Shown here: piece by piece, positions 1 through 64,000 of the stretch | Numbering within the stretch: position 1 is the first letter of the stretch | Layout of the letters: each line of letters opens with the position of its first letter | DNA from: a virus | Lineage: Duplodnaviria; Caudoviricetes | IMG/VR virus record: IMGVR_UViG_2909979649_000004 | Direction: 5' to 3' (one strand) | Length of the DNA: 64,000 bases | The notes under the pieces: generated by a model | The model's database searches: none | Seen by the model: only the letters and a program-made list of their open reading frames with translations | Told to the model about the DNA's origin: nothing | Translations under genes and position numbers: made by a program

Positions 1-1
1 C

Positions 2-409
2 GCTTTTATTGGGCTGAAAGTAATAGTGTTTCCCTTTAGCGGTTTTTACTTTCCATGGAGTACGACCGACGGCACCTGACTCCATAAATTGAACGGCTTC
101 TTCAGAGTCGGCGTCCACAACAATCACATTACGCCCCGTCACAATGGCATAATTGGCATAGGGAAATTGATGTGTCCAATTCTCTATTTCTTGATCAGAC
201 GGCGGTTGCTTCTGGTATTTATGCCAACTGGTGCGTGGTGTTTTAGGCCAACGTTCTTTGGCTTTTTCTAAATCGCCATCACAACGGTCATTAACAAAAT
301 ACGGTGGTGGTGTATCAAAAGGTGAACCTAATGGAATTAAGGTAAAACCTTGTTCATTCAACTGCCAAGCAATATCCTCAGTGGGTTCGGGTTTTAAATC
401 TGGCATCAT
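2..409 (-). CDS. Bifunctional DNA primase/polymerase (Prim-Pol) N-terminal domain, truncated by window edge
   Basis: Manual translation (not in ORF track): MMPDLKPEPTEDIAWQLNEQGFTLIPL...KTPRTSWHKYQKQPPSDQEIENW...ANYAIVTGRNVIVVDADS...KTAKGKHYYF; DxD and HxYF motifs of Prim-Pol; AGGGA RBS. Confidence 0.8.
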   Translation of the reverse strand, partial: MMPDLKPEPTEDIAWQLNEQGFTLIPLGSPFDTPPPYFVNDRCDGDLEKAKERWPKTPRTSWHKYQKQPPSDQEIENWTHQFPYANYAIVTGRNVIVVDADSEEAVQFMESGAVGRTPWKVKTAKGKHYYFQPNKS

Positions 410-494
410 GTTCGACATCCCTGATTTAGGCATACTGGTACTGCTGGATAATCCAATCCAGTACTAATTAGTAAAACAGTCATCTCTAGCAGTA

Positions 495-523
495 GTGACA
501 TCAAAGACCTACTCAGATATAGT
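495..523 (+). promoter_or_regulatory. sigma70-like promoter for immunity-region sRNA
   Basis: GTGACA-17 bp-TATAGT; same geometry at equivalent positions in elements 2 and 3. Confidence 0.65.
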
Positions 524-529
524 TATTGC

Positions 530-642
530 TCAACCAAGGGATGTGCAGAGCCCAATAGTCGCGAGGCTACTCCTTATACCTCTCCCATCTCCTTTGTTGT
601 TTCGGGTTTAGCCGGACTTCCCTTGGGAGGTTCCGGCTTTTT
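530..642 (+). ncRNA. Putative phage sRNA with anti-SD tracts, ending in an intrinsic terminator
   Basis: Promoter upstream; CTCCTTATAC and TCTCCTTT tracts; GCCGGAC...TCCGGC hairpin followed by T5. Confidence 0.55.
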
Positions 643-753
643 ATTACTATGAGTTACAAGATACACAAAGATTACTAAGTACGTCAATAGTTACGATAAA
701 GTTTTCTTTTGATTACTTTCTACTTCTTTTGAAAGAGATGGTACGCTTACTAT

Positions 754-1191
754 ATGAGCGAGAAAAAAAGCGAGCTGAAAGATAGAATTAAATCGGTTAG
801 AAAGTTCCGGCTTTTCACGCAAGAAGAGCTAGGGCAGAAACTTGGTGTTACAAAGTCAGCTGTTGCCGCCTGGGAAACTGGTAGAAACTCCCCAGCCCCA
901 TTAATGCTGAAAGAGATTAGTAAGCTCCTAAACTGTTCTTTTGACTGGCTATCGTCAGATGAAAGTGAAATTACTGGTCAATGGGCTGAGCGAATAAAAG
1001 TAGAGCACCCAGATAAAGTAGATAATGAGAACTATGATCGTAACAGAATCATGGAAGATGTAAGCTATGTTGCAACTAATATTACTCGTCTTGGACTTGA
1101 GGATAAACTCACTCAGTCGGATATGAAGTTACTCAAATCAATAATTGATATTATTGAAGAACGAGAAGAAATTAATAATACATCTAAGTAA
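754..1191 (+). CDS. XRE/HTH phage repressor lacking an S24 peptidase domain
   Basis: TQEELGQKLGVTKSAVAAWETGR HTH; position divergent from replication gene. Confidence 0.85.
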   Translation: MSEKKSELKDRIKSVRKFRLFTQEELGQKLGVTKSAVAAWETGRNSPAPLMLKEISKLLNCSFDWLSSDESEITGQWAERIKVEHPDKVDNENYDRNRIMEDVSYVATNITRLGLEDKLTQSDMKLLKSIIDIIEEREEINNTSK

Positions 1192-1335
1192 TTAGCCCTT
1201 CTTAATTCACTCCTGTCTCTCCATTCTTATAGATATTTTTAATTAACCCACCTCTTCTAGTAATTTTTTTATACTTGAAAGTAATCAAAGATTACCTAAG
1301 AATACTAAGTACACAGTATTAGTGAGAGTTACTAA

Positions 1336-1725
1336 ATGGACGGTAACGTAATAGCAGAAGGACACTGGCAAGCGCACCTGAACAATCCGCACCTTGCCCC
1401 TCGGGAGACGTTGTACTGCTTCGGTCTCCTAGCGGGTAAGTCAGATAAACAGATTGCCCGCGATTGTGAAGTCTCACCGGGCACAGTGACGCAACGAATT
1501 AAAACCGTACATTACAAGCTACGGACCCATAACCGGGCACATTTAGTGGCTGAGTTAATTCGGCTAAAAGTGGTCACCCCACTATTGATGGTATTAGCCG
1601 CATTAACACTACCTGATTTACCACTATTAACTGCCCAAGACGATGACCCGAATCAACCCCGCCAGGTTCGCATTACTCAACGACCTGTGCGGCGAGCTGA
1701 TGACTTAACGACATTATTAGTATAA
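1336..1725 (+). CDS. Phage LuxR-type HTH regulator with hydrophobic C-terminus
   Basis: LAPRE...GKSDKQIAR...TV...HYKL..HNRAHLV; homologs at 19749 and 59357. Confidence 0.8.
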   Translation: MDGNVIAEGHWQAHLNNPHLAPRETLYCFGLLAGKSDKQIARDCEVSPGTVTQRIKTVHYKLRTHNRAHLVAELIRLKVVTPLLMVLAALTLPDLPLLTAQDDDPNQPRQVRITQRPVRRADDLTTLLV

Positions 1726-1736
1726 GGAGCCACACA

Positions 1737-2651
1737 ATGGCATCAATAAAGGAAGCAACTGTTTATAGGCTTAAGGTCCACTCAGATATGGTGGTCGAAA
1801 AAATAATGGGTGGATTACAACAATATGCATTTCAGCCTTGCGGTAAAACCCAAGAATTAAGCCATGGGTTTACACCGGTCGTAGACGATAGCTTTGTTTT
1901 AATGGGCGATCACTTAGTTTTATTCCGTTATAAAATCGAAGAAAAAATATTGCCTAAAGCGGTGATTGAACACCATGCCCAAAGACGCATGGTAGAAGCC
2001 GAAGAAAAAAACGGTAAACCCTTATCAAGACAAGAAAAAGACCAAATAAAAGATGCTGTCCGTGTTGAATTACTCCCGCAAGCATTTAGCCTTTATAAAA
2101 CCATTGATGCCTATATTGATACCCAAAACGGTTGGTTAGTGGTGGGTAGCTGCAATACTACAGCGCTGGATTATGTCTTAGGGGCTATCAGACAAGTAGT
2201 CAGTGGTTTTTCCAGTGAACTAATGGTGACAAAACAAGAACCCAGTTTGATCATGACCGCCTGGATATACCAGGAAGCCTTAGACTTTTCTGAATTTGAG
2301 CTAGGCGACTGCTTTAAAATCTCCAATGGTGAAGGTTCTATTACCTGTCGGAAAGAAGATTTACGCGATCAGGAAATTGTTGATTTATGTGGTACTCGCC
2401 AGGTTAAGCAATTAACCCTTGAAAGTGTGCATTACACGTTTGATGTTACCGAAAACATGCAAATCAAAAGACTTAAAATTGATGACGCTTACACCGATTC
2501 TTTTATAAATAATGAGGAAGAAGACAAGCTTCATTATCTTCGGGTTAATGCGTTTGTCACTCAGCAAACCATCAGTGAAATTATTAACACCTTAATTAAA
2601 GCGTTTGGTGGATTGGTTGAGGAAAGATTGCCAGAAGAGCAAGCGGCATGA
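1737..2651 (+). CDS. rdgC: Recombination-associated protein RdgC (phage copy)
   Basis: FQPCG..ELSHGF, EEKILPKAVI, ELLPQAFS, FGG motifs; 304 aa. Confidence 0.8.
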   Translation: MASIKEATVYRLKVHSDMVVEKIMGGLQQYAFQPCGKTQELSHGFTPVVDDSFVLMGDHLVLFRYKIEEKILPKAVIEHHAQRRMVEAEEKNGKPLSRQEKDQIKDAVRVELLPQAFSLYKTIDAYIDTQNGWLVVGSCNTTALDYVLGAIRQVVSGFSSELMVTKQEPSLIMTAWIYQEALDFSEFELGDCFKISNGEGSITCRKEDLRDQEIVDLCGTRQVKQLTLESVHYTFDVTENMQIKRLKIDDAYTDSFINNEEEDKLHYLRVNAFVTQQTISEIINTLIKAFGGLVEERLPEEQAA

Positions 2652-2857
2652 AACCCATGGCCACCCGATTACCCAAAACTGAACTAAAAGCCAACCAAGC
2701 ATTAAGAAGGAGAAAAACTGAAGCCGAAATTATGTGGGAGAAAATTTCCAAGGAGTACCACGAATTATTAAAGATTAACAACAGTCTGAGAGTACGATTA
2801 CGTTATCAATTAGATAAAGCCAAACATCGATTATTAAGAGAACCTGCCGGGTTCTAA
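2648..2857 (+). CDS. Phage hypothetical protein
   Basis: Homologous to 58678..58884. Confidence 0.7.
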   Translation: MKPMATRLPKTELKANQALRRRKTEAEIMWEKISKEYHELLKINNSLRVRLRYQLDKAKHRLLREPAGF

Positions 2858-2884
2858 ACCGAATAAAAAGCTGAATTTAAAAAC

Positions 2885-2933
2885 GCTCAAATTAGAGCCA
2901 TGGCACTTTATTGCCTGAAGAAAGTGAAGGAGA
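2885..2933 (+). promoter_or_regulatory. Conserved two-hairpin leader before an early-gene RBS
   Basis: GCTCAAATTAGAGC CATGGCACTTTATTGCC...AAGGAGA; conserved at 19348-19390 and 58608-58651 on the minus strand. Confidence 0.6.
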
Positions 2934-2940
2934 AAACAAA

Positions 2941-3357
2941 ATGTTAGCAACCCAACAACCACAACCCGTTAATATGATCGATGAATTAGCTAATCAATGG
3001 GAGTTTGCCAAACAACAAGAAACCGAAGCGATAAAAAGCCGCCGTGCTATTGAAGATAAACTGATTGAATTAATTGGCCGTAAGCCAGAAGGCACTTGCA
3101 GTAAAGCAACGGAAGTATTCAAGTTAAAAACTAACTCTAAGATTAGTCGCAAAGTAGATGTCAATAAATTAGCTGATGTCGCGCAGTCCATAAATCCAAC
3201 CTTATTTAATAACTTGTTTCGGGTGAAGTATGAGGTCAATACCACAGCCTTTAAGGAGTTAATGAAGACCGACAGTAAAACCTACAATGTAGCAGCCCAT
3301 GCGGTTATTTCCACTCCTGCCAGAACCAGCGTTAGCGTTGAGCGTGTGGAGCAATAA
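2941..3357 (+). CDS. Phage hypothetical protein of the recombination module
   Basis: AAGGAG RBS before ATG 2941; in operon with AAA protein. Confidence 0.7.
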   Translation: MLATQQPQPVNMIDELANQWEFAKQQETEAIKSRRAIEDKLIELIGRKPEGTCSKATEVFKLKTNSKISRKVDVNKLADVAQSINPTLFNNLFRVKYEVNTTAFKELMKTDSKTYNVAAHAVISTPARTSVSVERVEQ

Positions 3358-3359
3358 CC

Positions 3360-4112
3360 ATGGCCATTTCATTAGCCAGTATCTCAAAAACCAACGGGAT
3401 TAAGGCTCCACGGATATTGATTTATGGGACTCATGGCATTGGTAAAACCACCTTTGCCGCCGGGGCTCCGAATCCCATATTTTTATTTACCGAAGATGGT
3501 TCCGGTCAATTAGCATTAAATTCATTTCCACTCCTGACGAATTATGTAGAAGTTATTCAAGCTTTAGCGGCTCTATATAATGAACAACACGAATTTCAGA
3601 CCGTGGTGCTTGATTCACTGGATCATTTAGAACCCTTAATTTGGACCCATACGGCCCAGCAATGTAATAAAGACAGTATCGAAGACTTTGGCTATGGCAA
3701 AGGCTATATGGAAGCCTTACGTTATTGGCGTGAAATATTAGGTTGGCTGGATGCGTTACGTAACCAAAAAGGCATGACCTATATTTTAACCGCTCATACC
3801 CATATTAAACGTTTTGATAGTCCTGAAACGGATTCTTATGACCGCTACCAAATTAAGTTAAATGACAAAGCCAGTGGCTTAGTTCAGGAGTCAGTAGACT
3901 GTGTGTTGTTCTGTAATTATCAGGTCAACATTAATAAAGCCGATGTCGGCTTTGGTAAAGAAAAAGCCCGAGGTATTTCCACTGGACAACGGTTGATTCA
4001 TACCGTGGAAAAACCCGCTTACATAGCCAAAAACCGTTTTAACTTACCCGAAAAAATGCCCCTTGCATGGGAGGCATTTACCAATGCACTTAACCCACAA
4101 CCCTCTGTATAA
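3360..4112 (+). CDS. AAA_24 / Sak4-like phage NTPase
   Basis: Walker A GTHGIGKT, Walker B VVLDS, GYGKGY, AKNR. Confidence 0.85.
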   Translation: MAISLASISKTNGIKAPRILIYGTHGIGKTTFAAGAPNPIFLFTEDGSGQLALNSFPLLTNYVEVIQALAALYNEQHEFQTVVLDSLDHLEPLIWTHTAQQCNKDSIEDFGYGKGYMEALRYWREILGWLDALRNQKGMTYILTAHTHIKRFDSPETDSYDRYQIKLNDKASGLVQESVDCVLFCNYQVNINKADVGFGKEKARGISTGQRLIHTVEKPAYIAKNRFNLPEKMPLAWEAFTNALNPQPSV

Positions 4113-4123
4113 GGAGAGTCATC

Positions 4124-4702
4124 ATGGCAAGTTTTGGATTTAATACAGGTGAATATGATCCTAATGCCGGATTTGAGGTATTACCTGCCGGTGATTATAT
4201 CGCTATGTTGGTAGAAGCCGATATTAAAGCGAATTCAAAAGGCACCGGCCAATTTATTAACTGTAAATGGTTAATTACTGAAGGCGAGTTTGCTAATCGT
4301 AATATTTTTGATGCAGTCAATATTACTCACCAAAATACCATGGCGGAGAAATTAGGTCGGCAACGACTGTCGGCGATTGCTCATGCCATTGGGATTCCTG
4401 ATGCGCAGGATACTGACCAGTTATTACAAAAACCCTGTGTGTTAACGCTTGGAATGAAGCGTGACGATAAATATGGTGAGCAGAATACCATTAAAAAATT
4501 CACGGCTTATCAGTTTGGCATGCAACAACCGGCATCACCAGGCAGTTATCAGCAAACAGCTGTGCCAACCATGCCACCTCAAAATACAACACAACAGCCG
4601 GTTACTCAGGTACCACAACAACCCATGAATGTAGGTGGTCCTAATGGTCAGCCTGTGTTTAATACGCCCTCATCTGAGCAAGTAGCAAAAATAGCCGTTT
4701 AA
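4124..4702 (+). CDS. DUF669-type phage ssDNA-binding protein
   Basis: LPAGDY motif, Q/P-rich tail, follows Sak4-like gene. Confidence 0.75.
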   Translation: MASFGFNTGEYDPNAGFEVLPAGDYIAMLVEADIKANSKGTGQFINCKWLITEGEFANRNIFDAVNITHQNTMAEKLGRQRLSAIAHAIGIPDAQDTDQLLQKPCVLTLGMKRDDKYGEQNTIKKFTAYQFGMQQPASPGSYQQTAVPTMPPQNTTQQPVTQVPQQPMNVGGPNGQPVFNTPSSEQVAKIAV

Positions 4703-4899
4703 TTATTTAAGAAAATATAAAAAAGCATTGCTTCGTTAACGCGGGTTCAGGGCTAATCGATAAAACAACGAAGCAATGCAATATACGCAAGATTAAAAAA
4801 CTATCTGATTGAGGATTACAAGAAAAGTATACCTCAACTGCAATAAAAAATTTTACTGAAAACGACACTTTTAATAGCCGGTAACCAGGGAGTGACCAT

Positions 4900-5940
4900 A
4901 TGCAAATTCCTGACGCCAGTAACACAACCGTTAATGCCATTTACCAACATTACGAAAAAAATGCTGATAGTGGTTTTCGGGCACACTTGGGCGCGTCCAT
5001 TATTGGTAAAGAATGCCAACGGGCGCTGTGGTATGACTTTCATTGGTGTACCCCTAGCAATCATTCGGGTCAGCTATTGCGCTTATTTGAGACTGGCCAG
5101 TTAGCCGAAGCGCGCTTTGCTGAAAACCTAAGAGCCATTGGCGTACAAATCCATACCGTAGACCCAAAGACCGGTTTGCAATATCGGGTCGTGGCTTGTG
5201 ATGGTCACTTTGGTGGCAGTATGGATGGCATTGGTCAAGGTTTCCCTGAAGCCCCAAAGACACCCCATGTCGTAGAGATGAAGACTCACAGCGAGAAGTC
5301 TTTTAAGGAATTAGAAAAGAAAAAGGTTAAGGAATCCAAACCCCAGCATTACACCCAAATGCAAGTCTATATGCACCTCGGCGGATTCGAGCGAGCTTTT
5401 TATATTGCCGTGAATAAAAACACTGACGAACTTTATGGTGAACGGGTTGAATATGATCAACAGCATGCCAGGGAGGCAATTGATAAAGCATGTAATGTGA
5501 TTTTTTCGAGTGCACCACCGGCAAAAATTAACGAAGACCCGAGCTGGTTTAAGTGCAAGTTTTGCGACCACCAAGCCGTGTGCCATCAAAACAAATTACC
5601 ACCGGTTAACTGTCGTACCTGTATGCATTCTACCCCAGTGGCCAATGGTCAGTGGTTATGTGAGCGTTACCAACTCAATCCGACCGATGAGCAACAACGC
5701 TGGGGCTGTCAGAGCCATATGTATAACCCACATCTGTTGTATCCCTGGGCGGAAGTACTGGATAGTGGGGATTACTGGTATCAGTTTGCTATCAAAGCCA
5801 CAGGGGAAATCATTACCACTGGTGAAGCACCTGAACACTACAAGAGCAGTGAATTAAGGGCCGTTTCTGATTTATCACTATTAAACGATAAAAACGTTGA
5901 AGCGATCCGTGACCACTTTGATGCCAAGGTGGTGGCATGA
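4900..5940 (+). CDS. PD-(D/E)XK Cas4-like phage exonuclease
   Basis: HLGAS.IG..C.R, DG...EMKT, Q.Q.YM, C..C.....C cluster. Confidence 0.8.
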   Translation: MQIPDASNTTVNAIYQHYEKNADSGFRAHLGASIIGKECQRALWYDFHWCTPSNHSGQLLRLFETGQLAEARFAENLRAIGVQIHTVDPKTGLQYRVVACDGHFGGSMDGIGQGFPEAPKTPHVVEMKTHSEKSFKELEKKKVKESKPQHYTQMQVYMHLGGFERAFYIAVNKNTDELYGERVEYDQQHAREAIDKACNVIFSSAPPAKINEDPSWFKCKFCDHQAVCHQNKLPPVNCRTCMHSTPVANGQWLCERYQLNPTDEQQRWGCQSHMYNPHLLYPWAEVLDSGDYWYQFAIKATGEIITTGEAPEHYKSSELRAVSDLSLLNDKNVEAIRDHFDAKVVA

Positions 5941-7562
5941 AACTCCGACCTTATCAGCAGGAAGCGATTCAGGCACTGATTGAATACTTTCATCGTGCCA
6001 CTGGGAATCCGTTAATCTGTATTTCCACTGGTGGCGGTAAGTCGGTGGTGATAGCCGCCTGGTGTCAGTTGGTATTAAACCAATTTCCTAACCAACGAAT
6101 CTTAATACTCAGCCATGTAAAAGAAATCCTGGAGCAGAATTACAGCAAATTAAAAACCCTGGCCCCTGATGTGGATATGGGGATTTATTCGGCTAGCTTA
6201 AAACGCAAAGACAAAGATGCCAGTGTCTTATTTGCCGGTATCCAATCCGTGTATTCCAAAGCGTTTGACTTAGGTCCATTCAATTTAATTATTGTAGATG
6301 AGTGCCACTTAATTAACGCCGATAAAGATACCACTATGTACAGTCAGTTTTTTACCGATGCGAAAAAGATGAATCCCAATATTAAAGTGATTGGGTTTTC
6401 AGCCACACCGTATCGGATGAAATCAGGCTTATTAACTCATGGGGATAATGCTTTATTCCATGAGATTGTTTACGAAACCGATATTCAGCAATTAATTGAT
6501 GATGGCTATTTATCGCCCTTAGTCACCAAAGGTGGCAGGCAGAAAATAGACCTGACTGGCGTACGGACTCAAAATGGCGATTATGCCACCAAGGATATGG
6601 AAAAGGCGGTTAATAAAGATGATTTAACTGATAAAGCCTTGGCTGAAATTATGGAGTTAGGTGCAGACCGAAAAAGCTGGTTAATCTTTGGGGTATCGGT
6701 AAAACACTGTTTGGAAATTGAAGAGAAATTAAAAAAGCAAGGTGTCTCCGTGGGGATCGTCCATGGTAAGACACCTAATAAGTTAAGGGATAGAATTATT
6801 ACTTTGTTCAAACAAGGTAGTATACGTTGTCTAATTTCGCAAGGTGTTTTAACGACGGGATTCGATGCGCCTAGAACGGATTTAATTGCGTTATTACGTT
6901 CGACTAAATCCGCTGGGCTGTATGTGCAGATATTAGGGCGTGGATTACGGATATCACCCGAAACCGGCAAGGCTAATTGTTTAGTGCTGGATTATGGCGG
7001 CAATGTTGAACGCCATGGGCCGATTGATCAAATCAAAGTGAGAAATGCCGGCAAGAAAAAAGAACCGGGTGAAATGCCTATTAAGGAATGCCCCAAATGC
7101 CAGTTATTGATTCCTTGCTTTGAAAAAGAATGCCCAGATTGCGGGTATATTTTTCCCGCACAAGCCCCCCATAAAGCCACGGCCAGTAATAAAGCGGTTT
7201 TGTCTGCTATGCAACAGGCTGAATGGTATCCCGTGGAAGCGGTGTTTTATCAGCTGCATAGTAAGGCGTTTTCGAATAACTCAGTCAAAGTCACTTATCA
7301 ATGTGGCACTGAATTTTTTGATGAGTGGGTTTGTTTTGAGCACACCGGCTTTCCAAAACACCGGGCATTAACCTGGTGGGTGCAACGGGTCGGTTATCAA
7401 CCGCCATGCCCGAATGATTGTGATACGGCATTGGCCTATTTAAATAATAACAAGATCAAAACCCCATCCGCTATTCAGGTTAAACCGGAAGGCAAATACA
7501 AAAAAATAATTAATTACGAGTTTCTACCCGAGACAATAAAGGAAATGGCTTATGGAAATTAA
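5937..7562 (+). CDS. SF2 DEAD/DEAH helicase with Zn ribbon (RadD-like)
   Basis: LRPYQ, TGGGKS, DECH, SATP, TGFD, Q..GRGLR, CPKC..CPDC. Confidence 0.9.
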   Translation: MKLRPYQQEAIQALIEYFHRATGNPLICISTGGGKSVVIAAWCQLVLNQFPNQRILILSHVKEILEQNYSKLKTLAPDVDMGIYSASLKRKDKDASVLFAGIQSVYSKAFDLGPFNLIIVDECHLINADKDTTMYSQFFTDAKKMNPNIKVIGFSATPYRMKSGLLTHGDNALFHEIVYETDIQQLIDDGYLSPLVTKGGRQKIDLTGVRTQNGDYATKDMEKAVNKDDLTDKALAEIMELGADRKSWLIFGVSVKHCLEIEEKLKKQGVSVGIVHGKTPNKLRDRIITLFKQGSIRCLISQGVLTTGFDAPRTDLIALLRSTKSAGLYVQILGRGLRISPETGKANCLVLDYGGNVERHGPIDQIKVRNAGKKKEPGEMPIKECPKCQLLIPCFEKECPDCGYIFPAQAPHKATASNKAVLSAMQQAEWYPVEAVFYQLHSKAFSNNSVKVTYQCGTEFFDEWVCFEHTGFPKHRALTWWVQRVGYQPPCPNDCDTALAYLNNNKIKTPSAIQVKPEGKYKKIINYEFLPETIKEMAYGN

Positions 7563-7785
7563 CCAGATGTATTTATCAAGAGAAAACAGAAAGGTTGTTG
7601 AGAGAATGAGGGAGTATATTAACTATTATAAGCTAGCCAAAGCAGATGGACGAAAGCCTGAAAGAATACAGTTAGAAATTAAACAATATGAAAGGCTTAG
7701 GAAAAATTTACTAACAAAGACTAACGGTAAATGTAAACCACCTTACACCCTTAACAATATCCCAGTTGTCCCGGTTCAACATTAA
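7552..7785 (+). CDS. Phage hypothetical protein (MEIN...CKPPYT family)
   Basis: Homologs at 18014 and 57862. Confidence 0.75.
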   Translation: MEINQMYLSRENRKVVERMREYINYYKLAKADGRKPERIQLEIKQYERLRKNLLTKTNGKCKPPYTLNNIPVVPVQH

Positions 7786-7794
7786 GGAATCACC

Positions 7795-8100
7795 ATGTTA
7801 GCACTCTCACGAAAATACGGGCAGGCCATTTATATTGGTAATCATATCAGAATTTCATTAGGTGGGTTTAATCGGGAATCGGCCCGAGTAGGACTAGCAA
7901 TCAATGAAAAACTAGAAATTAAGGAGGTGCCTTACGAACGTTATCAAAAGCTAGGTGACGATATTACCTTCTTTATTCGACATAAAGGTGGTCAAGTGTG
8001 TTTTTATTTTGATGCGCCGAGAGATGTCATCATATTACGCAGTGAGCTGGAAGCAAGAAATAAGAAAGTTAAACCCGAAAAATCATTAAATGTTGCTTAA
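7795..8100 (+). CDS. CsrA-like protein, internally duplicated
   Basis: MLALSRK.GQAI.IG N-terminus; LGDDI...APRDVIILRSEL second half. Confidence 0.7.
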   Translation: MLALSRKYGQAIYIGNHIRISLGGFNRESARVGLAINEKLEIKEVPYERYQKLGDDITFFIRHKGGQVCFYFDAPRDVIILRSELEARNKKVKPEKSLNVA

Positions 8101-8110
8101 GGAGAATGAA

Positions 8111-8305
8111 ATGCAACTTAAGTGGGTTAAGCTAAATAGGTATTTAGAACTATCTGGTGATACTCGGGATGCATTCGCTAATAAACAAAAGAAAGGTGTT
8201 TTTTTACGTGATCGTGAGTATCGAACCTGTAGTGATGGGCGAGTTTGGGTAAACCTTGAGGCAGTAGAAAAGTGGGCTCAAAAAAGTGAACCGAGGAGGC
8301 ACTAG
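8111..8305 (+). CDS. Excisionase-like protein
   Basis: KWVKL...DGRVWVNLEAVEKW; directly upstream of integrase; near-identical to 17467..17661. Confidence 0.75.
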   Translation: MQLKWVKLNRYLELSGDTRDAFANKQKKGVFLRDREYRTCSDGRVWVNLEAVEKWAQKSEPRRH

Positions 8306-9486
8306 TGAGCAGTAAGTTGCCTGTAGGTGTCAGTATTCGGCAAAATAACCGAACAGAGTCTATTCAAGTTGCCTTTTCTTATCGTGGTGTTCAGTGTCGT
8401 GAGACGCTTAGGCTTAAGCCAAATAAGGCCAATATTAAATATGCTGAATCGTTGAGATCAGAAATCGTTAGCAAAATTAACAGAGGCTTATTTAAATACA
8501 GTGAATATTTTCCTGAATCACCTAGATGTAAATTATTTGGTGAGGAGACTCGTGAAAATATCACTGTAGCTGAATTGCTTAATGAGTATACCGCTGATTT
8601 ATCTCGTACGGTTGAGCCCTCAACTGAGCTTCGTTACCGTCGCTCGATAGAAGGGCAACTACTGCCGGAGTTTGGTGATATATTAGCTACTGAGCTAACG
8701 CCTAAGCGTATTCGTCAGTGGATTAAGTCAAAGGAGTGTAAGCGTAAGACAATTGCCAACCATCTTATACCCTTGGTTAAAGTACTTCGGCTGGCTGTTG
8801 TAGATGGAATTATTGCTAAGTCACCTATGGATTCTATCTCGCTTGATGATGTAGTTCATAAGGAGGCTAGGAGAAGTGACTATAAAATTGATCCATTTAC
8901 ACCGACTGAAATTGAAATACTGTTAAAGGCCATGGAAGGGCAGGTACACAATGCATATAAATTTGCCTTTTTTACGGGTGTTCGTACCAGTGAGCTAATT
9001 GGCTTGATGTGGAATAAGGTGGATTTACCCAGAGGTAAAGTGCTGATTGATCAAGCTAAGGTAGAAAGGCAGATGAAGGGTACTAAAACCGGTGAGAAAG
9101 GGGAGAGGGAGATAGCTTTATTTCCGCCAGCATTGCAGGCTATTCAGGATCAACTGAAGTATACAGGGGAGGGCGAATACGTCTTCCATAACCCAAGGAC
9201 TAATCAACCTTGGGATGATGATCAGCAAATAAGAAAGCGGGCGTGGATGCCTGCAATTAAAAGTACTAGGTTGCGTTACCGTAATCCTTATCAGACCAGA
9301 CACACCTTTGTTTGCTTGATGATTGCCAGGAATGAAAACCTATTCTGGATTGCCAGCCAAATGGGGCATCAGGGTATTGAGATGATCAATAGACATTATG
9401 GCAAGTTTATTGAGGAAGCTGGGGCGCAAAGTTCTTATGAGCCTAATCATGATTGGGGGGAGTTTGTGGTGAGTTCAGATGTGTGA
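8305..9486 (+). CDS. int: Tyrosine integrase with arm-binding N-terminal domain
   Basis: TGVRTSEL, YQTRHT, MGH, HY catalytic motifs. Confidence 0.92.
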   Translation: MSSKLPVGVSIRQNNRTESIQVAFSYRGVQCRETLRLKPNKANIKYAESLRSEIVSKINRGLFKYSEYFPESPRCKLFGEETRENITVAELLNEYTADLSRTVEPSTELRYRRSIEGQLLPEFGDILATELTPKRIRQWIKSKECKRKTIANHLIPLVKVLRLAVVDGIIAKSPMDSISLDDVVHKEARRSDYKIDPFTPTEIEILLKAMEGQVHNAYKFAFFTGVRTSELIGLMWNKVDLPRGKVLIDQAKVERQMKGTKTGEKGEREIALFPPALQAIQDQLKYTGEGEYVFHNPRTNQPWDDDQQIRKRAWMPAIKSTRLRYRNPYQTRHTFVCLMIARNENLFWIASQMGHQGIEMINRHYGKFIEEAGAQSSYEPNHDWGEFVVSSDV

Positions 9487-9510
9487 AACCATCTTATATC
9501 GCTTCACTGT

Positions 9511-9673
9511 TGTGCTACAACTGCTGTCGGAATTTATGGCGGTGGTTGAACAGGCTTTTTTAGATTTGTCTACTCATGGCCATACGCCTGCTGGGCCTAC
9601 TAATAAACTCAGCCTAATACAGCAGGCGGATAGTATTAATGAGCAGAATTCTGGTTTTAAAATAATGCTTTAA
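9511..9673 (+). pseudogene. 3' remnant of the terminal baseplate-spike gene
   Basis: VLQLLSEFMAVVEQAFLDLSTHGHTPAGPTNK identical to the C-terminus of 43047..43997. Confidence 0.88.
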
Positions 9674-10049
9674 TAAATATAAAATAAAAATGATAGCAGT
9701 TTTTGGAATAGATTAATTAACTTTTTATATTTTACTTGGCCTTGAAGTTGCTTCTGCCAAAAATTTAAACCCTATCTTATGTTTCTATAGTTATTGTGGA
9801 AGTCAATACATGGCTCTTCTTGCTGTTGTGATAAGAGTAAACCTTCAGTAATTACTAAGGAAAGGGAAGAAATTGTTTATAAGAAAATAGCTAAAACTAG
9901 TCATTAATGCTAAGCAATAGTCGCAGACGAAATTGATCTGTCTTGCAATTATAACTTATTTTAAGCTTTATTAATTACAGCTATTGATGTTTGAAAGTTT
10001 ATTCGACTATACTTAAGTTGAGGTGTTTCTGAATTTGCAAGGAGTGCAT

Positions 10050-10691
10050 ATGAAAGTAGTACGTAAGTCATTGGGATTAGATTTGGTGGGAACTTATCAA
10101 GGATTATCGCTAGGAGCATATGAAGTTACAAATCAAGATGGTCAATTGTCTTTTCATGCTGTTGTATATAACCCTCTTATTTTTGATACAAATCTAGTGC
10201 CTTTTTTTAGAATAAATTCAGCTTGTTTTAGCGCTGATATATTCGGTGATAATCGTTGTGATTGTAATTATCAGTTGCAACAAACTATGAGATTTTTTTT
10301 AGAAAATCCTGGTCTTATGATATATCATTTTAATCACGAAGGTCGAGGGGTAGGCTTTGTCAATAAAATAGAAGCATATAAACTTATGAAGAAAAAAAAT
10401 ATTGATACTTTCGATGCTCATAAATTACTAGGGTTGCCTGAAGATAGCCGGAATTACTATTATGCTGTTTTAATTCTAAATAATTTAAACATAAATCGAG
10501 TTAATCTTATTACGAATAATCCACAAAAATGTACATACTTAAAGACTCATGGGATTGATGTCTTAGAGGTAATACCTATAGTCAGTCAATGTAAAGAGCA
10601 TGAAGCATGTCTTTCGTCAAAAGTTATTCACCAAAATCACCTACATTATAAAAACTTATCACCCAAAATATCTGATCTATCTCTTAATTAA
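10050..10691 (+). CDS. GTP cyclohydrolase II-like protein (divergent RibA)
   Basis: RINSAC...DIFG..RCDC, EGRGVG..NK..AY, LITNNP.K. Confidence 0.85.
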   Translation: MKVVRKSLGLDLVGTYQGLSLGAYEVTNQDGQLSFHAVVYNPLIFDTNLVPFFRINSACFSADIFGDNRCDCNYQLQQTMRFFLENPGLMIYHFNHEGRGVGFVNKIEAYKLMKKKNIDTFDAHKLLGLPEDSRNYYYAVLILNNLNINRVNLITNNPQKCTYLKTHGIDVLEVIPIVSQCKEHEACLSSKVIHQNHLHYKNLSPKISDLSLN

Positions 10692-10788
10692 TAATATTTA
10701 TTTGTCGAGGTTGACTATGCAATAGGTTTTATCAAGTAATTTAATAACTATTGAATTAGTGTAGGAAACAGTTAGCAGAGACCAGATT

Positions 10789-11511
10789 ATGCAAAATCAT
10801 ACTCTATTACTACTTGGCGCTAATAGCTCATTAGCAGGTGCATTTTTAAAACAAAAGAAAAAAATTTCTCCTATATACATATTAGGTATAGATCAACATG
10901 AAAAGGAAAATTTTTCACAGCTATCAAATTATATGCAATTTAATTTTTCTTGTACATCAATGCAGGATGTATGGCAAAATCTTCCATTGGACTTTACCCA
11001 TGAATTAATATTTATCAGCTGTATAGGGCGGTTTGGTCATCAAGGGAGTCAGGTGCAAGGTCAATCACCGCTGTTAACAAAAGAGGTGCTGGAGCAAATT
11101 AATATCAACTTGGTGTTTGTAACATCGTTTTGCTGTGAGCTTATTAATCGATGTATTAATTATAACTGCAAATGTCGTATTGTAATTGTTGGGTCATCAG
11201 CTTCCTGGGTAGGTAGTAGAGATATTGGTTATGGTATTGCTAAGGCAGGTCTAAATGGATTGGTGATTAGTTTGTCAAAGTCATTTGCTGTTCAGGGAAT
11301 CACAGTGTTAGGAGTGAATCCAGGAATTTTTGATTCTTTAATGTCAAGAAATGTCTCAGTTGAGCGTCAACAGTGTGCTATTCAGTCAACACATATAAAA
11401 CGGGCAGGTCAGGTTGAGGAAATTGCAAAGGTAGTTAGCTATGCGGCATTTGAGGCACCTGATTATATGACAGGTGCTATTTTACCTGTTAATGGAGGGC
11501 AATATACTTAA
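10789..11511 (+). CDS. SDR-family oxidoreductase
   Basis: GANSSLA, YGIAK (YxxxK), NPG, YMTG..LPVNGG. Confidence 0.85.
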   Translation: MQNHTLLLLGANSSLAGAFLKQKKKISPIYILGIDQHEKENFSQLSNYMQFNFSCTSMQDVWQNLPLDFTHELIFISCIGRFGHQGSQVQGQSPLLTKEVLEQININLVFVTSFCCELINRCINYNCKCRIVIVGSSASWVGSRDIGYGIAKAGLNGLVISLSKSFAVQGITVLGVNPGIFDSLMSRNVSVERQQCAIQSTHIKRAGQVEEIAKVVSYAAFEAPDYMTGAILPVNGGQYT

Positions 11512-12083
11512 TGATTGATTTTTTGCTTATTCATTTGGTGATCTTCAATAAGTTGCTGAATAAGCAATTTTGGCTGTTCGTTAAAATATAGACGACTTTC
11601 ACTTGGCTTTTGAAATGCTTCAAGTAAACTTGGGAGAAATTCAGTCATACCACCACTGCCAGTAAGTACACCAATTGGTTTACCAATATCATAAGCAATT
11701 GTAAATTCATTGAGAGTTCCCCATCGACCACTTATAAAAACAGCTGCATCGCAGTGGCTTACTGCAACTACATTACGATACTTTAAGCAAACTTGATGTA
11801 TCTGTTTATGTGTAAAATCATTTGGAATATAAATGAGCTGATCATAATAACTTACAGAAGTGCCCATTATTGACTCGTGAAGCTTTTCATGCGTGACAGC
11901 AGTACATCCAATCGTTCCGCCATTATACTTTTTAGCACCTTTTATTGCTGCATAAGGTAGTCCTTGGCAGGCTCCAGTAATAAGTGTTGCACCGGCTTCT
12001 GCGATGAACTGACCAAGAAGTATTGCTTGTTGCTCTAATCCTGTAGAGATTCCTGCAGCTGAACCGAAAACTCCAATAATCAT
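11508..12083 (-). CDS. LOG/SLOG-family nucleotide-binding protein
   Basis: IGVFGS, LITGAC.G, RN, G..GTLNE motifs. Confidence 0.82.
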   Translation of the reverse strand: MIIGVFGSAAGISTGLEQQAILLGQFIAEAGATLITGACQGLPYAAIKGAKKYNGGTIGCTAVTHEKLHESIMGTSVSYYDQLIYIPNDFTHKQIHQVCLKYRNVVAVSHCDAAVFISGRWGTLNEFTIAYDIGKPIGVLTGSGGMTEFLPSLLEAFQKPSESRLYFNEQPKLLIQQLIEDHQMNKQKINH

Positions 12084-12594
12084 TTAGTGTTCCCTCACAG
12101 TTCTTGTTTTCACTATGTACTAATTAGCGTATACATTTAATTATTGTGTCACATGTATCGCTTATAATTAAACTACTGGATGCAGATTTTTGTTTCTGCT
12201 GAAAAGCATCGTATCTTTAATGTATAAAGGGCTGAAGAGCAAGAACTCTCAACTATATATATTTAACAACTTGCAGCTTTTCTAACCTTAGTATAATCGA
12301 GCTATTTCACTAACACCTACCTTTACGTATATCAGATTATTTTCTTATTAATGTCACATCACTTCCATTCACCCGAAGGCTGTGACCGTTATATAGGAGG
12401 GTACTGGAATCTAGGAGGTTGGAAAAAGCACTCATCCTCCACACCTGCGAGTTTTATGAAAATTTATTTGTGGTAATAATTAACAGCTAAGCCTTGTTGT
12501 TTAATCGTTTTAGGAATTATTTATTATTTTCACAAAGTGAAAAATTATCTCAGTTTAAGTAAAAAATACATTTTCAGTGAAAATTATTTATTTT

Positions 12595-12705
12595 AAGAAA
12601 ACAATAATTGTGTCGTATTCAATACAAGTAGCATTCTTCTGTTTTTAGGCTGTAGTGTTTAACCCTAATTTCTTGTCTTACTTTTCCAAGCAGCAGGCTT
12701 GTCAT
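12595..12705 (-). pseudogene. intI: 5' stump of integron integrase
   Basis: GGAGG RBS then MTSLLLGKVRQEIRVKHYSLKTEECYLY*IRHNYCF, matching the IntI N-terminus (LL..VR..IR..HYS..TE..Y..WIR); divergent from attI. Confidence 0.82.
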
Positions 12706-12807
12706 GATCACCTCCACACAAATATCTATTGAGATGATATGATGTTGTATGTAAGTGCCGTTTAAATAATGGCCAATTCTATGTAAATCAGTTAGTTCAG
12801 TGCATCA

Positions 12808-12919
12808 TATCAACATTATTCTAGTAATAAGTTTGTGACTTGGTTAAAATATATTTGGTTGTTATACGTCAATGCGACGTAGCATTTTGCGTCAGAGAGG
12901 CGTTCATTAAAAGTTATGT
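12808..12919 (+). other. Integron attI-like site, copy 1
   Basis: About 110 bp conserved in three copies; conservation ends at the core GTTA (GTTATGT 12913-12919). Confidence 0.8.
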
Positions 12920-13419
12920 TTCAGAATAATATGAATACAGAGTACTCAATTACAGAAGATGATTATGTGAGAGCAATGAAGCTGTTCTCAAAAATTACAA
13001 CAAAGGCTGCTGTAATATACCTAATAATAATAGGTGTAGCAGTTATAGCTGCAATTTTTGGTTCGCCAGTTATTAAAGGTAGTGCAATAGGTGGATTAGT
13101 AGGTGGTGGTAGTGTTGCGATAGTGATGAGATTTCTTATAAATCCAATTCTTTCTAGAAGGGATTATAGAAAATATAAAGCAATTCAAGAGCCGATAAAG
13201 ATTCATTTATTAAATGAAGGGGTTCAATTTTCCGCATCAGATGGGGAAGGTATTGTCAGATGGGAACAGGTGCACAAGTGGCGTCAAAATGACGATTACT
13301 TACTAATATATCCAATGCCAGGGCTATACCACATTATTCCTAAATCAATTGCTGAAAGTGGTTTTGATTTAAGTGGGCTGATTACAACATTACACGAAAA
13401 GGTAGGCAATGAAGCATAA
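12916..13419 (+). CDS. YcxB-like membrane protein (gene cassette)
   Basis: Two TM segments plus W..V.KW.Q....LLIY.....HIIPK tail; stop overlaps inverse core GCATAAC. Confidence 0.75.
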   Translation: MFQNNMNTEYSITEDDYVRAMKLFSKITTKAAVIYLIIIGVAVIAAIFGSPVIKGSAIGGLVGGGSVAIVMRFLINPILSRRDYRKYKAIQEPIKIHLLNEGVQFSASDGEGIVRWEQVHKWRQNDDYLLIYPMPGLYHIIPKSIAESGFDLSGLITTLHEKVGNEA

Positions 13420-13482
13420 CAAGGCAAATCTACATGGACGCAATACTCGCTGGTGCTTGCATTGCTCCGGTTATTTGCGGTT
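13414..13482 (+). other. attC site with damaged R' end
   Basis: GCATAAC-AAG-GCAAAT...GCAAT/ATTGC...ATTTGC-GG; inverse core nearly complementary to GTTATGT. Confidence 0.7.
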
Positions 13483-13989
13483 TTGACCATATTTAATAAT
13501 TTTCAAGTTTTGCAGGTAGTCCACAAGTTCATGAATATATGTTGTGGGATTGTCAGTAGAGAGTCTGGATGCATCTTTTAAAAATTGAGCCGCATTTTTT
13601 TGCATCTTCAATGTCAGGGAGCAACGTAGAAAATATTTTTTTTGTGCCCCTGATTAAAAACGCTGATAGTTTAAAAATTATGATAACTTTTAGTTTTTTA
13701 TTTATTTGGTGTTTATAAATGAATTATTGCAGGTTTTGATAAGTATGCTGTCATGCTGGAGACGTAGGTGTATTCAAAATAGGGCTATCTTTATTGAGAT
13801 GTGGTAACCTGATGCCTGGCTATGTTCATTAGCAATGCTTGTCTTGATATGAGTTAGCGAATGGAGTGTGTTCGCTGGCAATTCTTACCTCAGAGCAATT
13901 CAATCGCATTCTTTAATTGTTCCATGAACTTGTCAACCCTTGTTCTCTATCAAGTAATTTGTGTGGTTGGTTGCTGGTAGAGTGATTCC

Positions 13990-14101
13990 TATCAGCATTA
14001 TTCTAGTAATAAGTTTGTTGCTTGGCTAAAATGTATTCGATTGTTATACGTCAATGCGACATAGTACTTTGCGTCAGAGTGACGTTCATTAATAGTTAAG
14101 T
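13990..14101 (+). other. Integron attI-like site, copy 2
   Basis: Same 110 bp block, core GTTAAGT 14095-14101. Confidence 0.8.
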
Positions 14102-14107
14102 CAATCT

Positions 14108-14500
14108 ATGAATAATTCTGATTGGGTTAAATTTTTCACAGCCTGTAATGAAGTATTGGGCCAAGGAAGTTGTTCGTCGTTGCATAGTGAGAATTGGTGT
14201 GCATGGACCACTTTTGGAAAGCTCCAAGAAGACTGCCTTTACTGGCGGTCTGGGCTACCAAATAATGATGAGTTAACTGATACGTATGTAAAGGATGGGG
14301 GCACATGGGGGCAGCCGTTCTTGTATAGCGAAATAGCCCATATTATTGTACCTTCACGATTTTACTGGGAGCGCCCTCCAGGCAAAGGATGGGAGTGTGG
14401 ACATAGAGAGCAAAATATCGCTGGGCTTTCACAAGCGTTGCAGCGTCTTGAAGTGCAACACCGAATTACAGATATTATATTAGAAATTAAACTCTACTAG
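14108..14500 (+). CDS. Hypothetical protein (gene cassette)
   Basis: Bounded by GTTAAGT and its exact complement ACTTAAC (14512-14518). Confidence 0.78.
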   Translation: MNNSDWVKFFTACNEVLGQGSCSSLHSENWCAWTTFGKLQEDCLYWRSGLPNNDELTDTYVKDGGTWGQPFLYSEIAHIIVPSRFYWERPPGKGWECGHREQNIAGLSQALQRLEVQHRITDIILEIKLY

Positions 14501-14511
14501 TTGGCTCATGT

Positions 14512-14549
14512 ACTTAACAAGTTGCTATCCTTTTATGGCGGCGTTATGA
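14512..14549 (+). other. attC site, internally deleted (38 bp)
   Basis: ACTTAAC...GGCGGC-GTTATGA. Confidence 0.7.
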
Positions 14550-14553
14550 GTAA

Positions 14554-14883
14554 ATGATGAATGAAATAGAGGTAATTCGGCGACTCTTCGATTTCAACTG
14601 GCCTTCAGACGATGAGCTTGTAGAGTTTGCAGAAAAGAAAACTGGTTACGGAGGCGACGATGGTTACTATGGAGTTTTGTATCCAGGTGATCTAGACGAC
14701 TACGATAAGGAAGTTGATGGTTACCACATCCCAGATGGAATGATCGAGGTAGCATATTGGAATGGAGACGATGATGTTATTCAAGTCCCAGAAGAATTGT
14801 ACCTGCAAGAATTGTTAATCTACTTAAAAACAAATGAAAAACATGAGCTTTCAAGTCGTATTGGTAAGCTCTTAACAGGGTAA
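14554..14883 (+). CDS. Acidic hypothetical protein, possibly CdiI-like immunity protein (gene cassette)
   Basis: Bounded by GTTATGAG and CTCTTAAC; acidic 109 aa; family call tentative. Confidence 0.65.
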   Translation: MMNEIEVIRRLFDFNWPSDDELVEFAEKKTGYGGDDGYYGVLYPGDLDDYDKEVDGYHIPDGMIEVAYWNGDDDVIQVPEELYLQELLIYLKTNEKHELSSRIGKLLTG

Positions 14884-14930
14884 GGTATTGGGCTACGCTG
14901 ACACTGGCCCAATGCTTAATGCTATTAAGT
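14870..14930 (+). other. attC site (61 bp) with R' mutated from GTT to ATT
   Basis: TCTTAAC-AGGG-TAAGGTATTGGGC...GCCCAATGCTTA-ATGCT-ATTAAGT; hairpin with one extrahelical G. Confidence 0.72.
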
Positions 14931-15032
14931 CAGATGCTGCAATCAAAGGCTAACCTACAAGGTCGTGATATGAAAGTTAATCAGGCTCAACCAAAATCTA
15001 ACAGCCGTCCACAACGTAGACCAAGGTATTAA
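14929..15032 (+). pseudogene. 3' remnant of RRM RNA-binding protein gene
   Basis: DAAIKG..NLQGRDMKVNQAQPKSNSRPQRRPRY*, matches 51581..51856 with a small deletion. Confidence 0.88.
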
Positions 15033-15164
15033 TACCTAGTCATGCAAATCGCTGGAAGTAGAAGGCTATAATCTTTTTGCTTCTGGCAAGTCCAGTTTTT
15101 TATATCTCATCACCATATATAACTCATCTTTTAATCAGACTAGTTATTAAGCAATAGCATTTCT

Positions 15165-15391
15165 CGTGTGAATTTCGTGTGAATTTGGTACCCACTTTTA
15201 GACAAAACCTCACCCTGTAAGGTTTTCAGGTAATGTTCTAAGTGGTTGATTTTAAAGGGTTTTAAGGAAATTCAAGGTGAGTGGAAGTGGTGGAGGCGGC
15301 GGGAATTGAATGTTCGTATAAGGCATTTAACTAATTGATTTTAAAGATAAAATTTCCAAAAATGGACTGCGTGCGAATTGAGTGCGAAAAA
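15165..15391. promoter_or_regulatory. att arms: arm-type direct repeats and IHF sites
   Basis: TCGTGTGAATT x2 on the left, GTGCGAA x2 on the right; TAAGTGGTTGATT and TAACTAATTGATT match the IHF consensus; about 110 bp shared with 52018-52125. Confidence 0.7.
15288..15310 (-). repeat. att core = 3' end of tmRNA (ssrA) gene
   Basis: Minus strand TTCAATTCCCGCCGCCTCCACCA; repeated at 52103-52125. Confidence 0.88.
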
Positions 15392-15721
15392 TATTACAAG
15401 AATAAAAACTTTTTATTGCATGACTTAATCTCTTCTTTCCCTATATGTGTTTGTATGGCATCCGTGATCAATCTTCAACCACCTTTGTGAAATCTGTCTC
15501 AGATTAAAGCTTGATCAGATCAAGTTTTGCTCTGTATGTGAATTTGATCACGCTTAAAGATCTTTAAGTGATTAATATCTGACCACTTTTAATTATGCGC
15601 GTTGAGTTTAAGGATAGTCTGCATGGCAAAGAAGAGTCTTAAGTATTTTTTAGGGGTCTAGATATTTCCGTACAGTTCTATTCTGGACCGCTTGCTACTT
15701 GGAGTTAAATGAAGGATAAGT

Positions 15722-16273
15722 ATGAGAGTCGAATTTGAATTAACTAAGGAAGAAGTTTGGAATGCAATAACTGAACTTCATACAAGTGCTTGTATAGGCA
15801 CTCACTCTTGGTTGATGTTTTTTGTTTACTATTCAAGATTAGGCTGTTTTTGGATTGCACAACTTGTACTACTAACGTTTGTATTTGACAAAGGGCAGGT
15901 TGAGCTAATGCTTGGTGTGACTATTGGGCTTTTGGTCGTTGCTTTTGTATTGTCTGCGTTATCAAAGTATGTTTTACGTCATGATGCTAAAAAGAGTTAT
16001 TTAAGCTTCGATAAAGGCAATTTTGGTATTCATACATTTGAGTTAAAAGAAGACAAGGCTTCTTTTATGACCCCTGGCGGTTTATTTGAGTTTGCCCCCT
16101 CGCAAGTTTGGTCTATGGTGTGGACACCTCAACATTTTTTTATATACACATCATTATTCTCCGTGTATTTACCTCTTTACAAGGTTAGAAAAGATACCTT
16201 TGAGGAAATGATGAAAAATATTGAGCAGTATACAGGTAAGAATATTATAAAAACTTTTGATCATCCTGGTTAG
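15722..16273 (+). CDS. Membrane protein, YcxB-like moron
   Basis: Two TM segments; convergent with integrase. Confidence 0.65.
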   Translation: MRVEFELTKEEVWNAITELHTSACIGTHSWLMFFVYYSRLGCFWIAQLVLLTFVFDKGQVELMLGVTIGLLVVAFVLSALSKYVLRHDAKKSYLSFDKGNFGIHTFELKEDKASFMTPGGLFEFAPSQVWSMVWTPQHFFIYTSLFSVYLPLYKVRKDTFEEMMKNIEQYTGKNIIKTFDHPG

Positions 16274-16312
16274 TGTTTTTCATTGCTAAGAGCTAGTGGT
16301 AGCAGTACTGAG

Positions 16313-17467
16313 CTACCACTCATAATTAGGCTTGTATTTATTATCGTCTCCAGCCTCTTCAATAAACATTCCATAATGCCTGTTAATCATCTCAATGCCT
16401 TGGTGGCCCATTTGGCTTGCTATCCAGAATAGGTTTTCATTTCTTGCTATAAGAAGGCATGCGTAGGTATGCCTAGTTTGGTACGGGTTCCGATAGCGTA
16501 GGCCACTTTTTTTTATCGCAGGAATCCAAGCACATTTTCTAATTTGCTGATCATTTTTCCAGGCTTGGTTTGTTCGTGGATTATGAAACACAAAATCGTT
16601 GTTGTTCGTATAGTTAAACTGAGATTCTAGGGCTGATATAGCAGAAGGGAAGAGATGTATTAATCTTTCACCCTTGGTACCTGTTTTGGTGCCTTTGAGT
16701 AGACCTTCTACTTTAGCCTGGTCAATCAAAACAGACTTGCCTTTTAAGTTAACTTTATCCCAAGTAAGTCCTATGAGTTCACTAGTTCTAACCCCTGTAT
16801 AAAAAGCAAACTGAAAAGCATTTTTTACCTGTCCCTCCATGCTTTCCAGTAGCTGTTGTATTTCTGCAGGTTTAAAAGGGTCGACTTTAAAATTACTGAC
16901 TCTAGCATCTTTATGAATGAAATCATCAAGAGATATTGCATCCATTGGTGACCTGGGAATAATAGCGTCTACAACAGCCAGCCGAAGTGCCTTAACTAAG
17001 GGGATAAGGTGGTTGGCAATGGTTTTACGCTTACAATTTTTCGATTTAACCCATTCACGAATATGTTTCGGTGTAAGCTCTGTAACGAGAATTTCTCCAA
17101 ACTCTGGAAGTAGCTGACCTTCAATAGACCGTTTATAGCGCAGAGCTGTTGAAGGCTCTACAGTCCTGTGAAGGTCATTGATATATTCTTTTAGTAACTC
17201 TGCAACTGTAGTATTTACTCGAGTACATTCACCAAATACTTTACACCGTGGGGATTCTGGAAAGTAATCACTGTATTTAAATATGTGACGTTCTATTTTC
17301 CCAATAATTTCTGCTCTAAGCGCTTCAGCATAACGTAAATTTGCTCTAGTTGGCTTTAGCTTTAGGGTTTCTCTACATTCAACCCCTCTATACATGAAAG
17401 CAATCAGAATAGACTCTGATTGCTTATGTTTTCTTATCCTTATTCCTCTAGGAAGCGATGAGGTCAT
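16313..17467 (-). CDS. int: Tyrosine integrase
   Basis: TGVRTSEL, YQTRHT, MGH, HY; close paralog of 8305..9486. Confidence 0.92.
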   Translation of the reverse strand: MTSSLPRGIRIRKHKQSESILIAFMYRGVECRETLKLKPTRANLRYAEALRAEIIGKIERHIFKYSDYFPESPRCKVFGECTRVNTTVAELLKEYINDLHRTVEPSTALRYKRSIEGQLLPEFGEILVTELTPKHIREWVKSKNCKRKTIANHLIPLVKALRLAVVDAIIPRSPMDAISLDDFIHKDARVSNFKVDPFKPAEIQQLLESMEGQVKNAFQFAFYTGVRTSELIGLTWDKVNLKGKSVLIDQAKVEGLLKGTKTGTKGERLIHLFPSAISALESQFNYTNNNDFVFHNPRTNQAWKNDQQIRKCAWIPAIKKSGLRYRNPYQTRHTYACLLIARNENLFWIASQMGHQGIEMINRHYGMFIEEAGDDNKYKPNYEW

Positions 17468-17661
17468 TAATGCCTCCTAGGTTCACTTTTTTGAGCCCAT
17501 TTTTCTACCGCTTCAAGGTTGACCCATACACGCCCGTCACTACAAGTACGATACTCTCTGTCTCGGAGGAACATACCGGTTTTTTGTTTGTTAACAAATG
17601 CATCACGAGTATCACCAGATAGTTCAAGGTATTTTTTTAATTTGACCCATTTGAGTTGCAT
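17467..17661 (-). CDS. Excisionase-like protein
   Basis: Upstream of int; near-identical to 8111..8305. Confidence 0.75.
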   Translation of the reverse strand: MQLKWVKLKKYLELSGDTRDAFVNKQKTGMFLRDREYRTCSDGRVWVNLEAVEKWAQKSEPRRH

Positions 17662-17673
17662 GATATTTTCTCC

Positions 17674-18003
17674 TTAACTCATTACCCCAATATACTGAGG
17701 TTTTCTCCGTTTGGTTTTTATTCCGGCTTCTAGTTCATCACGTTCTATCTTGATTGAGAGTGGGGCTTGAATAAATAAATCAACTTGTGACAGTGAATCT
17801 CTAATACCAGCTATATGAGGCATTGCCGTGAGGGATATAGCGTCATTAATATTAAGCTTTTTGCCAAAGTCGATTTGTTTGATTTGTAACTTCCCTTGGT
17901 GAAAAATACTCAGCTCAGCAAAACCGTATCGCCTACCACGCAATACGATACGGTGTTCACCAACTCTGACCGATTCACCAACACGCCTAGTGATGGTTAA
18001 CAT
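17674..18003 (-). CDS. CsrA-like protein, internally duplicated
   Basis: MLTITRRVGESVRVG...IQAPLSIKIERDEL. Confidence 0.7.
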   Translation of the reverse strand: MLTITRRVGESVRVGEHRIVLRGRRYGFAELSIFHQGKLQIKQIDFGKKLNINDAISLTAMPHIAGIRDSLSQVDLFIQAPLSIKIERDELEAGIKTKRRKPQYIGVMS

Positions 18004-18013
18004 GCTTTTGTCC

Positions 18014-18232
18014 TTAATTTATTAAGGGGATAAGTCGCACGCCATTAATGGTATAAGGCGGCTTACAGTTGAACTTAATTAAATTCATTTTAAAGGCTTC
18101 CAACTGTTCTTTGGTAATATGCAACTGCATTGGTTTTTTATTTTTTGCTAGAGTGTAATACTCTATGTATTGCTTAGCTTTCTCATATAACCTGAGATTC
18201 TTTTTGGTTAGCTCCATTCGATTGATTTCCAT
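18014..18232 (-). CDS. Phage hypothetical protein
   Basis: Near-identical to 57862..58077. Confidence 0.75.
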   Translation of the reverse strand: MEINRMELTKKNLRLYEKAKQYIEYYTLAKNKKPMQLHITKEQLEAFKMNLIKFNCKPPYTINGVRLIPLIN

Positions 18233-18261
18233 ATCCGTTTCTCCATTACAGCCAGTGATTG

Positions 18262-18543
18262 TTAGTGCGCCTGCATACTACTCGCCGTTGTGTCTCGAAT
18301 AATTGTGACAGCGTGATGCGGTTGTTTGGTTGAGTCTATAAACTGGTTAAGTATTTCATTCGCTAATTCAGGATTGCGTTTAGCGGATTCCTTGAATATA
18401 GCGAACGTAATAATCAAGCTTTCGCCTAACGCTTGAATAACCTCATCAATATCTTCGCAAGCACAGTGATTAACATATTTTTCGATAGATTGATTTGCTA
18501 ATGTTCGGCAATTGTTTTTTGAAATCATATTTTTACTATCCAA
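18262..18543 (-). CDS. Phage hypothetical protein
   Basis: ORF in early operon orientation. Confidence 0.55.
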   Translation of the reverse strand: MDSKNMISKNNCRTLANQSIEKYVNHCACEDIDEVIQALGESLIITFAIFKESAKRNPELANEILNQFIDSTKQPHHAVTIIRDTTASSMQAH

Positions 18544-18568
18544 TCATTATTTTTATAGGGATATATGA

Positions 18569-19345
18569 CTATGCAGCTTTGTTTATATCCTGCTCAAGCC
18601 ATTGCTTTGCTGCAAACTCAGCGCACGCACAAACCCACAGTACATGCCAATCTATAACGGTCAGGCCGCGTTCCCACCAATCCGGGTCTATCTCACATAA
18701 ATTATTATTGTGAATAATGTTATACAGCTCTTGCTCGCTAGGCTTGTAATCATGGTGTCTAAGTTGATCGAATAAATAGTAAATATTTTCTACTTCATCT
18801 TCATTGGCTTTTATTTGCCTTAACCATTCTGGTAACTCTTCTGGCTCGTTTTCATAAAGCACCTCTATTACTTGACAAAAGAGGCTATTGATAGCGATTG
18901 CCAGTTCTTTTGGATTATCTTGATTCAGCGCTGACGGTTCTTTTATCTCATCGGGAAGGTCGCTACTTTCAATAGTGCCTAATTCAAAATATTCATAAAT
19001 TAAACTATATAAATAATCTGCTACCAAAAAGTCGTTAACTTCTTTTTTATCTCTATACACTTGCTCAAGCTTACCTAGGCCATAACCTGAGCAGCCGTCT
19101 TTTGCTAAAAAGCCCATATCTCGGCCAACGGTATACAGCACTTCCCCTATATCACCACTTACCGTAATACAGGTAGGGCTTAGAATAATGTCAAACCCAT
19201 AGACCCATGTTCCCGGTTTTTGGCAACGGTAGAGCTGTACATGCTCAGTATTAACCAGCTCTTTAACCTTGTGATTGGCTAGCGCTCGTTGTACTTGTTC
19301 TTCAAGCTTTTCCATACGTTGATTGGGTGTTTCGAAGTTCATCAT
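18569..19345 (-). CDS. Phage hypothetical protein
   Basis: 258 aa, AAAGGAG RBS, follows the conserved leader. Confidence 0.75.
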   Translation of the reverse strand: MMNFETPNQRMEKLEEQVQRALANHKVKELVNTEHVQLYRCQKPGTWVYGFDIILSPTCITVSGDIGEVLYTVGRDMGFLAKDGCSGYGLGKLEQVYRDKKEVNDFLVADYLYSLIYEYFELGTIESSDLPDEIKEPSALNQDNPKELAIAINSLFCQVIEVLYENEPEELPEWLRQIKANEDEVENIYYLFDQLRHHDYKPSEQELYNIIHNNNLCEIDPDWWERGLTVIDWHVLWVCACAEFAAKQWLEQDINKAA

Positions 19346-19347
19346 TG

Positions 19348-19390
19348 CTCCTTTCTGTAGGCAAAAAAATACCGTGGCTCAATATTGAGC
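19348..19390 (-). promoter_or_regulatory. Conserved leader / predicted sRNA target
   Basis: GCTCAATATTGAGC CACGGTATTTTTTTGCCTA CAGAAAGGAG. Confidence 0.6.
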
Positions 19391-19433
19391 AAGAAAATAT
19401 TAATTAAATAATGAGTGGAATATGACTGCTTGA

Positions 19434-19730
19434 TTATTTAACTTCTAAGTTTTTACCAGTCTCCCAAAGTAGTTTGGCACTATTGGTTAAGGGTTTAACA
19501 AACATGGCTGTCATACCATCATCATGGTCCCAAAATTTCAGTGCAAAATTAAACCCTGCAATTTCTCCTGGGTTCCAATCATTAATTAATTTGTCTCCGT
19601 CCTCTTCTATGTCATAGTCATAGTTATTAACAAAGATCGATTCAAAGCCAAGTTCTTTGGCTAACTCTTCAAAATTAACCATATCGTTTGAGGCTATTTG
19701 AACGAATAAAGGATTTTCCATGGGTGTCAT
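19434..19730 (-). CDS. Phage hypothetical protein
   Basis: AAGGAG RBS; operon position. Confidence 0.7.
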   Translation of the reverse strand: MTPMENPLFVQIASNDMVNFEELAKELGFESIFVNNYDYDIEEDGDKLINDWNPGEIAGFNFALKFWDHDDGMTAMFVKPLTNSAKLLWETGKNLEVK

Positions 19731-19748
19731 TATTTTCTCCTTGGTTAG

Positions 19749-20147
19749 TTACACGCTTAACGTGCTGAACGTTTCTTGTCGTCTAACAGACCGTTGTGCT
19801 ATCCGCACGGGCCTGGGTTTATTAGGGTCATCTTTAACAACTCGGGGTAATTCAGGTAATGCGAAAAAACTTAATACAATCAGTAATGGACTCACAATTT
19901 TTAGCCGGATCAGCTCAGCCACTAAATGTGCACGGTTATGGGTGTTTAACTTGTAGTGTACATTTTTAATTCGATTACTGACTGAGCTGGGCTCAACCCC
20001 TTGCTCTCTGGCAATGACTTTATCTGTCTTACCCGACAGTAGCCCTATGCAATATTTAATCTCACGCGGGGCTAGGTATGGGTTATTTAGATTGGCTTGC
20101 CAGTGGCCATCGGTAATACAGTTAGTTGCAGGTATTGAGCTGTCCAT
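19749..20147 (-). CDS. Phage LuxR-type HTH regulator
   Basis: Homolog of 1336..1725. Confidence 0.8.
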   Translation of the reverse strand: MDSSIPATNCITDGHWQANLNNPYLAPREIKYCIGLLSGKTDKVIAREQGVEPSSVSNRIKNVHYKLNTHNRAHLVAELIRLKIVSPLLIVLSFFALPELPRVVKDDPNKPRPVRIAQRSVRRQETFSTLSV

Positions 20148-20293
20148 AGCTAAAACTCAAGTTAATTTCTTGAATAATAGAATAACACTAAAAACTTAAA
20201 ATACAACTAAAAACTTATAAATTAATTTTTAATTGGGTTGGCTTGATTGTAGGACAACTCTAAGGTGAAAAAAAGAGCAGAAGAGGGAAGGAG

Positions 20294-20983
20294 TTATCTA
20301 TTGATTATATATTCTGCTAAAGCATCAAGGATTTTTAAGTCTGCAGGTGTAAGCTTGTTTTTAGCTACGAGGTCTGTGTAAGTGTTTATGATCCTCATTT
20401 GTTCTTGCCAAAAAGCAGGATCAGGAGATATAGAGTTCGAGGAAATTTTATCGGTATGTTCTTGAGTTGCAGACAAGCTTTCATTTCCATCAAGTAACCA
20501 AAGGTGGTTTACTTTTAAAACTTCACTTAGCTTCTGTAGCTTATTCCGTTTAGGATAAGCCCTTGTCTCAGGATCTTTGGACTCCCATTTACCAACTGCA
20601 GCTAAAGATACTTCGCAGTATTTAGCTATTTCACCCTGTGTTAGGTTCAACTCTTTTCGGCGCTTACGAAGTTTCGACCAAAGGCTACTCATCTGACGCT
20701 CATTTACTTTGGCTTTAGCTTTTTGGTATTCATCCTCCTCAAGAATAGATACAGCTGAGAATATTGAATCCTCATCATCTGAGTAAAACCAATTAGTATC
20801 AACTTGTAATATTTCACTTAGTTTTTGTATTTTGTCTTGTCTGGGAAAGGCTTGTCTTTCAGGGGCTTGTGACTCCCATTGAGAAACTGAAGTCACAGAA
20901 ACCTCGCAATAGTCTGCGACTTCTTTTTGAGTTAAATCTAGCTCTCTGCGTCGCGCTCTAAGTTTTTTCCAGATTTCACTCAT
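20294..20983 (-). CDS. Phage repressor with two tandem XRE HTH domains, no peptidase domain
   Basis: Internal repeat MSEIWKKLRARRRELDLTQ / MSSLWSKLRKRRKELNLTQ. Confidence 0.85.
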   Translation of the reverse strand: MSEIWKKLRARRRELDLTQKEVADYCEVSVTSVSQWESQAPERQAFPRQDKIQKLSEILQVDTNWFYSDDEDSIFSAVSILEEDEYQKAKAKVNERQMSSLWSKLRKRRKELNLTQGEIAKYCEVSLAAVGKWESKDPETRAYPKRNKLQKLSEVLKVNHLWLLDGNESLSATQEHTDKISSNSISPDPAFWQEQMRIINTYTDLVAKNKLTPADLKILDALAEYIINR

Positions 20984-21036
20984 GCAAAAATTCTACTTGA
21001 AGTTTACAAAATTCGCTATTACTATGACAATACAAT

Positions 21037-21197
21037 AAAAAAACCGGCACCCTACAATAGAGTACCGGTTAACATGTTAAACCCTTATCAGCACAAACAC
21101 CAGTGCCTGTGGCACCTTTACGCCTAAATTCAGCGGTATATGTGAAAAGGAGACAAAAGCACATACCCTGATAGGTCGATTGTGTTTGTGCTGAATA
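21037..21197 (-). ncRNA. Putative structured antisense-type sRNA
   Basis: Promoter GTGACG-17-TAAAGT (21232-21204); 13 bp closing stem UCAGCACAAACAC/GUGUUUGUGCUGA; hairpin loop GUCUCCUUUU; terminator ACCGG...CCGG-U7. Confidence 0.68.
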
Positions 21198-21246
21198 GGT
21201 AAAACTTTATCTCAAGTTTTAGTAAGCGTCACTTAACTTAATTCTA

Positions 21247-21262
21247 CTGTTAGTTTATACAG
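21247..21262. promoter_or_regulatory. LexA (SOS) box upstream of the replication operon
   Basis: CTGTTAGTTTATACAG = CTGT-N8-ACAG. Confidence 0.65.
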
Positions 21263-21510
21263 TCACCAACCTAGCAAGGAGCATCCATGATGGTACCTCA
21301 ATGTAAGACTTAGCTAACCCTCTAATACTCTCGTTGTATTTCGAGGGTGTTTTATCAACCAATGACTTATTAATTACTGACTGAATTCAGTGAGCTAAGG
21401 ATTTTTTATGTCTGAAAAAAATAAGGCAGGGTTTCTTGCAGGCAATAAAAAAGCTGCTAACCCCCGCAAAGAGAAAAGCAGCTTTCCTAACCACATTTGG
21501 AGTATTTATT

Positions 21511-22425
21511 ATGGATGATGTTTATGATAACTGCAATGGCTATGTACGACTCAATAACCAGTTATTGGAAGCTATTTGTCAGCTGGATATTTCTGGCCGC
21601 CAGTTTCGTATTTTGATGGCGGTGATTAGAAAAACAATTGGCTATAACATCGAGGTTGACTGGATTTCTGCCAGCCAATTAGCTGATTTAATGGCTTATG
21701 ATGGTGCCACCACCCACCTACATGCCGATTTACGAATACTCAAAGAGCGCAAAATCGTAATCACCAGAGGTCGTAAAATTGGCATCAATAAAAGTTTGGC
21801 TAACTGGTGTTTTAGCAAAATCGAAACTAACCAAAAACCGTCACTAAACAAACCGAAATCGGTCACTCATAAAGAAACCAAAAACGGTCAGGTTAGTGAC
21901 CGAAATCCGTCAGTAAACAAACCGAATTCCGTCACTCCCAAACAAACCGAAAACGGTCAGTGTAGTGACCGAAATCGGTCAGAAAAAGTGACTGAAAACG
22001 GTCACCACAAAAGACAAAAAGACACTAAACCAAAAAACACTATTACCCCCTTTAATCCCCCCTTGGAGGAAACCAACCCACAACCGAGTAAAAAATCCAA
22101 ACGTCGTACACCAGCCAAACGAACCACCACTGCCCCTGAACATTTTCCGATGACACCGGAATTAATTCGGTGGGCCAGTGAGAATTTTATTCGGGTCGAT
22201 TTGATTATCGAAACTGAAAAATTTCTGGATCACCACCGGGCCAAAGGTTCCACGTTCACTTGCTGGGCGTCAGCCTGGCGAAACTGGATGCGTAATGCCC
22301 AACGCTTTGCGGCTGAAAAAGCCATGCCACCCGTTCCAACGACCGGCCCTGTTAAACCCAATGGAATCAAACCTGGGGGGATGGATTGGGATGATACCAG
22401 CTGGCGCCATGACTTAGGTCTGTGA
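21511..22425 (+). CDS. Lambda O-like replication initiator
   Basis: GYVRLNNQLLEA...RQFRIL.AVIRKT.GY...DWIS..QLA; internal iterons; GGAG RBS before ATG 21511. Confidence 0.85.
   Translation: MDDVYDNCNGYVRLNNQLLEAICQLDISGRQFRILMAVIRKTIGYNIEVDWISASQLADLMAYDGATTHLHADLRILKERKIVITRGRKIGINKSLANWCFSKIETNQKPSLNKPKSVTHKETKNGQVSDRNPSVNKPNSVTPKQTENGQCSDRNRSEKVTENGHHKRQKDTKPKNTITPFNPPLEETNPQPSKKSKRRTPAKRTTTAPEHFPMTPELIRWASENFIRVDLIIETEKFLDHHRAKGSTFTCWASAWRNWMRNAQRFAAEKAMPPVPTTGPVKPNGIKPGGMDWDDTSWRHDLGL
21829..22005 (+). repeat. Replication origin iterons (8 copies, consensus ACCGAAAWCGGTCA)
   Basis: Eight imperfect repeats counted within the O-like gene. Confidence 0.85.
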
Positions 22426-22435
22426 GGATGACACC

Positions 22436-23179
22436 ATGAAAAAAACCAGTGACATAATTTCTCGAATTAATTTTAATCAACCCAATACACCACAACCGGC
22501 GTCTAATCAGCAGGATGTCTCTGAGCATGCCGCGCAATTGGTGAATTTAATTTTTCGCGAGTTGGTAGGTATTTTTTCTGCTTGGCGACAAGCCTTTGCT
22601 GATCCCGAGGTATTAGCCAGTGCCAAACGCAATTGGACCAAAGGGTTTATTACCCATGGTATTCACCAAGTCGAGCAAGTCCGCATTGGATTAAATAAAG
22701 CCCGGGGGATTGATAAAGATTTTGTGCCGAGCGTGGGAACGTTTATTCAATGGTGTCAACCGCAACCGGAAGATGTGGGCTTACCCGAGGTTGCGTTAGC
22801 GTATCGTGAGGCTTGTGATCATAGCCATAACCCGACAACGGCCGGTTGGTCCCATGAAGGGGTAAAAGTTGCTGCCCAGGAAACCGGGTATTTTGAATTA
22901 AAAGCCCGTACCGAAGCCGAAGTGTTTCCGTTGTTTAAACGCAATTATGCCATCGTCACTCGTCGTGTATTGGCTGGTGAATCACTGACAGATATTCCCA
23001 AGGCGATCACTGATCAAAGCCAACAAAGCTTGGCTGAACGCAATAAGGTTTATCACGATACACAACAACAACAGCAGATTGAATCAATGGGACTCAATCA
23101 TTTAACCAATGCCAAAGATGCCATGGCCGCCATGAGAGGCATGTTAGGTCAACGTGTCATTGAGGAGACACCCGCATGA
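22436..23179 (+). CDS. Lambda P-like helicase loader
   Basis: AWRQAF...KRNW...F.PS.G.FI.WC, GLP....AY.EAC; follows O. Confidence 0.82.
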   Translation: MKKTSDIISRINFNQPNTPQPASNQQDVSEHAAQLVNLIFRELVGIFSAWRQAFADPEVLASAKRNWTKGFITHGIHQVEQVRIGLNKARGIDKDFVPSVGTFIQWCQPQPEDVGLPEVALAYREACDHSHNPTTAGWSHEGVKVAAQETGYFELKARTEAEVFPLFKRNYAIVTRRVLAGESLTDIPKAITDQSQQSLAERNKVYHDTQQQQQIESMGLNHLTNAKDAMAAMRGMLGQRVIEETPA

Positions 23180-23403
23180 GCTATTCACTGTATGCCCAAA
23201 TCCGCCCCAGCTCTAAATACTATGAGCAAGGTTTAGGCCCGAATGGTCAACCGTGTTTGCTGAAGGTGGACCAGATTAACCAGGCATTAGACGGTTACCA
23301 TTTCTGGTGCTCAAGCCCCTATATCAGCGAGTGTTATCGCCGTGAGGATTTAACCTTTTACTCGGGCAATCCAGAGGTGGGCGAGTTGGTGCAATTAAGT
23401 TAA
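23176..23403 (+). CDS. Phage hypothetical protein
   Basis: ATGA overlap with P; GAGGAG RBS. Confidence 0.65.
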   Translation: MSYSLYAQIRPSSKYYEQGLGPNGQPCLLKVDQINQALDGYHFWCSSPYISECYRREDLTFYSGNPEVGELVQLS

Positions 23404-23641
23404 GCCATTATATAAAAACTATAAACAGGTAACCCTGCTATGAAAAAAGCCCTTATCTATTTATCTTTATCTGTCGTTGCCGGGTTATGGGTCGGTAACC
23501 AACTGAGTGACGCACTAACCAAGCCCACGACACAATGTGCCTATAATGAAACCCTTTTTGTTTTTTAATGAAAGGGCAGTAAACACTGATAGGATGGGAT
23601 TTTGCTGTACCCACTATCAGCTTTAATATGCCAAATAAGAA

Positions 23642-23977
23642 TTATTCAATAATATTTATAGGCTTGTTTAAAAACTTCTTATTACCTTTCCGCAATGCGG
23701 CTACCAGTTTAACGACGGCTTGTTGCTGATCGTTGGTTAAACCTCGTAGAAAAAAATACTTATCTCCCGTCAACAGCCAGTCAATGGAAATATTCAACTC
23801 TTTACAGGTTTCAATAATATGTTCCAGGCTAATTGATCCACCTTTTCGCCAGTGGGTCACGGCGGTATGACTGATGCCCAAAGAATCCGCCAGTTGACGT
23901 ACAGTTATATTTCGGGTGCCCATTGCTTTGGTTAGGCGCTTTCCACGTTGTTGATTTTCGTTTATTTCATTCATCAT
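23642..23977 (-). CDS. XRE-family HTH regulator
   Basis: QLADSLGISHTAVTHWRKG...SIDWLLTG. Confidence 0.82.
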   Translation of the reverse strand: MMNEINENQQRGKRLTKAMGTRNITVRQLADSLGISHTAVTHWRKGGSISLEHIIETCKELNISIDWLLTGDKYFFLRGLTNDQQQAVVKLVAALRKGNKKFLNKPINIIE

Positions 23978-24216
23978 TATTTACTTCAGTGACTTCTAAT
24001 GTTAGTAATACTTAAGATTTTACCCCAAATTGGTAAGCTGAAAACCTTGTTTTTTTATTCACTTCATAGACACTTTACTGTAATATGTGTCGTGCATAAC
24101 AAATAATTAAAAACATAACCCATTATTTTAAAGAGATAGGCCCTTTCAATCACGGATGGTTTTAGCAGTCGTATATCCGTCAATGACTATCATTTTGAGG
24201 AATAGGAGTCTGAGCA

Positions 24217-24417
24217 GTGATTAGCTCAAAGGGTGAAACAGACTTGTTTTTTTATCAAGCAAAAATAAGACGTATTCAAACACGCCTAAAAGAATTAAAA
24301 GTAACCTTGGAAAATATAACTGAAAAAAATCAACTAATGAAAACAGCCCCAATGGAGATGGAGATGATCTTTGTCTTAATCGAGACTATGAGCCAACAGT
24401 GTAAAAACGATGAATAA
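24217..24417 (+). CDS. Hypothetical protein
   Basis: AGGAG RBS, short ORF. Confidence 0.45.
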   Translation: MISSKGETDLFFYQAKIRRIQTRLKELKVTLENITEKNQLMKTAPMEMEMIFVLIETMSQQCKNDE

Positions 24418-24440
24418 ACCCTCCCTGGCTGATGGCTGAA

Positions 24441-24695
24441 CTAGCTTGCCATCAGTTGTTGAGCAATTAATTGTCGATCTTTTTCTGATAACCCTTGAAG
24501 AAATTCAGCTACTGCTGGGTTTGTGGTTACTTGCTCTGGTGTGGATAAGGTATGACTAAAGGAGAGTTTCATAACAAATTTATGGTTACATTCTGTATTT
24601 TTGCAGCGACAGTATAAATCGCTCACATCTTTACTTAAATTGTAACGGGATTTAATGACGGCCTTATGTTCGCAGTGAGGACAATTAATTTGCAT
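24441..24695 (-). CDS. ogr: Ogr/Delta-like zinc-finger late activator
   Basis: CPHC...LYCRC.N.EC.H.F...L.FSHTLS. Confidence 0.88.
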   Translation of the reverse strand: MQINCPHCEHKAVIKSRYNLSKDVSDLYCRCKNTECNHKFVMKLSFSHTLSTPEQVTTNPAVAEFLQGLSEKDRQLIAQQLMAS

Positions 24696-24756
24696 GGGGG
24701 TTGTTCCCTTTTGTTAGTTATACAACAGTATCGTTATTTAACTTCACCATCCCGGT

Positions 24757-25782
24757 TCACGATTCATTATACAGGCTATTAGGCAAGTCAAATTGAATTT
24801 GGTTTCCTGATAAATATTCGTTCAATTGCAAAAAAGTTTCCGATAAGGGACGAATTTCATTATCGGTATACACCTGGCTGATTTTTTGGATATCCCCAAA
24901 GCCACCCGTATTTTCGGGCATAATACCCGCGAGGGCAGGGGGCATTCGCCAGGCACTGATAATGTCATTGCGGCTGATATTTTTAATCCGCTCAAATTCA
25001 TCCTTAGTGGCAATATCGCCAACGGGAATTATTTTTACCGAATGCTCGTTACCGTTAGGAATATGTAAAAATAAACTCCGAAAGTTGCCGACACCTTTGG
25101 AGTGCTTGAGTTTATTTTGCATCATGGCCACGCCTTCAGGGCTTAAACCCGGGTCATTGGTATAAAAAATAAAACCCGCATGGGCACCATTATCATAATA
25201 ACGACGCCGAAATAAGGTGGCGGATTCATTTAATAATACCGAATGCATGGCACTGAGATATTCAGGGATGCCATACAACTGTTGATTGACGTCGTATTCC
25301 ATTAATCCAATAATTTCCCCCTTTTTAAATGACGTGAGTTTTCTATCAGGGTTGAGCCAGTAATATTGATCCGGTTTTACCCCTTTGCGGATATTAATCG
25401 CAGGCACATGTTGTAAACGGATAGTTTGTTTAAAAGGATTAAGCAGGCGCTTAAAGTAACAGTTACCAAACACATTAAAATCATAGCAAGCCCTATACAT
25501 CGCTTGTCGGGGTAATAAGTCGCAGGGCTTATAATGTTTGACTAGCATATTGCGTTTAAATCCAGCACAGGCACTGTGATGGGGGTTAGCCCGTAATAAC
25601 TTAGCCAAGCCTGTTAAGCTTACCGGGGGCTCGTAATACTCGCCGTTATGGTTGGCAAACACCCCTAAAAAATCCTGTAGGTGGGTAGCCAGCACCGATT
25701 CAGGATCACCAAAACTGAACACCGTGGCTTCTTGGGGAATAGGTAGGTTCGGCTTATTTTTTTGTGTTGTTTGGCTCGACAT
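24757..25782 (-). CDS. Portal protein (P2 gpQ/PBSX type)
   Basis: YYEPPVS..GLAKL, YGIPEYLS, RRRYY.NGAH.G. Confidence 0.93.
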   Translation of the reverse strand: MSSQTTQKNKPNLPIPQEATVFSFGDPESVLATHLQDFLGVFANHNGEYYEPPVSLTGLAKLLRANPHHSACAGFKRNMLVKHYKPCDLLPRQAMYRACYDFNVFGNCYFKRLLNPFKQTIRLQHVPAINIRKGVKPDQYYWLNPDRKLTSFKKGEIIGLMEYDVNQQLYGIPEYLSAMHSVLLNESATLFRRRYYDNGAHAGFIFYTNDPGLSPEGVAMMQNKLKHSKGVGNFRSLFLHIPNGNEHSVKIIPVGDIATKDEFERIKNISRNDIISAWRMPPALAGIMPENTGGFGDIQKISQVYTDNEIRPLSETFLQLNEYLSGNQIQFDLPNSLYNES

Positions 25783-25784
25783 GA

Positions 25785-27539
25785 TTAATCCTCAAAGGCC
25801 CAAGTGGAAGCTTGCTGGTATTCGGTGTTAATGGGTTCGTTGAATAACGCATGTAAAATGGCAAAGGCGACATCCGCATGACCGGTTTCCTGGGTGCGAT
25901 TGGCGCTATAGGTAATTTGTCCACTGGGTGTTGTGGTTTGTTTGATGGTTAAAAAGGCATGGGGAATATCCTGCATTTCCGCATCAAAGGCCAGGCGGCC
26001 TTTCCGGATGACATCTAAGCCTTTTAATACCAATTGGTTTTTCGTATCGACACTGTAATTGATGGCCCGGGCATAGGGGAAAAAGCCCCGCACTAAATCA
26101 TAGACACCCCGACCAATGCCGGTGATATCAATGCCAATATGCTGGACATTAAAGCGTTGCGTCAGTTGTCGGATTTGCTGGGCTTGATAAGAAAAGTCAG
26201 CGTTATACCACTGGTGTTTTTCCAATACCCGGAACTTGTCGCCATAGGCGGGGTTCGGTGGGGCAACGACCACACAGGTGGCGGCGTCCTGGGTGCAGCT
26301 AGGATCAAAGCCCAACCATACGGCATTATCACCAAAGGGGCGGGTTTCGTGGGGTTCATAATCCAACCAGAATAATCGGTCTGAGCAGCACTTTTCTAAA
26401 TCGCTAAGCTTGAAGACACTTTGCTTATCATCAATAAACTGGCACATCAGCAAGTTGTTGAATTCATCCTCGGAATATTCCAAGCGTAATTGCTCAATAT
26501 CAAATAAATCACAGCCACCGGCTAAGGCATCCTCAATGGTAATGATTTGCCGGTATTGACCATCCGGGCATAACGCCCCCTTGGCTAATTCATCATTGGT
26601 CGGAAAGGCCATGTCTTTATGTTTCTTTTTAAAGGCTGTGGCCGTCCAGAACGGGTAAGCATCATGACCCACGGCACTGGGTGTGGAAAAATACGTCTTA
26701 CGCCATTTTTTGTGCATGGCCATGCCGGAGGCGACGGTATTAATCTTTTTAAATTTGGGTATCCAAAAATACTCATCGGTATACACATGGCCGTGATAAC
26801 TTTGGGCAGTACTGGCATTGGTCGACACAAAACGTAATTCGGCGCCATTGCTTAAGGTAATCGGATCACCTTTTAATTCCAGGTCAAACCAATCCTTGGC
26901 AAACTGAGTAATATAGCTGCGGAACATTTCAGCCTGGGCACGGCTGGCGGATAAAAAGATTTGGTTATCGCCCGTCAGTACCGCATCCTCAAAGGCTTCC
27001 CCTGCAAAGTAATAGGTGAGCCCGATCTGACGGCTTTTTAAAATATTACGAATCCGGTTTAAGCTGGGATCATTTTTTACGGCCCGTAACGCCCGTTGAT
27101 AATCAAATAGCTGACTGATAAATTTTTGCTGAAAATCCTCAGCCGTGAGTTTACTGATATCATTTTTAATTTGCTTACGTTTCTTACGGGGCTTATCTGA
27201 ACGGCTGTTGTCACTCTCGTTACCCATTGGTTCTATATGAGATACGACACTGGCTTTAGGCTTCTGCAATTTAGCTAACTGGCTGACTAGCCGATCCATT
27301 TCGTTAAGTTCCCGATCGGTCTTATTTTCCCGGCTGGATAAGATAATTAAGCGACGGGATAGGGCAGACTCGGCGGTTTCACTTTGAATTAAATCGGTCC
27401 AGCCTTCCTGGGCGGCCCAATAATAAATAATCCGTTTCGATTCAATGCCTAATTGTTTGGCAATTTCAGGGACGCGGTGGCGTTGTAAATATAATTGTTT
27501 GGCTTGTTGTTTGGTGTCATCAGAATATTTCATAGGCAA
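25785..27539 (-). CDS. Terminase ATPase subunit (P2 gpP)
   Basis: KSRQIG.TYYFA.EA, DEYFWI, GHADVAFA. Confidence 0.93.
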   Translation of the reverse strand: MPMKYSDDTKQQAKQLYLQRHRVPEIAKQLGIESKRIIYYWAAQEGWTDLIQSETAESALSRRLIILSSRENKTDRELNEMDRLVSQLAKLQKPKASVVSHIEPMGNESDNSRSDKPRKKRKQIKNDISKLTAEDFQQKFISQLFDYQRALRAVKNDPSLNRIRNILKSRQIGLTYYFAGEAFEDAVLTGDNQIFLSASRAQAEMFRSYITQFAKDWFDLELKGDPITLSNGAELRFVSTNASTAQSYHGHVYTDEYFWIPKFKKINTVASGMAMHKKWRKTYFSTPSAVGHDAYPFWTATAFKKKHKDMAFPTNDELAKGALCPDGQYRQIITIEDALAGGCDLFDIEQLRLEYSEDEFNNLLMCQFIDDKQSVFKLSDLEKCCSDRLFWLDYEPHETRPFGDNAVWLGFDPSCTQDAATCVVVAPPNPAYGDKFRVLEKHQWYNADFSYQAQQIRQLTQRFNVQHIGIDITGIGRGVYDLVRGFFPYARAINYSVDTKNQLVLKGLDVIRKGRLAFDAEMQDIPHAFLTIKQTTTPSGQITYSANRTQETGHADVAFAILHALFNEPINTEYQQASTWAFED

Positions 27540-27752
27540 ATATCAGTGGCAAGGTTAAGGTGTGCGTTAATAATAAAAGACCTTGAGCAAAAAATAATTC
27601 AGTGGATTTGCTGGTTTTTCCTAAAATTACCTCGCTATGCAAAAACAGCAAAATAGCGAAAATCATCCCGTTGCTCGCCTGTCAAAAAGCCATTAATTTT
27701 AAATCCAACCTTAGGGGAATGACTGAAATAACCAACCGGAAAACGTATTAAG

Positions 27753-28616
27753 ATGGCAACCACTGATTGGCTTTGTATCATGAAAAGCGGCCCGACAATT
27801 GATGGTCGGGAGATTGAGCCGCAAGCCATTATGGATATGGCAGCGTCGTATAATCCAGCGGAATATACCGCCATGATTTGGTATGAGCATTTCCGCTTTT
27901 ATGGCAATTTCGGTCAGGTGGTAGAATTGAAAACGGAGACGGATGATCAAGACCGGCAATGCTTGTTTGCGAAAATCAAACCCAACCAGAAGCTGTATAC
28001 ACTGAATGAACAGCAGCAACAATTATTTTTCTCGGGTGAAATTTTGCCGGATTTTCGTAAGACAGGTAAGGCTTATTTATTTGGCTTAGCCATTACGGAT
28101 CAACCTGCCAGTGTGGGCACCTCGCAGTTACATTTTAGCCATCGCCGTCAAGCGTCAGAGAGTTATTTCAGTCAACCCCTGCAATTCAGTTATGAGGACA
28201 TCGCTGAGCCAGAGTCCTGGTTTAGCCGTGTCTTTAATCGCGATAAATCCGTTCAGGAACAAGGCAAACCAATGGATGAAAAGCAATTTACCCAACTGAT
28301 GGACAGCCAGCAAAAAAACGCGGATGCCATCAAACAACTAACGGAAACGTTAGCGACATTCAATGCAGCATCACCAGCACAACAAGAGGCATCTACTGCA
28401 GAAACATCCTCAACCACTGAAAAGCCTGCTGATAACCCGGCGAATAACACAGAGGAAGAGACTGACAAGAATACAAGTGGTGTCTCTGCAGAAGAGTTTA
28501 ACTGCCTTAAGCAGTCCTTTGAAAAACTACAAGGCGTCATTAAACAATTGTCGGTTGAGGGTACTGTTGTCCCTCTGGGTGCTGGCCCTGCAGATGATTA
28601 TGAAGAGGTGCTGTAA
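27753..28616 (+). CDS. Capsid scaffolding/protease protein (gpO)
   Basis: SGPT.DGR.I, GLAITD.PAS.GT. Confidence 0.9.
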   Translation: MATTDWLCIMKSGPTIDGREIEPQAIMDMAASYNPAEYTAMIWYEHFRFYGNFGQVVELKTETDDQDRQCLFAKIKPNQKLYTLNEQQQQLFFSGEILPDFRKTGKAYLFGLAITDQPASVGTSQLHFSHRRQASESYFSQPLQFSYEDIAEPESWFSRVFNRDKSVQEQGKPMDEKQFTQLMDSQQKNADAIKQLTETLATFNAASPAQQEASTAETSSTTEKPADNPANNTEEETDKNTSGVSAEEFNCLKQSFEKLQGVIKQLSVEGTVVPLGAGPADDYEEVL

Positions 28617-29629
28617 TGCGCACGGAAACCCAACAAAAATTTAATAAACTCAAGCGCGACCTGGCGCATACCTACAACGTTAGCAATGTTGCGCATAAAT
28701 TTAATGTCACCCCAACCGTTAGCCAAAAACTGAATGATAAAATTGTTGCCAGCAATCCCTTGCTGCAAAAAATCAATGTGATTCCAGTGGATGAATTACA
28801 AGGGGAAAAGGTTTTTTTAGGGGTATCAAGTTCAGTTACGGGTCGTACTAACACCAAAGAAAACGACCGCCAGCCAAAAAACTTAGTGCAGTTAGATAAC
28901 GATGGTTATCAATTGTATAAGACTGAATCTGACGTCTGTATTAGCTATGAGCAGATGGATGTGTGGGCGAAGTTTAAAGACTTTGCTAGCCGTTATAGCA
29001 ATGCGGTACAGCATCAAATGGGCGTGGATCGGATTAAAGTCGGCTGGTATGGCAAAGAAGCAGCCCCGCAGACTGATCCAAAAAAACACCCACTCTTACA
29101 GGATGTGAATAAAGGCTGGCTGCAAATCATGCGGGAAAAAGCCCCAGGCCAAATCTTATCAAAAGGGGATGATAAACCGATTATTTTAGGGACCGATTAC
29201 CCGAACTTAGATGCGTTAGCCATTGATTTAAAGTACATGATTGGTGAACCGTTTCAGGCGGATTCTGATTTAGTGTTTTTAGTGGGCAGTGAATTAATTG
29301 GCCATTACCACATGCGGCTATACCACTTGCAAGGGGAAACCCCATCGGAAAAAGAGCGCATCGAAAATCAACAGGTGATCCAAACCATTGGCGGCCTACC
29401 ATCGTATAGCTTCCCGGGGATGCCCTCACGGTTAGCGATGGTGACCAGTTTCAACAATCTATCGTTGTATTTTCAAAGCAGCTCCTGGCGTAAGCAAGTG
29501 GTGGATAATCCACGACGGGATCAGGTGGAGGATTACAACTCGCGTAATGAAGGCTATGTAGTCGAGCAATACGAAAAAGTCGCCTTTATTGAGCCAGACC
29601 AAATCCAGTTTAAGGGTGAGTCTGAATAA
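28616..29629 (+). CDS. Major capsid protein (gpN)
   Basis: PLLQDVNKGWLQ, NLS.Y.Q..SWR, NEGYVVE. Confidence 0.93.
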   Translation: MRTETQQKFNKLKRDLAHTYNVSNVAHKFNVTPTVSQKLNDKIVASNPLLQKINVIPVDELQGEKVFLGVSSSVTGRTNTKENDRQPKNLVQLDNDGYQLYKTESDVCISYEQMDVWAKFKDFASRYSNAVQHQMGVDRIKVGWYGKEAAPQTDPKKHPLLQDVNKGWLQIMREKAPGQILSKGDDKPIILGTDYPNLDALAIDLKYMIGEPFQADSDLVFLVGSELIGHYHMRLYHLQGETPSEKERIENQQVIQTIGGLPSYSFPGMPSRLAMVTSFNNLSLYFQSSSWRKQVVDNPRRDQVEDYNSRNEGYVVEQYEKVAFIEPDQIQFKGESE

Positions 29630-30303
29630 TGTTAAGCCTCGCCATGCGCCAAAAACAGCAGCAAGCCCAGGCGATCCAGACGGCGGAACGGGTGCCGTAT
29701 AGTCCCGAAACCGCCTTTGCCACCCTGGCCAATGCCAAGCAGTTATGCCAGTTACAATTGCGTGGGCTACGGGTGGATTTAGAGGCGTTAAAAAAACTGC
29801 AGGGGTATCACACGAAAGCCGATTATAAACGCCAGTTGATCCCTAAATACCTGGATTATATTGACCGCTATTTAGCGTCTAACTGGCAACACCCTAATGA
29901 AGTATTGGTGTATTTGGTGATATGGCATTTTGATACCAATCAATTAGCCAAAGGCTTAGCCCTGGCTGAAATTGCTATACAACAACAGCAACCCATGCCT
30001 GAACATTTTAGACGCCGGGACATGGCCACCTTTGTGTGTGATGAGGTGTTACAGAAAGTAGAGAGGCAAATAGATGGTGCTGACGCCCTTTATATACAAA
30101 CCCTGGCGTATATCGAAACCGGCCAGTGGGACGTCGTGCGAGAAGTCAAAGCCCGGTTTTTTAAATTAGCGGCGATTCAAGCAGAAGAAAAAAACCAGCT
30201 GGAAACGGCGTTAGCCTATTTCGAAAAAGCCCATGGCTGTTGGGAAAAAATTCAAGTGAAAACCAAATTGGAAAAATTACGGAAAAAATTAACGAACCAT
30301 TAA
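29629..30303 (+). CDS. Terminase endonuclease subunit (gpM)
   Basis: K..YKR.L.PKY, .W.FD, Q.MPE.F; gene order. Confidence 0.85.
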   Translation: MLSLAMRQKQQQAQAIQTAERVPYSPETAFATLANAKQLCQLQLRGLRVDLEALKKLQGYHTKADYKRQLIPKYLDYIDRYLASNWQHPNEVLVYLVIWHFDTNQLAKGLALAEIAIQQQQPMPEHFRRRDMATFVCDEVLQKVERQIDGADALYIQTLAYIETGQWDVVREVKARFFKLAAIQAEEKNQLETALAYFEKAHGCWEKIQVKTKLEKLRKKLTNH

Positions 30304-30415
30304 TTAACCGGCTCTCCCCCAACCGGCCGGGCCACCCAACCAAAAAGCAACGCTAGTTTACCTTTTTGGATTGGGTTGTGCCTTGGCCGCCTAATTCGAA
30401 GATACAAAACAGATT

Positions 30416-30874
30416 ATGAGTATTCGAGACAGTTTATATCAACCCGCCACCGCCGTGATCACCAGCGAGGCATTTTACCCGACGGTATCGGTAGGGGAAT
30501 TTCAACAACATTACCGGTTGCATGAATACACTGAGGATTTAATTGAGAGCGAATTAATTCAAGCCGTCATTACAATTAATGGTCAGCTGGAAGCGTTTAA
30601 AAATCAATTAATAAAAAAGGGATATAAAACCCTCGCTGAACGACCTAGCCCCGATTTAAATGGTCAACACCGGGACGTGTTTTTATACCAACGGGCCGTC
30701 ATGAGTTTAGCGAAAGCCCATGTGTTAAAACAATACCAGGTGATTTTTACCAGTGAAAAAGCCGAGCATGTGGCCAAAACCAATGAAGACACTTACGACT
30801 TTTGGTTAGCCATTTCGCAACGCTCCTTGTGTCAGTTACAAGGCCAGTCATTTATAACGGCAGAGTTATTATGA
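30416..30874 (+). CDS. Head completion protein (gpL)
   Basis: F.P.V....F...YR, Y.RAV...AKA; gene order. Confidence 0.8.
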   Translation: MSIRDSLYQPATAVITSEAFYPTVSVGEFQQHYRLHEYTEDLIESELIQAVITINGQLEAFKNQLIKKGYKTLAERPSPDLNGQHRDVFLYQRAVMSLAKAHVLKQYQVIFTSEKAEHVAKTNEDTYDFWLAISQRSLCQLQGQSFITAELL

Positions 30875-31323
30875 AAAAACTCACGGCCTTAAAAAACTAT
30901 TTAATTCAGCTACAGGTGGTCACACCAGAAAAACTTGTGGCTTACCCGGAAAATAACCGGATTGATATTATTAGTAAACCCGGTGAAAAAGGGCTGGAAA
31001 TTAGCCAAGTGACTTATGATGCCATCTTTGAAATGGATCAGGTCAAAGTCAGTTATACGGCGCTGGTCGCGATTATCAGTGCCTGGTTAGCCGAGCAGGA
31101 TACAGCGCGAAATAATCAAGCCGTAGGGCAGCCCCAGTTTGATTATGATCCGACGGATAATCACACCGCTGATATTCAGCTCAGTATCGAATTTTGTGAG
31201 CCGGTGTATTTAGTGGAAACCGAACACGGCCCGATTAATTATGATCATCAACGTTATGACACCGGCGATTATGATTTATGGGTTGCTGAAACCGGAGAGG
31301 TAACCGATGGCAGCACCCGTTAA
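30871..31323 (+). CDS. Tail completion protein (gpR-like)
   Basis: Gene order; AWL...D..R, F.EP motifs. Confidence 0.7.
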   Translation: MKKLTALKNYLIQLQVVTPEKLVAYPENNRIDIISKPGEKGLEISQVTYDAIFEMDQVKVSYTALVAIISAWLAEQDTARNNQAVGQPQFDYDPTDNHTADIQLSIEFCEPVYLVETEHGPINYDHQRYDTGDYDLWVAETGEVTDGSTR

Positions 31324-31969
31324 TCCTATTCAAGTGCAGCACAACGGGCTGAGTATTCGCCAGCAATTAGCGGTGTTACAGCTGCCGCCCAACAAACAAC
31401 GCCAATTGTTGTGGAAAGCCGGAAAAGCCGTACAAAAAAACAGTCGCCAGCGGATTCGGTTACAAAAAACATTATCCGGCCAGGGGATGGCTGCCCGGAA
31501 AGATCGCCGGAATCGCAAAAAAATGTTGCGGGGATTAGGGCGTAAAATGGGGGTAACGGCGGATAGCCGACAAGCGGTGATTGGTTGGCAAAATGCACTC
31601 ACAGCCAACATTGCCAAACGGCAACAAGAAGGCTTGAGCCAGCCCGTCAGTAAAAACGATCTGCCGCGCATTTCCCGGGCGACCTATGACGGCCCTTGTA
31701 CCAAAGGGATGGCCAGGGCATTAATTCAACATGGCTTTACCATTAAGCGTGCCAGTGGCAATGGTCGAAAACGGCCCACGCAAAATTGGATTAAGCAGCA
31801 TTTAACCTTTGGTATGGCAGGGGCCATATTGCGGGAATTATTAAATAAACCGCAGCAATCCCGGTGGCGGATTCCTTTGGAAGCACGGCCTTTTTTAGGT
31901 GCCACCGACAACGAAATTAATCAAATTCTTGACCAGCAATTACACCAATTAATGCAAGCAATGAGGTAA
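31307..31969 (+). CDS. Virion morphogenesis protein (gpS-like)
   Basis: Basic protein, KKMLRGL, ARPFLG. Confidence 0.78.
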   Translation: MAAPVNPIQVQHNGLSIRQQLAVLQLPPNKQRQLLWKAGKAVQKNSRQRIRLQKTLSGQGMAARKDRRNRKKMLRGLGRKMGVTADSRQAVIGWQNALTANIAKRQQEGLSQPVSKNDLPRISRATYDGPCTKGMARALIQHGFTIKRASGNGRKRPTQNWIKQHLTFGMAGAILRELLNKPQQSRWRIPLEARPFLGATDNEINQILDQQLHQLMQAMR

Positions 31970-31974
31970 TCACC

Positions 31975-33090
31975 ATGGCACTGGGACGGGTCACGGTTAA
32001 CAATTTAAATCTCTATCAGGGACCCATTACCGCGATTGAGCGGACGTTTTTATTTATGGGTCCTGCCCCCAAAAAACACGGCGAGGTATTAAGCCTTAAT
32101 ACCCAAACTGATCTTGATCAATTATTGGGTGAGGGCATTTCCGATTTAAAAACCCAATTAACAGCGGCCCAAGCCAATGGCGGGCAACACTGGTCGGCTT
32201 ATGCCATTGCACTGGATGAAGCGACTAGTTGGCAGGATGCTTTTAAACAAGCGATGGCTGAAGATGTATCACCGGAAGCGGTGGTGATCACCAGCCCCAT
32301 TACTAGCAACACGGACCTGCAGGCGATGCACGCGGCTTCATTAAGTGCCATTAATAAACATGGACGACGGGTGATTTTTATTGCCACCACACCGGGTATT
32401 GCTCCCGAACAAAGCTGGTCCGATTATTTATTAGCGCAAAAACAATTAGTGAATGAAGTGGCCGCCCCTCGGGTGTGTGTGGTGCCGCAATTACACGGCA
32501 ATAACGTGGGTGTGTTAGCGGGTCGATTATGCGACAGCAAGGTCAGTATTGCTGATAGTCCTATGCGGGTGGCAACTGGGCCGTTAATTACGTTAGGGCC
32601 TACCCCAGGCGATAAAGAAAGTCAACGACTCCCCAGTGCGATTATTGCAGAGCTGGATAAAGTACGCCTCTCAGTTCCTCAAACGTATCCCGATTACCCC
32701 GGCACCTATTGGGGTGATGCCAATATGTTGGAACAGCCCGGCGGTGATTATCAGGTTATCGAGCATGTGCGGATTGTGGATAAGGCGGCCCGAGCCATAC
32801 GACTCCTGGCGATTAGTCGCATTGCCAACCGATTATTAAACAGCACTGCCGCGTCGATTGCTTTTAATAAAAATTATTTTATGAAACCGCTGCGGGAAAT
32901 GAGTCGCTCAGTAAATTTTATGGACCGGGTATTTCCGGCGGCCATTCATCCCCCGAAAGACAGTGATATTGAAATCCTCTGGAAAAATAAAACCGATGTG
33001 GAGATTTATTTAAGTCTACAGCCGTATAACTCGCCGAAATCCATCACCGTCAATATTGCCTTGGATTTATCAACCGAAAAGGAAAAATAA
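31975..33090 (+). CDS. Tail sheath protein (HP1-type, DUF2586)
   Basis: V.VNNLNL.QG...IER.FLF, ADSPMRVATG. Confidence 0.85.
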   Translation: MALGRVTVNNLNLYQGPITAIERTFLFMGPAPKKHGEVLSLNTQTDLDQLLGEGISDLKTQLTAAQANGGQHWSAYAIALDEATSWQDAFKQAMAEDVSPEAVVITSPITSNTDLQAMHAASLSAINKHGRRVIFIATTPGIAPEQSWSDYLLAQKQLVNEVAAPRVCVVPQLHGNNVGVLAGRLCDSKVSIADSPMRVATGPLITLGPTPGDKESQRLPSAIIAELDKVRLSVPQTYPDYPGTYWGDANMLEQPGGDYQVIEHVRIVDKAARAIRLLAISRIANRLLNSTAASIAFNKNYFMKPLREMSRSVNFMDRVFPAAIHPPKDSDIEILWKNKTDVEIYLSLQPYNSPKSITVNIALDLSTEKEK

Positions 33091-33093
33091 CCT

Positions 33094-33540
33094 ATGCGTA
33101 TTTCTGGAAAAAGTTTTGATGTCAGCTTAGGCGACTTCATGGTGCATGTGGAAAAGGCCTCACTGGATATTACCGATAACCGTTCACCCGTCTATAACCG
33201 TGGGGTACCGAATGGCTATGTCGATGGGGATGTGTCGGCGACTGGGGAAATCGAACTGGATGCAGCAAATTTTAAGTTAGTGTTGGATGCGGCTAGCCAA
33301 GCAGGGAGTTTTAGGGGATTAGAACCATTCGACATGGTGTATTTTGCCAAGGCGGGTGAGGAAGAATTACGGGTCGAAGCCTTTGGGTGTTTAATTAAAA
33401 TCACTAATTTATTGGATATTGATAGCAAAGGCGGTGAAAAATCCTTAATTAAATTACCCTACGATGTCACCAGCCCGGATTTTATAAAAATTAATGGCCT
33501 CTCCTATTTACGCCCGGATGAAACGGAGAATCTGGTGTAA
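33094..33540 (+). CDS. Tail tube protein (DUF2597)
   Basis: RISG..FD, GVPNGYVDGDV, VTSPDF. Confidence 0.85.
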   Translation: MRISGKSFDVSLGDFMVHVEKASLDITDNRSPVYNRGVPNGYVDGDVSATGEIELDAANFKLVLDAASQAGSFRGLEPFDMVYFAKAGEEELRVEAFGCLIKITNLLDIDSKGGEKSLIKLPYDVTSPDFIKINGLSYLRPDETENLV

Positions 33541-33542
33541 CC

Positions 33543-33917
33543 ATGGCTTACCGTTATTTTACCGACCAGGAATTAACTTGTCGTTGTGGTTGCGGACAAC
33601 AGCACATGCAACCGGCATTTATGCAGTCATTAATACAGCTACGTGAGGCGTGCAATTTTCCGCTACCGGTAACCAGTGGCTACCGTTGTGCTCATCATCC
33701 CGTCGAAAAAAATAAGGCCACCCCAGGTGCTCATCAATTAGGGTGTGCGGTGGATATTGCTTGTCGGGGAGAACACGCATTAATTATTTTACGTCTGGCG
33801 CTGCAGCTGGGGTTTACTGGTGTTGGGATTAATCAAAAAGGCAGGACTCGTTTTATTCATTTGGATAGGGCGCCTGCTACTCATACACGGCCCCGGCCTT
33901 GGATATGGAGTTATTAA
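33543..33917 (+). CDS. Peptidase M15A endolysin
   Basis: CRCGCG, TSGYRC, H..G.AVDI, FIHLD. Confidence 0.85.
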   Translation: MAYRYFTDQELTCRCGCGQQHMQPAFMQSLIQLREACNFPLPVTSGYRCAHHPVEKNKATPGAHQLGCAVDIACRGEHALIILRLALQLGFTGVGINQKGRTRFIHLDRAPATHTRPRPWIWSY

Positions 33918-33920
33918 ACA

Positions 33921-34403
33921 ATGCTCAATAAATTATGGGAAAAATTTATATCGGTAACCGGTAGCGGCTTAGTCGATAAAATTATTGATGTAGCGAAAAC
34001 GTATTTTCCGCCGGACTTATCGCCGGAGCAGCAAATGCAATTTAAAATAGCGTGCCGAAAACTACAAATCGAACATGAAAACCAAACTCAAAAACTGATT
34101 AATCAAGCAGAAAAACAATTAACCCAACGGATTAGCCAGTTAGAAGGCACGGCCAGTGATTTATTGGCGTTGCCTGTTGTTGGTCGGGTGTTGTTATTTC
34201 TGCGCGGTGCTCAGCGACCCATATGGGGTTTTGCCACGTTGTACCTGGATTGGTGTTGGTTTGCCTCTTGGCAGCTGAGCGAACAACAAGAAACCGCCTT
34301 AACCGTTATTAATGTGTTAGTGCTGGGTTTCTTGTTTGGTGAACGGGCCATGAAAAATGTCATGCCCTTACTAAAGCAGGTAACACGGAATGCTATTCGA
34401 TAA
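33921..34403 (+). CDS. Holin-like membrane protein
   Basis: RP motif, C-terminal TM segments with GFLFGER; next to endolysin. Confidence 0.65.
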   Translation: MLNKLWEKFISVTGSGLVDKIIDVAKTYFPPDLSPEQQMQFKIACRKLQIEHENQTQKLINQAEKQLTQRISQLEGTASDLLALPVVGRVLLFLRGAQRPIWGFATLYLDWCWFASWQLSEQQETALTVINVLVLGFLFGERAMKNVMPLLKQVTRNAIR

Positions 34404-34686
34404 CCATCCTGAGTTACGGCATAAGCTCTCTCTGACGTTAGTCAGTTTGTTTTTTACCAATTTGATTGGTTGGAATATTTATATTTACAACAAAATCCTC
34501 AGTAATGAGCGGGCGTTGTTTAATCAAAAAACCTGGATTACCGAAGAGTTTGCTAAAAAATCCACCATCAAGCGACTAGAAACCAAAATCGATAATAAAT
34601 TTGAGGCAATGACCCAACGGTTTGATGATATCAACAAGCGCCTGGATTTTATTATCTTATTAAACAAAGGAAAAAAAGAACCATGA
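34390..34686 (+). CDS. Single-TM coiled-coil phage protein
   Basis: Hydrophobic N-terminus, coiled-coil C-terminus. Confidence 0.6.
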   Translation: MLFDNHPELRHKLSLTLVSLFFTNLIGWNIYIYNKILSNERALFNQKTWITEEFAKKSTIKRLETKIDNKFEAMTQRFDDINKRLDFIILLNKGKKEP

Positions 34687-34967
34687 GCAATAACACTTTT
34701 ACTGTCGAAGTCGGCGACCAAGCGTTTACCTTTACGATTACGGTCGATGATTACAGTAGTTTTATTAATAAATTCAGCGAAAAAAATAAAATTGCACCGG
34801 CTTATAACTTTTGTATGCAAACGGTTTCGAAGGACGATAAACCCGCGCTAAAAGAATTATTGGCCCATCCCAGTGTAGCCCCGCAAATTGCGAGCGCGCT
34901 AATGGAGCAATACGTACCGCAGTTAAATATTGTGGTAAAGCCAGTGAGGCCGTCGGCGAGCAATTAA
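34683..34967 (+). CDS. Tail assembly chaperone
   Basis: NKIAPAYNF; precedes tape measure. Confidence 0.75.
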   Translation: MSNNTFTVEVGDQAFTFTITVDDYSSFINKFSEKNKIAPAYNFCMQTVSKDDKPALKELLAHPSVAPQIASALMEQYVPQLNIVVKPVRPSASN

Positions 34968-35131
34968 AGGAGAATTCTTTATTGCAACTGATGTGGCTGG
35001 CGAAAAAACATTTTCCACACCAGCCCGTCACCGCCGACACCATGGGTGCCGCTTTATTTTTTGAACAGCAATATTGGGAGCATATGCAAATCGCGGTTGC
35101 CAATGGCATCAGTCAAGCATTTAAGGGTTAA
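34934..35131 (+). CDS. -1 frame extension of tail chaperone (GT-like product)
   Basis: GGTAAAG site; -1 frame open to TAA 35131: ...LMWLAKKHFPHQPVTADTMGAALFFEQQYWEHMQIAVANGISQAFKG. Confidence 0.65.
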   Translation, partial: GKASEAVGEQLKENSLLQLMWLAKKHFPHQPVTADTMGAALFFEQQYWEHMQIAVANGISQAFKG

Positions 35132-35142
35132 TCAATTTAATT

Positions 35143-37155
35143 ATGACCAGCACGGCCACTGGGCATTTACATTTTATTATCTCGCTGACGAATCATTTAA
35201 CGTCACCGATTGCCGGCATACAAAACCAAATCAATCAACTGACGGATGGCGCTAGCCGTGCGTTTGGCATGATTGGCATGGGGGTAGCCGGTTTAATCGG
35301 TGCCGGTTATGCGATTAAAGCCGCATTGGAACCGGCCATTGATATGGATCGGGCGATGGGTGAAGTGCGTTCGCTCGGTGTCGTCGAAGCAGACTTGCTG
35401 CAATTAAAAAATACGGCCATGGATTTTGCGGTGGAATACGGCAAGTCAGCGGCGGATTTTGTGCGGGCGAGTTATGACATTCAATCGGCGATCAGTGGCT
35501 TAACTGGTCAGGAATTAGGGGATTTTACCAAAGCCAGTGGTATTTTAGCGGCGGCCACCAAAGCGGATACGGCCACCATTACCAGCTACATGGGCACAAT
35601 GTACGGTATTTTTAAACAGCAAGCGGCCGTGATGGGCAATGCTGACTGGGTGGAAAGGGTCGCCGGACAAACGGCCAGTGCGGTACAAATGTTTAAAACC
35701 ACCGGCAGTGAAATGTCATCCGCGTTTAGTTCCTTGGGTGCGGGGGCAACAGCGGTCGGTGTGTCCATGAATGAGCAAATGGCGATCCTCGGCACCCTGC
35801 AATCCAGTCTTTCCGGCTCAGAAGCGGGTACCCAATACAACGCCTTTTTAGCGGGATTATCCAAAGCGGAATCTGCATTAGGCTTACAGTTTACCGATGC
35901 GGCGGGCATGGCATTACCTGTTGTGGAGGTGCTGGACAAGATCAAAGCCAAATACGGTGAATTAAGTCTGGTGGATCAGGCGGATTTAACCAAAGCCTTT
36001 GGTACCGATTTAGCCACTAAATTTATTGTGTCTCTCAGTAATGACGTAGACGGCTTGCGTAGCAGTATTAATAAGCTGGGAGATATTAAAGGGATGGACA
36101 CCGCCTTAGCCATGGCCCGCGCCCAAGTGGATGCCTGGGAACGGTTAGGCGCGGCGGTGGATGTGGTCAGGATTGGCTTTGGTTCGGCGTTATTACCGGT
36201 GATTAATCCCTTAGTGGATACCCTGGCAGATATGGGATTTACCCTGCAACGCTGGACCCAATTATTTCCCAACCTTACCCGCTGGGTGGGGTATTTCTTT
36301 TTAGGGTTAATGGGGCTGATTGCGGTGATGTCGCTATTAACGCTTACGGCTGGTTTAGCCTTTGGGTCTTTTGTCGTCTTAACCAATCCGATTACTTGGG
36401 TGCTGGCTGCTTTAGCCGGGCTTGCCTATATCATTTACCAACTGCTCTTTAATTGGGATGGATTTAAAGACACCTTGCGCAGTGTCGCCGATGCTTTGAG
36501 TTTTTTACCATTGCCAGTGGGGTTAATTGTGGAAGCCTTTATCTGGTTGGTGGATCACCTGTATTTAGTGGGGGATGCTTGGGACTGGTTAAAAGCGAGC
36601 TGGCAAAATGTTGTCAGTTATTTATCGGATACCAGCGTTTTTCAAATGCTAATGCAGGTGTTTTCGTTTTTTAATCCGGTACTGGGATTGGTGGCCCAGG
36701 GTTTTCATTGGCTATCCACCTTATGGCAACAATTTACCCATTACCTGGCAGAGGTTGGCCCTTTTGAAGCAATACTAAAAATCTTTTCGTTATTTAATCC
36801 ATTACTCGGATTAGTGATTAAAGCGATTCAAGGACTCGGCGACTGGTGGGAACACCTGAAAAAAACCTTTGCTGACGTGGGTGTGTTTGAGTTTTTAGCC
36901 AGCATTGTGGATTGGGTGATCGATAAAATTAATAGGATCCCCGGGATTAATATTGAAATTGATAAAGAAGCCTTAAAGCCAAACATTGCCAGCTTAAAAC
37001 GCCCGATACAATCCCAGGTACCGACAGGCGGGTTATTAAAAACTATTAATAACAATCAGCAGCATAACCAAAATAATTATCAAACCAACCATATTTACAC
37101 CCAAACCGTCGACAGTCAGTTTTTACACAACCAAATTGAAATGGAAGCGCCCTAA
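35143..37155 (+). CDS. Tail tape measure protein
   Basis: A.GEV.SLGV, SYDIQSAI.GL, Ala-rich, W-spaced repeats. Confidence 0.9.
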   Translation: MTSTATGHLHFIISLTNHLTSPIAGIQNQINQLTDGASRAFGMIGMGVAGLIGAGYAIKAALEPAIDMDRAMGEVRSLGVVEADLLQLKNTAMDFAVEYGKSAADFVRASYDIQSAISGLTGQELGDFTKASGILAAATKADTATITSYMGTMYGIFKQQAAVMGNADWVERVAGQTASAVQMFKTTGSEMSSAFSSLGAGATAVGVSMNEQMAILGTLQSSLSGSEAGTQYNAFLAGLSKAESALGLQFTDAAGMALPVVEVLDKIKAKYGELSLVDQADLTKAFGTDLATKFIVSLSNDVDGLRSSINKLGDIKGMDTALAMARAQVDAWERLGAAVDVVRIGFGSALLPVINPLVDTLADMGFTLQRWTQLFPNLTRWVGYFFLGLMGLIAVMSLLTLTAGLAFGSFVVLTNPITWVLAALAGLAYIIYQLLFNWDGFKDTLRSVADALSFLPLPVGLIVEAFIWLVDHLYLVGDAWDWLKASWQNVVSYLSDTSVFQMLMQVFSFFNPVLGLVAQGFHWLSTLWQQFTHYLAEVGPFEAILKIFSLFNPLLGLVIKAIQGLGDWWEHLKKTFADVGVFEFLASIVDWVIDKINRIPGINIEIDKEALKPNIASLKRPIQSQVPTGGLLKTINNNQQHNQNNYQTNHIYTQTVDSQFLHNQIEMEAP

Positions 37156-37481
37156 TGGACTATATCGATTTATTAATTAATGAAAATGATCTGGTGTTAA
37201 CTATAGCCGGTGAACCACAATTAACCAGTGACCGAGCCAGTATTGCCCAAGATATTCAACATGCGATCCGGGAAAGCGGTTTATTAGTGGACATGATCGG
37301 CGAGCGCCACCCGGAACAACGCCAACGGCTGATTCAGGAACTCACCTTACTGGTAGAAGACGACGAGCGATTAATACCCGGCACCATTATTTTTCATGAA
37401 TCCCGCCAAGGCCGTTATTTATTGACGGCGGATACTTACGACTACGGTCCTGTGGAAATTCAGAATGCGCTCGCTGTTTAA
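37155..37481 (+). CDS. Baseplate protein (DUF2590)
   Basis: SIAQDI.HAI.ESGL, VEDDERLIPGT. Confidence 0.8.
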   Translation: MDYIDLLINENDLVLTIAGEPQLTSDRASIAQDIQHAIRESGLLVDMIGERHPEQRQRLIQELTLLVEDDERLIPGTIIFHESRQGRYLLTADTYDYGPVEIQNALAV

Positions 37482-38637
37482 ACGCCTGGTGGCGGATGCC
37501 AATATACCCACTGAGGAAACCCAATTAAAAAGCCGGTTTAAACAACTGGCGAAAGAACAGGGTAGTCAACTCAGTAATGACAGTCGCTATTCGCCATTCT
37601 GGCGGATTATTACCGCGTTAGTCATTCGACCAGTGTTGTGGTTAATGGATTTACTGATTGACCAGGTGTTACCGAATGCGTTTTTACAAACGGCCCGAGG
37701 CCGCTATTTGGATTTATTAGCCTGGGCGGTACACGTTGAACGTAAACCCGCGACACAAGCTGAAGGCATAATCGAATTTCACCGAGCCAGTAGCGATTTA
37801 GCGGTGACAATTCCCGCGAATATGGCCATTCAATCGGTGGCCATTAATGGCACCGTGTATGAAGTCAGAACCACGACAGAAACTACCTTTGCAGCGGGTG
37901 AGTTAATCGCTACAGCGCCAGTAAAAGCGACACAAGCCGGTAAAGCCTTTAACCTGGCACCGGGTTATTATGCGATTTTACCCGAGCCAATTAATGGCAT
38001 AATCCAGGTGACGAACCCTGACGGGTGGTTGACGACACCCGGTGCTGATGAAGAAGCCGACGAGGCGTTACGCTGGCGGGCCCGTAATCAATTTGGGGCG
38101 GTCAATCAGTGGCATACGGATAGTGTCTACCGCAGCTTAATTGCGCAGTTTGCGGGGATTGATAGCCGCCATATTTATTTTGAGCATAACGCACCCCGGG
38201 GGCCGGGCACCGCGAATGCCTTTATTTTATTTGCGGCCGATGCCCCTGCAGATGAGTACCTAGAAAAAATAAATCAGTATATTCAGGCGGAAGGTAATCA
38301 CGGTCATGGGGATGACCTGCAGGTATTTGCCCTACCGGAAAAATCATTCGACATTACATTGAATGTGTGGCCTAACCCATTTTTAACAGAAGACAATAAA
38401 CAGCAATTAAAAACCAATATTGAACACTTTATTAAAACGGCTTTTCGGGAAAGCACCACCGATAATTATCAACCTACCCAAGTCAGCCCACGCAGCCGGT
38501 TTAGTTTTTCCAAACTCACCCAGGAGTTACACCGACAATTTAGTGAGATTGATTCGTTACAGTTTGAGAATACCGATATTGTCAGCGAGTTATGGTTACC
38601 GCAAATCAAGACATTGACGGTGATGCTGCATGATTAA
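37465..38637 (+). CDS. Baseplate J-like protein
   Basis: PGADEE.DE.LR.R, APRGPGTAN. Confidence 0.88.
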   Translation: MRSLFKRLVADANIPTEETQLKSRFKQLAKEQGSQLSNDSRYSPFWRIITALVIRPVLWLMDLLIDQVLPNAFLQTARGRYLDLLAWAVHVERKPATQAEGIIEFHRASSDLAVTIPANMAIQSVAINGTVYEVRTTTETTFAAGELIATAPVKATQAGKAFNLAPGYYAILPEPINGIIQVTNPDGWLTTPGADEEADEALRWRARNQFGAVNQWHTDSVYRSLIAQFAGIDSRHIYFEHNAPRGPGTANAFILFAADAPADEYLEKINQYIQAEGNHGHGDDLQVFALPEKSFDITLNVWPNPFLTEDNKQQLKTNIEHFIKTAFRESTTDNYQPTQVSPRSRFSFSKLTQELHRQFSEIDSLQFENTDIVSELWLPQIKTLTVMLHD

Positions 38638-39226
38638 ATTAAAGTTACCCTTTTGGTTAGGTGGATCAGAGTTAAATAAATTAACCCGCATATGTGAACA
38701 GTTTTATGGTGAGGTGGAAAGCTGGTTACGTTGGCCTTTATCGCAATTAGACCCATCCACCTGCAGCGAAGGGGTTTTAAATTTACTCGCCTGGCAACGG
38801 GATATTAGCCGGTTTAAAGGCGAGCCCTTAAGCCTATTTCGAAAGCGGGTGCAGTATGCCTTTATTAATAATGTCGATGCCGGTTCAACGGCTGGGGTTA
38901 AACGGATACTCGAACGGTTAGGCGTGGGCTATTGTGAGGTAGATGAACGTACCCCGGGATTAGATTGGGACATTATCACCTTAAAATTATCTGATAGTCA
39001 GCTCGCCCAACACCCCGAATTACTCAGCATTATTTTACAGATGTATGGCCGCACCTGTCGGCGTTATGTGTTTAGCACCATTACCCCAGTGAAGTTATTT
39101 ATTGGCGTTAATGAATTTAGTCATGACCAGGTGACCCAAGTTGCACAATTACATAATACCGCCCATTTATACGGCCAAAGTCAATTACTAGACCACTCAC
39201 AACAAGTGTTATGTGCTCAGTTATAA
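38630..39226 (+). CDS. Tail protein I-like
   Basis: LLAWQRDI.RF.GEP..L.RKRV. Confidence 0.82.
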   Translation: MIKLKLPFWLGGSELNKLTRICEQFYGEVESWLRWPLSQLDPSTCSEGVLNLLAWQRDISRFKGEPLSLFRKRVQYAFINNVDAGSTAGVKRILERLGVGYCEVDERTPGLDWDIITLKLSDSQLAQHPELLSIILQMYGRTCRRYVFSTITPVKLFIGVNEFSHDQVTQVAQLHNTAHLYGQSQLLDHSQQVLCAQL

Positions 39227-39256
39227 AGAAAAATTCAGAAATAAAAGGAAAATAAT

Positions 39257-40972
39257 ATGCCTGTCATTACCCATGCCGGTGAACGGCTTATCGCTGAAAA
39301 ACAAGGGATGCAAAGCCCTTTAATTATTAAACACTTTGTGTTGGCCAATGTGCCGGATTTAACTGATACCGACCCAGAGAACCGGCACGAGCTGTTGCCG
39401 AGTGATGATTTAATTCAATACCAAGCCCCAGTGACGCAAGCCGGGTTTATTAATCCGAATGCGGTGGTGTATTCGTTAGTGATGGACACCCGTATTGGTG
39501 ACTTTGAATTTAACTGGTTGGGTTTGGTGGCAGAGGATAATACTTTAGTCGCCGTCAGTTATGTACCGAAACAGTGGAAACGCAAAACCCAGGGTAGCCA
39601 AGCGGGAAACAGTTTAACCCGTAATTTTATGTTGGCGTTTAGTGGTGCTCAGGATATTACCCAAATCGATGTTAACGCCGACACCTGGCAAATTGATTTC
39701 AGTGCTCGACTCAATGGCATTGATGAACGACAACGGTTGGCCAATCTGGATTTATACGGTCATGACGTATTTTTTAGTGACGGCTTTAAAGTCATTCGAC
39801 AGGATGCCCACTATTTAATTACGGCGGGTGTCGGCTATGTGGGTGGTGTTCGGGTTACCACCGAAAAACATTTAATTAAAGTCACCGAACAGCCCTCTGC
39901 CATTTGGGTGGATGTATGCCAACAAGGCAGTGTCACCAGTAATATTGAAACGGTAGTGGCGTTTAATGTCGTGGCTGAATTATCGGATTATGTTGACCGA
40001 TTTGAACGCCCACACTGGGTAGCCAAACTCGCGGAGATTAATAGCCAAGGGGAAGTGATTGACACACGACGAGTCACGGACGGTTTTGCCGAGCATTTTA
40101 TTAGTGATAATCCCCATAACCAGTATTTAACCAAAGCCTTGGCATTACAATTACCTATAATGCCGGAAGTGTTAACCCCCACGAATCGGTTAGCGGTCAT
40201 TATTGAGCATCAACAACTCACTATTGTGAAAAATCAGGTGATTCGTTGGCGGGGTTGGCAGGATTTTAATACGTCAGGTTATTCTGAAAATCAGAGACAG
40301 TTTTTTATTGATTCAGATAAAACCTATCATTTGCGATGGTCGCCACTAGGTGGGTTTGATTTAAAGGATTTAAATGATACTCCCTATAATCCCAATAGTT
40401 TGGTTGAATATGACTTATCCTTTGATACCACCTATGACGATGTGTTGTTAGGAAAAATTGAGGCCGGTGATTATTACCCTTCCATTATCGCTACTAAACG
40501 TTTATATCGTCCAAAAATTTCCGGCAATGGTACGCTATGGTTGCCGCTAGGTTATCGTGATCGTTCTTTTCGTTTATTAGTCACAATTAGAAATCAACTG
40601 CAGCAGGGAAATGTTTTGTTTAAATCAGTTGATAAAGCACATACTGCATTATTTACCATGAGAGGAAACAATCATGGTGACAACATGAATGTTGAATTAG
40701 ATAGTGATGATGAATTTTGGTTGACAAGCAATAATAGTAACGGTGAAGTCAGTATTAGTACATTAACCGGCGATATCATTGATGACTTGCTGTATATGCA
40801 AAACCATCAAAGCGAATATGTGAAAAAAATTCAACCAGGCAATACGATTGATGGTGATGAAGAGCTTTTTTCGATGGGAATAAAGCGTTTAACGACTGAA
40901 GACGTTCAAAAAGGGTTACCACTGGATTATGCAAATATTGAAAGTGCTTCAATCGTATTTGAAGTGTTTTAA
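39257..40972 (+). CDS. Tail fibre protein
   Basis: N-terminal collar domain (NAVVYS, GDFEFNW.GL, TWQIDF.ARL); variable C-terminus. Confidence 0.85.
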   Translation: MPVITHAGERLIAEKQGMQSPLIIKHFVLANVPDLTDTDPENRHELLPSDDLIQYQAPVTQAGFINPNAVVYSLVMDTRIGDFEFNWLGLVAEDNTLVAVSYVPKQWKRKTQGSQAGNSLTRNFMLAFSGAQDITQIDVNADTWQIDFSARLNGIDERQRLANLDLYGHDVFFSDGFKVIRQDAHYLITAGVGYVGGVRVTTEKHLIKVTEQPSAIWVDVCQQGSVTSNIETVVAFNVVAELSDYVDRFERPHWVAKLAEINSQGEVIDTRRVTDGFAEHFISDNPHNQYLTKALALQLPIMPEVLTPTNRLAVIIEHQQLTIVKNQVIRWRGWQDFNTSGYSENQRQFFIDSDKTYHLRWSPLGGFDLKDLNDTPYNPNSLVEYDLSFDTTYDDVLLGKIEAGDYYPSIIATKRLYRPKISGNGTLWLPLGYRDRSFRLLVTIRNQLQQGNVLFKSVDKAHTALFTMRGNNHGDNMNVELDSDDEFWLTSNNSNGEVSISTLTGDIIDDLLYMQNHQSEYVKKIQPGNTIDGDEELFSMGIKRLTTEDVQKGLPLDYANIESASIVFEVF

Positions 40973-40974
40973 TC

Positions 40975-41853
40975 ATGAAGGCTATCCATATTAAAACCCC
41001 ACCCACGCTGGGAAATGTAAAAGAAAAACAAGCATCAGTAATAGTAAAGGCCAACGCCCCATTACAGGCGTCGGCCTCTAAAGTAATGCTCTTACACGAT
41101 AATTATATTGAAAATAAAAATAAAGCTTCCGCTCAGACTATTTTGGACTTAAGAGTCGATTTTAATAAACATTTACAGAACAATATCCATTGTTGTGTTG
41201 TGCACCCTTACCAACATACGGTAGGTGAAGGGGAGGGACACCACCGGTATTTATCGGCACCCAATGCGATTAAAGCGTTGCAGCAAAAATACCAGGATCA
41301 ACGGGACCAGCAGCAGCCACACAACAACCAGGCAGCAATTGTGGTATTAATCACCGCCTCGCATTTAACGCCGTTCTATCAAACCCTAACGGCATTTAAT
41401 CAGGTGATGCCAGTACCGGAGTTGCAACAACTGACCCGGCGGGTAAAAGCGTTAATTGAGTTGGAAACGACTAAATGGGAGCAGCCCAAAGCACCCCAGA
41501 TGCCGTATTGGCGACAATTGCAATTGACCCAGTGGCAAAGCCCACAAAATTATTTAAAGCAACTGGGAGCAACTCAGGCAGCGATAGAAGCGATGGCCGA
41601 TGATCAATCACCGAAAGCCATCTTAACCGAGCTGATTAATAAAAAACGCCAATACCTCAATCAGTTGTATGTCGATTGGCAACAAACCACCCAAGCACTA
41701 CAAAATGTAGTAGGGCAGTATTTGGCGGGAAATATCAGCCAGCAGTTAACCCAACTGAACGCGCCGGGTCATGACCAGGTATTAACGGCGGGTGTCTTAC
41801 TCTCGGGTACGGCAGACGCCTTACACACGCTCAAGGAAACCTTTAACTTATGA
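40975..41853 (+). CDS. Conserved HP1/K139-like tail-region protein
   Basis: HPYQ..VG...YLS.PNA; gene order. Confidence 0.7.
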   Translation: MKAIHIKTPPTLGNVKEKQASVIVKANAPLQASASKVMLLHDNYIENKNKASAQTILDLRVDFNKHLQNNIHCCVVHPYQHTVGEGEGHHRYLSAPNAIKALQQKYQDQRDQQQPHNNQAAIVVLITASHLTPFYQTLTAFNQVMPVPELQQLTRRVKALIELETTKWEQPKAPQMPYWRQLQLTQWQSPQNYLKQLGATQAAIEAMADDQSPKAILTELINKKRQYLNQLYVDWQQTTQALQNVVGQYLAGNISQQLTQLNAPGHDQVLTAGVLLSGTADALHTLKETFNL

Positions 41854-42428
41854 TGATTGGTGACTATCAGGTCCAAGGTAGCAACCTGCAGGTGGTGGGG
41901 GGGTTACGGATCAGCAATGAAGAATTAAGTGGTGCCAGTAGCGCCACCGATCGTGCCCATAAAGGGTTTAAACCCAAAACCCTAACCGTGTCGCTGCAGA
42001 TCAAACAAAGCCAGCCCGAGCAATTAACCCGGTTGATTGAGTTAGCCGAGGGTGTGGATAAAGCCGGTAAACAAACGGTTTACACGCTGGTGGATAATAC
42101 CGCGAAAGCGATGAATATCCGCCAGGTGCAGTTTAACGACAATTTGAGTGCGCGAGAATCCGCCGATAAACGCTTATGGCAGGTGCAATTTACCTTAGCG
42201 GAATACCGCTCTGTACCGGAAAAGGTTGAGCAACGCCAACCGAAAAAAGACCCAAAAAAACAGCAAGCCGATGGCCAGCCTATTGGGTCAGATAATCAAG
42301 CAAGCAACGAACCGGCATTAACCGAGTTTGAGCAGCTGTTAAAACAAATAGACGAGCAAATAGGCCCCCGTGAAACTGAACAGCCAGCTGATGATCAATC
42401 AGCAGATAATACCGCTAGTGCGGCATGA
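41850..42428 (+). CDS. Baseplate complex protein (gpU-like)
   Basis: SG.SS.T..A.KG.K.K.L.V, W.V.FTL.E..SVPE. Confidence 0.7.
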   Translation: MMIGDYQVQGSNLQVVGGLRISNEELSGASSATDRAHKGFKPKTLTVSLQIKQSQPEQLTRLIELAEGVDKAGKQTVYTLVDNTAKAMNIRQVQFNDNLSARESADKRLWQVQFTLAEYRSVPEKVEQRQPKKDPKKQQADGQPIGSDNQASNEPALTEFEQLLKQIDEQIGPRETEQPADDQSADNTASAA

Positions 42429-43053
42429 TATCCGCTTAGCCTTAAATACCCCTGGTCGTGCCACCTTTGTGGTACGGCCTAAAGTCCCATTAACAGCAAA
42501 AACCGTAGTAAAAATAGCCATGGGTTATGGTGATAATTTACAGCAGGTATTTGTAGGCTATATCGAAAAAATCACCCCAGTGGATAAACACCAACAGCAA
42601 TTATTCTGCAGGGAATTAACCGGGATTTTGCATTACCCGTTACCCATGAGTTTACGGCATGTGCATTTAAATGAGGTATTAAACCAAATCGCCCAGCAAA
42701 CCCGACTGACGTTTATTACTCCTGAACAAGCCTACTGCACTACTAAAATCCCTTATTTTTACAGCCTGAATAATGGGCTGTTTGCCATGAGTTCAATCGC
42801 GCAGGCATTTGCTATTGATGATTATTGTTGGCAGCAACAAGGGAATGGACAGGTGTATGTGGGGAGTTGGCAGCACAGTTATTGGCAGGATAAACCGATA
42901 AAAATCCCTGAACAATTTTTTATTAACCATCAATCCCATAACAGTGCGCAAATTGCAGCAATACCCCAAATACGCCCTGGGGTGTTATTAGACGATGGCA
43001 GCCGGATAAAACAAACCCAAATTAATAACAATCAAATGGTCATATCATGGTAG
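42370..43053 (+). CDS. Baseplate hub protein (gpD-like)
   Basis: PGRA.F, FCREL, WQQQG.G.VYVGSW..S.W. Confidence 0.72.
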   Translation: MKLNSQLMINQQIIPLVRHDIRLALNTPGRATFVVRPKVPLTAKTVVKIAMGYGDNLQQVFVGYIEKITPVDKHQQQLFCRELTGILHYPLPMSLRHVHLNEVLNQIAQQTRLTFITPEQAYCTTKIPYFYSLNNGLFAMSSIAQAFAIDDYCWQQQGNGQVYVGSWQHSYWQDKPIKIPEQFFINHQSHNSAQIAAIPQIRPGVLLDDGSRIKQTQINNNQMVISW

Positions 43054-43997
43054 AAGCCATTAAACGCATTGTATTAAGTTTATTTCCAGAACTGGCGGGT
43101 AATTATCATTTACCCCGCTTTGGTCGGGTGGTGGCCATCAGTGATTTACCCAAACAAGGGAGTCTCTGTGATGAGTTTAGGCCTCACTATGCGGTGGATA
43201 TTGAGGTATTAAACGCACAAGGCAAGCCGGATAAAAAATTACCGATATTATCGAGTGTAACCGTACCCATGGCACTAGCAGGCCAGGAAAAAGGCTTTTA
43301 TGGCTTACCGGAAGTGGGTACTTGGGTGGTGGTCGGGTTTGCATATGGTCTGCCTAATAAGCCATTCATACAACAGTTATTACCGAATGGCTTATCACTC
43401 CCCAACCTTGAGCAAAAAGAGCAGCGTTGGCAGCCTAATCCGTCAAGCTACCAACGTTGCGATCACAAGGGCGCCTGGGAACGAACCTCAGACAGTAGTA
43501 TCAGGGATGAGAGCTTAAGTTATCAGCTGGAAACCCTACACCAGGAAACCACAGCCCAAACCAGCCAAACGACAGTTACCGAGCACAGCACTGAAACGAT
43601 TGGCGGCACCAAAGCCATTGAGGCAATGGGAGCTCTTAAACTCCATTCCGGTGGTACAGCTGAATTAGCCGCTATTGATAATTTAAAGGTAGCTACAGGC
43701 AATGATAGTCATACTGTCGTAGGTAACGATATGCAAGAGCATATCAACGGGATTAAACACAGCCTGGCCAAACTGAAGCAAATCGCCCAAGTCAAAGACG
43801 GAGGCAAAGTCTGGTTGGGGAATGAAAGTGACAATGTGTTGCAACTGCTGTCGGAATTTATGGCGGTGGTTGAGCAAGCGTTTTTAGACTTATCCACCCA
43901 TGGCCATACGCCTGCTGGACCAACTAATAAACATAGCCTGATACAGCAGGCGGGTACAGTTAATCAGCAGAATACTCATCTTAAAACAATGCTTTAA
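43047..43997 (+). CDS. Baseplate spike protein (gpV-like)
   Basis: PEVGT.V.VGFAYG.P..PFI; C-terminal HGH metal motif. Confidence 0.75.
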   Translation: MVEAIKRIVLSLFPELAGNYHLPRFGRVVAISDLPKQGSLCDEFRPHYAVDIEVLNAQGKPDKKLPILSSVTVPMALAGQEKGFYGLPEVGTWVVVGFAYGLPNKPFIQQLLPNGLSLPNLEQKEQRWQPNPSSYQRCDHKGAWERTSDSSIRDESLSYQLETLHQETTAQTSQTTVTEHSTETIGGTKAIEAMGALKLHSGGTAELAAIDNLKVATGNDSHTVVGNDMQEHINGIKHSLAKLKQIAQVKDGGKVWLGNESDNVLQLLSEFMAVVEQAFLDLSTHGHTPAGPTNKHSLIQQAGTVNQQNTHLKTML

Positions 43998-44279
43998 GAG
44001 AAATAATAATCTAGTAGTCTAACAATAGAGTCTTTTCACCTTGACTTATGCTGTATCTCTAAGAAAGAGCCTGTATATCAAAGCAGACAGGCATCACCTG
44101 TTGCCTTGAGTAGTGAAAGAAGCACTAGTAATGAAAAATACAAACGATAGGCATGTGACCTAGAACTTGCTACAGGAGCAAACTTTATCTGTAGCAAAGC
44201 CCTAGGAGACTGATTTGTAAAGGGTGTACTGGTTAGCTTTTATACAAAAAGTTAACCAGTTTTTAGAGTAATGAGCTGG

Positions 44280-44771
44280 TTAAATACCTGTTCTTACTTC
44301 TTTTGAAGAGCTTTCATTATTTGGTTCTATAAAATAGCGCTTAACCTCATTCATTTTATCTACTAATGCCTGCTTTTTATTCATAGTTTCTCGATGATTA
44401 AACCTAATGCCTGTCTTACTGTTTACTCTATTAAGGTTTTGGGTAAACGATTCAATTGCATGGTTAAGCTTATAAATAGTTTTTTTATCAAGATAACTGA
44501 GATTGGATAAAGTGAAGTTAGCCTCAGATATAATCTCTGGCAACATCTCTAGCAAATGGTATTCAGATGATCTGTGCTTAAGAGTCTGTCTTTCTTTAAG
44601 CCAAAGTTCCAATTCTTCGATTTCTTTTATAGTGAGCTTCGCGGCCACGTGAGGAGCGACCTGAGTTAAATGACTATCAAATGATGCCACTACTTTTTCA
44701 CTCAATATATTATCTTTACTCACTTGCTCGCGAATGCATTGGACTCGTGAACCAATAATTTTAAAGTACAT
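44280..44771 (-). CDS. Hypothetical protein divergent from sHSP cluster
   Basis: 163 aa ORF, AAGGAG RBS. Confidence 0.65.
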   Translation of the reverse strand: MYFKIIGSRVQCIREQVSKDNILSEKVVASFDSHLTQVAPHVAAKLTIKEIEELELWLKERQTLKHRSSEYHLLEMLPEIISEANFTLSNLSYLDKKTIYKLNHAIESFTQNLNRVNSKTGIRFNHRETMNKKQALVDKMNEVKRYFIEPNNESSSKEVRTGI

Positions 44772-45082
44772 AATAATGCTCCTTTATTAATGAATAATTA
44801 AAAGGTAAATAAAAGTTTAATAAAAAAGCAGTTTTTTTGATTTAGGGATTGTAAATTTTCATATGATTAATAAGCCACTTACAATCAACAAAAACTAGCG
44901 CTGATTAGATATGGTTCTGTATATAATGTGTACAGGGTATTGGTAGTAATCAAAAACACCCTGCTGATGTAAATAATATTAATTTTGACTTAGGCTTTGT
45001 CAAGTCCTAAGTAAGCTGCAATTTTATAAATATAATTTATATGTAAAAAACTGCTTATTAAAATAAATTATTTATCTGGGTG

Positions 45083-45110
45083 TTGAACTCTTTAAAATAG
45101 AACCCATCAT
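45083..45110 (+). promoter_or_regulatory. sigma32 heat-shock promoter
   Basis: TTGAA-15 bp-CCCATCAT upstream of the ibpA-like gene. Confidence 0.65.
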
Positions 45111-45167
45111 ATGTATTGAAAAAAGGAGTTACTTTTAAATCTACAACTGTAAATTGACTGTATGATC

Positions 45168-45194
45168 TCGTATTGCTTCTAATGGAGGATATGA
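45168..45194 (+). promoter_or_regulatory. ROSE-type RNA thermometer hairpin
   Basis: UCGUAUUGCUUC pairs with GGAGGAUAUGA; UUGCU motif opposite the SD with bulged G. Confidence 0.75.
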
Positions 45195-45195
45195 A

Positions 45196-45660
45196 ATGAC
45201 TACACTAGATTTATCTCCCTTATATCGTAGCAGCATAGGGTTTGATCAATTAGCATCAGTATTTGACACAGCTTTTCGCAGTGAGCAAACTGGTTACCCC
45301 CCTTATAATATCGAAACAATTGATGAAAACCACTATGGTATAACACTAGCTGTAGCTGGCTTCGAAGAGCGTGAGTTAAGCATTCAGGTAGAGCAAGGAG
45401 TGCTCACTGTTAGTGGCAAAAAAAATAAAAATAATGAATCTAAAAAGTTCCTTTATCAAGGAATTGCTACTCGTTCATTTGAACGAAAATTTAATTTAGC
45501 TGACCATGTTGAAGTGACTGATGCCAGTCTAAGTAATGGGTTACTTAGCATTAGTTTGGTTAGAGAAGTGCCTGAGGCAATGAAACCAAAAACTATCCCT
45601 ATTAGTCAGGGGAACCATAACGTTCTAGAGCATAAAAAAAAGGAGGGAAAAGTAGCCTAA
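45196..45660 (+). CDS. ibpA: Small heat-shock protein IbpA
   Basis: DLSPLYRSSIGFD, YPPYNIE, LYQGIA.RSFERKF.LA, NGLL. Confidence 0.92.
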   Translation: MTTLDLSPLYRSSIGFDQLASVFDTAFRSEQTGYPPYNIETIDENHYGITLAVAGFEERELSIQVEQGVLTVSGKKNKNNESKKFLYQGIATRSFERKFNLADHVEVTDASLSNGLLSISLVREVPEAMKPKTIPISQGNHNVLEHKKKEGKVA

Positions 45661-45839
45661 GTAAAAAGCCATAATAATCTTAAGCGTCTAGCGTCTTCTT
45701 TTAAGGAGGTAAAATATTAACACATAAAAGGTGGGTGATTACTCGCCCACCTAGCTATGATGGATAAGTGTAATGATTTCTCTTTAATAGTATTTCAAAT
45801 CTTGCATTGTAAGCACTACTTAAAACTCATCATTAGTTT

Positions 45840-46460
45840 TTGAATAATCGTGATTTTAAGGAGGTGATACTAGTGTTCGACTTAAAAAACTATAAATTCT
45901 TATACTTAATTATTAGTTTGTGCATCACTATCATTGGCGTATTAGCCTTTACTACATGGAGATTGTCCTCAGAGCTTAAAACTGTGGAAGGTAATACCCC
46001 TATAGCGTCAAGTGACATAATTAAACCGCTTCCAGCACCTTGGCCTAAAGATATAGATCCATGGTTAGATAGCTGGGACCCATCTGGTAATTTTTCAGCA
46101 CTGCAAAAGCGTATGGATGAAATGATGCAAGTGATGTTACCAGATATGTCCTTCTTTAATATGCAGGGCTTTGGTTACTCTAGCTCTAATCCTAAGATCA
46201 GAATGGATGAAACAGATACTGAATATAGGGTCACTGTATCAGTTCCAGAAGCCCAGAATATTGAAGTTAACACAGAGCTAAAGAACAATATATTAACTAT
46301 CAATGGTAAAGTAAAACAACAGGAAAGCAGTCAGCAAAGTAAGCTTTTTTATACAAGTCAGTTTTCTCAGTCTGTTACTTTACTTGAACCAGTAGATAGC
46401 ACAAATATGAGGGTTGACAATAAAAATCATAAAGTGGTTATTACGATTCAAAAAACATAA
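45840..46460 (+). CDS. Hsp20-family protein with N-terminal TM anchor
   Basis: Hydrophobic N-terminus plus alpha-crystallin-like C-terminus; true start may be GTG 45873. Confidence 0.75.
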   Translation: MNNRDFKEVILVFDLKNYKFLYLIISLCITIIGVLAFTTWRLSSELKTVEGNTPIASSDIIKPLPAPWPKDIDPWLDSWDPSGNFSALQKRMDEMMQVMLPDMSFFNMQGFGYSSSNPKIRMDETDTEYRVTVSVPEAQNIEVNTELKNNILTINGKVKQQESSQQSKLFYTSQFSQSVTLLEPVDSTNMRVDNKNHKVVITIQKT

Positions 46461-46600
46461 AACTATTTCAGCAAAATAAACTGTAAAAATATGACAGTTT
46501 TAAAGTATAAGTATTTACCTATAAGGAGGATAAAAAATCTGATATTTAATAGTATGCCTTGGCTTTAATAGATTTAACAATTGTCAAAGGAGACCATGTC

Positions 46601-47146
46601 ATGAATGTAAAAGACTTAATCCCTTGGAACTGGCTAAAAAATGAAGAAGAGAGGGAAAATAAACAGTTAAAAGCAAGTAATATCTATGATCCAACGGCAA
46701 ATCCATTGGTACAATTTCATAGAGAAGTTGACCGACTATTTGACAACATGTTCAAAGGAGTTGGCTTTCCTGGCTTCTCAGAAGGATAGTCAAAGCTACC
46801 AAATAGTTTGTTTAAACCTAGCGTAGATATTAGCGCAAAGGATATAGAATATCTAATTAGCGTGGAGGTACCTGGTGTTGAAGAAAAAGATATTAAACTT
46901 GAAATAAAGGATCATACACTCGTTATTAGTGGTGAAAAGAAACAAGAAAAGGAAGACAAAGAGGAGCATCATTACCGAGTTGAGCGCAGCTATGGCTGTT
47001 TTCAAAGGGTTTTAGCGATTCCAGAAGATGCAAGCACTGAAGAAATTAATGCATCATTTAAGAATGGTGTTTTATCCATTACATTACCTAGAAGAGAATT
47101 ACCAAATAGAAAGGCTAAACAAATAGAAATTAAGAAAGCTAGTTAA
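46601..47146 (+). pseudogene. Hsp20-family gene interrupted by an in-frame TAG (46787-46789)
   Basis: ORFs 46559..46789 and 46808..47146 are in frame; LIPWNW N-terminus plus PSVDI...ERSYG.F.R...NGVL. Confidence 0.85.
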
Positions 47147-47689
47147 AAGTATTTGGGTCATGCTTGTTGCAGTTCAATTGCATTCACTTGCAACAAGACA
47201 CGACCCGATGTGTATTATTAACAGGCTTCCAAGGCCCTCTATGCTTGTCGTCAGTCCAAGCACAGCAGATAATGTATGTTATCAAGATGGGGCTTGTTCT
47301 CAGTATTGTCTTACAGTTTGTTATCTGTATTTAGTAACTCATTGCTTTTCTTTCTTTAATATTACCCCACTACTTCATTAACACCTACCTTTACTTATGT
47401 CAGATTATTTTCTTATTTGTGTCAGAGACTGGTTATCATCACTTCCATTCTGCAGGCGCCTGGGAGTGTGCCGGCAGAGCCACCAGAATCCAAAAGGCTG
47501 GAAAAAAGCACTCATCCTCCCCACCTGCGGGTTTTGCGTCATAAAAGTTTTGTGTAATTGAAGTTATGGCAATGCTTAGTAGCTAAGCTTTATTGTATAA
47601 GGTCTTTAAGAGTTAATTGTTGTTTTCTCAAAATGAAAAATTATCTTAGTTTAAGCAAAAAAATACATTTTCAGTGCAAATTATTTATG

Positions 47690-47800
47690 TTAAGAAAACA
47701 AAAGTATTGTCGTATTCAATATAGGTAGCATTTTTAGTTTTAGGCTGTAGTGTCTAACCCTAATTTCTTTTCTTACTTTCTCAAGTAATGGACATGCCAT
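47690..47800 (-). pseudogene. intI: 5' stump of integron integrase, second copy
   Basis: GAGG RBS; MACPLLEKVRKEIRVRHYSLK, 2 bp deletion, then CYLY*IRQYFCFLN; same TGA as copy 1. Confidence 0.82.
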
Positions 47801-47844
47801 AATCACCTCTACATACATCACATAGCTATTAAGGTGAAATGATG

Positions 47845-47860
47845 CTGTATATAAATACAG
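47845..47860. promoter_or_regulatory. LexA box at intI promoter
   Basis: CTGTATATAAATACAG, 45 bp upstream of the intI start, as typical for integrons. Confidence 0.85.
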
Positions 47861-47934
47861 CGTTAATGGATGAACGTCAAAGTATTATTTGATTTACAAA
47901 CAATTATATGTGAATCAGTTAGTTGGGTGAGTCC

Positions 47935-48046
47935 TATCAACATTATTCTAGTAATAAGTTTGTGCCTTGGTTAAAATATACTCGATTGTTATACGTCAAT
48001 GCGACGTAGTACTTTGCGTCAGAGTGACGCTCATTAATAGTTAGTA
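47935..48046 (+). other. Integron attI-like site, copy 3
   Basis: Same 110 bp block; core GTTAGTA 48040-48046. Confidence 0.8.
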
Positions 48047-48051
48047 CCACT

Positions 48052-48426
48052 ATGAGCGCAGAAAACGCATTAATAATATCTAGTGAGGAGATTTCAAAGG
48101 ATTCCTATATCGAGTTCTTTGAGACTTTGGGTTGCCATTGATATTCTTGACACAAGGATGAAGCCATTGTTCTCGATGAGTACACACAAGTTGGTGTGTG
48201 CCTTATGGACTCAAGCTACATCGAGATGTTTGATGACGATGACTTAAAAAAACTACAGAATGCTTTGGGTGCTCCGCCTAAAACGTTCTTTGAAGTAAAC
48301 CGTACAAAAGCAGACGACCCGAATGAGCTATATCTGGCTGTAGCCAAGAAGATGGCAAAGATGTGGCCTGTGGCTGTTCGGGATACACATGAAAAAATGG
48401 TGCCTTATAGTGAACTCATGTCGTAA
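48052..48426 (+). pseudogene. Cassette gene with two in-frame TGA stops
   Basis: ATG 48052 in frame with ORF 48196..48426; stops at 48139 and 48148. Confidence 0.7.
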
Positions 48427-48431
48427 ATTAA

Positions 48432-48492
48432 AGCTAACAAGCGCGTTAATTAGAGCGCTCGAAGGGTTGCGTCTATTACGCGGGCGTTATGT
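48432..48492 (+). other. attC site (61 bp), apparently intact
   Basis: AGCTAAC-AAG-CGCGTTAAT...ATTACGCG-GGC-GTTATGT with extrahelical T. Confidence 0.82.
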
Positions 48493-48548
48493 TTAGTTGA
48501 GCTTCATTGTTCTAAGTCCACTTCCTACAAAAAATCAGAGTATAAATT

Positions 48549-49421
48549 ATGGACAATATTGTGCGAGAGGTCCTGAAAACAAAAATTATGGGGCTCAAAG
48601 CGACAGCCTTCCAAGATGCATTGGATAGAATTTATCTTAGCATTTACGGTGAGGGAAACTTCCAGAGAGTAAAGCAGAAGCACGATGGTGGTTCGGATGG
48701 AATCATAAATGGTGAAACGGTTTTGGCAGTGTATGCTCCAGAAAAATATATCTTGAATGATTTTAAGAGGAAGGTTAGAGCAGATTTTGAGTCTTACACG
48801 AAAAACTGGGAAGCTACACACAGCAAGTGGGAGGTTGTAACCAATTTGGAATCGACCGCACAAATGATACAGTTTGTGAACATGCTTAAGAATGGTGCAT
48901 CTCTTATATGTATTGATGGTTTGTTGCAGAAAATTGGTAAGCAGACGTGGACGGTGAAAACGGCGATTTTTAGAGCGCTAGATATCCCTGACCATTACTT
49001 ATCTAACGATGTGATCTCAACAGTAATTGAAGACTTAATTCAAATAAGCACCCAAGATGATCCTTTTGAGCCCTATGAAAAACCAGCCTATATACAAGAT
49101 AAAATCGAACTAAATGTTAGTGAGGAACACGTGGCTACGTTTATGGATGAGTATGAAGACTCGCTGGCCATTTTTCCTATAGTATCGACGGTCGTCAAGT
49201 CAAAATCGAACGCTGATGTTGCTGCTATAAGAAACAAAGTAAGGTCCACTTATACATCCTTGTCTGGGAAATTTGAAAAGCGGCTTGATGAGCTTGTAAA
49301 GATTATGTGTCAAAGTAAGTCAATAGATGATTACTATAGTCATAATATGCGCATCGTAATGGTATATTTTTTTGAACAGTGTCTGTTTGGTAAAAAGCCA
49401 AAATCAGAGGTTAATAGATGA
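48549..49421 (+). CDS. lmuA: Lamassu/ABC-3C effector (restriction-like nuclease N-terminus + C-terminal domain)
   Basis: FQ...DGGSDG...VYAPE, K...DF; KIELN and YFFEQC.F C-terminal motifs; operon context. Confidence 0.7.
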   Translation: MDNIVREVLKTKIMGLKATAFQDALDRIYLSIYGEGNFQRVKQKHDGGSDGIINGETVLAVYAPEKYILNDFKRKVRADFESYTKNWEATHSKWEVVTNLESTAQMIQFVNMLKNGASLICIDGLLQKIGKQTWTVKTAIFRALDIPDHYLSNDVISTVIEDLIQISTQDDPFEPYEKPAYIQDKIELNVSEEHVATFMDEYEDSLAIFPIVSTVVKSKSNADVAAIRNKVRSTYTSLSGKFEKRLDELVKIMCQSKSIDDYYSHNMRIVMVYFFEQCLFGKKPKSEVNR

Positions 49422-49651
49422 TTAATGCGCATGTCGAAATGGATTTAAATCAGCATGTTTCAGTTGTTTCCGCAAAAATTATTGATTTGGTTGAAGCTGG
49501 AAACGAAGTGATTTTAGAAACTTTAATGAGGAAGTTTCTAAAAAAATATGAGTTCTATACCCCTGATCAGTTTATGGAAGGGCTGACCTTCTTGTTCTCT
49601 ATAGATTGTTTGAATGTTCAGGACTACAGGGTGATATTAAAAAATGTTTAA
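49418..49651 (+). CDS. lmuC: Lamassu/ABC-3C middle component
   Basis: 77 aa, F...L.FLFSI..L; between effector and ATPase. Confidence 0.68.
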   Translation: MINAHVEMDLNQHVSVVSAKIIDLVEAGNEVILETLMRKFLKKYEFYTPDQFMEGLTFLFSIDCLNVQDYRVILKNV

Positions 49652-51404
49652 GCTCATTGCATTGTCTTCGCCATCAGGTCTTTTTAAAGATATTGTATTT
49701 AGGGATGGTCTGAACATAATTCTCGGAAGGTATTCAAGATCGGGAAAAGATATCAATGGAATTGGAAAAACTACAATAATTAACCTTATCGATTACTGTC
49801 TTTTAGCGGATGGTGTCAAGTCTGAGCTATTTAAAGAAAAGTATGATTTTCTGAGGCATGAACGTATTCGGCTCGACTTCATGCTTGGTGGTAAGAAATA
49901 TTCAATTGAACGAGGCTTTGAGGATAAGAAAAAGGTATTTTTCACAACAAATGGAGAGGATGCTAAGGAGTTCATTGATAGTGATCTTAGATTGATACTA
50001 GGCTCAGAAATGGGGAAGGGGCAGGCTGGTATATATGAACCAATTTGGTTTAGGACGCTGATGTCGTTTTTTGTACAGAATGACCATAATTTTTTGCAAA
50101 GAGATGCAACGAATGTTCTGAAATTTACTATTGGTAAGCGCCAACCTGAGCTTTTCACCTATATTTTTTTAATTTTAGGCATTGATAATAGTCTTATATG
50201 GGATTTTGACAATAGCAGTGTTGAATTGAAGAGATTGCGAGCAGATCAAACGCGCATTAATAAACAAATAGTAGAGCAAACAGGAAAATCAATAGAGGAC
50301 TTTAGAGGCGAGTGTGACTCTGTTGCAAGGAAAATTGATAAGCTAGAAGAGGGATTGGATAACTATCAATTCGATGATAATAGCGCCGCCCTCGAAGATA
50401 AGCTGCAAGCACTCAGTGAACAAATATCAGGTTTAAATAAAAAGTATATATATCTAGTAAGCAAGCACAGAGATATTCAAGAGAGCCTCCAGATTGATGT
50501 CGATGTAGACCCTGATGAGGTTTCTGGATTTTACTCGGAAATTCATTCTGAGTTTTCTAGCTTTATAAGAAAGAGTCTCAATGAAGTTATTGAGTTTAGG
50601 AAGGAAATAGCTACAAATAGACGAAAATTTCTTAAGGAACGCGAGGCTCAATACCAAGGGCAATTGAGCGAGATAAAGAATAAACTAATTTCACTTGAAG
50701 CAGAGCGATCTAGGATTTTTAAAATGCTAGATGAAAAATCCGCATTTGATGCACTAAAGTCTGCTTATACTAATCTAATCGAGGAGAAAGCTCACCTTTC
50801 TAGTCAGTTTTCTTATATTGAGCAATTGGATCATATAGAAGAATCAATTGCCAGCAAGAAATCATTGGTTAGCTCTACAGTTGCAAAACTTGTGGCGAAG
50901 AAGAATGAAAACATACAAACGGTAGATGAAATAAAAAGTATATTTCTAGATTTGGTAGAAGGTTCGGTAGATATTGATAGTTCAGATGTAAGTCCGTATT
51001 TCAATATTGAATTCAAATCAATTCAAAACAGTCCAATCAAGCTATCGCTAGAAGTACCTAGAGGTAGTTCTTTAGGTAAGGGGCGATTCAAAATATTAGC
51101 TTTTGATCTCACTGTATTTATCACTTCTGTTTTAAGAAAGACCGAATTCCCAAGCTTTTTAATTCATGATGGTGTTTTCCATGCGATAGCACACAAAACA
51201 CGAATTAAATTTCTTAATTACATCAACAGTAAACTCGGTGAATTGGGTGGCGCTCAATATATTATTACTGTAAACGAGGATGAAATCATATTTCCTGAAA
51301 GTGAAGGCGTTTCAATAGATTTGGACTTTAAATTGGAAGATAAAACATTAATAACTCTTGAAGACAATCCTGATCATATGTTTTTAGGCAAAGAGTTTGG
51401 ATGA
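49644..51404 (+). CDS. lmuB: SMC-like ABC ATPase (DUF2326), Lamassu LmuB
   Basis: GLNIILG, NGIGKTT Walker A, coiled coil, S.GK...KILAFDL, FLIHDG, QYIITVN. Confidence 0.8.
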   Translation: MFKLIALSSPSGLFKDIVFRDGLNIILGRYSRSGKDINGIGKTTIINLIDYCLLADGVKSELFKEKYDFLRHERIRLDFMLGGKKYSIERGFEDKKKVFFTTNGEDAKEFIDSDLRLILGSEMGKGQAGIYEPIWFRTLMSFFVQNDHNFLQRDATNVLKFTIGKRQPELFTYIFLILGIDNSLIWDFDNSSVELKRLRADQTRINKQIVEQTGKSIEDFRGECDSVARKIDKLEEGLDNYQFDDNSAALEDKLQALSEQISGLNKKYIYLVSKHRDIQESLQIDVDVDPDEVSGFYSEIHSEFSSFIRKSLNEVIEFRKEIATNRRKFLKEREAQYQGQLSEIKNKLISLEAERSRIFKMLDEKSAFDALKSAYTNLIEEKAHLSSQFSYIEQLDHIEESIASKKSLVSSTVAKLVAKKNENIQTVDEIKSIFLDLVEGSVDIDSSDVSPYFNIEFKSIQNSPIKLSLEVPRGSSLGKGRFKILAFDLTVFITSVLRKTEFPSFLIHDGVFHAIAHKTRIKFLNYINSKLGELGGAQYIITVNEDEIIFPESEGVSIDLDFKLEDKTLITLEDNPDHMFLGKEFG

Positions 51405-51580
51405 AATTGAGGCGACAACTATTCTGACATAAGGGGCTGGCATTTCTTACCTCAAAGCAATTCAATCGCATTCTTTAGTTGTTAGGTAAACCTGTTCAAG
51501 ACTTTCTCTATCAAGCAATTTGTGTGATTGGTTGCTGGTAGAGTGATTCCTATCAACACACATTATATAGAGAAGCATTC

Positions 51581-51856
51581 ATGAAAATGTACGTTGGCAA
51601 CCTGTCATATAATGTCACAGCTGAAGATTTAAAAGAAACCTTTTCCACTTATGGTGCCGTAGCAGATGTAACGCTGATTACTGACCGGGATTCTGGTCAG
51701 TCTAAAGGCTTTGGCTTTGTTGAAATGGAGAATAACTCTGAAGCGGATGCGGCGATCAAAGGACTAAATGGTAGTAACCTACAAGGTCGAGATATGAAAG
51801 TGAATCAAGCTCAGCCAAAATCTAACAGTCGTCCACAACGTAGACCAAGGTATTAA
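51581..51856 (+). CDS. RRM RNA-binding protein
   Basis: RNP2 MYVGNL, RNP1 KGFGFVEM. Confidence 0.93.
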   Translation: MKMYVGNLSYNVTAEDLKETFSTYGAVADVTLITDRDSGQSKGFGFVEMENNSEADAAIKGLNGSNLQGRDMKVNQAQPKSNSRPQRRPRY

Positions 51857-52102
51857 TAACGAATTTAGCTTCAAGCACTGAAGGTATTAAGTGGTGTAAC
51901 TTTTGCCTTTAGTGATTAACCAAATTGTCACGAAGTTTTCATACTGACGAGCAAATCTTTTCCTTTGATTTGGGTTTTGAGTGCGAAACGAGTGCGAAAA
52001 TTGTCCCCAATTACACACAAAACCTCACCCTGTAAGGTTTTCAGGTAATGTTATAAGTAATTGATTTTAAAGGGATTTTAGGAAATTTAAGGTGAGTGGA
52101 AT

Positions 52103-52128
52103 TGGTGGAGGCGGCGGGAATTGAACCC
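52103..52128 (-). repeat. att core = 3' end of tmRNA (ssrA) gene
   Basis: Minus strand GGGTTCAATTCCCGCCGCCTCCACCA; IHF site TAAGTAATTGATT and GAGTGCGAAA x2 to the left. Confidence 0.88.
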
Positions 52129-52375
52129 TGTAGCAATAAAAGCTTAAACATTTATTCTTAAAGGTTATTTATGACTAAGCTGTAACGTTGGGGTGAATAA
52201 TGGGGACGGTGATTCCTCCTACTTTACACATTTAGACCTGCCTAGAGTATTGATTTCATTTAAATTTTTAGCAGGTTCAAACTATTCTAATCAGTGTAAA
52301 AGATGAATCAACATCTGACCAATTTGGTGAGATAAAAAGTGCTTCCTCACCAAATTAAATTTAAAGCTCTAAGTA

Positions 52376-52651
52376 CTAATACCTAGGTCTACGCTGTGGG
52401 CGGCTGTTAGATTTTGGTTGAGCCTGATTCACTTTCATATCCCGGCCTTGCAAGTTACTACCATTCAGGCCTTTGATTGCGGCGTCCGCTTCCGAGTTAT
52501 TCTCCATTTCCACAAAGCCAAAGCCTTTAGACTGGCCAGAATCCCGGTCAGTAATCAGCGTTACATCTGCTACGGTACCATAAACTGAAAAGGTTTCTTT
52601 TAAATCTTCGGCTGTGACATTGTATGACAGGTTGCCAACGTACATTTTCAT
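52376..52651 (-). CDS. RRM RNA-binding protein
   Basis: 89/91 aa identical to 51581..51856. Confidence 0.93.
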   Translation of the reverse strand: MKMYVGNLSYNVTAEDLKETFSVYGTVADVTLITDRDSGQSKGFGFVEMENNSEADAAIKGLNGSNLQGRDMKVNQAQPKSNSRPQRRPRY

Positions 52652-53057
52652 GAATGCTTCTCTATATAATGTGTGTTGATAGGAATCACTCTACCAGCAG
52701 CCAACCACACAAACTGCTTGATAGAGAACAAGGATTGACAGGTTCATGGAAACAGCAAAGATTTACAGTTCTGAAATTTCAGGAAAGAGAAAGTAGCGGA
52801 TAGGTTCGCTAAGCTTCTATCAAGCCAGGACTTACTAATGAACTTAGTCAAAGCCCGATGCTATCATGGTTTTATAGCAATATCTCTTGAAATCTGTGTT
52901 GGTAGATAAAATATGCCTGATAAAGCTGTATAGAAATAAACGACGACCAACTTTTGCGTTACGTGTTGATTAAAATTTAAACAGTTGTTAGTATCTTGCT
53001 CCAGCTTACTAAGCACGATAGTTCTTTAATCTGGCTAGTTATAACCTGGAGTTCTTT

Positions 53058-53552
53058 ATGAGTGTTGACCAAAGCCCGTATGCAGTTCCTAATGCTAATC
53101 TAGTAGCTGATTCCTCGAAAGATAATGGTATTTCTCAGTTACCCCGTTTTAGTGCATGGGGAGTATTTTTTTTAACACTAATTACACTTGGAATTTATTA
53201 CTATATCTGGATGTATAAAAGGACAAAGGTAATCAATACTGTTTGTAATAAAAAAATTCCAACTGGGTTAACAAATACAGCTATTTCGCTATATATAATA
53301 AATTTTCTGATGAATATTTATATAGGTGCTGTCGGAGAAGGAGTTGACAGCTCGGTAATCATGGTAGAAAACATAATTAGTATAGTCGCAGTAATTCTTT
53401 CAATTATTTGGCTGTATACAATTAGAAATAGATTGCATGTTATTGAGAATGTATCTAAAGACAGCAAGTTTTGGATAGGCGGTATATTAACCTTTTTCTT
53501 CTCCACTATTTATCTACAGTACAAGATTAACCAAATGATTGATGAAAAATAG
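53058..53552 (+). CDS. DUF4234-like membrane protein
   Basis: SPY..P, LTLITLGIY...W.YK, YLQYKIN. Confidence 0.75.
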   Translation: MSVDQSPYAVPNANLVADSSKDNGISQLPRFSAWGVFFLTLITLGIYYYIWMYKRTKVINTVCNKKIPTGLTNTAISLYIINFLMNIYIGAVGEGVDSSVIMVENIISIVAVILSIIWLYTIRNRLHVIENVSKDSKFWIGGILTFFFSTIYLQYKINQMIDEK

Positions 53553-53570
53553 TCTTAAAAATAGCTTCTT

Positions 53571-53596
53571 AACCCAGCTAATTTTAGCTGGGTTTT
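53571..53596. terminator. Intrinsic terminator
   Basis: AACCCAGCTAA-TT-TTAGCTGGGTT hairpin followed by T run. Confidence 0.75.
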
Positions 53597-53674
53597 ATCT
53601 TTTGGTATTAGACAAGTTAATAAACGAGCAACTAAAATAATTTTGCCGAAACATCTGCGAACCCTTGTTTTAAC

Positions 53675-53812
53675 CTTTCCCCGCTTTGCTCAATAAACGC
53701 ACCATAATGTCTGTTAAGCATCTCGATTCCTTTATGGCCTAATTGACCTGCAAGCCAGAATAGGTTTTCATTTTGAGCAATCATCAGACAGGCAAAGCTG
53801 TGTCTAGCTTGG
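53675..53812 (-). pseudogene. Duplicated 3' fragment of element-3 integrase
   Basis: QARHSFACLMIAQNENLFWLAGQLGHKGIEMLNRHYGAFIEQSGER, matches about 55497-55633. Confidence 0.88.
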
Positions 53813-53978
53813 AAAAAAATTCGTTTAGATTTTATATCTAGAATACCCAGTCAACTATATACTATAACAGTACGCTTTTATATAAAAAAGAGTTATATTT
53901 TAATATCTTTATAAGACATTATACATATGTCAGTATTGTAATCTTATCATGGATTGATTAGATAAAAGGGAATTTTAT

Positions 53979-55037
53979 ATGTTAAATTGGCAATATCTAA
54001 AATTCAAAGATATTAATTTAGAGGATAGTTTTTTTGATTCTTTGAAAGAAGATTACAGCGAGTTTTCTGACTGGTTTGAGCGAAAATGTGAAAATAACGC
54101 TTATGTTTTTAAAAACGATAATAATGAAATTGATGGGTTTCTTTATCATAAAATAGAGGAGGAGGCTGTTACAGATATAAGCCCTCCTTTGCCCCCTAAA
54201 AAAAGACTTAAAATCGGCACCTTTAAAGTTAATGCTCATGGTACGAGACTAGGCGAACGCTTTATAAAAAAATCGTTAGACTTTGCTCTGCTCGAAGGGG
54301 TTAGTGAAGTTTATGTAACTATTTTCCCTAAACACGAAGCTTTAATTGATTCTTTTAAGAGATATGGTTTTCGAGAGGTTGCTGATAAAACGACTACTAA
54401 TGGCGTCGAACTGGTTTTATTGAAACAAATGGGAGTGTATATAGGTGAAGTAAAGTCTGATTATCCTTATATAGATAACACTGGCAGGAAGTTTATTTTA
54501 TCTTTGTACCCTGAATGGCATAGTAGGTTATTACCTGATTCAATATTAAACACTGAAAGTAAAGATGCAGTTGTAAAAGATATATCACATACAAACAGTA
54601 TTCATAAAGTTTACTTGACTGCTATGTCGGGTGTTGAAAGTTTGTGTAAAGGCGATATATTAGTAATTTATAGAACTTCTGATAAAAAAGGTCCTGCACA
54701 CTATAGATCGGTTGCAACATCTATCTGTGTAGTTGAAGAAACTAAGGATATTAGTTGCTTTTCAACTTTAGATGAGTTTATTGGTTATACAGCGTCATAT
54801 AGTATATTTAAAAAGAGAGAGTTAGAAGCGTTCTATTCAGAAAAGAAATACCCTACTATTATCAAGTTTTGCTATAATGTTGCATTAAGTAAAAGAGTTA
54901 CTCGAGGTGAGATGATAGATGATTTGGGTATGAGTGCTAACCAATACTGGGGTTTCTTCGAGTTAACAGAAAGTCAGTTTGAAGGTATTATTAAAAAAGG
55001 CAAAGTAAATGAAAGTCTTATTATCAATAAAGCCTGA
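53979..55037 (+). CDS. GNAT acetyltransferase-domain protein with PUA/ASCH-like C-terminus
   Basis: LKIGTFKV..HGTRLGE.F, F..YGF; NSIHKVY, GDILVIYR. Confidence 0.72.
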   Translation: MLNWQYLKFKDINLEDSFFDSLKEDYSEFSDWFERKCENNAYVFKNDNNEIDGFLYHKIEEEAVTDISPPLPPKKRLKIGTFKVNAHGTRLGERFIKKSLDFALLEGVSEVYVTIFPKHEALIDSFKRYGFREVADKTTTNGVELVLLKQMGVYIGEVKSDYPYIDNTGRKFILSLYPEWHSRLLPDSILNTESKDAVVKDISHTNSIHKVYLTAMSGVESLCKGDILVIYRTSDKKGPAHYRSVATSICVVEETKDISCFSTLDEFIGYTASYSIFKKRELEAFYSEKKYPTIIKFCYNVALSKRVTRGEMIDDLGMSANQYWGFFELTESQFEGIIKKGKVNESLIINKA

Positions 55038-55383
55038 ATATGCAGAAAAAATACTTTCTGGAATTAAAAAGTATGAATTTAGAAAGTCTATATTTAAAGA
55101 CCAAAGGGTTACAACAGTAGTTATATATGCAACAAAACCAGTTGGGAAAATTATTGGCGAGTTTGAAATAGATGATATATTACAAGATAAACCGACTTTA
55201 ATATGGAGGAAAACTAAGAGGTATTCAGGTATAAGTAAGGAGTTTTTTGAGAAGTATTTTAATGGAAGAAATAAGGCTTTTGCTATAAAAGTTAAAAATC
55301 CATCAGCTTATAATGTACCTTATGAACTAACGAAGCTGATTCCGCACGGTGTTCCACCGCAATCATTTTGCTATCTTCGCTAA
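55009..55383 (+). CDS. ASCH/PUA-domain protein
   Basis: LLSIKPEYAEKILSG.KKYEFRK, IYAT.PV..IIGEF, PPQSF.Y. Confidence 0.85.
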   Translation: MKVLLSIKPEYAEKILSGIKKYEFRKSIFKDQRVTTVVIYATKPVGKIIGEFEIDDILQDKPTLIWRKTKRYSGISKEFFEKYFNGRNKAFAIKVKNPSAYNVPYELTKLIPHGVPPQSFCYLR

Positions 55384-55447
55384 AAATTTTATTTGTATCA
55401 TGCTATTACTAATAGTATCTGCATGATACATGCTCTAAAAAGTCCAC

Positions 55448-56701
55448 TTAGAAAATTTTTTTTGCAACATTAGAATAGTTTTGTTTTGGTTGATATCTTT
55501 CCCCGCTTTGCTCAATAAATGCACCATAATGTCTGTTAAGCATCTCGATTCCTTTATGGCCTAATTGACCTGCAAGCCAGAACAGGTTTTCATTTTGAGC
55601 AATCATAAGACAAGCGAAGCTATGCCTTGTTTGGTATGGGTTTCTATATCGTATCCCTGACCTCTTGATTGCTGGCATCCAGCCAGTCATTCTTAGCTGT
55701 TTATCGTTTGTCCATGGCTTATTTTGGGTAGGGTGGTGGAATACATAGGCATCTTGGTTAAGCGTATAGTTAGCTTGATCTTCCAAGGCTTTGACCACAG
55801 GCTCTAACATGATCACCTTGCGGATACCTTTCTTGCCAGTTTTGGTGCCTTTCATAACACCATCAACTTTAGCCTGGTCTACCAAGATATAGCCTTCTCT
55901 GAAGTTTATCTTTTCCCAAGTAAGCCCAATCAATTCGCTCGTGCGCATGCCAGTAAAAAAGGCTGTTGTAAAAATGTTTCGAACCTGGCCATCCATATGA
56001 GATAAGATTTGTTCAATTTCCTGTATATTGAAAGGGTCGCATTCATACTCACTTTCTTTGGCTTCCTTGACAATCTCCTGGTCAATATCAATGTCATCAA
56101 GAGGGCTGCGCAGTATGACTTTATCTGCTACAGCTTGCTTTAGTATCTGCTTAAGGGGGATTAGGTTGTTAACAATAGTTTTGCGCTTACACGACAAGCT
56201 TTTGTTATACATCCACTCCCGTATGTGTTTTGGCTTTAGCTCCTGAACGGGAGTATCACGGAAGTAGGGCATCAGTTGACCCGTAATAGCTTTTTTGTAA
56301 TTTCTGGCTGTACTTCTTTCCTTAAGCTTGTCAACTTTTTGCAAGTACTCTTCCAGCAAGTCTCCTACAGTAACACTGTCATGGTATGTTTCACCGAACA
56401 GGGTGCATCGCTTTGATTCAGGAAAGTGGTTGGAGTACTTAAATGTTCGACGCTGAATTTCGTATATGATTGACCCACGTTTACTGTCGGCATAAACAAT
56501 GTCTTTCTTGATATCATTGGTAAAGTGCTTCTTGTGGGTAGGTGTTTCTAACTTAGGTATTTTTCTGCATGTAATCGTTTCGCGGCATTTGACTCCTTTG
56601 TAAGAAAAGTAAATTCTGCAGCTCACGGTAGACTTAAGTACTCGAAGCTCCAGGCCAGCAGGAACTTCGATATTTTTAATGATTTCGTCAATTTCACTCA
56701 T
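55448..56701 (-). CDS. int: Tyrosine integrase
   Basis: TGMRTSEL, YQTRHS, LGH, HY. Confidence 0.92.
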   Translation of the reverse strand: MSEIDEIIKNIEVPAGLELRVLKSTVSCRIYFSYKGVKCRETITCRKIPKLETPTHKKHFTNDIKKDIVYADSKRGSIIYEIQRRTFKYSNHFPESKRCTLFGETYHDSVTVGDLLEEYLQKVDKLKERSTARNYKKAITGQLMPYFRDTPVQELKPKHIREWMYNKSLSCKRKTIVNNLIPLKQILKQAVADKVILRSPLDDIDIDQEIVKEAKESEYECDPFNIQEIEQILSHMDGQVRNIFTTAFFTGMRTSELIGLTWEKINFREGYILVDQAKVDGVMKGTKTGKKGIRKVIMLEPVVKALEDQANYTLNQDAYVFHHPTQNKPWTNDKQLRMTGWMPAIKRSGIRYRNPYQTRHSFACLMIAQNENLFWLAGQLGHKGIEMLNRHYGAFIEQSGERYQPKQNYSNVAKKIF

Positions 56702-56707
56702 GGTGGT

Positions 56708-57094
56708 TTATCTATATGTATAAGTACTTTTTGCAGCAAAGTTATTCACTTCTTTGAGGTTAACCCAGATAACACCATCTGCTGCTTTCCGATATTCACA
56801 ACCTTCTTTCCATATGCCCCTACTTTTTTTATGGTAGAAGGCATTTGCAGTATCACCTGATAATTCATAATATTTTTTTAGTTTAACCCACTGTAACATG
56901 TCTTGATCTAGCCCCTGTATTTCGTGGTCAGTATGTTCGTAAAGGTAAGCGAAATTTACCCAAAAATTACCATCTGCTGCTTTTCGATATTCTCGCCCTT
57001 CCAACCATTCTCCTTTGTTTCTTCGTTGGTTAAACTCAATAACGCTTACATTGAATAATTGCCGATATTTAGTAGCCCTTATCCACTTAAGCAC
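56708..57094 (-). CDS. Excisionase-like protein with two tandem domains
   Basis: KW...W.EG.EYRKAADG..WVN occurs twice. Confidence 0.72.
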   Translation of the reverse strand: MLKWIRATKYRQLFNVSVIEFNQRRNKGEWLEGREYRKAADGNFWVNFAYLYEHTDHEIQGLDQDMLQWVKLKKYYELSGDTANAFYHKKSRGIWKEGCEYRKAADGVIWVNLKEVNNFAAKSTYTYR

Positions 57095-57104
57095 GATATT
57101 CTCC

Positions 57105-57440
57105 TTAACTCATTACTCCAATAAATGGCTGATTGGTTTTAGTGTTTCGACAAAAGCCTGTTTCAATTTCATCACGTTCGACTTTTATGTGTTTAGGTGC
57201 ACTAACACTTAGCTTTGCCTGCCCTATTGACTTAGATAAACTCTCCCTATTGCTAGGGTAGGGGTAAACAGTTATCTCGTGATTCAACTTAAGGGGGTGG
57301 CCAAACTCAATGTCTTTAATACTTATATGACCTCGATGCAAGGTAGTGAGCGTTACTCCGCCCACTCTTCTCGCTCGCATTACCAGCCGGTAATCCCCAA
57401 CCTTCAGGGATTCACCGATACGACGTGTTACAGTCAACAT
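57105..57440 (-). CDS. CsrA-like protein, internally duplicated
   Basis: MLTVTRRIGESLKVG...SAPKHIKVERDEI. Confidence 0.7.
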   Translation of the reverse strand: MLTVTRRIGESLKVGDYRLVMRARRVGGVTLTTLHRGHISIKDIEFGHPLKLNHEITVYPYPSNRESLSKSIGQAKLSVSAPKHIKVERDEIETGFCRNTKTNQPFIGVMS

Positions 57441-57442
57441 AA

Positions 57443-57844
57443 TTAAACAGCTCCTAAATAGTGCGTGTACATTACCCCTCGGAAATTTTTAGGGGGTGAG
57501 ATTCCAGCTTTTCTGCAATCACTTTTTATACTTCTTATCTGGTCGTGAGTAAGCCAAATAAAGTGTGGCTTACGACCTTTATTCGCCTCAAAAACTTGAA
57601 TGTATTGGTAAATTTTATTAACTAGCTTTTGGTTATCTTTACTCAATTTTTCAGCATCAAAGTCATTATTTTTTAATTTATTTGAGGCAACCATTTTAGC
57701 TATTGCCTGGTTAGCGATACCTGCAGACTGATCAAGAATAAACTCAGTGACGCCTATTTCATTACTATTAGCATCAATACGACGATAATTAAACACCCTG
57801 GTGCGTGGTTTCCATGGTTGTAAGTCCAGTTCGTTATTGATCAT
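57443..57844 (-). CDS. Phage hypothetical protein
   Basis: C-terminal half resembles the MEIN family (KP..I.LT..Q, PP). Confidence 0.68.
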   Translation of the reverse strand: MINNELDLQPWKPRTRVFNYRRIDANSNEIGVTEFILDQSAGIANQAIAKMVASNKLKNNDFDAEKLSKDNQKLVNKIYQYIQVFEANKGRKPHFIWLTHDQIRSIKSDCRKAGISPPKNFRGVMYTHYLGAV

Positions 57845-57861
57845 GGTTATCGGCGTCTTCC

Positions 57862-58077
57862 TTAGTTTAAGGGTATAAGCCGCACGCCATTAATGGTATA
57901 CGGCGGCTTGCAATTGTATTTAATTAAGTTCGTTTTAAAGGCTTCCAACTGCTCTTTAGTAATATGTAATTGTCTTGGTTTTCTATTTTTAGCGAGGGTG
58001 TAATACTCAATATATTGTTTGGCTTTCTCGTATATCTTTAAATTCTTTTTAGTTAACTCCATTCGATTGATTTCCAT
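57862..58077 (-). CDS. Phage hypothetical protein
   Basis: Near-identical to 18014..18232. Confidence 0.75.
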   Translation of the reverse strand: MEINRMELTKKNLKIYEKAKQYIEYYTLAKNRKPRQLHITKEQLEAFKTNLIKYNCKPPYTINGVRLIPLN

Positions 58078-58106
58078 GTCAATTTCTCCATAATAGATAG
58101 TATTAG

Positions 58107-58601
58107 CTACTTAATGAGGTCAACTGGCATAAATATTTCGTCAATTCTTGGTTTTTCTAAAAAGCTTTCTTTGATAGTAAATCGATAGCCTTCCCCTAAT
58201 GTTCTAAATAAGCCATAAGACTTCCAGTCACACGCTTTACCTTCTTTTGACTTCACACCAGAATTACACTCATAAGGATTAGTTGAAATACCATTGCATG
58301 CAGGGCACTTGAAAGCGACTGTTTTTATTGCAGCTTTCAAGTCTTCTAGTGTTTCATATACATCAACACCTTCTAGACTGGGAAAGTTTGACTCTTGATA
58401 ATAGTTAATGGCTGAATAATTTCTGGTTTTTTCGATAGCAGAGATAATTTCGTACTCGGAGTAGCCAAGTTTTTCTGAGTATTCGGTAAGCATTTTATTC
58501 AAAAAGGACTCAAGTTTAACTGCTCTGTCTTCACCGACTTTTCCTTCCCAACTACCTCTAGCCTTCTCTTTAAGTTCATTGATGATGGTTTGGGTATTCA
58601 T
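58107..58601 (-). CDS. Phage hypothetical protein with Cys cluster
   Basis: CPAC...C...CDWKSYGLF; AAAGGAG RBS. Confidence 0.75.
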   Translation of the reverse strand: MNTQTIINELKEKARGSWEGKVGEDRAVKLESFLNKMLTEYSEKLGYSEYEIISAIEKTRNYSAINYYQESNFPSLEGVDVYETLEDLKAAIKTVAFKCPACNGISTNPYECNSGVKSKEGKACDWKSYGLFRTLGEGYRFTIKESFLEKPRIDEIFMPVDLIK

Positions 58602-58607
58602 TAATTA

Positions 58608-58651
58608 TCTCCTTTCTTCAGGCAATAAGGTGCCGTGGCTCAAAATTGAGC
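58608..58651 (-). promoter_or_regulatory. Conserved leader / predicted sRNA target
   Basis: GCTCAATTTTGAGC CACGGCACCTTATTGCC TGAAGAAAGGAGA. Confidence 0.6.
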
Positions 58652-58677
58652 GTTTAAAAAACTATTGCTTAATTAAT

Positions 58678-58884
58678 TTAAAAACTTGCTGGTTCTACAA
58701 ATAACTTATGCCGGGTTTTATCAAGCACATATCGCATACGACAACGCAGACGGTTATGAGTGGCCAAATCAGCTTGATATTTTTCGGTTATTTTATCCCA
58801 TAGTAAGTCGGCTTCTGTTTTTCTCCTCCTTAGCTGTTGATTATTAATTATTTCGTTTTGAGGTAATCGAGTAGCCATAGTCAT
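58678..58884 (-). CDS. Phage hypothetical protein
   Basis: Homolog of 2648..2857. Confidence 0.7.
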   Translation of the reverse strand: MTMATRLPQNEIINNQQLRRRKTEADLLWDKITEKYQADLATHNRLRCRMRYVLDKTRHKLFVEPASF

Positions 58885-59387
58885 GCGGCTACCGTATTTG
58901 CTAGCGTCATGGATGTTTTCCCTCTACCAACCATTTGAATAAATAATTGTAGAAATAACTTATTTACATCGATATCTTGGTTGTTAACAACTAAGCAGCC
59001 TCGCTCCGTATCAATATAAACCTCAACGACTGTAGTTATTTTGGGTGCCCGAGGAATCAGCCCGGTTCTAATTTCTTTCCATACACATTCAATTTGCTGT
59101 TTAGTCAAACGTTCTCCCGTAAGGTCTTTATGGTCTTCAACAGCTTCAATGACACGCTGTCTTAAAACCGTAGGTGATAATACCTTTTTCTCTAATTTAA
59201 CTTTGAATACGGCTAATTTTTTTCGTGTCTCCAGATAACTACCTTTTTTAACCGGTACAAAACCATAACTTAATTCTTGATATTTACTACAAGGGGTAAA
59301 CTCCGCATCTCTAACCCCACCTAATAACCGCTCAACAACATAATCAGCATTAGCATTTAGCTGATATACATTTGCGTTTTCATACAT
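58881..59387 (-). CDS. Short RdgC-like protein (N-terminal half only)
   Basis: FTPC...ELSYGF.P, EKKVL, LIPRA; 168 aa versus 304 aa for the homolog. Confidence 0.7.
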   Translation of the reverse strand: MYENANVYQLNANADYVVERLLGGVRDAEFTPCSKYQELSYGFVPVKKGSYLETRKKLAVFKVKLEKKVLSPTVLRQRVIEAVEDHKDLTGERLTKQQIECVWKEIRTGLIPRAPKITTVVEVYIDTERGCLVVNNQDIDVNKLFLQLFIQMVGRGKTSMTLANTVAA

Positions 59388-59797
59388 AGCTCGTCTCCTT
59401 TTGAGTTATCTAATGGCAAATACTCCAGCCGTCTTCCCGTCCGTTGTACTATGCGGACTTGCCTGGGTTTATCAGGGTTATCATTCATCACCATCGGCAC
59501 ACTATTAACGAGAAATGCAGCTAATAACATCATCACCACTGGCGAAACATTAAGGGTGACGATCTTCAGCCGTATTAACTCGGCCACTAAATGCGCTCGA
59601 TTAGCAGTTTTAAGCTTGTAATGTACGTTTTTTATTCTGCTGCTCACTGAGTTGGGTTCTACACCCTGCTCACGAGCAATGACTTTATCAGTCTTGCCGG
59701 ATAGTAAACCTAAGCAGTATTCAGTCTCACGTGGGGCTAAATATGGGTTGTCCAAGTGAGCTTGCCAGTGTCCATCTGTAGTTATTGTGCTGTCCAT
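59357..59797 (-). CDS. Phage LuxR-type HTH regulator
   Basis: Homolog of 1336 and 19749. Confidence 0.8.
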   Translation of the reverse strand: MDSTITTDGHWQAHLDNPYLAPRETEYCLGLLSGKTDKVIAREQGVEPNSVSSRIKNVHYKLKTANRAHLVAELIRLKIVTLNVSPVVMMLLAAFLVNSVPMVMNDNPDKPRQVRIVQRTGRRLEYLPLDNSKGDELCMKTQMYIS

Positions 59798-59964
59798 AGC
59801 GTTGTAATCAGAAATAAAATATGAGTCCTTAAGTAAATTTTGAATTCATATTTATATTTGTATATGGTTGCAAGGAAGTATAGTTGTATATATCTATTAG
59901 AGGGTTGACTACTAATAGGTATTAGCTATTTTCTGGGTGGGAGACTGGGGCGGATACAGGTGGG

Positions 59965-60633
59965 CTATTTGGCTTTTTCTCTTCGCTCAATAACATCAAG
60001 CAATGAGTTGATCATTTGAAGGTCGTACTGGCTTAGCTTATGTTCTAGCGCTAATTGTGTGACTCTTATAGAGGTTTTACTTGCTCCTTCAACCACTTTA
60101 TTTCGTGAGCTGCTTTCACTATCGGGTTTAGTAGTTGGTTGGTCATCATCGGCATCATCTAGCCATTCTTTTGTAACGATACCTTCATCTGATTTAAGCC
60201 ACCCATAAGGGCAATCTAAAACTTCACTTAATCGTTTAACTACAAGTTTTTTTGGTTTGTTACGCCCTGACTCCCAAGCTGCAAATGTCGGGGTTGAAAC
60301 GCCTAATTTTTCTGCAATCTCTTTCTGAGTTAGGTTGCGATACTTGCGGACAGCCTTCAGTCGGTCTTTGAAGTCACTATTCTTATCAAACCCTGTCTCA
60401 AGCCAATCATCAGTTATGTATGTTTCATCAGAAGCAAGCCATTCTATGGGTATGTCAAATATATTTGACATCTCTCTAAGCACTATCTGTGATGGGCTTG
60501 TTCTTCCTGTCTCCCAAGCACCTACAGCAGACTTAGTCACACCTAGCTTGTCAGCAAGCTCCTGTTGTGACAGGTGTGTAGCCTGTCTTGATACTCTGAG
60601 TCTATCTTTTAGCTCGCTATTTTTAGTATTCAT
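59965..60633 (-). CDS. Phage repressor with two tandem XRE HTH domains
   Basis: KNSELKDRL / KNSDFKDRL repeats; start moved to ATG 60633 by homology with 754..1191. Confidence 0.85.
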   Translation of the reverse strand: MNTKNSELKDRLRVSRQATHLSQQELADKLGVTKSAVGAWETGRTSPSQIVLREMSNIFDIPIEWLASDETYITDDWLETGFDKNSDFKDRLKAVRKYRNLTQKEIAEKLGVSTPTFAAWESGRNKPKKLVVKRLSEVLDCPYGWLKSDEGIVTKEWLDDADDDQPTTKPDSESSSRNKVVEGASKTSIRVTQLALEHKLSQYDLQMINSLLDVIERREKAK

Positions 60634-60725
60634 TCTTGCATATAAAAATTTTAATGAAAAATAGTAACCAAAATCGTTGCCTGTATTGACAACAAAGTAT
60701 TCAGTTAATAATATTCTAGACATAT

Positions 60726-60884
60726 AAAAAAAGCCGGACCTCCTTCACAGGAAGCCCGGCCTCATAATAAACCCTTATCAACACTAACACTAGTGCTTGA
60801 GAGGCACCCTTACGCCAAAGTTTGGGGGTGAGTGTTAAAGGAGACGGGAACACCCGGCTCTCGTCGTTCTAGCGCTCATGTTGT
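60726..60884 (-). ncRNA. Putative structured antisense-type sRNA (homolog of 21037-21197)
   Basis: Promoter ATGACA-17-TATAGT (60919-60891); closing stem with G-U pairs only on this strand; loop GUCUCCUUU; GCCGG...CCGGC-U terminator. Confidence 0.68.
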
Positions 60885-61292
60885 GTAAAAACTATACCGA
60901 GTTTCTGTTTAGCTGTCATTGAAACTAACAAGTATGTCTACTTATACAGTATCCAATATAAAGGAGAGCTGATATGGAAGTAGTAAAACCACGATGCATT
61001 AATCCAAAGTCCCAGTCTGGGTAACTTAACCGTTATCAATTATTGGGTTTAACGCTCAATAAACTTAATTAAAACCTAATTTAGTGGCTAGCAAATCAAT
61101 TGTTTTTGCTGGCAGGGTCTTTTTACGCGCTGATTTTCTTAGCTGTAGATTGGCGGGGATAAATTTCAGGCATAAAAAAACTGCTTTACCCGTCAAAGCG
61201 AAGCAGTTTTTTTAACAACAAAAGGATGTAGATATTATGCAGAAAACTGCCGAAAAAATCAACACCAATGCAGTAATTCAGGAGGGGTGTTT

Positions 61293-62162
61293 ATGAGTGT
61301 ACAAGCGATTGCTTGGGCGTTTACCCTCTCAAACCTTGAACCCAATAAAAAAATAGTTTTATTAGCGTTGGCAGATAATGCGAATGATCAGGGTTACTGC
61401 TGGCCGGCTATGGATACAATTGCGGAAAAAACATCATTATCACGTTCAACAGTCAAACGACATATCAAGTCTTTAGCAAAATTAGGTGTATTAACAAAGT
61501 TTGAACGAGCCGCTGCTAGTGGTGCAAGCACATCCAATTATTTTTATTTACATGTAGGCTGCCAAATTAATTTAAATACCCTCTCTGAAACTGAAGAAAA
61601 TGAGGGGGATCAAAATGACCCGCCCTTGAATATTGAGGGAGTTCAAAATGAACTACCTGAAAATATAGGGGGTTCACCAGTGAACCGGGAGGGGTGCACT
61701 AGTGACCTGGGGAGGGGTTCACCTGTGACCCCCAAACCATCATTAGAATCATCATCTACAACGACAACAACTTCGCGCGAGGTCAAAAATTCAGAGCCTG
61801 ATATTTTTCAAAAAAAATACGAAACCCGAATAAAACCCCAGGGTGATCCCATGACGGAGGATTGGAGTCCTGACTGGAAACGAGTAAAAGCCAGTTTAAT
61901 CCGAGCAGGGATTAATCCTGACTTTGCCAACTTAAAACTTGATGAGTTTAAGCTCTACTGGATTGGTCGGGGTGATTTGCATCCAGCTTGGACAGCCCGT
62001 TTTATTCAACATTTGATAGATCAGTGGCCACGCCATCAAAGGCAACAACAGCTTGATCAAGCTTTGGATCAAAAAACCGAGCAGCAAGTAAAACAAATCC
62101 AGAAGCAGTGCGAAAACATGCAGTCAGGAGAAGGCTGGATCAACGACTTAGGAGACTTTTAG
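61293..62162 (+). CDS. HTH-type phage replication initiator
   Basis: K.VLLALAD.AN..G.CWP...IA......STV.R.I..L; DW.PD, F..YW C-terminus. Confidence 0.82.
   Translation: MSVQAIAWAFTLSNLEPNKKIVLLALADNANDQGYCWPAMDTIAEKTSLSRSTVKRHIKSLAKLGVLTKFERAAASGASTSNYFYLHVGCQINLNTLSETEENEGDQNDPPLNIEGVQNELPENIGGSPVNREGCTSDLGRGSPVTPKPSLESSSTTTTTSREVKNSEPDIFQKKYETRIKPQGDPMTEDWSPDWKRVKASLIRAGINPDFANLKLDEFKLYWIGRGDLHPAWTARFIQHLIDQWPRHQRQQQLDQALDQKTEQQVKQIQKQCENMQSGEGWINDLGDF
61603..61733 (+). repeat. Palindromic iteron-like repeats (5 copies, TCA-N3-TGAMC)
   Basis: GGATCAAAATGACC, GTTCAAAATGAAC, GGTTCACCAGTGAACC, GCACTAGTGACC, GGTTCACCTGTGACC. Confidence 0.65.
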
Positions 62163-62164
62163 TC

Positions 62165-62896
62165 ATGGAACAAGTAAACCAAATCGTTTCAAAAATCAAT
62201 TTTAAACCTGTGCAACAGGATATACACCACAACCAGCAACAAACAATCAACCGAGAGCAAACTGAAAAAATCATTAATCAGGTTTTTGAGCGAATGAAAT
62301 CCATCAGACCCGCTTGGCGGTTGTCATTGCCTGATGATCGAGCAGAGGCCGTTGCTAAAAAAGAATGGACCAAAGCATTTATCAAAAATGGCATTTTGAG
62401 TTTTGAGCAGTTACGCCATGGGTTTGATAAAGCTCGGTCAATTGATGATAAATATTTTCCTGCTCCTGGCACGTTCATCAAATGGTGTACACCTCAACCT
62501 GAAGATTTGGGATTACCTGAGCCAGAAACGGCTTACCTTGAAGCATGCAAGCATGCTCATGAGCTTAACCCTGGCAAAGCTAAATGGACTCACCAAGCCG
62601 TATACGAAGCCGCAAAACAAACGGGTTTCTTTGAATTAAAGTCAATGGCAGAAAAACACATACTGCCTGTCTTCACCAGAAACTACGACTTTATCACCAA
62701 GAAAATACTCAAGGGCGAGCCCATCAGTGATATACCCAAAGCGTTACCTGGCCAAGTACAACAAACCATTGCTGAACGAAACAAGGCTTACCACGATGAT
62801 CAGCAAAAAAAGCAGTTACAAGAAAAAGGGCTGGATCAATTAAATAACCCAAAGGACGCAATGAACGAAATATATCGGATGTTGGGCAGGAATTAA
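62165..62896 (+). CDS. Lambda P-like helicase loader
   Basis: Homolog of 22436..23179. Confidence 0.82.
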   Translation: MEQVNQIVSKINFKPVQQDIHHNQQQTINREQTEKIINQVFERMKSIRPAWRLSLPDDRAEAVAKKEWTKAFIKNGILSFEQLRHGFDKARSIDDKYFPAPGTFIKWCTPQPEDLGLPEPETAYLEACKHAHELNPGKAKWTHQAVYEAAKQTGFFELKSMAEKHILPVFTRNYDFITKKILKGEPISDIPKALPGQVQQTIAERNKAYHDDQQKKQLQEKGLDQLNNPKDAMNEIYRMLGRN

Positions 62897-62979
62897 AAAA
62901 AGCACTGCTTCGTCAACGCAGGTTGAGGGAGTAGTGAGTAAAACGAAGCAATGCACACGGGGGCTACCGTGCAATCAAT

Positions 62980-63390
62980 ATGACCCAAGCCAATTATAGA
63001 AGTTCACATCTTGTGCTTTATGATTACAAAATGAGGACATGCACCATGTCGATAATGAATGAACTAACTGAAACCATTGGAGAACAAGCAGCTATAAAGC
63101 TAGGTCAGTGTCTTGGGGGGGCTAGGGTATACATCCCCCGTGTTATAGGCAAGGACCACCTTATCACTTTGGCAGTGGGGCAGGAGTTAGCCAGTAAGAT
63201 CGCAGTCCGTTTTAAAGGCCAAACCATTAACTTGCCAGCTAAGAATGAGTTTAAGACGCTTAGAAACCGAATGGTAAGGCAAGAGTATGAAAAGGTAAAA
63301 CCAAGGTCAGGTGCTTCTAGAGGAGACCTTATTGCGATTAAGTATGGGCTTTCACGAAGACAAGTATTTAATATTACGAAAAATAAATAA
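62980..63390 (+). CDS. Mor-family transcription activator
   Basis: IG..AA.KL....GG.RVYIP, RN, IA.KYGLSRRQV.NI. Confidence 0.8.
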   Translation: MTQANYRSSHLVLYDYKMRTCTMSIMNELTETIGEQAAIKLGQCLGGARVYIPRVIGKDHLITLAVGQELASKIAVRFKGQTINLPAKNEFKTLRNRMVRQEYEKVKPRSGASRGDLIAIKYGLSRRQVFNITKNK

Positions 63391-63444
63391 AATTTTTATA
63401 GATAACTTCTCCTATTCTAAAGCAGTTAATAACATAAAATTGAG

Positions 63445-64000
63445 TTACGCTAACTTTTGTGTATCAGATGGAGGTGTAGGGCCTTCCATAATTACTAGCA
63501 CACTCTTTGTATCATTATTTGTTTTTAAATATTGTAAATTGAATTCTTTAACCCATATTAAATCCATTTTACAATGATGTAGATTAGCTCCTTCTAGATT
63601 GGCTCCTTCTAGATTAGCTCCTTCCAGATTAGCCCCTGCTAGGTTAGCTCCTGCTAGGTTAGCTGCATTTAGTTTAGCTTTGTTTAGGTTAGCTTCTTCT
63701 AGGTCAGCTTCTATTAAGTTAGCCAATCTTAGTTTAGCCATCTTTAGGTTCGCCATCTTTAGGTTCGCCATATTTAGGTTAACTCTTATTAAGAAAGCTC
63801 TTTCTAGATTAGCATTGTTTAGGTTAGCTTTATTTAGGTTGGCTTTGTTTAGTCTAGCCATCTTTAGGTTCGCCATCTTTAGGTTCGCCATATTTAGGTT
63901 AGCTCTTATTAAGAAAGCTCTTTCTAGATTAGCATTGTTTAGGTTAGCATTGATTAGATTAGCATTGTTTAGGTTAGCATTGTTTAGGTTAGCCATTTTT
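63445..64000 (-). CDS. Pentapeptide repeat protein (probably 5'-truncated by window end)
   Basis: Tandem A(N/D)Lxx repeats. Confidence 0.88.
   Translation of the reverse strand, partial: KMANLNNANLNNANLINANLNNANLERAFLIRANLNMANLKMANLKMARLNKANLNKANLNNANLERAFLIRVNLNMANLKMANLKMAKLRLANLIEADLEEANLNKAKLNAANLAGANLAGANLEGANLEGANLEGANLHHCKMDLIWVKEFNLQYLKTNNDTKSVLVIMEGPTPPSDTQKLA

Follow-up and report, generated by a model that had tools for sequence, protein, structure and literature searches.

The window analysed here is a 64,000-nucleotide stretch of DNA from a virus (Duplodnaviria; Caudoviricetes) deposited as IMG/VR record IMGVR_UViG_2909979649_000004. A cluster of small genes and repeats at 12595-14930, designated Element 1 (E1), lies between the end of a phage tail gene and a phage attachment site, and a second element (E2) is located further along the window. 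The following features were annotated at and around E1 from the sequence:

9511-9682, plus strand: 3' end of a gpD-like tail/baseplate gene, with 84% identity to 43835-44006, the end of a 316-aa gene
12613-12705, minus strand: intI stump (delta-intI) upstream of attI-1, with the first 28 codons intact and then TGA in place of Trp
12774-12916, plus strand: attI-1, a 143-nt module of repeat family D2 that is collinear with the intI-attI region of G005, a relative within the Zooshikellaceae
12914-13476, plus strand: cassette 1, comprising a YcxB-like gene and, at 13414-13476/13486, a weak attC
13477-13873, no strand assigned: non-coding spacer, for which neither the genome nor its relatives yielded a homolog
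13874-13997, plus strand: homolog of the sequence that precedes the E2 RRM gene, with 87% identity to 51436-51558
13982-14098, plus strand: attI-2, an orphan copy without an intI stump, with its crossover at G14095|T14096
14096-14549, plus strand: cassette 2, a 130-aa gene (14108-14500) plus a 38-nt truncated attC (14512-14549)
14544-14930, plus strand: cassette 3, with a gene for an acidic protein of 109 aa (14554-14883) and an attC-like hairpin at 14870-14930
14949-15034, plus strand: 3' remnant (residues 65-91) of an RRM RNA-binding protein gene, found by tblastn with the intact E2 gene (51581-51856); repeat D11, 94%
15166-15310, minus strand: att copy (3' end of ssrA), at which this prophage remnant ends and the next prophage starts

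To the left, the prophage-arm remnant with the integron extends as far as the gpD-like fragment. A full-length copy of the gene, at 43047-43997, matches baseplate proteins of P2-like phages. The att copy on the right is one of five, the last of which is located at the true tmRNA gene (C1:1406954-1407324). P2-like prophages are stacked at ssrA, with the attI platform downstream of the gpD tail gene, and E1 occupies the position of the cargo arm of P2-like phages (Peduoviridae), between gpD and the phage att. Of the eight attI copies on the chromosome of this genome, at least six lie downstream of gpD in P2-like prophages, and gpD genes (PF05954) were found just upstream of other attI copies. 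A blastn search of deposited phages with 12254-15310 returned no match. Among the cargo genes of E2 is a candidate system for defence (ABC-3C / PDC-M68B, E = 5e-57).

What remains of intI beside attI-1 was compared with the integrase gene of G005. tblastn with the G005 IntI matched residues 1-31 of the protein to the stump (translation MTSLLLGKVRQEIRVKHYSLKTEECYLY, followed by a stop) with 77% identity, blastn aligned the stump region to the 5' end of the G005 intI with 81% identity over 95 nt, and homology was gone beyond about codon 31. A second intI stump is present in E2 (47680-47800), with a LexA box at 47845-47860. No intact intI was found anywhere in the 100% complete genome, in which the best match to TIGR02249 scored 75.6 bits against a cut-off of 265. 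E1 has two attributes of a complete integron, an attI beside intI and cassettes joined at G|TT, and an integrase gene reduced to a stump of 28-31 codons. The truncation is common to E1 and E2 and, because the flank at 12254-12612 is present in both, appears to be older than the split between the two elements. Later differences in cassette content would thus have required IntI acting in trans or ordinary recombination.

Three repeats in the window, at 12774-12916, 13956-14098 and 47901-48043, belong to the single family D2. The G005 module and a true integron integrase gene (C18:44570-45511; 481 bits with TIGR02249, cut-off 265) are divergently oriented and separated by 257 nt, and this intI in turn abuts a homolog of the gpD-like gene of the window (81% amino-acid identity). 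The window module and the G005 intI-attI region could be aligned collinearly, and attI-2 was aligned with the intI-adjacent attI of G005. Since the G005 copy adjoins a true intI in divergent orientation, the module is a real attI. Homology to this site, together with the intI stump beside attI-1, confirmed at the level of sequence the two attI sites claimed in the preliminary description. The core palindrome plus TCATTAAAAGTTA of attI-1 lies at about 12890-12916, with the crossover at G12913|T12914.

The right end of the module is sharply defined. Both copies in E1 end precisely at GTTA| (positions 12916 and 14098), and the genes beyond them are unrelated to each other. In an alignment of 12 attI copies from four genomes, the final four columns, GTTA, were invariant and zero columns were conserved beyond them. 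Genome-wide, for 5 of 11 module copies the 7-mer recurred as its exact reverse complement no more than about 15 nt from the stop codon of the first ORF, a coincidence with a binomial P of about 4e-11.

Each of the six family genomes contained 6-24 copies of the attI core, and about half of these copies had no attC nearby, which suggests that the module may have a further role. Modules are often tandem and co-oriented, 0.5-3 kb apart; in the arrays of plasmid C2 and L009, small co-oriented ORFs lie between the modules and attC is almost absent. Moreover, the last ~27 nt, including the palindrome ACGTCAgagTGACGT, is the only part common to all subfamilies. Each of these observations would suit a module that is mainly the site of attI-like-bounded units moving by attI x attI recombination, or a mobile promoter/operator, with the role of an integron attI being secondary. 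This explanation is considered unlikely, because one copy occupies the canonical place beside intI and at least 12 copies are joined, precisely at G|TTA, to attC cassettes whose inverse cores match. A mobile promoter is further disfavoured by the lack of a promoter consensus, as a consensus scan of 12600-12916 revealed no convincing plus-strand promoter. A Pc promoter for the first cassettes, expected of a complete integron, was likewise not identified in that scan. No tyrosine recombinase was found next to the extra attI copies of this genome.

The preliminary description had taken matching entry and inverse cores as the signature of circular cassettes, and all three cassettes of E1 were indeed found to start with TTAnnn and to end in a matching inverse core. 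In cassette 1, the entry core G|TTATGT (12913-12919) is complementary at 6/7 positions to the inverse core GCATAAC at 13414, which overlaps the stop codon of the YcxB-like ORF (12916-13419; likely true start at 12931). In cassette 2, the entry core G|TTAAGT (14095-14101) and the inverse core ACTTAAC at 14512 are complementary at 7/7 positions, the exact complement originally reported. In cassette 3, the entry core G|TTATGAG (14543) is answered by CTCTTAAC at 14869-14876; the inverse core is present as claimed, with one mismatch (7/8), and the 3' core is mutated, reading ATTAAGT instead of GTT. Comparison of E1 and E2 bore out the statement that they share no cassette.

The three cassette genes differ in what their homologs reveal. 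The YcxB-like protein matches PF14317 (40.1 bits versus a cut-off of 23.3, E = 3.1e-10), a domain present in all 92 listed relatives, the window's own protein being counted among them. Homologs with 61-64% identity (L054-L057) had an adjacent attC match of 30-44 bits in 4/4 contexts sampled. Two arrays had such a match on either side of the gene, a third context had it at the 3' end, and the fourth had it immediately upstream. On the basis of these matches, YcxB homologs elsewhere are true attC cassettes in unrelated arrays. The preliminary description had proposed a search for homologs of all three genes within attC arrays; among the homologs examined, such a location was seen for YcxB. About 50 homologs of orf130, the gene of cassette 2, were detected; those examined reside in core-chromosome neighbourhoods and are not cassette-borne, and no attC was found around four of them or in L018 with the covariance model R1 described below. 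The gene of cassette 3, orf109, has a single homolog, on a 528-nt contig in which R1 found no attC.

Atlas searches yielded leads for two of the products. The 130-aa protein was modelled with high confidence (AF2 pLDDT 96.8), and the Atlas placed it among clusters in which 24-86% of members carry PF20383 (DUF6678) (score 0.95, TM 0.97). This domain was absent from the hmmscan results at E<=10, and the model gave no meaningful match by Foldseek against the PDB or by VIA-align wide (best Z 5.3, within noise). For the 109-aa protein, the Atlas lead was the CdiI_4 immunity proteins (PF18624; 0.88, 193 shared features, TM 0.69), and membership was rejected as hmmscan gave no match at E<=10. PADLOC and PHROGs returned nothing for the three cassette proteins. 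Expression of the cassettes and functions for their products are presumed here.

To score the cassette ends, R1 was built solely from attC sites outside the window. The 19 family attC sites display the canonical R box, spacer and L box with a bulge, and 8 of 12 pairs covary. Within 12900-15100, R1 ranked the three predicted cassette ends of E1 1, 2 and 3: the end of cassette 2 scored 16.9 bits (E = 0.002 in the region; E = 0.06 and rank 2 over the window), that of cassette 1 scored 9.6 bits (E = 0.16 within the region) and that of cassette 3 scored 5.9 bits, compared to 30-52 bits for intact sites. In the search of the whole window, 14512-14549 was the sole E1 site at E<0.1, so that E1, with no intI nearby, has one of three attC-like ends near significance at that scale. 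The independent E2 site at 48432-48492 scored 29.8 bits (E = 3e-5), compared with 40-52 bits for fully intact sites. Folding gave a mixed result, as the bottom strand of cassette 3 folds end to end (z = -2.5), while cassette 1 folds no better than shuffled sequence (z = -0.6) and cassette 2, with its attC cut to 38 nt that retain only R'' + AAG and GGC + R', forms no hairpin. The low scores relative to intact sites suggest that the attC sites of E1 have decayed; by these measures they appear to be present, and none of the three is intact. Rfam gave no match on the whole window at gathering thresholds and none on 12050-15400 at E<=1. Two loose genome scans for attC that combined regular expressions with folding were dropped as unspecific, one of them having returned 82 matches versus 66 in a reversed-sequence control. 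A putative attC behind the ABC-3C unit of E2 (51427-51487, ACATAAG...GTTAGGT) was rejected because it did not fold (z = +0.6) and was not matched by R1.

Low attC scores, and two of three candidate sites that fold no better than shuffled sequence, would also be expected if there were no integron at this locus, that is, if the core matches were due to chance and the repeat were a conserved regulatory region spread by homologous recombination. This is extremely improbable and is already contradicted by the results: the module is found beside a genuine intI, E1 retains an intI stump, a covarying attC model matches the predicted places, the inverse cores recur far beyond chance (see the binomial P above), and YcxB is a cassette elsewhere. 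Cassette-borne homologs of YcxB and an R1 signal at ranks 1-3 were both found, where the preliminary description had named the joint lack of such homologs and of a model signal as evidence against its proposal.

The arrangement of the two halves of E1 suggests that they have different histories. Downstream of cassette 1, blastn and tblastx with the spacer (13420-13873) gave self matches only, and the spacer at 13477-13873 may be a decayed cassette. The last 16 nt of the pre-RRM segment (13982-13997) coincide with the start of attI-2, forming a microhomology junction, and the right junction of the attI-2 block falls inside the RRM coding sequence, without a GTT core. As judged from these junctions, attI-2 and cassettes 2 and 3 probably came as one block via the 16-nt microhomology, displacing the 5' two-thirds of the RRM gene. 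The block would most likely have entered from the integron arm of another phage. In that event, attI-2 and its cassettes were imported ready-made by phage-phage recombination, and capture in E1 itself is recorded by attI-1 only. We lean slightly towards this explanation, which is favoured by the two junctions, by the greater identity of attI-2 to the E2 attI (92%) than to attI-1 (86%), and by the intI truncation that precedes the E1/E2 split. Against it stand the perfect 7/7 attI x attC signature of cassette 2 at attI-2 and the fact that no donor element bearing cassettes 2 and 3 was found. The 7/7 signature indicates that capture at that copy of attI was mediated by IntI, wherever it occurred.

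Taken together, these results indicate that 12595-14930 is very probably a fossil integron, which the remnant of a P2-like prophage at ssrA carries in its right (cargo) arm. The ancestral order would be that seen intact in the related genome: the gpD tail gene, a convergent intI, a divergent attI, the cassette array and the phage att. IntI, a tyrosine recombinase, would recombine the folded attC bottom strand of a circular cassette with the double-stranded attI at G|TT, and a cassette inserted in this way starts with TTAnnn of its own R' box and ends in an attC with a complementary R''. We infer IntI to be the maker of the insertions, and the order of events given above is likewise a reconstruction. 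The three cassettes would now be immobile, because intI is a stump and the genome has no other IntI.

A broader model can be put forward tentatively. Zooshikellaceae P2-like phages may have adopted attI, with or without intI, as a standard cargo-loading point downstream of gpD, where cellular IntI swaps cassettes, including defence systems, in prophages and plasmids, and attI-like-bounded units may move by attI x attI recombination. Such movement, if real, would account for the 6-24 copies per genome and for the tandem module arrays that lack attC. Temperate phages could by this route acquire and shuffle accessory and anti-phage genes through IntI in trans. A decay series, from the intact intI of the relative to the 30-codon stumps and orphan attI described here, can be followed at the same phage locus, which carries the platform in several stacked prophages of this genome and in two genera.

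Integrons are usually described as chromosomal or as borne by plasmids and transposons, and phage-borne reports are recent and few. Rousset and colleagues reportedly described, in 2022, hotspots for cargo and defence genes in P2-like phages. E1 and E2 resemble these hotspots in that variable accessory genes occupy a fixed position of otherwise collinear prophages, and differ in that their cassettes are bounded by attC and attI serves as a dedicated site for site-specific recombination, which points to IntI-mediated exchange beyond homologous exchange alone. Cury and colleagues reportedly defined, in 2016 and for IntegronFinder, the CALIN (cluster of attC sites lacking an integron integrase) as well as integron remnants of the delta-intI type. 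The IntegronFinder definitions (PMC9024848) cover the CALIN and the delta-intI remnants of chromosomal integrons. Like a CALIN, E1 is a cassette array with no functional integrase nearby and is read as a degraded integron. Unlike a CALIN by definition, it keeps recognisable attI copies and an intI stump. As none of its sites exceeds 16.9 bits in the family model, it would probably be missed at standard attC thresholds. Pipelines that need intI or strong attC sites will miss fossil arrays of this type.

Integrons and CALINs in prophages have already been published (Qi et al. 2023, PMC9892861). Temperate phages of Vibrio anguillarum carry fragments of the host chromosomal integron, with intI and cassettes (PMC9892861), and their IntI is 48.6% identical to that of G005. 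Those phages took up part of the host super-integron by imprecise excision, whereas the platform described here occupies a phage locus that is conserved, and does so in several different prophages and in two genera. The Shewanella prophage vB_SspM_M16-3 (Peduoviridae) bears a CALIN in addition to a complete integron, and both begin with an attI of their own (PMC9892861). Like E1, it is a P2-like prophage in which a region with an integron integrase is accompanied by another array that has no integrase and opens with an attI copy; its integron lies at one end of the phage genome, and its IntI is 46% identical to that of G005. Unlike vB_SspM_M16-3, E1 retains only an intI stump in a whole genome without IntI, its attC sites have decayed, its attI sequence is unrelated, and the arrangement is repeated in several prophages downstream of gpD. 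E1 is thus a new example of a phage-borne integron with one unusual feature, the large number of orphan attI copies located at a hotspot for phage cargo.

The attI module is a 143-nt repeat with three copies in the window, two in Element 1, which carries the integron remnant at 12595-14930 (attI-1, 12774-12916; attI-2, 13956-14098), and one in its sister platform, Element 2 (47901-48043). The last 27-56 nt of the module were found again elsewhere in the genome; they contain the palindrome ACGTCAgagTGACGT, after which comes TCATTAATAGTTA. In each copy similarity ends precisely past GTTA, and an unrelated gene begins within ~30 nt. When 12 copies from four genomes were aligned, GTTA formed the last four columns of the module and was invariant, with no conserved column beyond it. 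The attI core GTGACGTTCATTARTAGTTA, with at most one mismatch, was present in each of the six family genomes, at 6-24 copies apiece, and the reversed pattern, counted as a control, gave 0 matches. The genome (6.69 Mb, 100% complete) belongs to the Zooshikellaceae; in a public scan, the core motif turned up in Zooshikella species only.

An integron integrase was absent from the genome itself (best TIGR02249 match 75.6 bits, cut-off 265), and a true intI was identified in one of five relatives, G005 (481 bits). There the module is found on the strand opposite intI, 257 nt upstream of that gene, and cassettes come after it, which is the canonical integron layout. Searching the window with the G005 IntI by tblastn located a stump in each element. 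The Element 1 stump (12613-12705, minus strand) covers residues 1-31 at 77% identity and reads MTSLLLGKVRQEIRVKHYSLKTEECYLY, then TGA in place of Trp; the Element 2 stump (47680-47800) is frameshifted past about residue 20. A LexA box, CTGTATATAAATACAG, is kept between stump and attI in Element 2, and its Element 1 counterpart is mutated. The homology of the module to the one beside the G005 intI, together with the stump adjoining attI-1, bears out the attI sites proposed in the preliminary description. Because both elements also have the stretch past the stump (12254-12612), truncation of intI predates their divergence. This conserved non-coding stretch of ~360 nt (47322-47680 in Element 2) has no intI homology and no Rfam match, and part of it also follows the gpD gene of another prophage (C1:967647-967828, on the chromosome).

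A cassette that has entered through attI x attC recombination opens with the final six bases of its own R' box, and the complementary R'' box is found close to its other end. At five of 11 attI copies in the genome, an exact 7-mer complement lies within ~15 nt of the first ORF's stop (probability ~4e-11), and each is followed by an imperfect palindrome of 48-110 nt ending in GGCGTTA. Alignment of 19 such sites, all from outside the window, revealed an R box that is always TAAC/GTTA, an unpaired spacer of 3 nt and a bulged L-box stem, with compensatory changes in 8 of 12 pairs. A covariance model, R1, was built from these 19 sites. Its best match in the whole window (48432-48492, 29.8 bits, E=3e-5) is the end of the first Element 2 cassette, and its second (14512-14549, 16.9 bits, E=0.06) lies between cassettes 2 and 3 of Element 1. 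When R1 was limited to 12900-15100, the three best plus-strand matches were exactly the three predicted cassette ends:

13414-13486, plus strand, attC at the end of cassette 1 (9.6 bits, E=0.16)
14512-14549, plus strand, attC at the end of cassette 2 (E=0.002)
14870-14930, plus strand, attC at the end of cassette 3 (5.9 bits, E=1.4)

This ranking and the inverse cores uphold the earlier assignment of three cassettes. Since the training sites reach 40-52 bits, the Element 1 attC sites are decayed. When bottom strands were folded, as had been proposed, the site of cassette 3 folded end to end (z=-2.5), though its 3' core is ATTAAGT; pairing was weak in the site of cassette 1, and that of cassette 2 retains just R''+AAG and GGC+R' around 18 nt, with no hairpin.

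A search for cassette-borne homologs had also been proposed, and such homologs were found for the first cassette. The product of cassette 1 is YcxB-like (PF14317, E=3e-10), with 91 relatives in diverse phyla, and an R1 match adjoined the homologous gene in 4/4 contexts examined. At L056 and L057, matches of 29-52 bits flank the gene and occupy nearly all other intergenic gaps of these two arrays too; at L054 a 30-bit match covers its 3' end, with only 13 bits upstream; and at L055 a 44-bit match lies immediately upstream. The downstream attC begins a few bases ahead of the stop codon at L054, L056 and L057, as in the window. R1 therefore works outside the family too. The cassette 2 protein (130 aa, 14108-14500) has ~50 relatives of the same length, conserved motifs SWCAWTTF, GGTWGQPF and LEIKLY, and no Pfam match. 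Atlas placed it with clusters that in part carry DUF6678; its AlphaFold model is very confident (pLDDT 96.8) and has no PDB neighbour above noise. Sampled neighbourhoods of its homologs were core-chromosomal (APH-like kinase gene, leuA) and had no attC, nor was one present on the 528-nt contig bearing the sole relative of the acidic 109-aa cassette 3 protein. For the latter, Atlas gave CdiI_4 immunity proteins as a lead (0.88, TM 0.69), unconfirmed by Pfam; polymorphic-toxin immunity is proposed purely as a hypothesis.

Elements 1 and 2 have in common the platform (12254-12916 versus 47322-48043, 73% identity), a pre-RRM segment and an att arm. As had been claimed, comparison found no cassette common to both. 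attI-2 is 92% identical to the Element 2 attI versus 86% to attI-1; on the left, 16 nt are common to attI-2 and the pre-RRM segment, and to its right the array enters the RRM gene, intact in Element 2, at codon ~65. The most economical explanation is that recombination with another phage arm brought in attI-2 together with cassettes 2-3 as a single block. The perfect attI x attC signature is still present for cassette 2 at attI-2. Near-identical genes for a 91-aa RRM RNA-binding protein (51581-51856, plus; 52376-52651, minus) face each other across the att site, and the ssrA array has more copies at additional att junctions (C1:1254641, 1204383).

The window (C1:1311604-1375603) lies within ~150 kb of prophages and remnants arrayed in tandem at the tmRNA gene; this stack spans C1:1254245-1407324 and is bounded by five ssrA 3' copies:

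C1:1406954-1407324, minus strand, true ssrA
C1:1254245, 1275813, 1326769 (window 15166), 1363595 (window 51992) and 1406898, partial ssrA 3'-end copies

The five partial copies indicate that several elements are stacked at ssrA. A P2-like prophage occupies window 15310-52125, with an integrase (16313-17467), replication protein O, terminase and a tail module; its last late gene (43047-43997) matches baseplate proteins of P2-like phages. Element 1 opens at position 9511 with the final 53 codons of this same gene, which makes it the right arm of a sister prophage that has lost its left part or had it replaced. The intact intI of G005 converges with a homolog of the gene (83 nt apart, 81% amino-acid identity). 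This gpD-like gene of G005 is split into ORFs of 143 and 123 aa (G005:C18:45594-46541; L032:1092-2042), and no more than two phage tail genes could be recognised; there the degraded partner is the phage and the intact partner the integron. Four attI copies of the present genome (C1:1400417, 85093, 2681267 and 4610594) likewise sit immediately downstream of gpD genes (PF05954) or syntenic tail modules, and thus the integron platform is recurrent in the cargo arm of such phages.

Other cargo was also observed. In Element 1, a trio of cargo genes at 10023-12083, flanked by the gpD remnant and the intI stump, encodes a GTP cyclohydrolase II-like protein, a short-chain dehydrogenase and a SLOG protein (LDcluster4) and may form a nucleotide-modifying or defence module; the equivalent Element 2 position (45196-47146) holds three HSP20/alpha-crystallin genes in a row. 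Past the intact Element 2 attC, a three-gene ABC-3C-type unit (48486-51404; 290, 77 and 586 aa) has a GTTATGT core at its start and no recognisable attC at its end. Its 586-aa ABC ATPase has hits to PDC-M68B (E=5e-57), a candidate defence protein, and to DUF2326, and its 290-aa protein weakly matches ABC-3C CTD10. Two 69-nt direct repeats of shorter ACCGAAA-CGGTCA-type units within the replication protein O gene (21830-21967) are probably origin iterons, and a 15-nt periodic repeat in a minus-strand ORF (63445-64000) fits the expectation for a pentapeptide-repeat protein.

Overall, the preliminary observation and its interpretation are supported: Element 1 is a degraded integron without an integrase, in a prophage arm. 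A literature search found no paper connecting Zooshikella with integrons. Across the genomes, attI copies are frequently tandem and co-oriented at a spacing of 0.5-3 kb (for example G005:C15:27895-29914 and, on the present genome's own plasmid, C2:59644-68532). Canonical attC cassettes follow only about half of the copies, and about half have no attC nearby; in the arrays of plasmid C2 and locus L009, small co-oriented ORFs lie between modules with almost no attC. Such units may be mobilised through attI x attI recombination, or the module may have an additional role as a regulatory element. In a screen of 10,705 phage genomes, Qi et al. 2023 (PMC9892861) found three complete integrons, one In0 and 17 CALINs. 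Element 1 belongs to this recently described kind of phage-borne integrons and CALINs, as a new member set in an unusual multi-copy attI background.

Follow-up and report, generated by a model that had tools for sequence, protein, structure and literature searches.

The DNA analyzed here (the window; 64,000 nt) comes from a host genome of 6.69 Mb with ~40% G+C (G000). Element 2 of the window is a prophage in which structural genes of the P2 type are found together with replication genes of the lambda O/P type. At its control region, a short gene on the minus strand lies between the repressor gene and the rightward (lytic) promoter, and a gene of the same kind is present in element 3. The features of the two regions are as follows.

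20294..20983, minus strand: repressor gene of element 2; Pfam finds two HTH_3 domains and no S24 peptidase domain
21035..21070, minus strand: intrinsic terminator of the element 2 RNA, a 13-bp stem (21070-21042) plus seven U
21073..21090, minus strand: single-stranded 3′ tail UGAUAAGGGUUUAACAUG, the most conserved stretch, with GGGUUUA common to four types
21126-21111, minus strand: segment UAGGCGUAAAGGUGCC, the second pairing segment of the original prediction; GGUGCC is the 5′ arm of predicted hairpin P3
21154-21146, minus strand: loop GUCUCCUUU of the element 2 RNA, an anti-Shine-Dalgarno mimic
about 21197 to 21037, minus strand: element 2 RNA (type B), ~160 nt; covariance model score, 146 bits
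21232-21227 and 21209-21204, minus strand: element 2 RNA promoter, −35 GTGACG, 17-nt spacer, and −10 TAAAGT, read from the sequence
21247-21262: LexA box CTGTTAGTTTATACAG of element 2, covering the −10 of the rightward (lytic) promoter, which is back-to-back with the RNA promoter
60727..60886, minus strand: element 3 RNA (type A); covariance model score, 167.5 bits
60763-60730, minus strand: terminator of the element 3 RNA, a 15-bp stem
60891..60919, minus strand: element 3 RNA promoter, ATGACA-17-TATAGT (10/12)
60934..60949: LexA-like box CTGTATAAGTAGACAT of element 3, with one mismatch

The element 2 RNA consists of a closing stem (P1), an anti-Shine-Dalgarno (anti-SD) hairpin (P2), hairpin P3, the 3′ tail, and the terminator. 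Its promoter aligns with the ATGACA-17-TATAGT promoter of element 3 and of nine other copies, and the repressor gene follows the terminator after 54 nt (element 2) or about 95 nt (element 3). The original prediction of a discrete gene just upstream of the repressor gene was borne out, in that a promoter, a multibranch RNA of ~160 nt, and a terminator could all be read in both elements, and loop GUCUCCUUU and segment UAGGCGUAAAGGUGCC are located where it had placed them. As in the Hfq class of small RNAs, an AU-rich single strand precedes an intrinsic terminator with a U-tail, and this tail is conserved in all types of the RNA.

The fold energies, compared with those of shuffled sequences, gave z = −9.0 for element 2 and z = −3.6 for element 3. 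Although the alignment of 13 copies was fitted to the covariance model, which favors structure, the margin over the controls was nevertheless large: paired cells amounted to 86.9%, versus 36 to 44% when the partners were slid, changes on both sides were found in 19 of 37 pairs, versus 10 or fewer in the slid controls, and no shuffle matched the observed values. An independent run with MAFFT and RNAalifold returned the same helices. At three positions of the closing stem the commonest pair was G-U, and thus the RNA strand is the minus strand. The pair counts on the 13 copies and the G-U pairs of the closing stem support both the covariation and the strand that had been proposed from two copies. 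On this comparative evidence the ~160-nt structured, strand-specific RNA gene is real.

BLAST and covariance model R1 both detected copies of the RNA outside the genome of the window. The model gave 13 copies in four of the six genomes of the family that contains Zooshikella (five in the genome of the window, three in G002, two in G001, and three in G004), and one more, L363, came from a public assembly (contig of 29 kb). No copy was detected with the covariance model in 147 other genomes of the order, blastn against a phage collection gave no match to the RNA, and nothing in the 64-kb window reached the gathering score of an Rfam model. The comparison with C4 that the original prediction had recommended gave no C4 match up to E = 10 in 20950-21450. 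A specific DNA pattern was absent from metagenome contigs and in IMG/VR was found on contigs of one isolate genome only, and two loose DNA patterns gave only chance matches in genome contigs and IMG/VR. Relatives of the repressor protein were Zooshikella ganghwensis by NCBI naming and were located on contigs of G004 (same family, other genus), which makes the genus of the window a sister of Zooshikella; there were none in IMG/VR. By these searches, the RNA is a previously uncatalogued family, with model matches confined to one marine bacterial family.

The copies fall into four types. Type A comprises the element 3 RNA and five others; type B comprises the element 2 RNA, three Zooshikella copies, and L363; type C is represented by three copies that score 29 to 49 bits with model R1; and type D is a shorter RNA found in element 1 (530-645, plus strand) and three more elements. 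Common to all types are a hairpin loop with CUCCUUU and a single-stranded tail, UGUUGAU-NN-GGGUUUA, beside the terminator. Of the two segments that had been described as conserved, the CUCCUUU loop therefore held up in all types, whereas GGCGUAARGGUGCC is not a general feature and is restricted to types A and B. The sole exception to the presence of a CUCC-bearing loop is a type A copy in the genome of the window (C1:4452895-4453041; L189 2396-2542), from which the anti-SD loop has been removed by a clean 13-nt deletion. The same copy has a G-to-A change in the second segment, and its leader and neighboring genes look intact. This copy may be decaying or retuned.

The arrangement of the switch is constant. 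In all 13 loci of types A, B, and C, a LexA-like box precedes the RNA start at −60 to −66, and an ORF for an HTH repressor starts 50 to 100 nt past the RNA terminator. On the plus strand of element 2 there is no ORF of at least 40 aa between the LexA-box promoter and replication gene O, only one ORF of 8 codons and one of 36 codons, and hence no cro. The description of the RNA as standing in place of cro was thus right about the missing gene and wrong about the position, because the RNA is on the repressor strand beyond the lytic promoter, where lambda has its PRM transcript. The LexA-gated rightward transcript opens with a strong Shine-Dalgarno (SD) sequence (AAGGAG), followed by a tiny ORF of 7 to 16 codons (21272-21309, plus strand; about 60962-61025, plus strand; and about 2625-2660, minus strand, in L331). 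The 36-codon ORF of element 2 (21408-21518) is Lys rich and overlaps the start of gene O. The genome of the window has seven elements with this switch layout, five with RNAs of types A to C and two with type D, and five elements in the sibling genome G002 have the same layout. The presence of seven switch-bearing elements in one genome raises the question of cross-immunity.

The best explanation, to which we assign a probability of about 0.45, is that the RNA is a stand-alone antisense RNA of the lysis-lysogeny switch and the founding member of a new RNA family. The RNA would be transcribed leftward from a near-consensus sigma-70 promoter that is back-to-back with the LexA-gated lytic promoter, and transcription would end at the strong terminator just short of the repressor gene. 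Because its promoter is free of a LexA box, the RNA is probably made in the lysogen. The multibranch body would display the anti-SD loop (CUCCUUU), with the AU-rich tail (UGAU..GGGUUUA) left single stranded near the terminator, and the RNA would base-pair with the ribosome-binding regions of the phage's own leftward mRNAs. Translation of these mRNAs would be kept off in this way without silencing the repressor gene, which heads the same gene array and would stay on. The gene, its strand, fold, and fixed position are shown by the data, as are the two modules that type D has fused into a complement of a ribosome site; we infer from the sequence that the RNA is expressed in the lysogen and represses translation, and the same holds for any target in elements 2 and 3. 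The type A copy that lacks the anti-SD loop in an apparently intact neighborhood counts against this explanation. A wider proposal, in which host LexA gates the lytic promoter of a cro-less switch and a modular RNA (loop plus tail, reshuffled among siblings and fused in type D) adds a phage-specific layer, with RNA immunity or cross-talk among the seven co-resident elements, is speculative, and we consider it unlikely.

An antisense role is credible because the type D RNA carries a 23-nt complement to a ribosome site. The features of the type D pair in element 1 are as follows.

495-500 and 518-523, plus strand: promoter of the type D RNA, GTGACA-17-TATAGT
530..645, plus strand: element 1 RNA (type D), ~115 nt; a weak model match (13 bits), with tail homology to type C
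585-607, plus strand: antisense segment CCAUCUCCUUUGUUGUUUCGGGU of the type D RNA
about 610-642, plus strand: terminator of the type D RNA
7526-7548, plus strand: type D target ACCCGAGACAATAAAGGAAATGG / ACCCGAGACAAUAAAGGAGAUGG, covering the SD of a 77-aa ORF (7552-7785) just before a csrA-like gene

The ribosome site that is complementary to the antisense segment is 7 kb away in the leftward operon of the same element. In three of the four elements with type D, all 23 positions of the duplex are paired (two as G-U), and element 1 has one A-C mismatch; differences between the elements in this pair are confined to transitions compatible with G-U. The four elements, from two genomes, each have one RNA gene and one target, and no extra copy of the pair was found in either carrier genome (6.7 to 6.9 Mb), nor any copy in two other genomes searched; a reversed control gave no match. 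The pairing stretch of type D is the type C loop joined to the type C tail at CUUU, with the sequence between two CUUU deleted. That the 23-nt stretch fuses both conserved modules is the strongest indication that the RNA pairs through its loop and tail. Two further ribosome sites, at rdgC (1737) and at a 192-aa ORF (4124), have 10-nt matches (CUCCUUAUAC) to the element 1 RNA.

Complements of the type A to C RNAs do not exceed 10 to 13 nt, whether sought in the element or genome-wide. The best recurrent one, of 10 nt or less, is at the rdgC ribosome site, which is also where type A has its longest perfect complement.

59391..59400 (approximate), minus strand: rdgC-like ribosome site AAAGGAGACG of element 3, complementary to the element 3 RNA loop over 10 nt without a mismatch

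Three other type A elements share this rdgC match (four in all), a different but overlapping 10-nt match, GCAAAAGGAG, is present at rdgC in the type C element L334, and the match is weaker in L332, L331, and G001:C27. Element 2 has no rdgC; its 10-nt match covers the start codon of the csrA-like gene. Short matches to the anti-SD loop carry little weight because such loops match any strong SD, and no single orthologous target was recurrently top ranked across the elements. The leader ORFs (19345 and 58601), rdgC (59387), and the csrA-like gene (18003) are no more than candidate targets in elements 2 and 3. Three further searches were unproductive: the element 2 tail has a perfect 13-nt complement at about 19489-19501 that L363 lacks, long complements of the type A or C tail were found genome-wide only in the RNA genes themselves, and no adjacent two-part site for tail and loop was recurrent.

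The original prediction had named a specific target for the RNA, an early-gene leader on the same strand as the RNA gene.

19348..19390, minus strand: conserved leader of element 2, two small hairpins and then the SD of a 258-aa ORF
58608..58651, minus strand: conserved leader of element 3
2885-2933: conserved leader of element 1

In this model, pairing of two segments (GGCGUAARGGUGCC and the anti-SD loop) blocks the gene behind the leader, in the manner of P1 c4 or P4 CI. The leaders are real and conserved, with hairpins GCUCAA..UUGAGC and GGCA..UGCC, an A-rich stretch, and then the SD, and unrelated ORFs downstream. The complementarity is also real: the pairing counts were confirmed from the sequence (15/16 with four G-U and 12/14 with two G-U), and two complementary segments in matching order are present at the leader in elements 2 and 3. 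No site within 8 kb on either strand suits the segment better than the leader in either element (−17.4 versus −16.5 and −20.9 versus −18.8 kcal/mol); on the mRNA strand the leader is also the best combined site, and the leader ORFs ranked first among 39 start regions in an accessibility-corrected scan. Leader variation opposite the segment is limited to C/U and hence remains compatible with G.

However, several results argue against the leader as the specific target. By our own calculation, a 12/14 match with G-U allowed is expected about 1.5 times by chance in ~110 × ~45 positions, and both ungapped and local-alignment scores of RNA versus leader fell inside the range of shuffles. There was no cognate preference, in that each RNA paired equally well or better with noncognate leaders; for the element 2 RNA, its own leader was a poorer partner than those of elements 3 and 1. 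The SD half of the pairing is generic, as the loop matches any AAAGGAG. In the other half, GGUGCC belongs to an internal stem: a P3 pair that is U-A in element 2 is A-U in L363, the U-to-A change being compensated on the other arm (GGCACU to GGCUCU), with an A-A intermediate in L009, while the leader base that the model had paired with the changed U is the same in L363. The pairing decays to 12/16 in L363, the closest relative for which the full context was available, where the SD is weak (AAGGA) and the leader gene takes 9th place out of 10; its place is 7th in L188 and outside the seven listed in L190. Furthermore, the leader is kept beside RNAs that have no such segment, of type C in L331 and of type D in element 1 and L333. 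The ORFs behind the leader differ between elements and gave no Ant, KilA, or Bro match and no antirepressor or other regulator domain; the 258-aa ORF has no Pfam family, and a 164-aa leader ORF has only a subthreshold match to HEPN_Apea. Two-segment pairing with these leaders, being noncognate, decaying in L363, chance-like in score, and dependent on an internally paired segment, was therefore not upheld, and we regard it as improbable. The more general claim of an RNA-based control layer is plausible, and well supported for type D. Co-resident RNAs could also act on all leaders.

The leader itself has several other features. Hairpin 2 (GGYA..UGYY) at nine loci and hairpin 1 of G001:C27 vary by transitions only, with G-U kept on the mRNA strand, which argues that the leader probably acts as RNA; it could instead be a DNA site for the GerE/LuxR-type protein. 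Because the ORFs behind it are unrelated between elements, the leader appears to mark the start of a variable cargo slot. The possibility that the RNA is an inverted copy of the leader region was discarded, as local alignment was no better than with shuffles, and a sigma-54 promoter in the leader was discarded because the spacing is GG-N9-GC, one base short of GG-N10-GC, in every copy.

Another way to read the switch places the antisense partner on the opposite strand of the RNA gene itself, where elements 2 and 3 each have a promoter-like site in the interval that separates terminator and repressor gene.

21003..21031, plus strand: candidate antisense promoter of element 2, TTTACA-17-GACAAT, pointing rightward through the RNA gene
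60686..60714, plus strand: candidate antisense promoter of element 3, TTGACA-17-TAATAT (10/12), pointing through the RNA gene

With face-to-face promoters, the RNA would act in cis, as a perfect complement of the first ~170 nt of a rightward lytic transcript, and would silence this transcript by pairing, in addition to transcriptional interference. At a looser score (at least 8/12), a similar site is found 37 to 59 nt past the terminator in 12 of 14 elements even though the spacers have otherwise diverged, whereas candidate promoters on the sense strand are scattered. In type C the −35 is within a perfect palindrome, ATGACATAATGTCAT, that could be an operator; initiation by kissing loops would suit the conserved hairpin loops; and a convergent pR/pL switch is typical of P2/186-type phages, and the structural genes of element 2 are P2-like. 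However, the candidate promoters are only matches to a consensus of a kind that AT-rich spacers often provide (1.2 to 1.6 per 500 nt in shuffles), and none reaches the threshold in L363. The LexA-box promoter, located beyond the RNA gene, would escape such control, and the complement in trans of type D would be left unexplained. We consider this arrangement possible but somewhat unlikely.

The position of the RNA promoter, back-to-back with the lytic promoter, on the repressor strand, and 50 to 100 nt upstream of the repressor gene, is also that of a maintenance promoter at the site of lambda PRM, so that the RNA might be the 5′ leader or attenuator of the repressor mRNA, with read-through metered and the free RNA a by-product. 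As this possibility would suggest, element 3 and most of the others show no convincing separate promoter for the repressor gene, although element 2 has one (TTGTCA-18-TAAACT). Yet the terminators are very strong (stems of 13 to 15 bp and 6 to 8 U), no conserved alternative antiterminator pairing was found, and there was no Rfam cis-regulatory match at the RNA that would identify a riboswitch or peptide leader. A small ORF (AAGGG-N7-AUG) translated into the terminator, which might provide coupling, was rejected because L012 and types C and D have no such AUG and the encoded peptides are not conserved. The clear trans target of type D is also difficult to reconcile with an attenuator, and this explanation seems very unlikely. 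It is most doubtful that the RNA is a protein decoy whose UAAGGG or AAGGA repeats (P3 region, tail, and terminator loops) titrate host CsrA or the elongated CsrA-like protein encoded by each element, even though such a gene was identified in elements 1, 2, and 3 and in L363 and each type A RNA has two UAAGGG motifs. The conserved motifs carry GGG and not the core GGA that CsrA requires, GGA occurs only in some terminator loops, and the type C tail reads UUCGGG. The number of motifs is far below that of RNAs of the CsrB/RsmZ type, and the anti-SD loop would have no role.

The stand-alone antisense RNA can be compared with several known systems. The CI RNA of P4 and the CA RNA of N15 are same-strand immunity RNAs that pair, like c4, with their own operon. 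In P1 and P7, the c4 immunity RNA is located upstream of, and on the same strand as, its target, and short segments exposed in loops pair with the ribosome-binding region (PMC12197685). The prophage RNA matches the C4 model (RF01695) in neither sequence nor structure. It has its own promoter and terminator and is situated at the switch between repressor and lytic promoter, whereas RNAs of the c4 class are cut out of an operon leader and c4 is in a separate immI locus. There is no antirepressor gene downstream of the prophage RNA, and type D pairs through one continuous 23-nt stretch; for types A to C a two-segment target is only hypothetical. The sar RNA of P22 and the OOP RNA of lambda are short terminator-ended RNAs that are made from a constitutive promoter in the control region and tune a lysis-lysogeny gene by pairing (PMC12197685). 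The prophage RNA is likewise a short, terminator-ended RNA within a control region, but sar and OOP overlap their target genes, and here an overlapping rightward transcript is suggested only by promoter-like sites.

The coliphages 186 and P2 have a face-to-face pR/pL (Pe/Pc) switch. The prophage resembles them in having a repressor gene, a rightward promoter-like site, and a leftward promoter facing it, together with structural genes of the P2 type. It differs in the promoter spacing (~200 bp, versus 35 to 62 bp), in a leftward transcript that stops before the repressor gene, and in the extra, LexA-gated rightward promoter. In CTXphi and GIL01, the lytic promoter is under the direct control of host LexA, and the repressor of the phage is without a self-cleavage domain. 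Both properties recur here, but no small RNA gene is known to accompany the LexA box of CTXphi or GIL01.

To our knowledge, only a few enterobacterial models (c4, CI, sar, and OOP) have so far revealed regulatory RNAs that act in phage immunity. The family described here is a structurally supported new RNA family from a marine gammaproteobacterial lineage, and the switch that it accompanies is unusual in combining a LexA box, a noncleavable HTH repressor, and the absence of cro. With four natural variants, seven copies in one genome, and one variant with an unambiguous 23-nt target, it offers a test bed for the acquisition of targets by phage RNAs and for RNA cross-regulation between co-resident prophages. 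It also gives reason for caution, since anti-SD loops yield target predictions that are attractive yet nonspecific.

Other observations concern the genes around the switch. The gene after the repressor gene (19749-20147 and 59357-59797, both on the minus strand) encodes an HTH protein of the GerE/LuxR type that matches a sigma-factor PHROG (E = 4.5e-22). Within this GerE-like gene of element 2 there is a second exact CTGT-N8-ACAG match, CTGTCTTACCCGACAG (20024-20039); this LexA-type match may be due to chance, with three such matches in the window in total versus 0.7 expected. A conserved structured leader precedes the csrA-like or 133-aa gene (17990-18075, minus strand; 57845-57920, minus strand; and about 5010-5095 in L331). 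It has a 7-bp stem, AAGCCGC/GCGGCUU, followed by an anti-SD-like CCUUA(A) that is able to pair with the gene's own SD, UAAGG, and it looks like an SD-sequestering hairpin. The UAAGGG motifs of the RNA are complementary to the CCCUUA arm of this leader.

Follow-up and report, generated by a model that had tools for sequence, protein, structure and literature searches.

Integrons carried by phages have a precedent. The Shewanella phage vB_SspM_M16-3 (Peduoviridae; MZ568829) carries an integron (Qi et al. 2023, PMC9892861). In the Vibrio anguillarum phages Va_90-11-286_p16 and PF430-3_p42, which are inducible and temperate, intI is present either alone or together with cassettes; these integrons are pieces of the large chromosomal integron of the host that were taken at excision (PMC9892861). 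P2-like phages have defence hotspots, in which variable anti-phage cargo is found at a fixed place (Rousset et al. 2022, PMC9122126; PMC13586616). The capture mechanism of the E. coli-type hotspots is not known, and a 2026 survey of thousands of P2-like phages (PMC13586616) lists possible entry mechanisms without mentioning integrons. Cassettes without a working integrase make up the CALIN and In0 classes of IntegronFinder, and chromosomal integrons can store defence systems as cassettes (bioRxiv 10.1101/2024.07.02.601686).

The locus described here lies in element 2 of a stretch of 64,000 nucleotides (the window). Like M16-3, element 2 is a P2-like prophage in which an integron lies near the attachment end and a LexA site precedes intI. 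M16-3 and the window also have in common that the attC cassettes are small and that a single prophage holds two attI sites; the attC covariance model described below detected 6 sites in M16-3. However, the intI of M16-3 is intact whereas that of the window is cut to 45 codons, and the M16-3 integron lies on the repressor/integrase side whereas the platform of element 2 (intI stump, LexA box and attI) lies after tail genes. The IntI of M16-3 is just 46% identical to that of Zooshikella. M16-3 is a single cryptic prophage; here the feature recurs in two prophage families and two genera. In contrast to the V. anguillarum phages, there is no host integron, and unlike the E. coli-type hotspots, this one has an attI and cargo bounded by attC. 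The platform differs from CALIN, In0 and the chromosomal integrons in that it has kept attI and a pseudo-intI, has arrays of 1-3 cassettes and is carried by a phage. What is new is that one genome without IntI holds 16 orphan attI-type sites, spread over two prophage families and plasmids.

The decayed integron very probably belongs to the genome of a temperate P2-like phage, where it occupies an accessory region flanked by the last baseplate gene and the attachment arm of the phage (Table 1). Element 2 (15310-52128, 36.8 kb) is one unit integrating at ssrA, the tmRNA gene. Identical arm-type repeats are present at its left and right ends, and therefore the platform lies inside the prophage, as the original prediction of an integrase-dead platform within a prophage had it. 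The repeat GAGTGCGAAA has 3 matches in the whole 64 kb, each within one of the two arms of element 2. Arm-plus-core repeats (n = 5) lead up to ssrA at C1:1406954-1407324 of the genome. With its P2-type head module, contractile tail, integrase and att sites, element 2 is of the P2-like (Peduoviridae) type, and its set of structural genes is complete. The phage is a mosaic, since its replication genes resemble lambda O/P. The ssrA region is itself a 150-kb mosaic of elements. A 111-bp repeat (44011-44121 and 65091-65201) was considered as an inner element border and rejected, as no ssrA core lies within it. Conceivably, element 2 consists of a phage and an island that lacks an integrase, the core between the two having been lost. 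In public sequencing runs, the shares of sampled words were 0.07 or lower, in unrelated metagenomes.

Table 1. Features of the two tandem elements, in window coordinates (the slash in G/TT marks the crossover)
Feature	Position	Strand	Basis or remark
Baseplate gene 3'-end remnant in element 1, ~170 bp	9511-9682	+	84% identical to 43835-44006
intI stump of element 1, no frameshift, TGA at Trp codon	12546-12714	-	
attI copy a of element 1	12811-12916	+	G/TT between 12913 and 12914
YcxB-like cassette after attI copy a, element 1	12916-13419		
Hybrid of RRM-gene leader and attI copy b, then two small cassettes to ~14930	13874-14098	+	
attI copy b of element 1, inside the hybrid	13990-14098		G/TT between 14095 and 14096
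Right attachment arm of element 1 and ssrA 3' core copy (TGGTGGAGGCGGCGGGAATTGAA); left border of element 2	15159-15310	+	Arm-plus-core repeats
Arm-type repeat GAGTGCGAAA, left arm of element 2	15380-15389	+	Motif search
Tyrosine integrase of element 2, Arm-DNA-bind_2 domain	16313-17467	-	
P2-like head and tail module (portal, large terminase, scaffold, major head protein, small terminase, sheath, tape measure, baseplate)	24757-43997	.	PHROG E 1e-50 to 1e-138
Last gene of the P2-like structural module (baseplate)	43047-43997		
Variable cargo on the far side of dead intI: one ORF of unknown kind, three HSP20 genes, 73-aa ORF	44280-47381	.	
Sequence replacing intI past ~codon 45	47501-47683	.	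Common to element 1 and two loci of G002 (second species of the genus)
intI stump of element 2, TGA at Trp codon and frameshift	47684-47800	-	
LexA box CTGTATATAAATACAG, perfect CTGT-N8-ACAG	47845-47860	.	Counterpart position in the intact Zooshikella integron also perfect
attI of element 2	47935-48043	+	G/TT between 48040 and 48041
Cassette 1, interrupted small ORF, terminal attC at 48433-48492	48041-48486	+	attC covariance model
Cassette 2, three-gene ABC-3C/Lamassu-like candidate defence operon (290, 77 and 586 aa)	48487-51433	+	
Conserved leader and RRM RNA-binding protein gene, conserved right flank of cargo region	51436-51856	+	
Right attachment arm of element 2 (GAGTGCGAAA twice) and ssrA core copy	51976-52128	+	

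Both elements carry a divergent stump of the ~45 N-terminal codons of an integron integrase, in accordance with the original prediction. The stump of element 1 matched the integron integrase model TIGR02249 (E = 4.6e-6, model positions 2-37 of 315) and PF13495 (E = 5.9e-6). Its frame is open without a frameshift except for in-frame TGA stops, one of them at the conserved Trp. The profile score of 26 bits, against a cut-off of 265, falls short of the intI of a complete integron. In a tblastn search of the 6.7-Mb genome with the intact Zooshikella IntI, the two stumps were the sole matches (77% identity over 31 aa, E = 1e-7, and 86% over 21 aa); the intact host intI that such a search had been expected to reveal was absent. 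The breakpoint at about codon 45 is common to four copies in two species, namely both window copies and two in G002. This shows a single truncation of intI. The stop at the conserved Trp codon is found in this genome only, and the copies of the other species keep TGG. Thus a single death of intI in the phage ancestor, as first envisaged, agrees with the truncation and not with the stop codon. The LexA box, perfect in element 2, is deleted or degenerate in element 1, where degeneration had been noted before, and is degenerate in G002. A LexA box at the intI promoter is frequent among integrons, although not universal.

A block of about 110 bp occurs three times in the window, with 91-93% identity between copies (blastn E 1e-38 to 1e-53 against the whole genome). 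Its conservation ends at AGTTA (G/TTA), and the DNA 3' of it is unrelated among all three copies; both observations had been made from the window and were borne out. Across the bacterial family, G/TTA is the switch point in 28 of 28 distinct attI-type sites. Over 111 nt, the window blocks have 73-76% identity with the site adjoining the intact Zooshikella intI and share with it the end CATTAATAG/TTA. By sequence comparison, the block is an attI that adjoins a divergent intI and has its putative crossover at G/TT. An Rfam scan of 47000-52500 found no RNA family that accounts for the block. A consensus scan for the Pc promoter gave promoter-like sites no more numerous than in shuffled sequence.

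Sites of attC were searched with a covariance model made from 6 seeds with the structure supplied by hand; RNAalifold gave no consensus structure for these seeds. It replaced two earlier finders (MFE hairpins, and motif plus end-pairing energy) which were too insensitive or noisy. At -7 kcal/mol these gave 7 real hits versus 0 in the shuffled control and missed known sites. The covariance model, whose seeds came from other loci, gave the terminal attC of cassette 1 a score of 25.8 bits (E = 1e-4). The site at 14513-14549 scored just 10 bits and that at 13413-13476 was undetected by the model. One site within the window passed the model, which is small and probably under-detects; a CALIN is defined by at least two attC within 4 kb and no integrase. 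Over the whole genome the model found few attC sites and no large cassette array.

The ABC-3C operon is, as judged from its sequence, a real integron cassette, because its borders and its 91% identity over 2928 nt match an attC-flanked cassette (36.5 and 24.9 bits) of an intact metagenomic integron. This counterpart lies next to a 441-bit IntI on a 192-kb contig, and the homology begins at GTTA. The attC of the operon in the window is truncated after ACATAA, inside the first box. By the definition used here, an ABC-3C/Lamassu-like system combines an SMC/ABC ATPase bearing DUF2326 with a small middle protein and an effector whose C-terminal domain is of the ABC-3C type. The ATPase matched PDC-M68B (E = 5e-57), LmuB (8e-13) and DUF2326 (1e-20), and the effector matched PF20275 at E = 4e-4, short of the cut-off. 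The cassette anatomy that had been described downstream of the blocks is thus intact only in part: the attC of cassette 1 is significant and the operon shares its borders with a cassette elsewhere, but the other attC sites of the window are weak, undetected or cut.

A complete version of the module is found in the sister genus. In Zooshikella sp. RANM57, the homologous block and a perfect LexA box adjoin an intact intI (481 bits, cut-off 265). The order is baseplate gene, convergent intact intI, LexA box, attI and attC cassettes, with intI lying 80 bp after a homologue (81% at the amino acid level) of the last baseplate gene of element 2. The family has yielded one intact intI, and this gene too is linked to phage baseplate genes, of which the last two alone are left beside the integron; either phage linkage or chromosomal residence may have come first. 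The corresponding baseplate gene of Z. ganghwensis is followed, at a distance of 640 bp, by an attI core. No intact IntI was found in this genome, in two other species of the genus or in two of the three Zooshikella genomes. G002 has an equally truncated module with a textbook cassette array and no phage genes within 10-30 kb; therefore, the module is not exclusively phage-linked. In a second prophage family of the genome that carries the window, gpD, attI and attC cassettes follow one another in this order at at least 4 confirmed loci (C1 85k, 1281k, 1400k and 4610k), and an attI site is present at a fifth, 1953k. The ssrA core was not found in the examined loci of the relatives.

Element 1 had been taken for a sibling prophage of element 2. 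It is instead a composite remnant, in which unrelated cargo follows the ~170-bp baseplate piece. Its hybrid of RRM leader and attI is joined at the common motif TCCTATCA. The platform copies of the two tandem elements are 77-82% identical, and thus do not stem from a recent duplication.

We considered reading the 110-bp block as a repeated promoter or leader instead of a recombination site, given that it precedes ORFs and has small palindromes (ACGTCA/TGACGT). This is hardly credible. The block is homologous to a site adjoining an intact intI, all 28 copies lose similarity at one G/TTA, and a cassette known from another integron begins one attC further on. It is also very improbable that the platform is a chromosomal integron remnant which merely sits beside prophages at the ssrA hotspot, outside any phage genome. 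The non-phage context of the G002 copy and the mosaic nature of the ssrA region would fit such a remnant. However, the platform is enclosed by matched att arms, its two tandem copies have diverged too far for a recent duplication, and junctions between a tail gene and an integron recur in two genera and two phage families, at loci dispersed along the chromosome.

The first cassettes differ in all four descendants of the single truncation, as expected if the orphan attI were kept functional and still loaded in trans, in an SOS-coupled manner, by IntI from a host integron or a co-resident phage. In addition, identity between copies is 89-94% in the attI block versus 72-88% in the flanking stump and spacer, although this excess is modest (~8 substitutions over 111 nt); an IntI-proficient relative is present in the bacterial family, and the host genome encodes LexA. 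We nevertheless regard continued loading in trans as rather unlikely, because intact IntI is missing from all but one of the genomes searched above, the genome has yielded no large cassette reservoir, three of the four attC sites of the window are degenerate or truncated, and the LexA box governed the dead intI and not the cassettes. The original prediction of a loading dock fed by a host chromosomal integron finds no support, in view of the first two of these points, in the genome and the genus, and of the decay of most attC sites in the window; its SOS-coupled loading at the present day is speculation. Alternatively, homologous recombination in conserved flanks may have swapped whole arrays among phages and integrons, with no IntI action after the truncation; we give this explanation somewhat less than an even chance. 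Conserved flanks exist on both sides (stump and attI on the left, RRM gene and att arm on the right), and the hybrid in element 1 attests to a rearrangement at the locus that did not involve IntI. On the other hand, the sharp G/TTA borders still need IntI to have made each junction once, and the G002 locus C76 has neither the RRM nor the att flank.

Placing the decayed integron within the P2-like phage genome suggests the following history. An ancestral phage would have carried a complete integron, a state that may survive in RANM57. In the lineage leading to this genome, intI was cut once at about codon 45, other cargo replacing the lost part, and the stump would have gained its TGA later. 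Cassettes would have been loaded by IntI-catalysed recombination at the G/TT of attI. The ABC-3C candidate defence operon is such a cassette; a smaller one, now a pseudogene, was probably inserted ahead of it afterwards. At present the platform probably cannot recombine on its own, and it is most likely a fixed cargo locus for genes expressed in the lysogen. It would travel with the phage upon excision of the whole 36.8-kb unit from ssrA.

Hotspots of P2-like prophages hold anti-phage systems, and the entry route of new systems is an open question. The hotspot described here contains remains of a capture machinery (intI stump, LexA box and attI) together with a candidate defence operon that has integron-cassette borders. 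It thereby offers a candidate route, concrete and testable, for gene entry into cargo hotspots in at least one phage lineage. The few single phage-borne integrons reported so far are extended to a pattern in two phage families and two genera. The question is raised why 16 attI-type sites are kept in a genome without an integron integrase. One tentative answer, which we consider doubtful, is that the integrons of the family are mainly an accessory system of phages and plasmids, whose orphan attI-type sites, numbering dozens, act as a common docking network served in trans by the IntI of some phages upon co-residence or superinfection. If this is true, defence cassettes would move between phage hotspots by attI x attC recombination, and P2-like phages would have a site-specific mechanism for hotspot turnover.

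The structural part of the original prediction, an integron that is carried by a prophage, has a dead integrase and holds true cassettes, is well supported: the window has an intI stump, an attI, an att-bounded unit and a true cassette. The ssrA gene lies on the minus strand, 43 kb beyond the right end of the window, and to its left stand tandem integrated elements, each closed by a conserved arm and a copy of the ssrA 3' end. Element 2 is a P2-like prophage of this kind. The repeat GAGTGCGAAA has three matches in the 64-kb window, all in the arms of element 2 (one 70 nt inside the left border, two in the right arm). Stump, attI, cassettes and an RRM-protein gene are all sited between the tail genes and the right arm, which places the platform inside the integrative unit.

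Coordinates of the main features (window positions unless marked C1, the chromosome, or L032, a second-family locus)
Feature	Coordinates	Strand	Remarks
Element 2	15310-52128		
Integrase, element 2	16313-17467		
Last baseplate gene, element 2	43047-43997		Closes complete P2-like head and tail gene set
intI stump, element 2	47684-47800	minus	First ~45 residues of integron integrase; TGA at conserved Trp, frameshift
LexA box, perfect	47845-47860		CTGTATATAAATACAG
ABC-3C/Lamassu-like candidate defence operon	48549-51404		Three genes
Baseplate gene remnant, element 1	9511-9682		170 bp, sole surviving part
intI stump, element 1	12546-12714	minus	First ~45 residues; TGA at conserved Trp, no frameshift
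attI block, three copies	12811-12916, 13990-14098, 47935-48043		91-93% identity
Second-family attI loci	C1:85092-85330 (L032 3114-3340), C1:1281k, 1400k, 1953k, 4610k		Directly after gpD stop codon

The wider region, C1:1254389-1406976 (window -57000 to 95373), comprises ~150 kb with at least four tandem elements at the ssrA 3' end; each is closed by a conserved arm and a core copy, and they contain IS copies and many segments that are shared and rearranged. Genes for RRM-type RNA-binding proteins, with a long leader that is conserved, adjoin the attachment arms (51581-51856, 52376-52651 and 14951-15039); an inverted pair lies at these genes (51732-51858/52374-52500), with more copies along the ssrA array. 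The cargo region of the prophage has three consecutive HSP20 (small heat-shock protein) paralogues at 45196-47146. A 111-bp direct repeat (96% identity) lies just past the last baseplate gene (44011-44121) and 21 kb to the right (65091-65201); it contains a hairpin and no ssrA core.

The element 1 stump matched TIGR02249 (integron integrase; E=4.6e-6, model positions 2-37) and PF13495 (E=5.9e-6). No intact IntI was found in this genome (6.69 Mb, 4 contigs) or in two other species of the genus. An intact IntI is encoded by the sister-genus genome Zooshikella sp. RANM57 (481 bits, cut-off 265), which at its N-terminus shares 77-86% identity with the window stumps. Upstream of RANM57 intI are a perfect LexA box and a block with 73-76% identity to the window block, ending alike at CATTAATAG/TTA. 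Because this homologous block and LexA box adjoin an intact intI, the window block is, as judged by homology, the attI of the integron type in this bacterial family. Similarity among the three window copies of the 110-bp block stops at AGTTA in every copy, confirming the predicted arrangement of stump, LexA box and three-copy block ending at a GTTA core. Among truncated copies the attI block is 89-94% conserved versus 72-88% for stump and spacer, a difference that is suggestive only.

Both window copies and two copies in a second species of the genus share one intI breakpoint. This indicates that intI was cut by a single event. The prediction that intI died once thus holds for the truncation but not for the TGA, which is confined to this genome; the second species retains TGG. 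The truncated-intI module has at its left edge (47470-47560) a ~75-90-nt repeat (GGAAAAAAGCACTCATCCTCC..CACCTGCG) that recurs at five further loci (C1:920639, 928120, 967704, 1266373 and 1272558).

Left of the element 1 stump are genes for CsrA, a second integrase, GTP cyclohydrolase II, a short-chain dehydrogenase and a SLOG protein, and the leader of the RRM gene forms a hybrid with the second attI of element 1. Element 1 is a composite. It had been taken for a sibling prophage, which is true of its right arm alone and not of the remainder, with its unrelated cargo and baseplate remnant. The CsrA-family gene (101 aa, 7795-8100) immediately precedes a phage-type integrase (8305-9486).

A covariance model of attC was built from six sites at other loci; it recovers held-out second-species sites and six in the Shewanella phage M16-3 integron. 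In the window it found one significant attC, at 48433-48492 (25.8 bits, E=1e-4), and the element 1 sites are degenerate. The predicted cassette anatomy is partly intact. The ABC-3C operon is cassette 2 of element 2. Its ATPase matched PADLOC PDC-M68B (E=5e-57) and contains a DUF2326 domain; relatives with 80-93% identity come from Methylophaga, from Shewanella and from many marine metagenome contigs. One metagenome contig, of 192 kb, carries this operon in second place after an IntI (441 bits), flanked by attC of 36.5 and 24.9 bits, and shares with the window 91% nucleotide identity over 2928 nt. The homology starts at GTTA in the attC ahead of the operon and stops just past the stop codon; the next attC in the window is reduced to ACATAA. 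Since its borders match those of the attC-flanked metagenomic cassette, the window unit is, by this comparison, a true cassette that has lost its own attC.

The four truncated copies (two in the window, two in the second species) carry different first cassettes. Either an IntI worked in trans once intI had been truncated, or homologous recombination between conserved flanks swapped entire arrays. The originally proposed loading from a host integron, occurring today and coupled to SOS, finds no support in this genome, which has no intact IntI. The 20-nt attI-type simple site GTGACGTTCATTAATAG/TTA was found 28 times, each at a distinct place, in the loci that were covered, and the downstream DNA differs throughout, except for one pair on homologous plasmids. 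This genome accounts for sixteen of the 28: nine are chromosomal, six lie on plasmid contig C2 and one lies on C3. Such a number is unusual for a genome lacking IntI. On C2 (59600-70400; 5600-16400 of locus L041), small same-strand ORFs are arrayed between 80-100-nt repeats that start with a hairpin-like AATCGGGTAAGAGCTGGTATCTAGCCAGC and end with an attI-type GTGACGTTCATTAnTAG/TTA. The array includes one ordinary attC, and no integrase was found near it. These repeats may be a distinct recombination-site family.

Junctions of tail genes and attI in relatives give independent support for a platform inside a phage. The intact RANM57 intI begins 80 bp past a homologue (81% aa) of the element 2 baseplate gene, and in Z. 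ganghwensis the attI core is 640 bp past a homologue of the same gene. The same genome also has a second P2-like prophage family, unrelated to the first, in which attI comes directly past gpD and attC-bounded cassettes come next; this arrangement recurs at several scattered loci of that family, with no trace of intI. One such locus is listed in IMG/VR as a 36.7-kb provirus, and one cassette encodes an Mrr-like nuclease. The module is not carried by a phage in every case: one truncated copy in the second species leads a textbook array of five cassettes, and no phage genes lie within 10-30 kb of it. The metagenomic viral contig IMGVR_UViG_3300020042_007480 (L038, 5519-7739) encodes an IntI of full length, with 55% identity to Zooshikella IntI, directly adjoined by a phage integrase with 38% identity to the ssrA-type integrases of the window.

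Integrons in phages are already known from earlier work (Qi et al. 2023, PMC9892861). One of them is in the P2-like Shewanella prophage M16-3, which combines intI with a LexA site, cassettes and a pair of attI sites, and the platform is thus not a new kind of system. Four features set it apart: a dead integrase with attI retained, recurrence across two phage families and two genera, the number of orphan attI-type sites, and its bearing on an open question, the way in which P2 defence hotspots acquire their cargo. A 2026 survey of these hotspots leaves integrons out of consideration.
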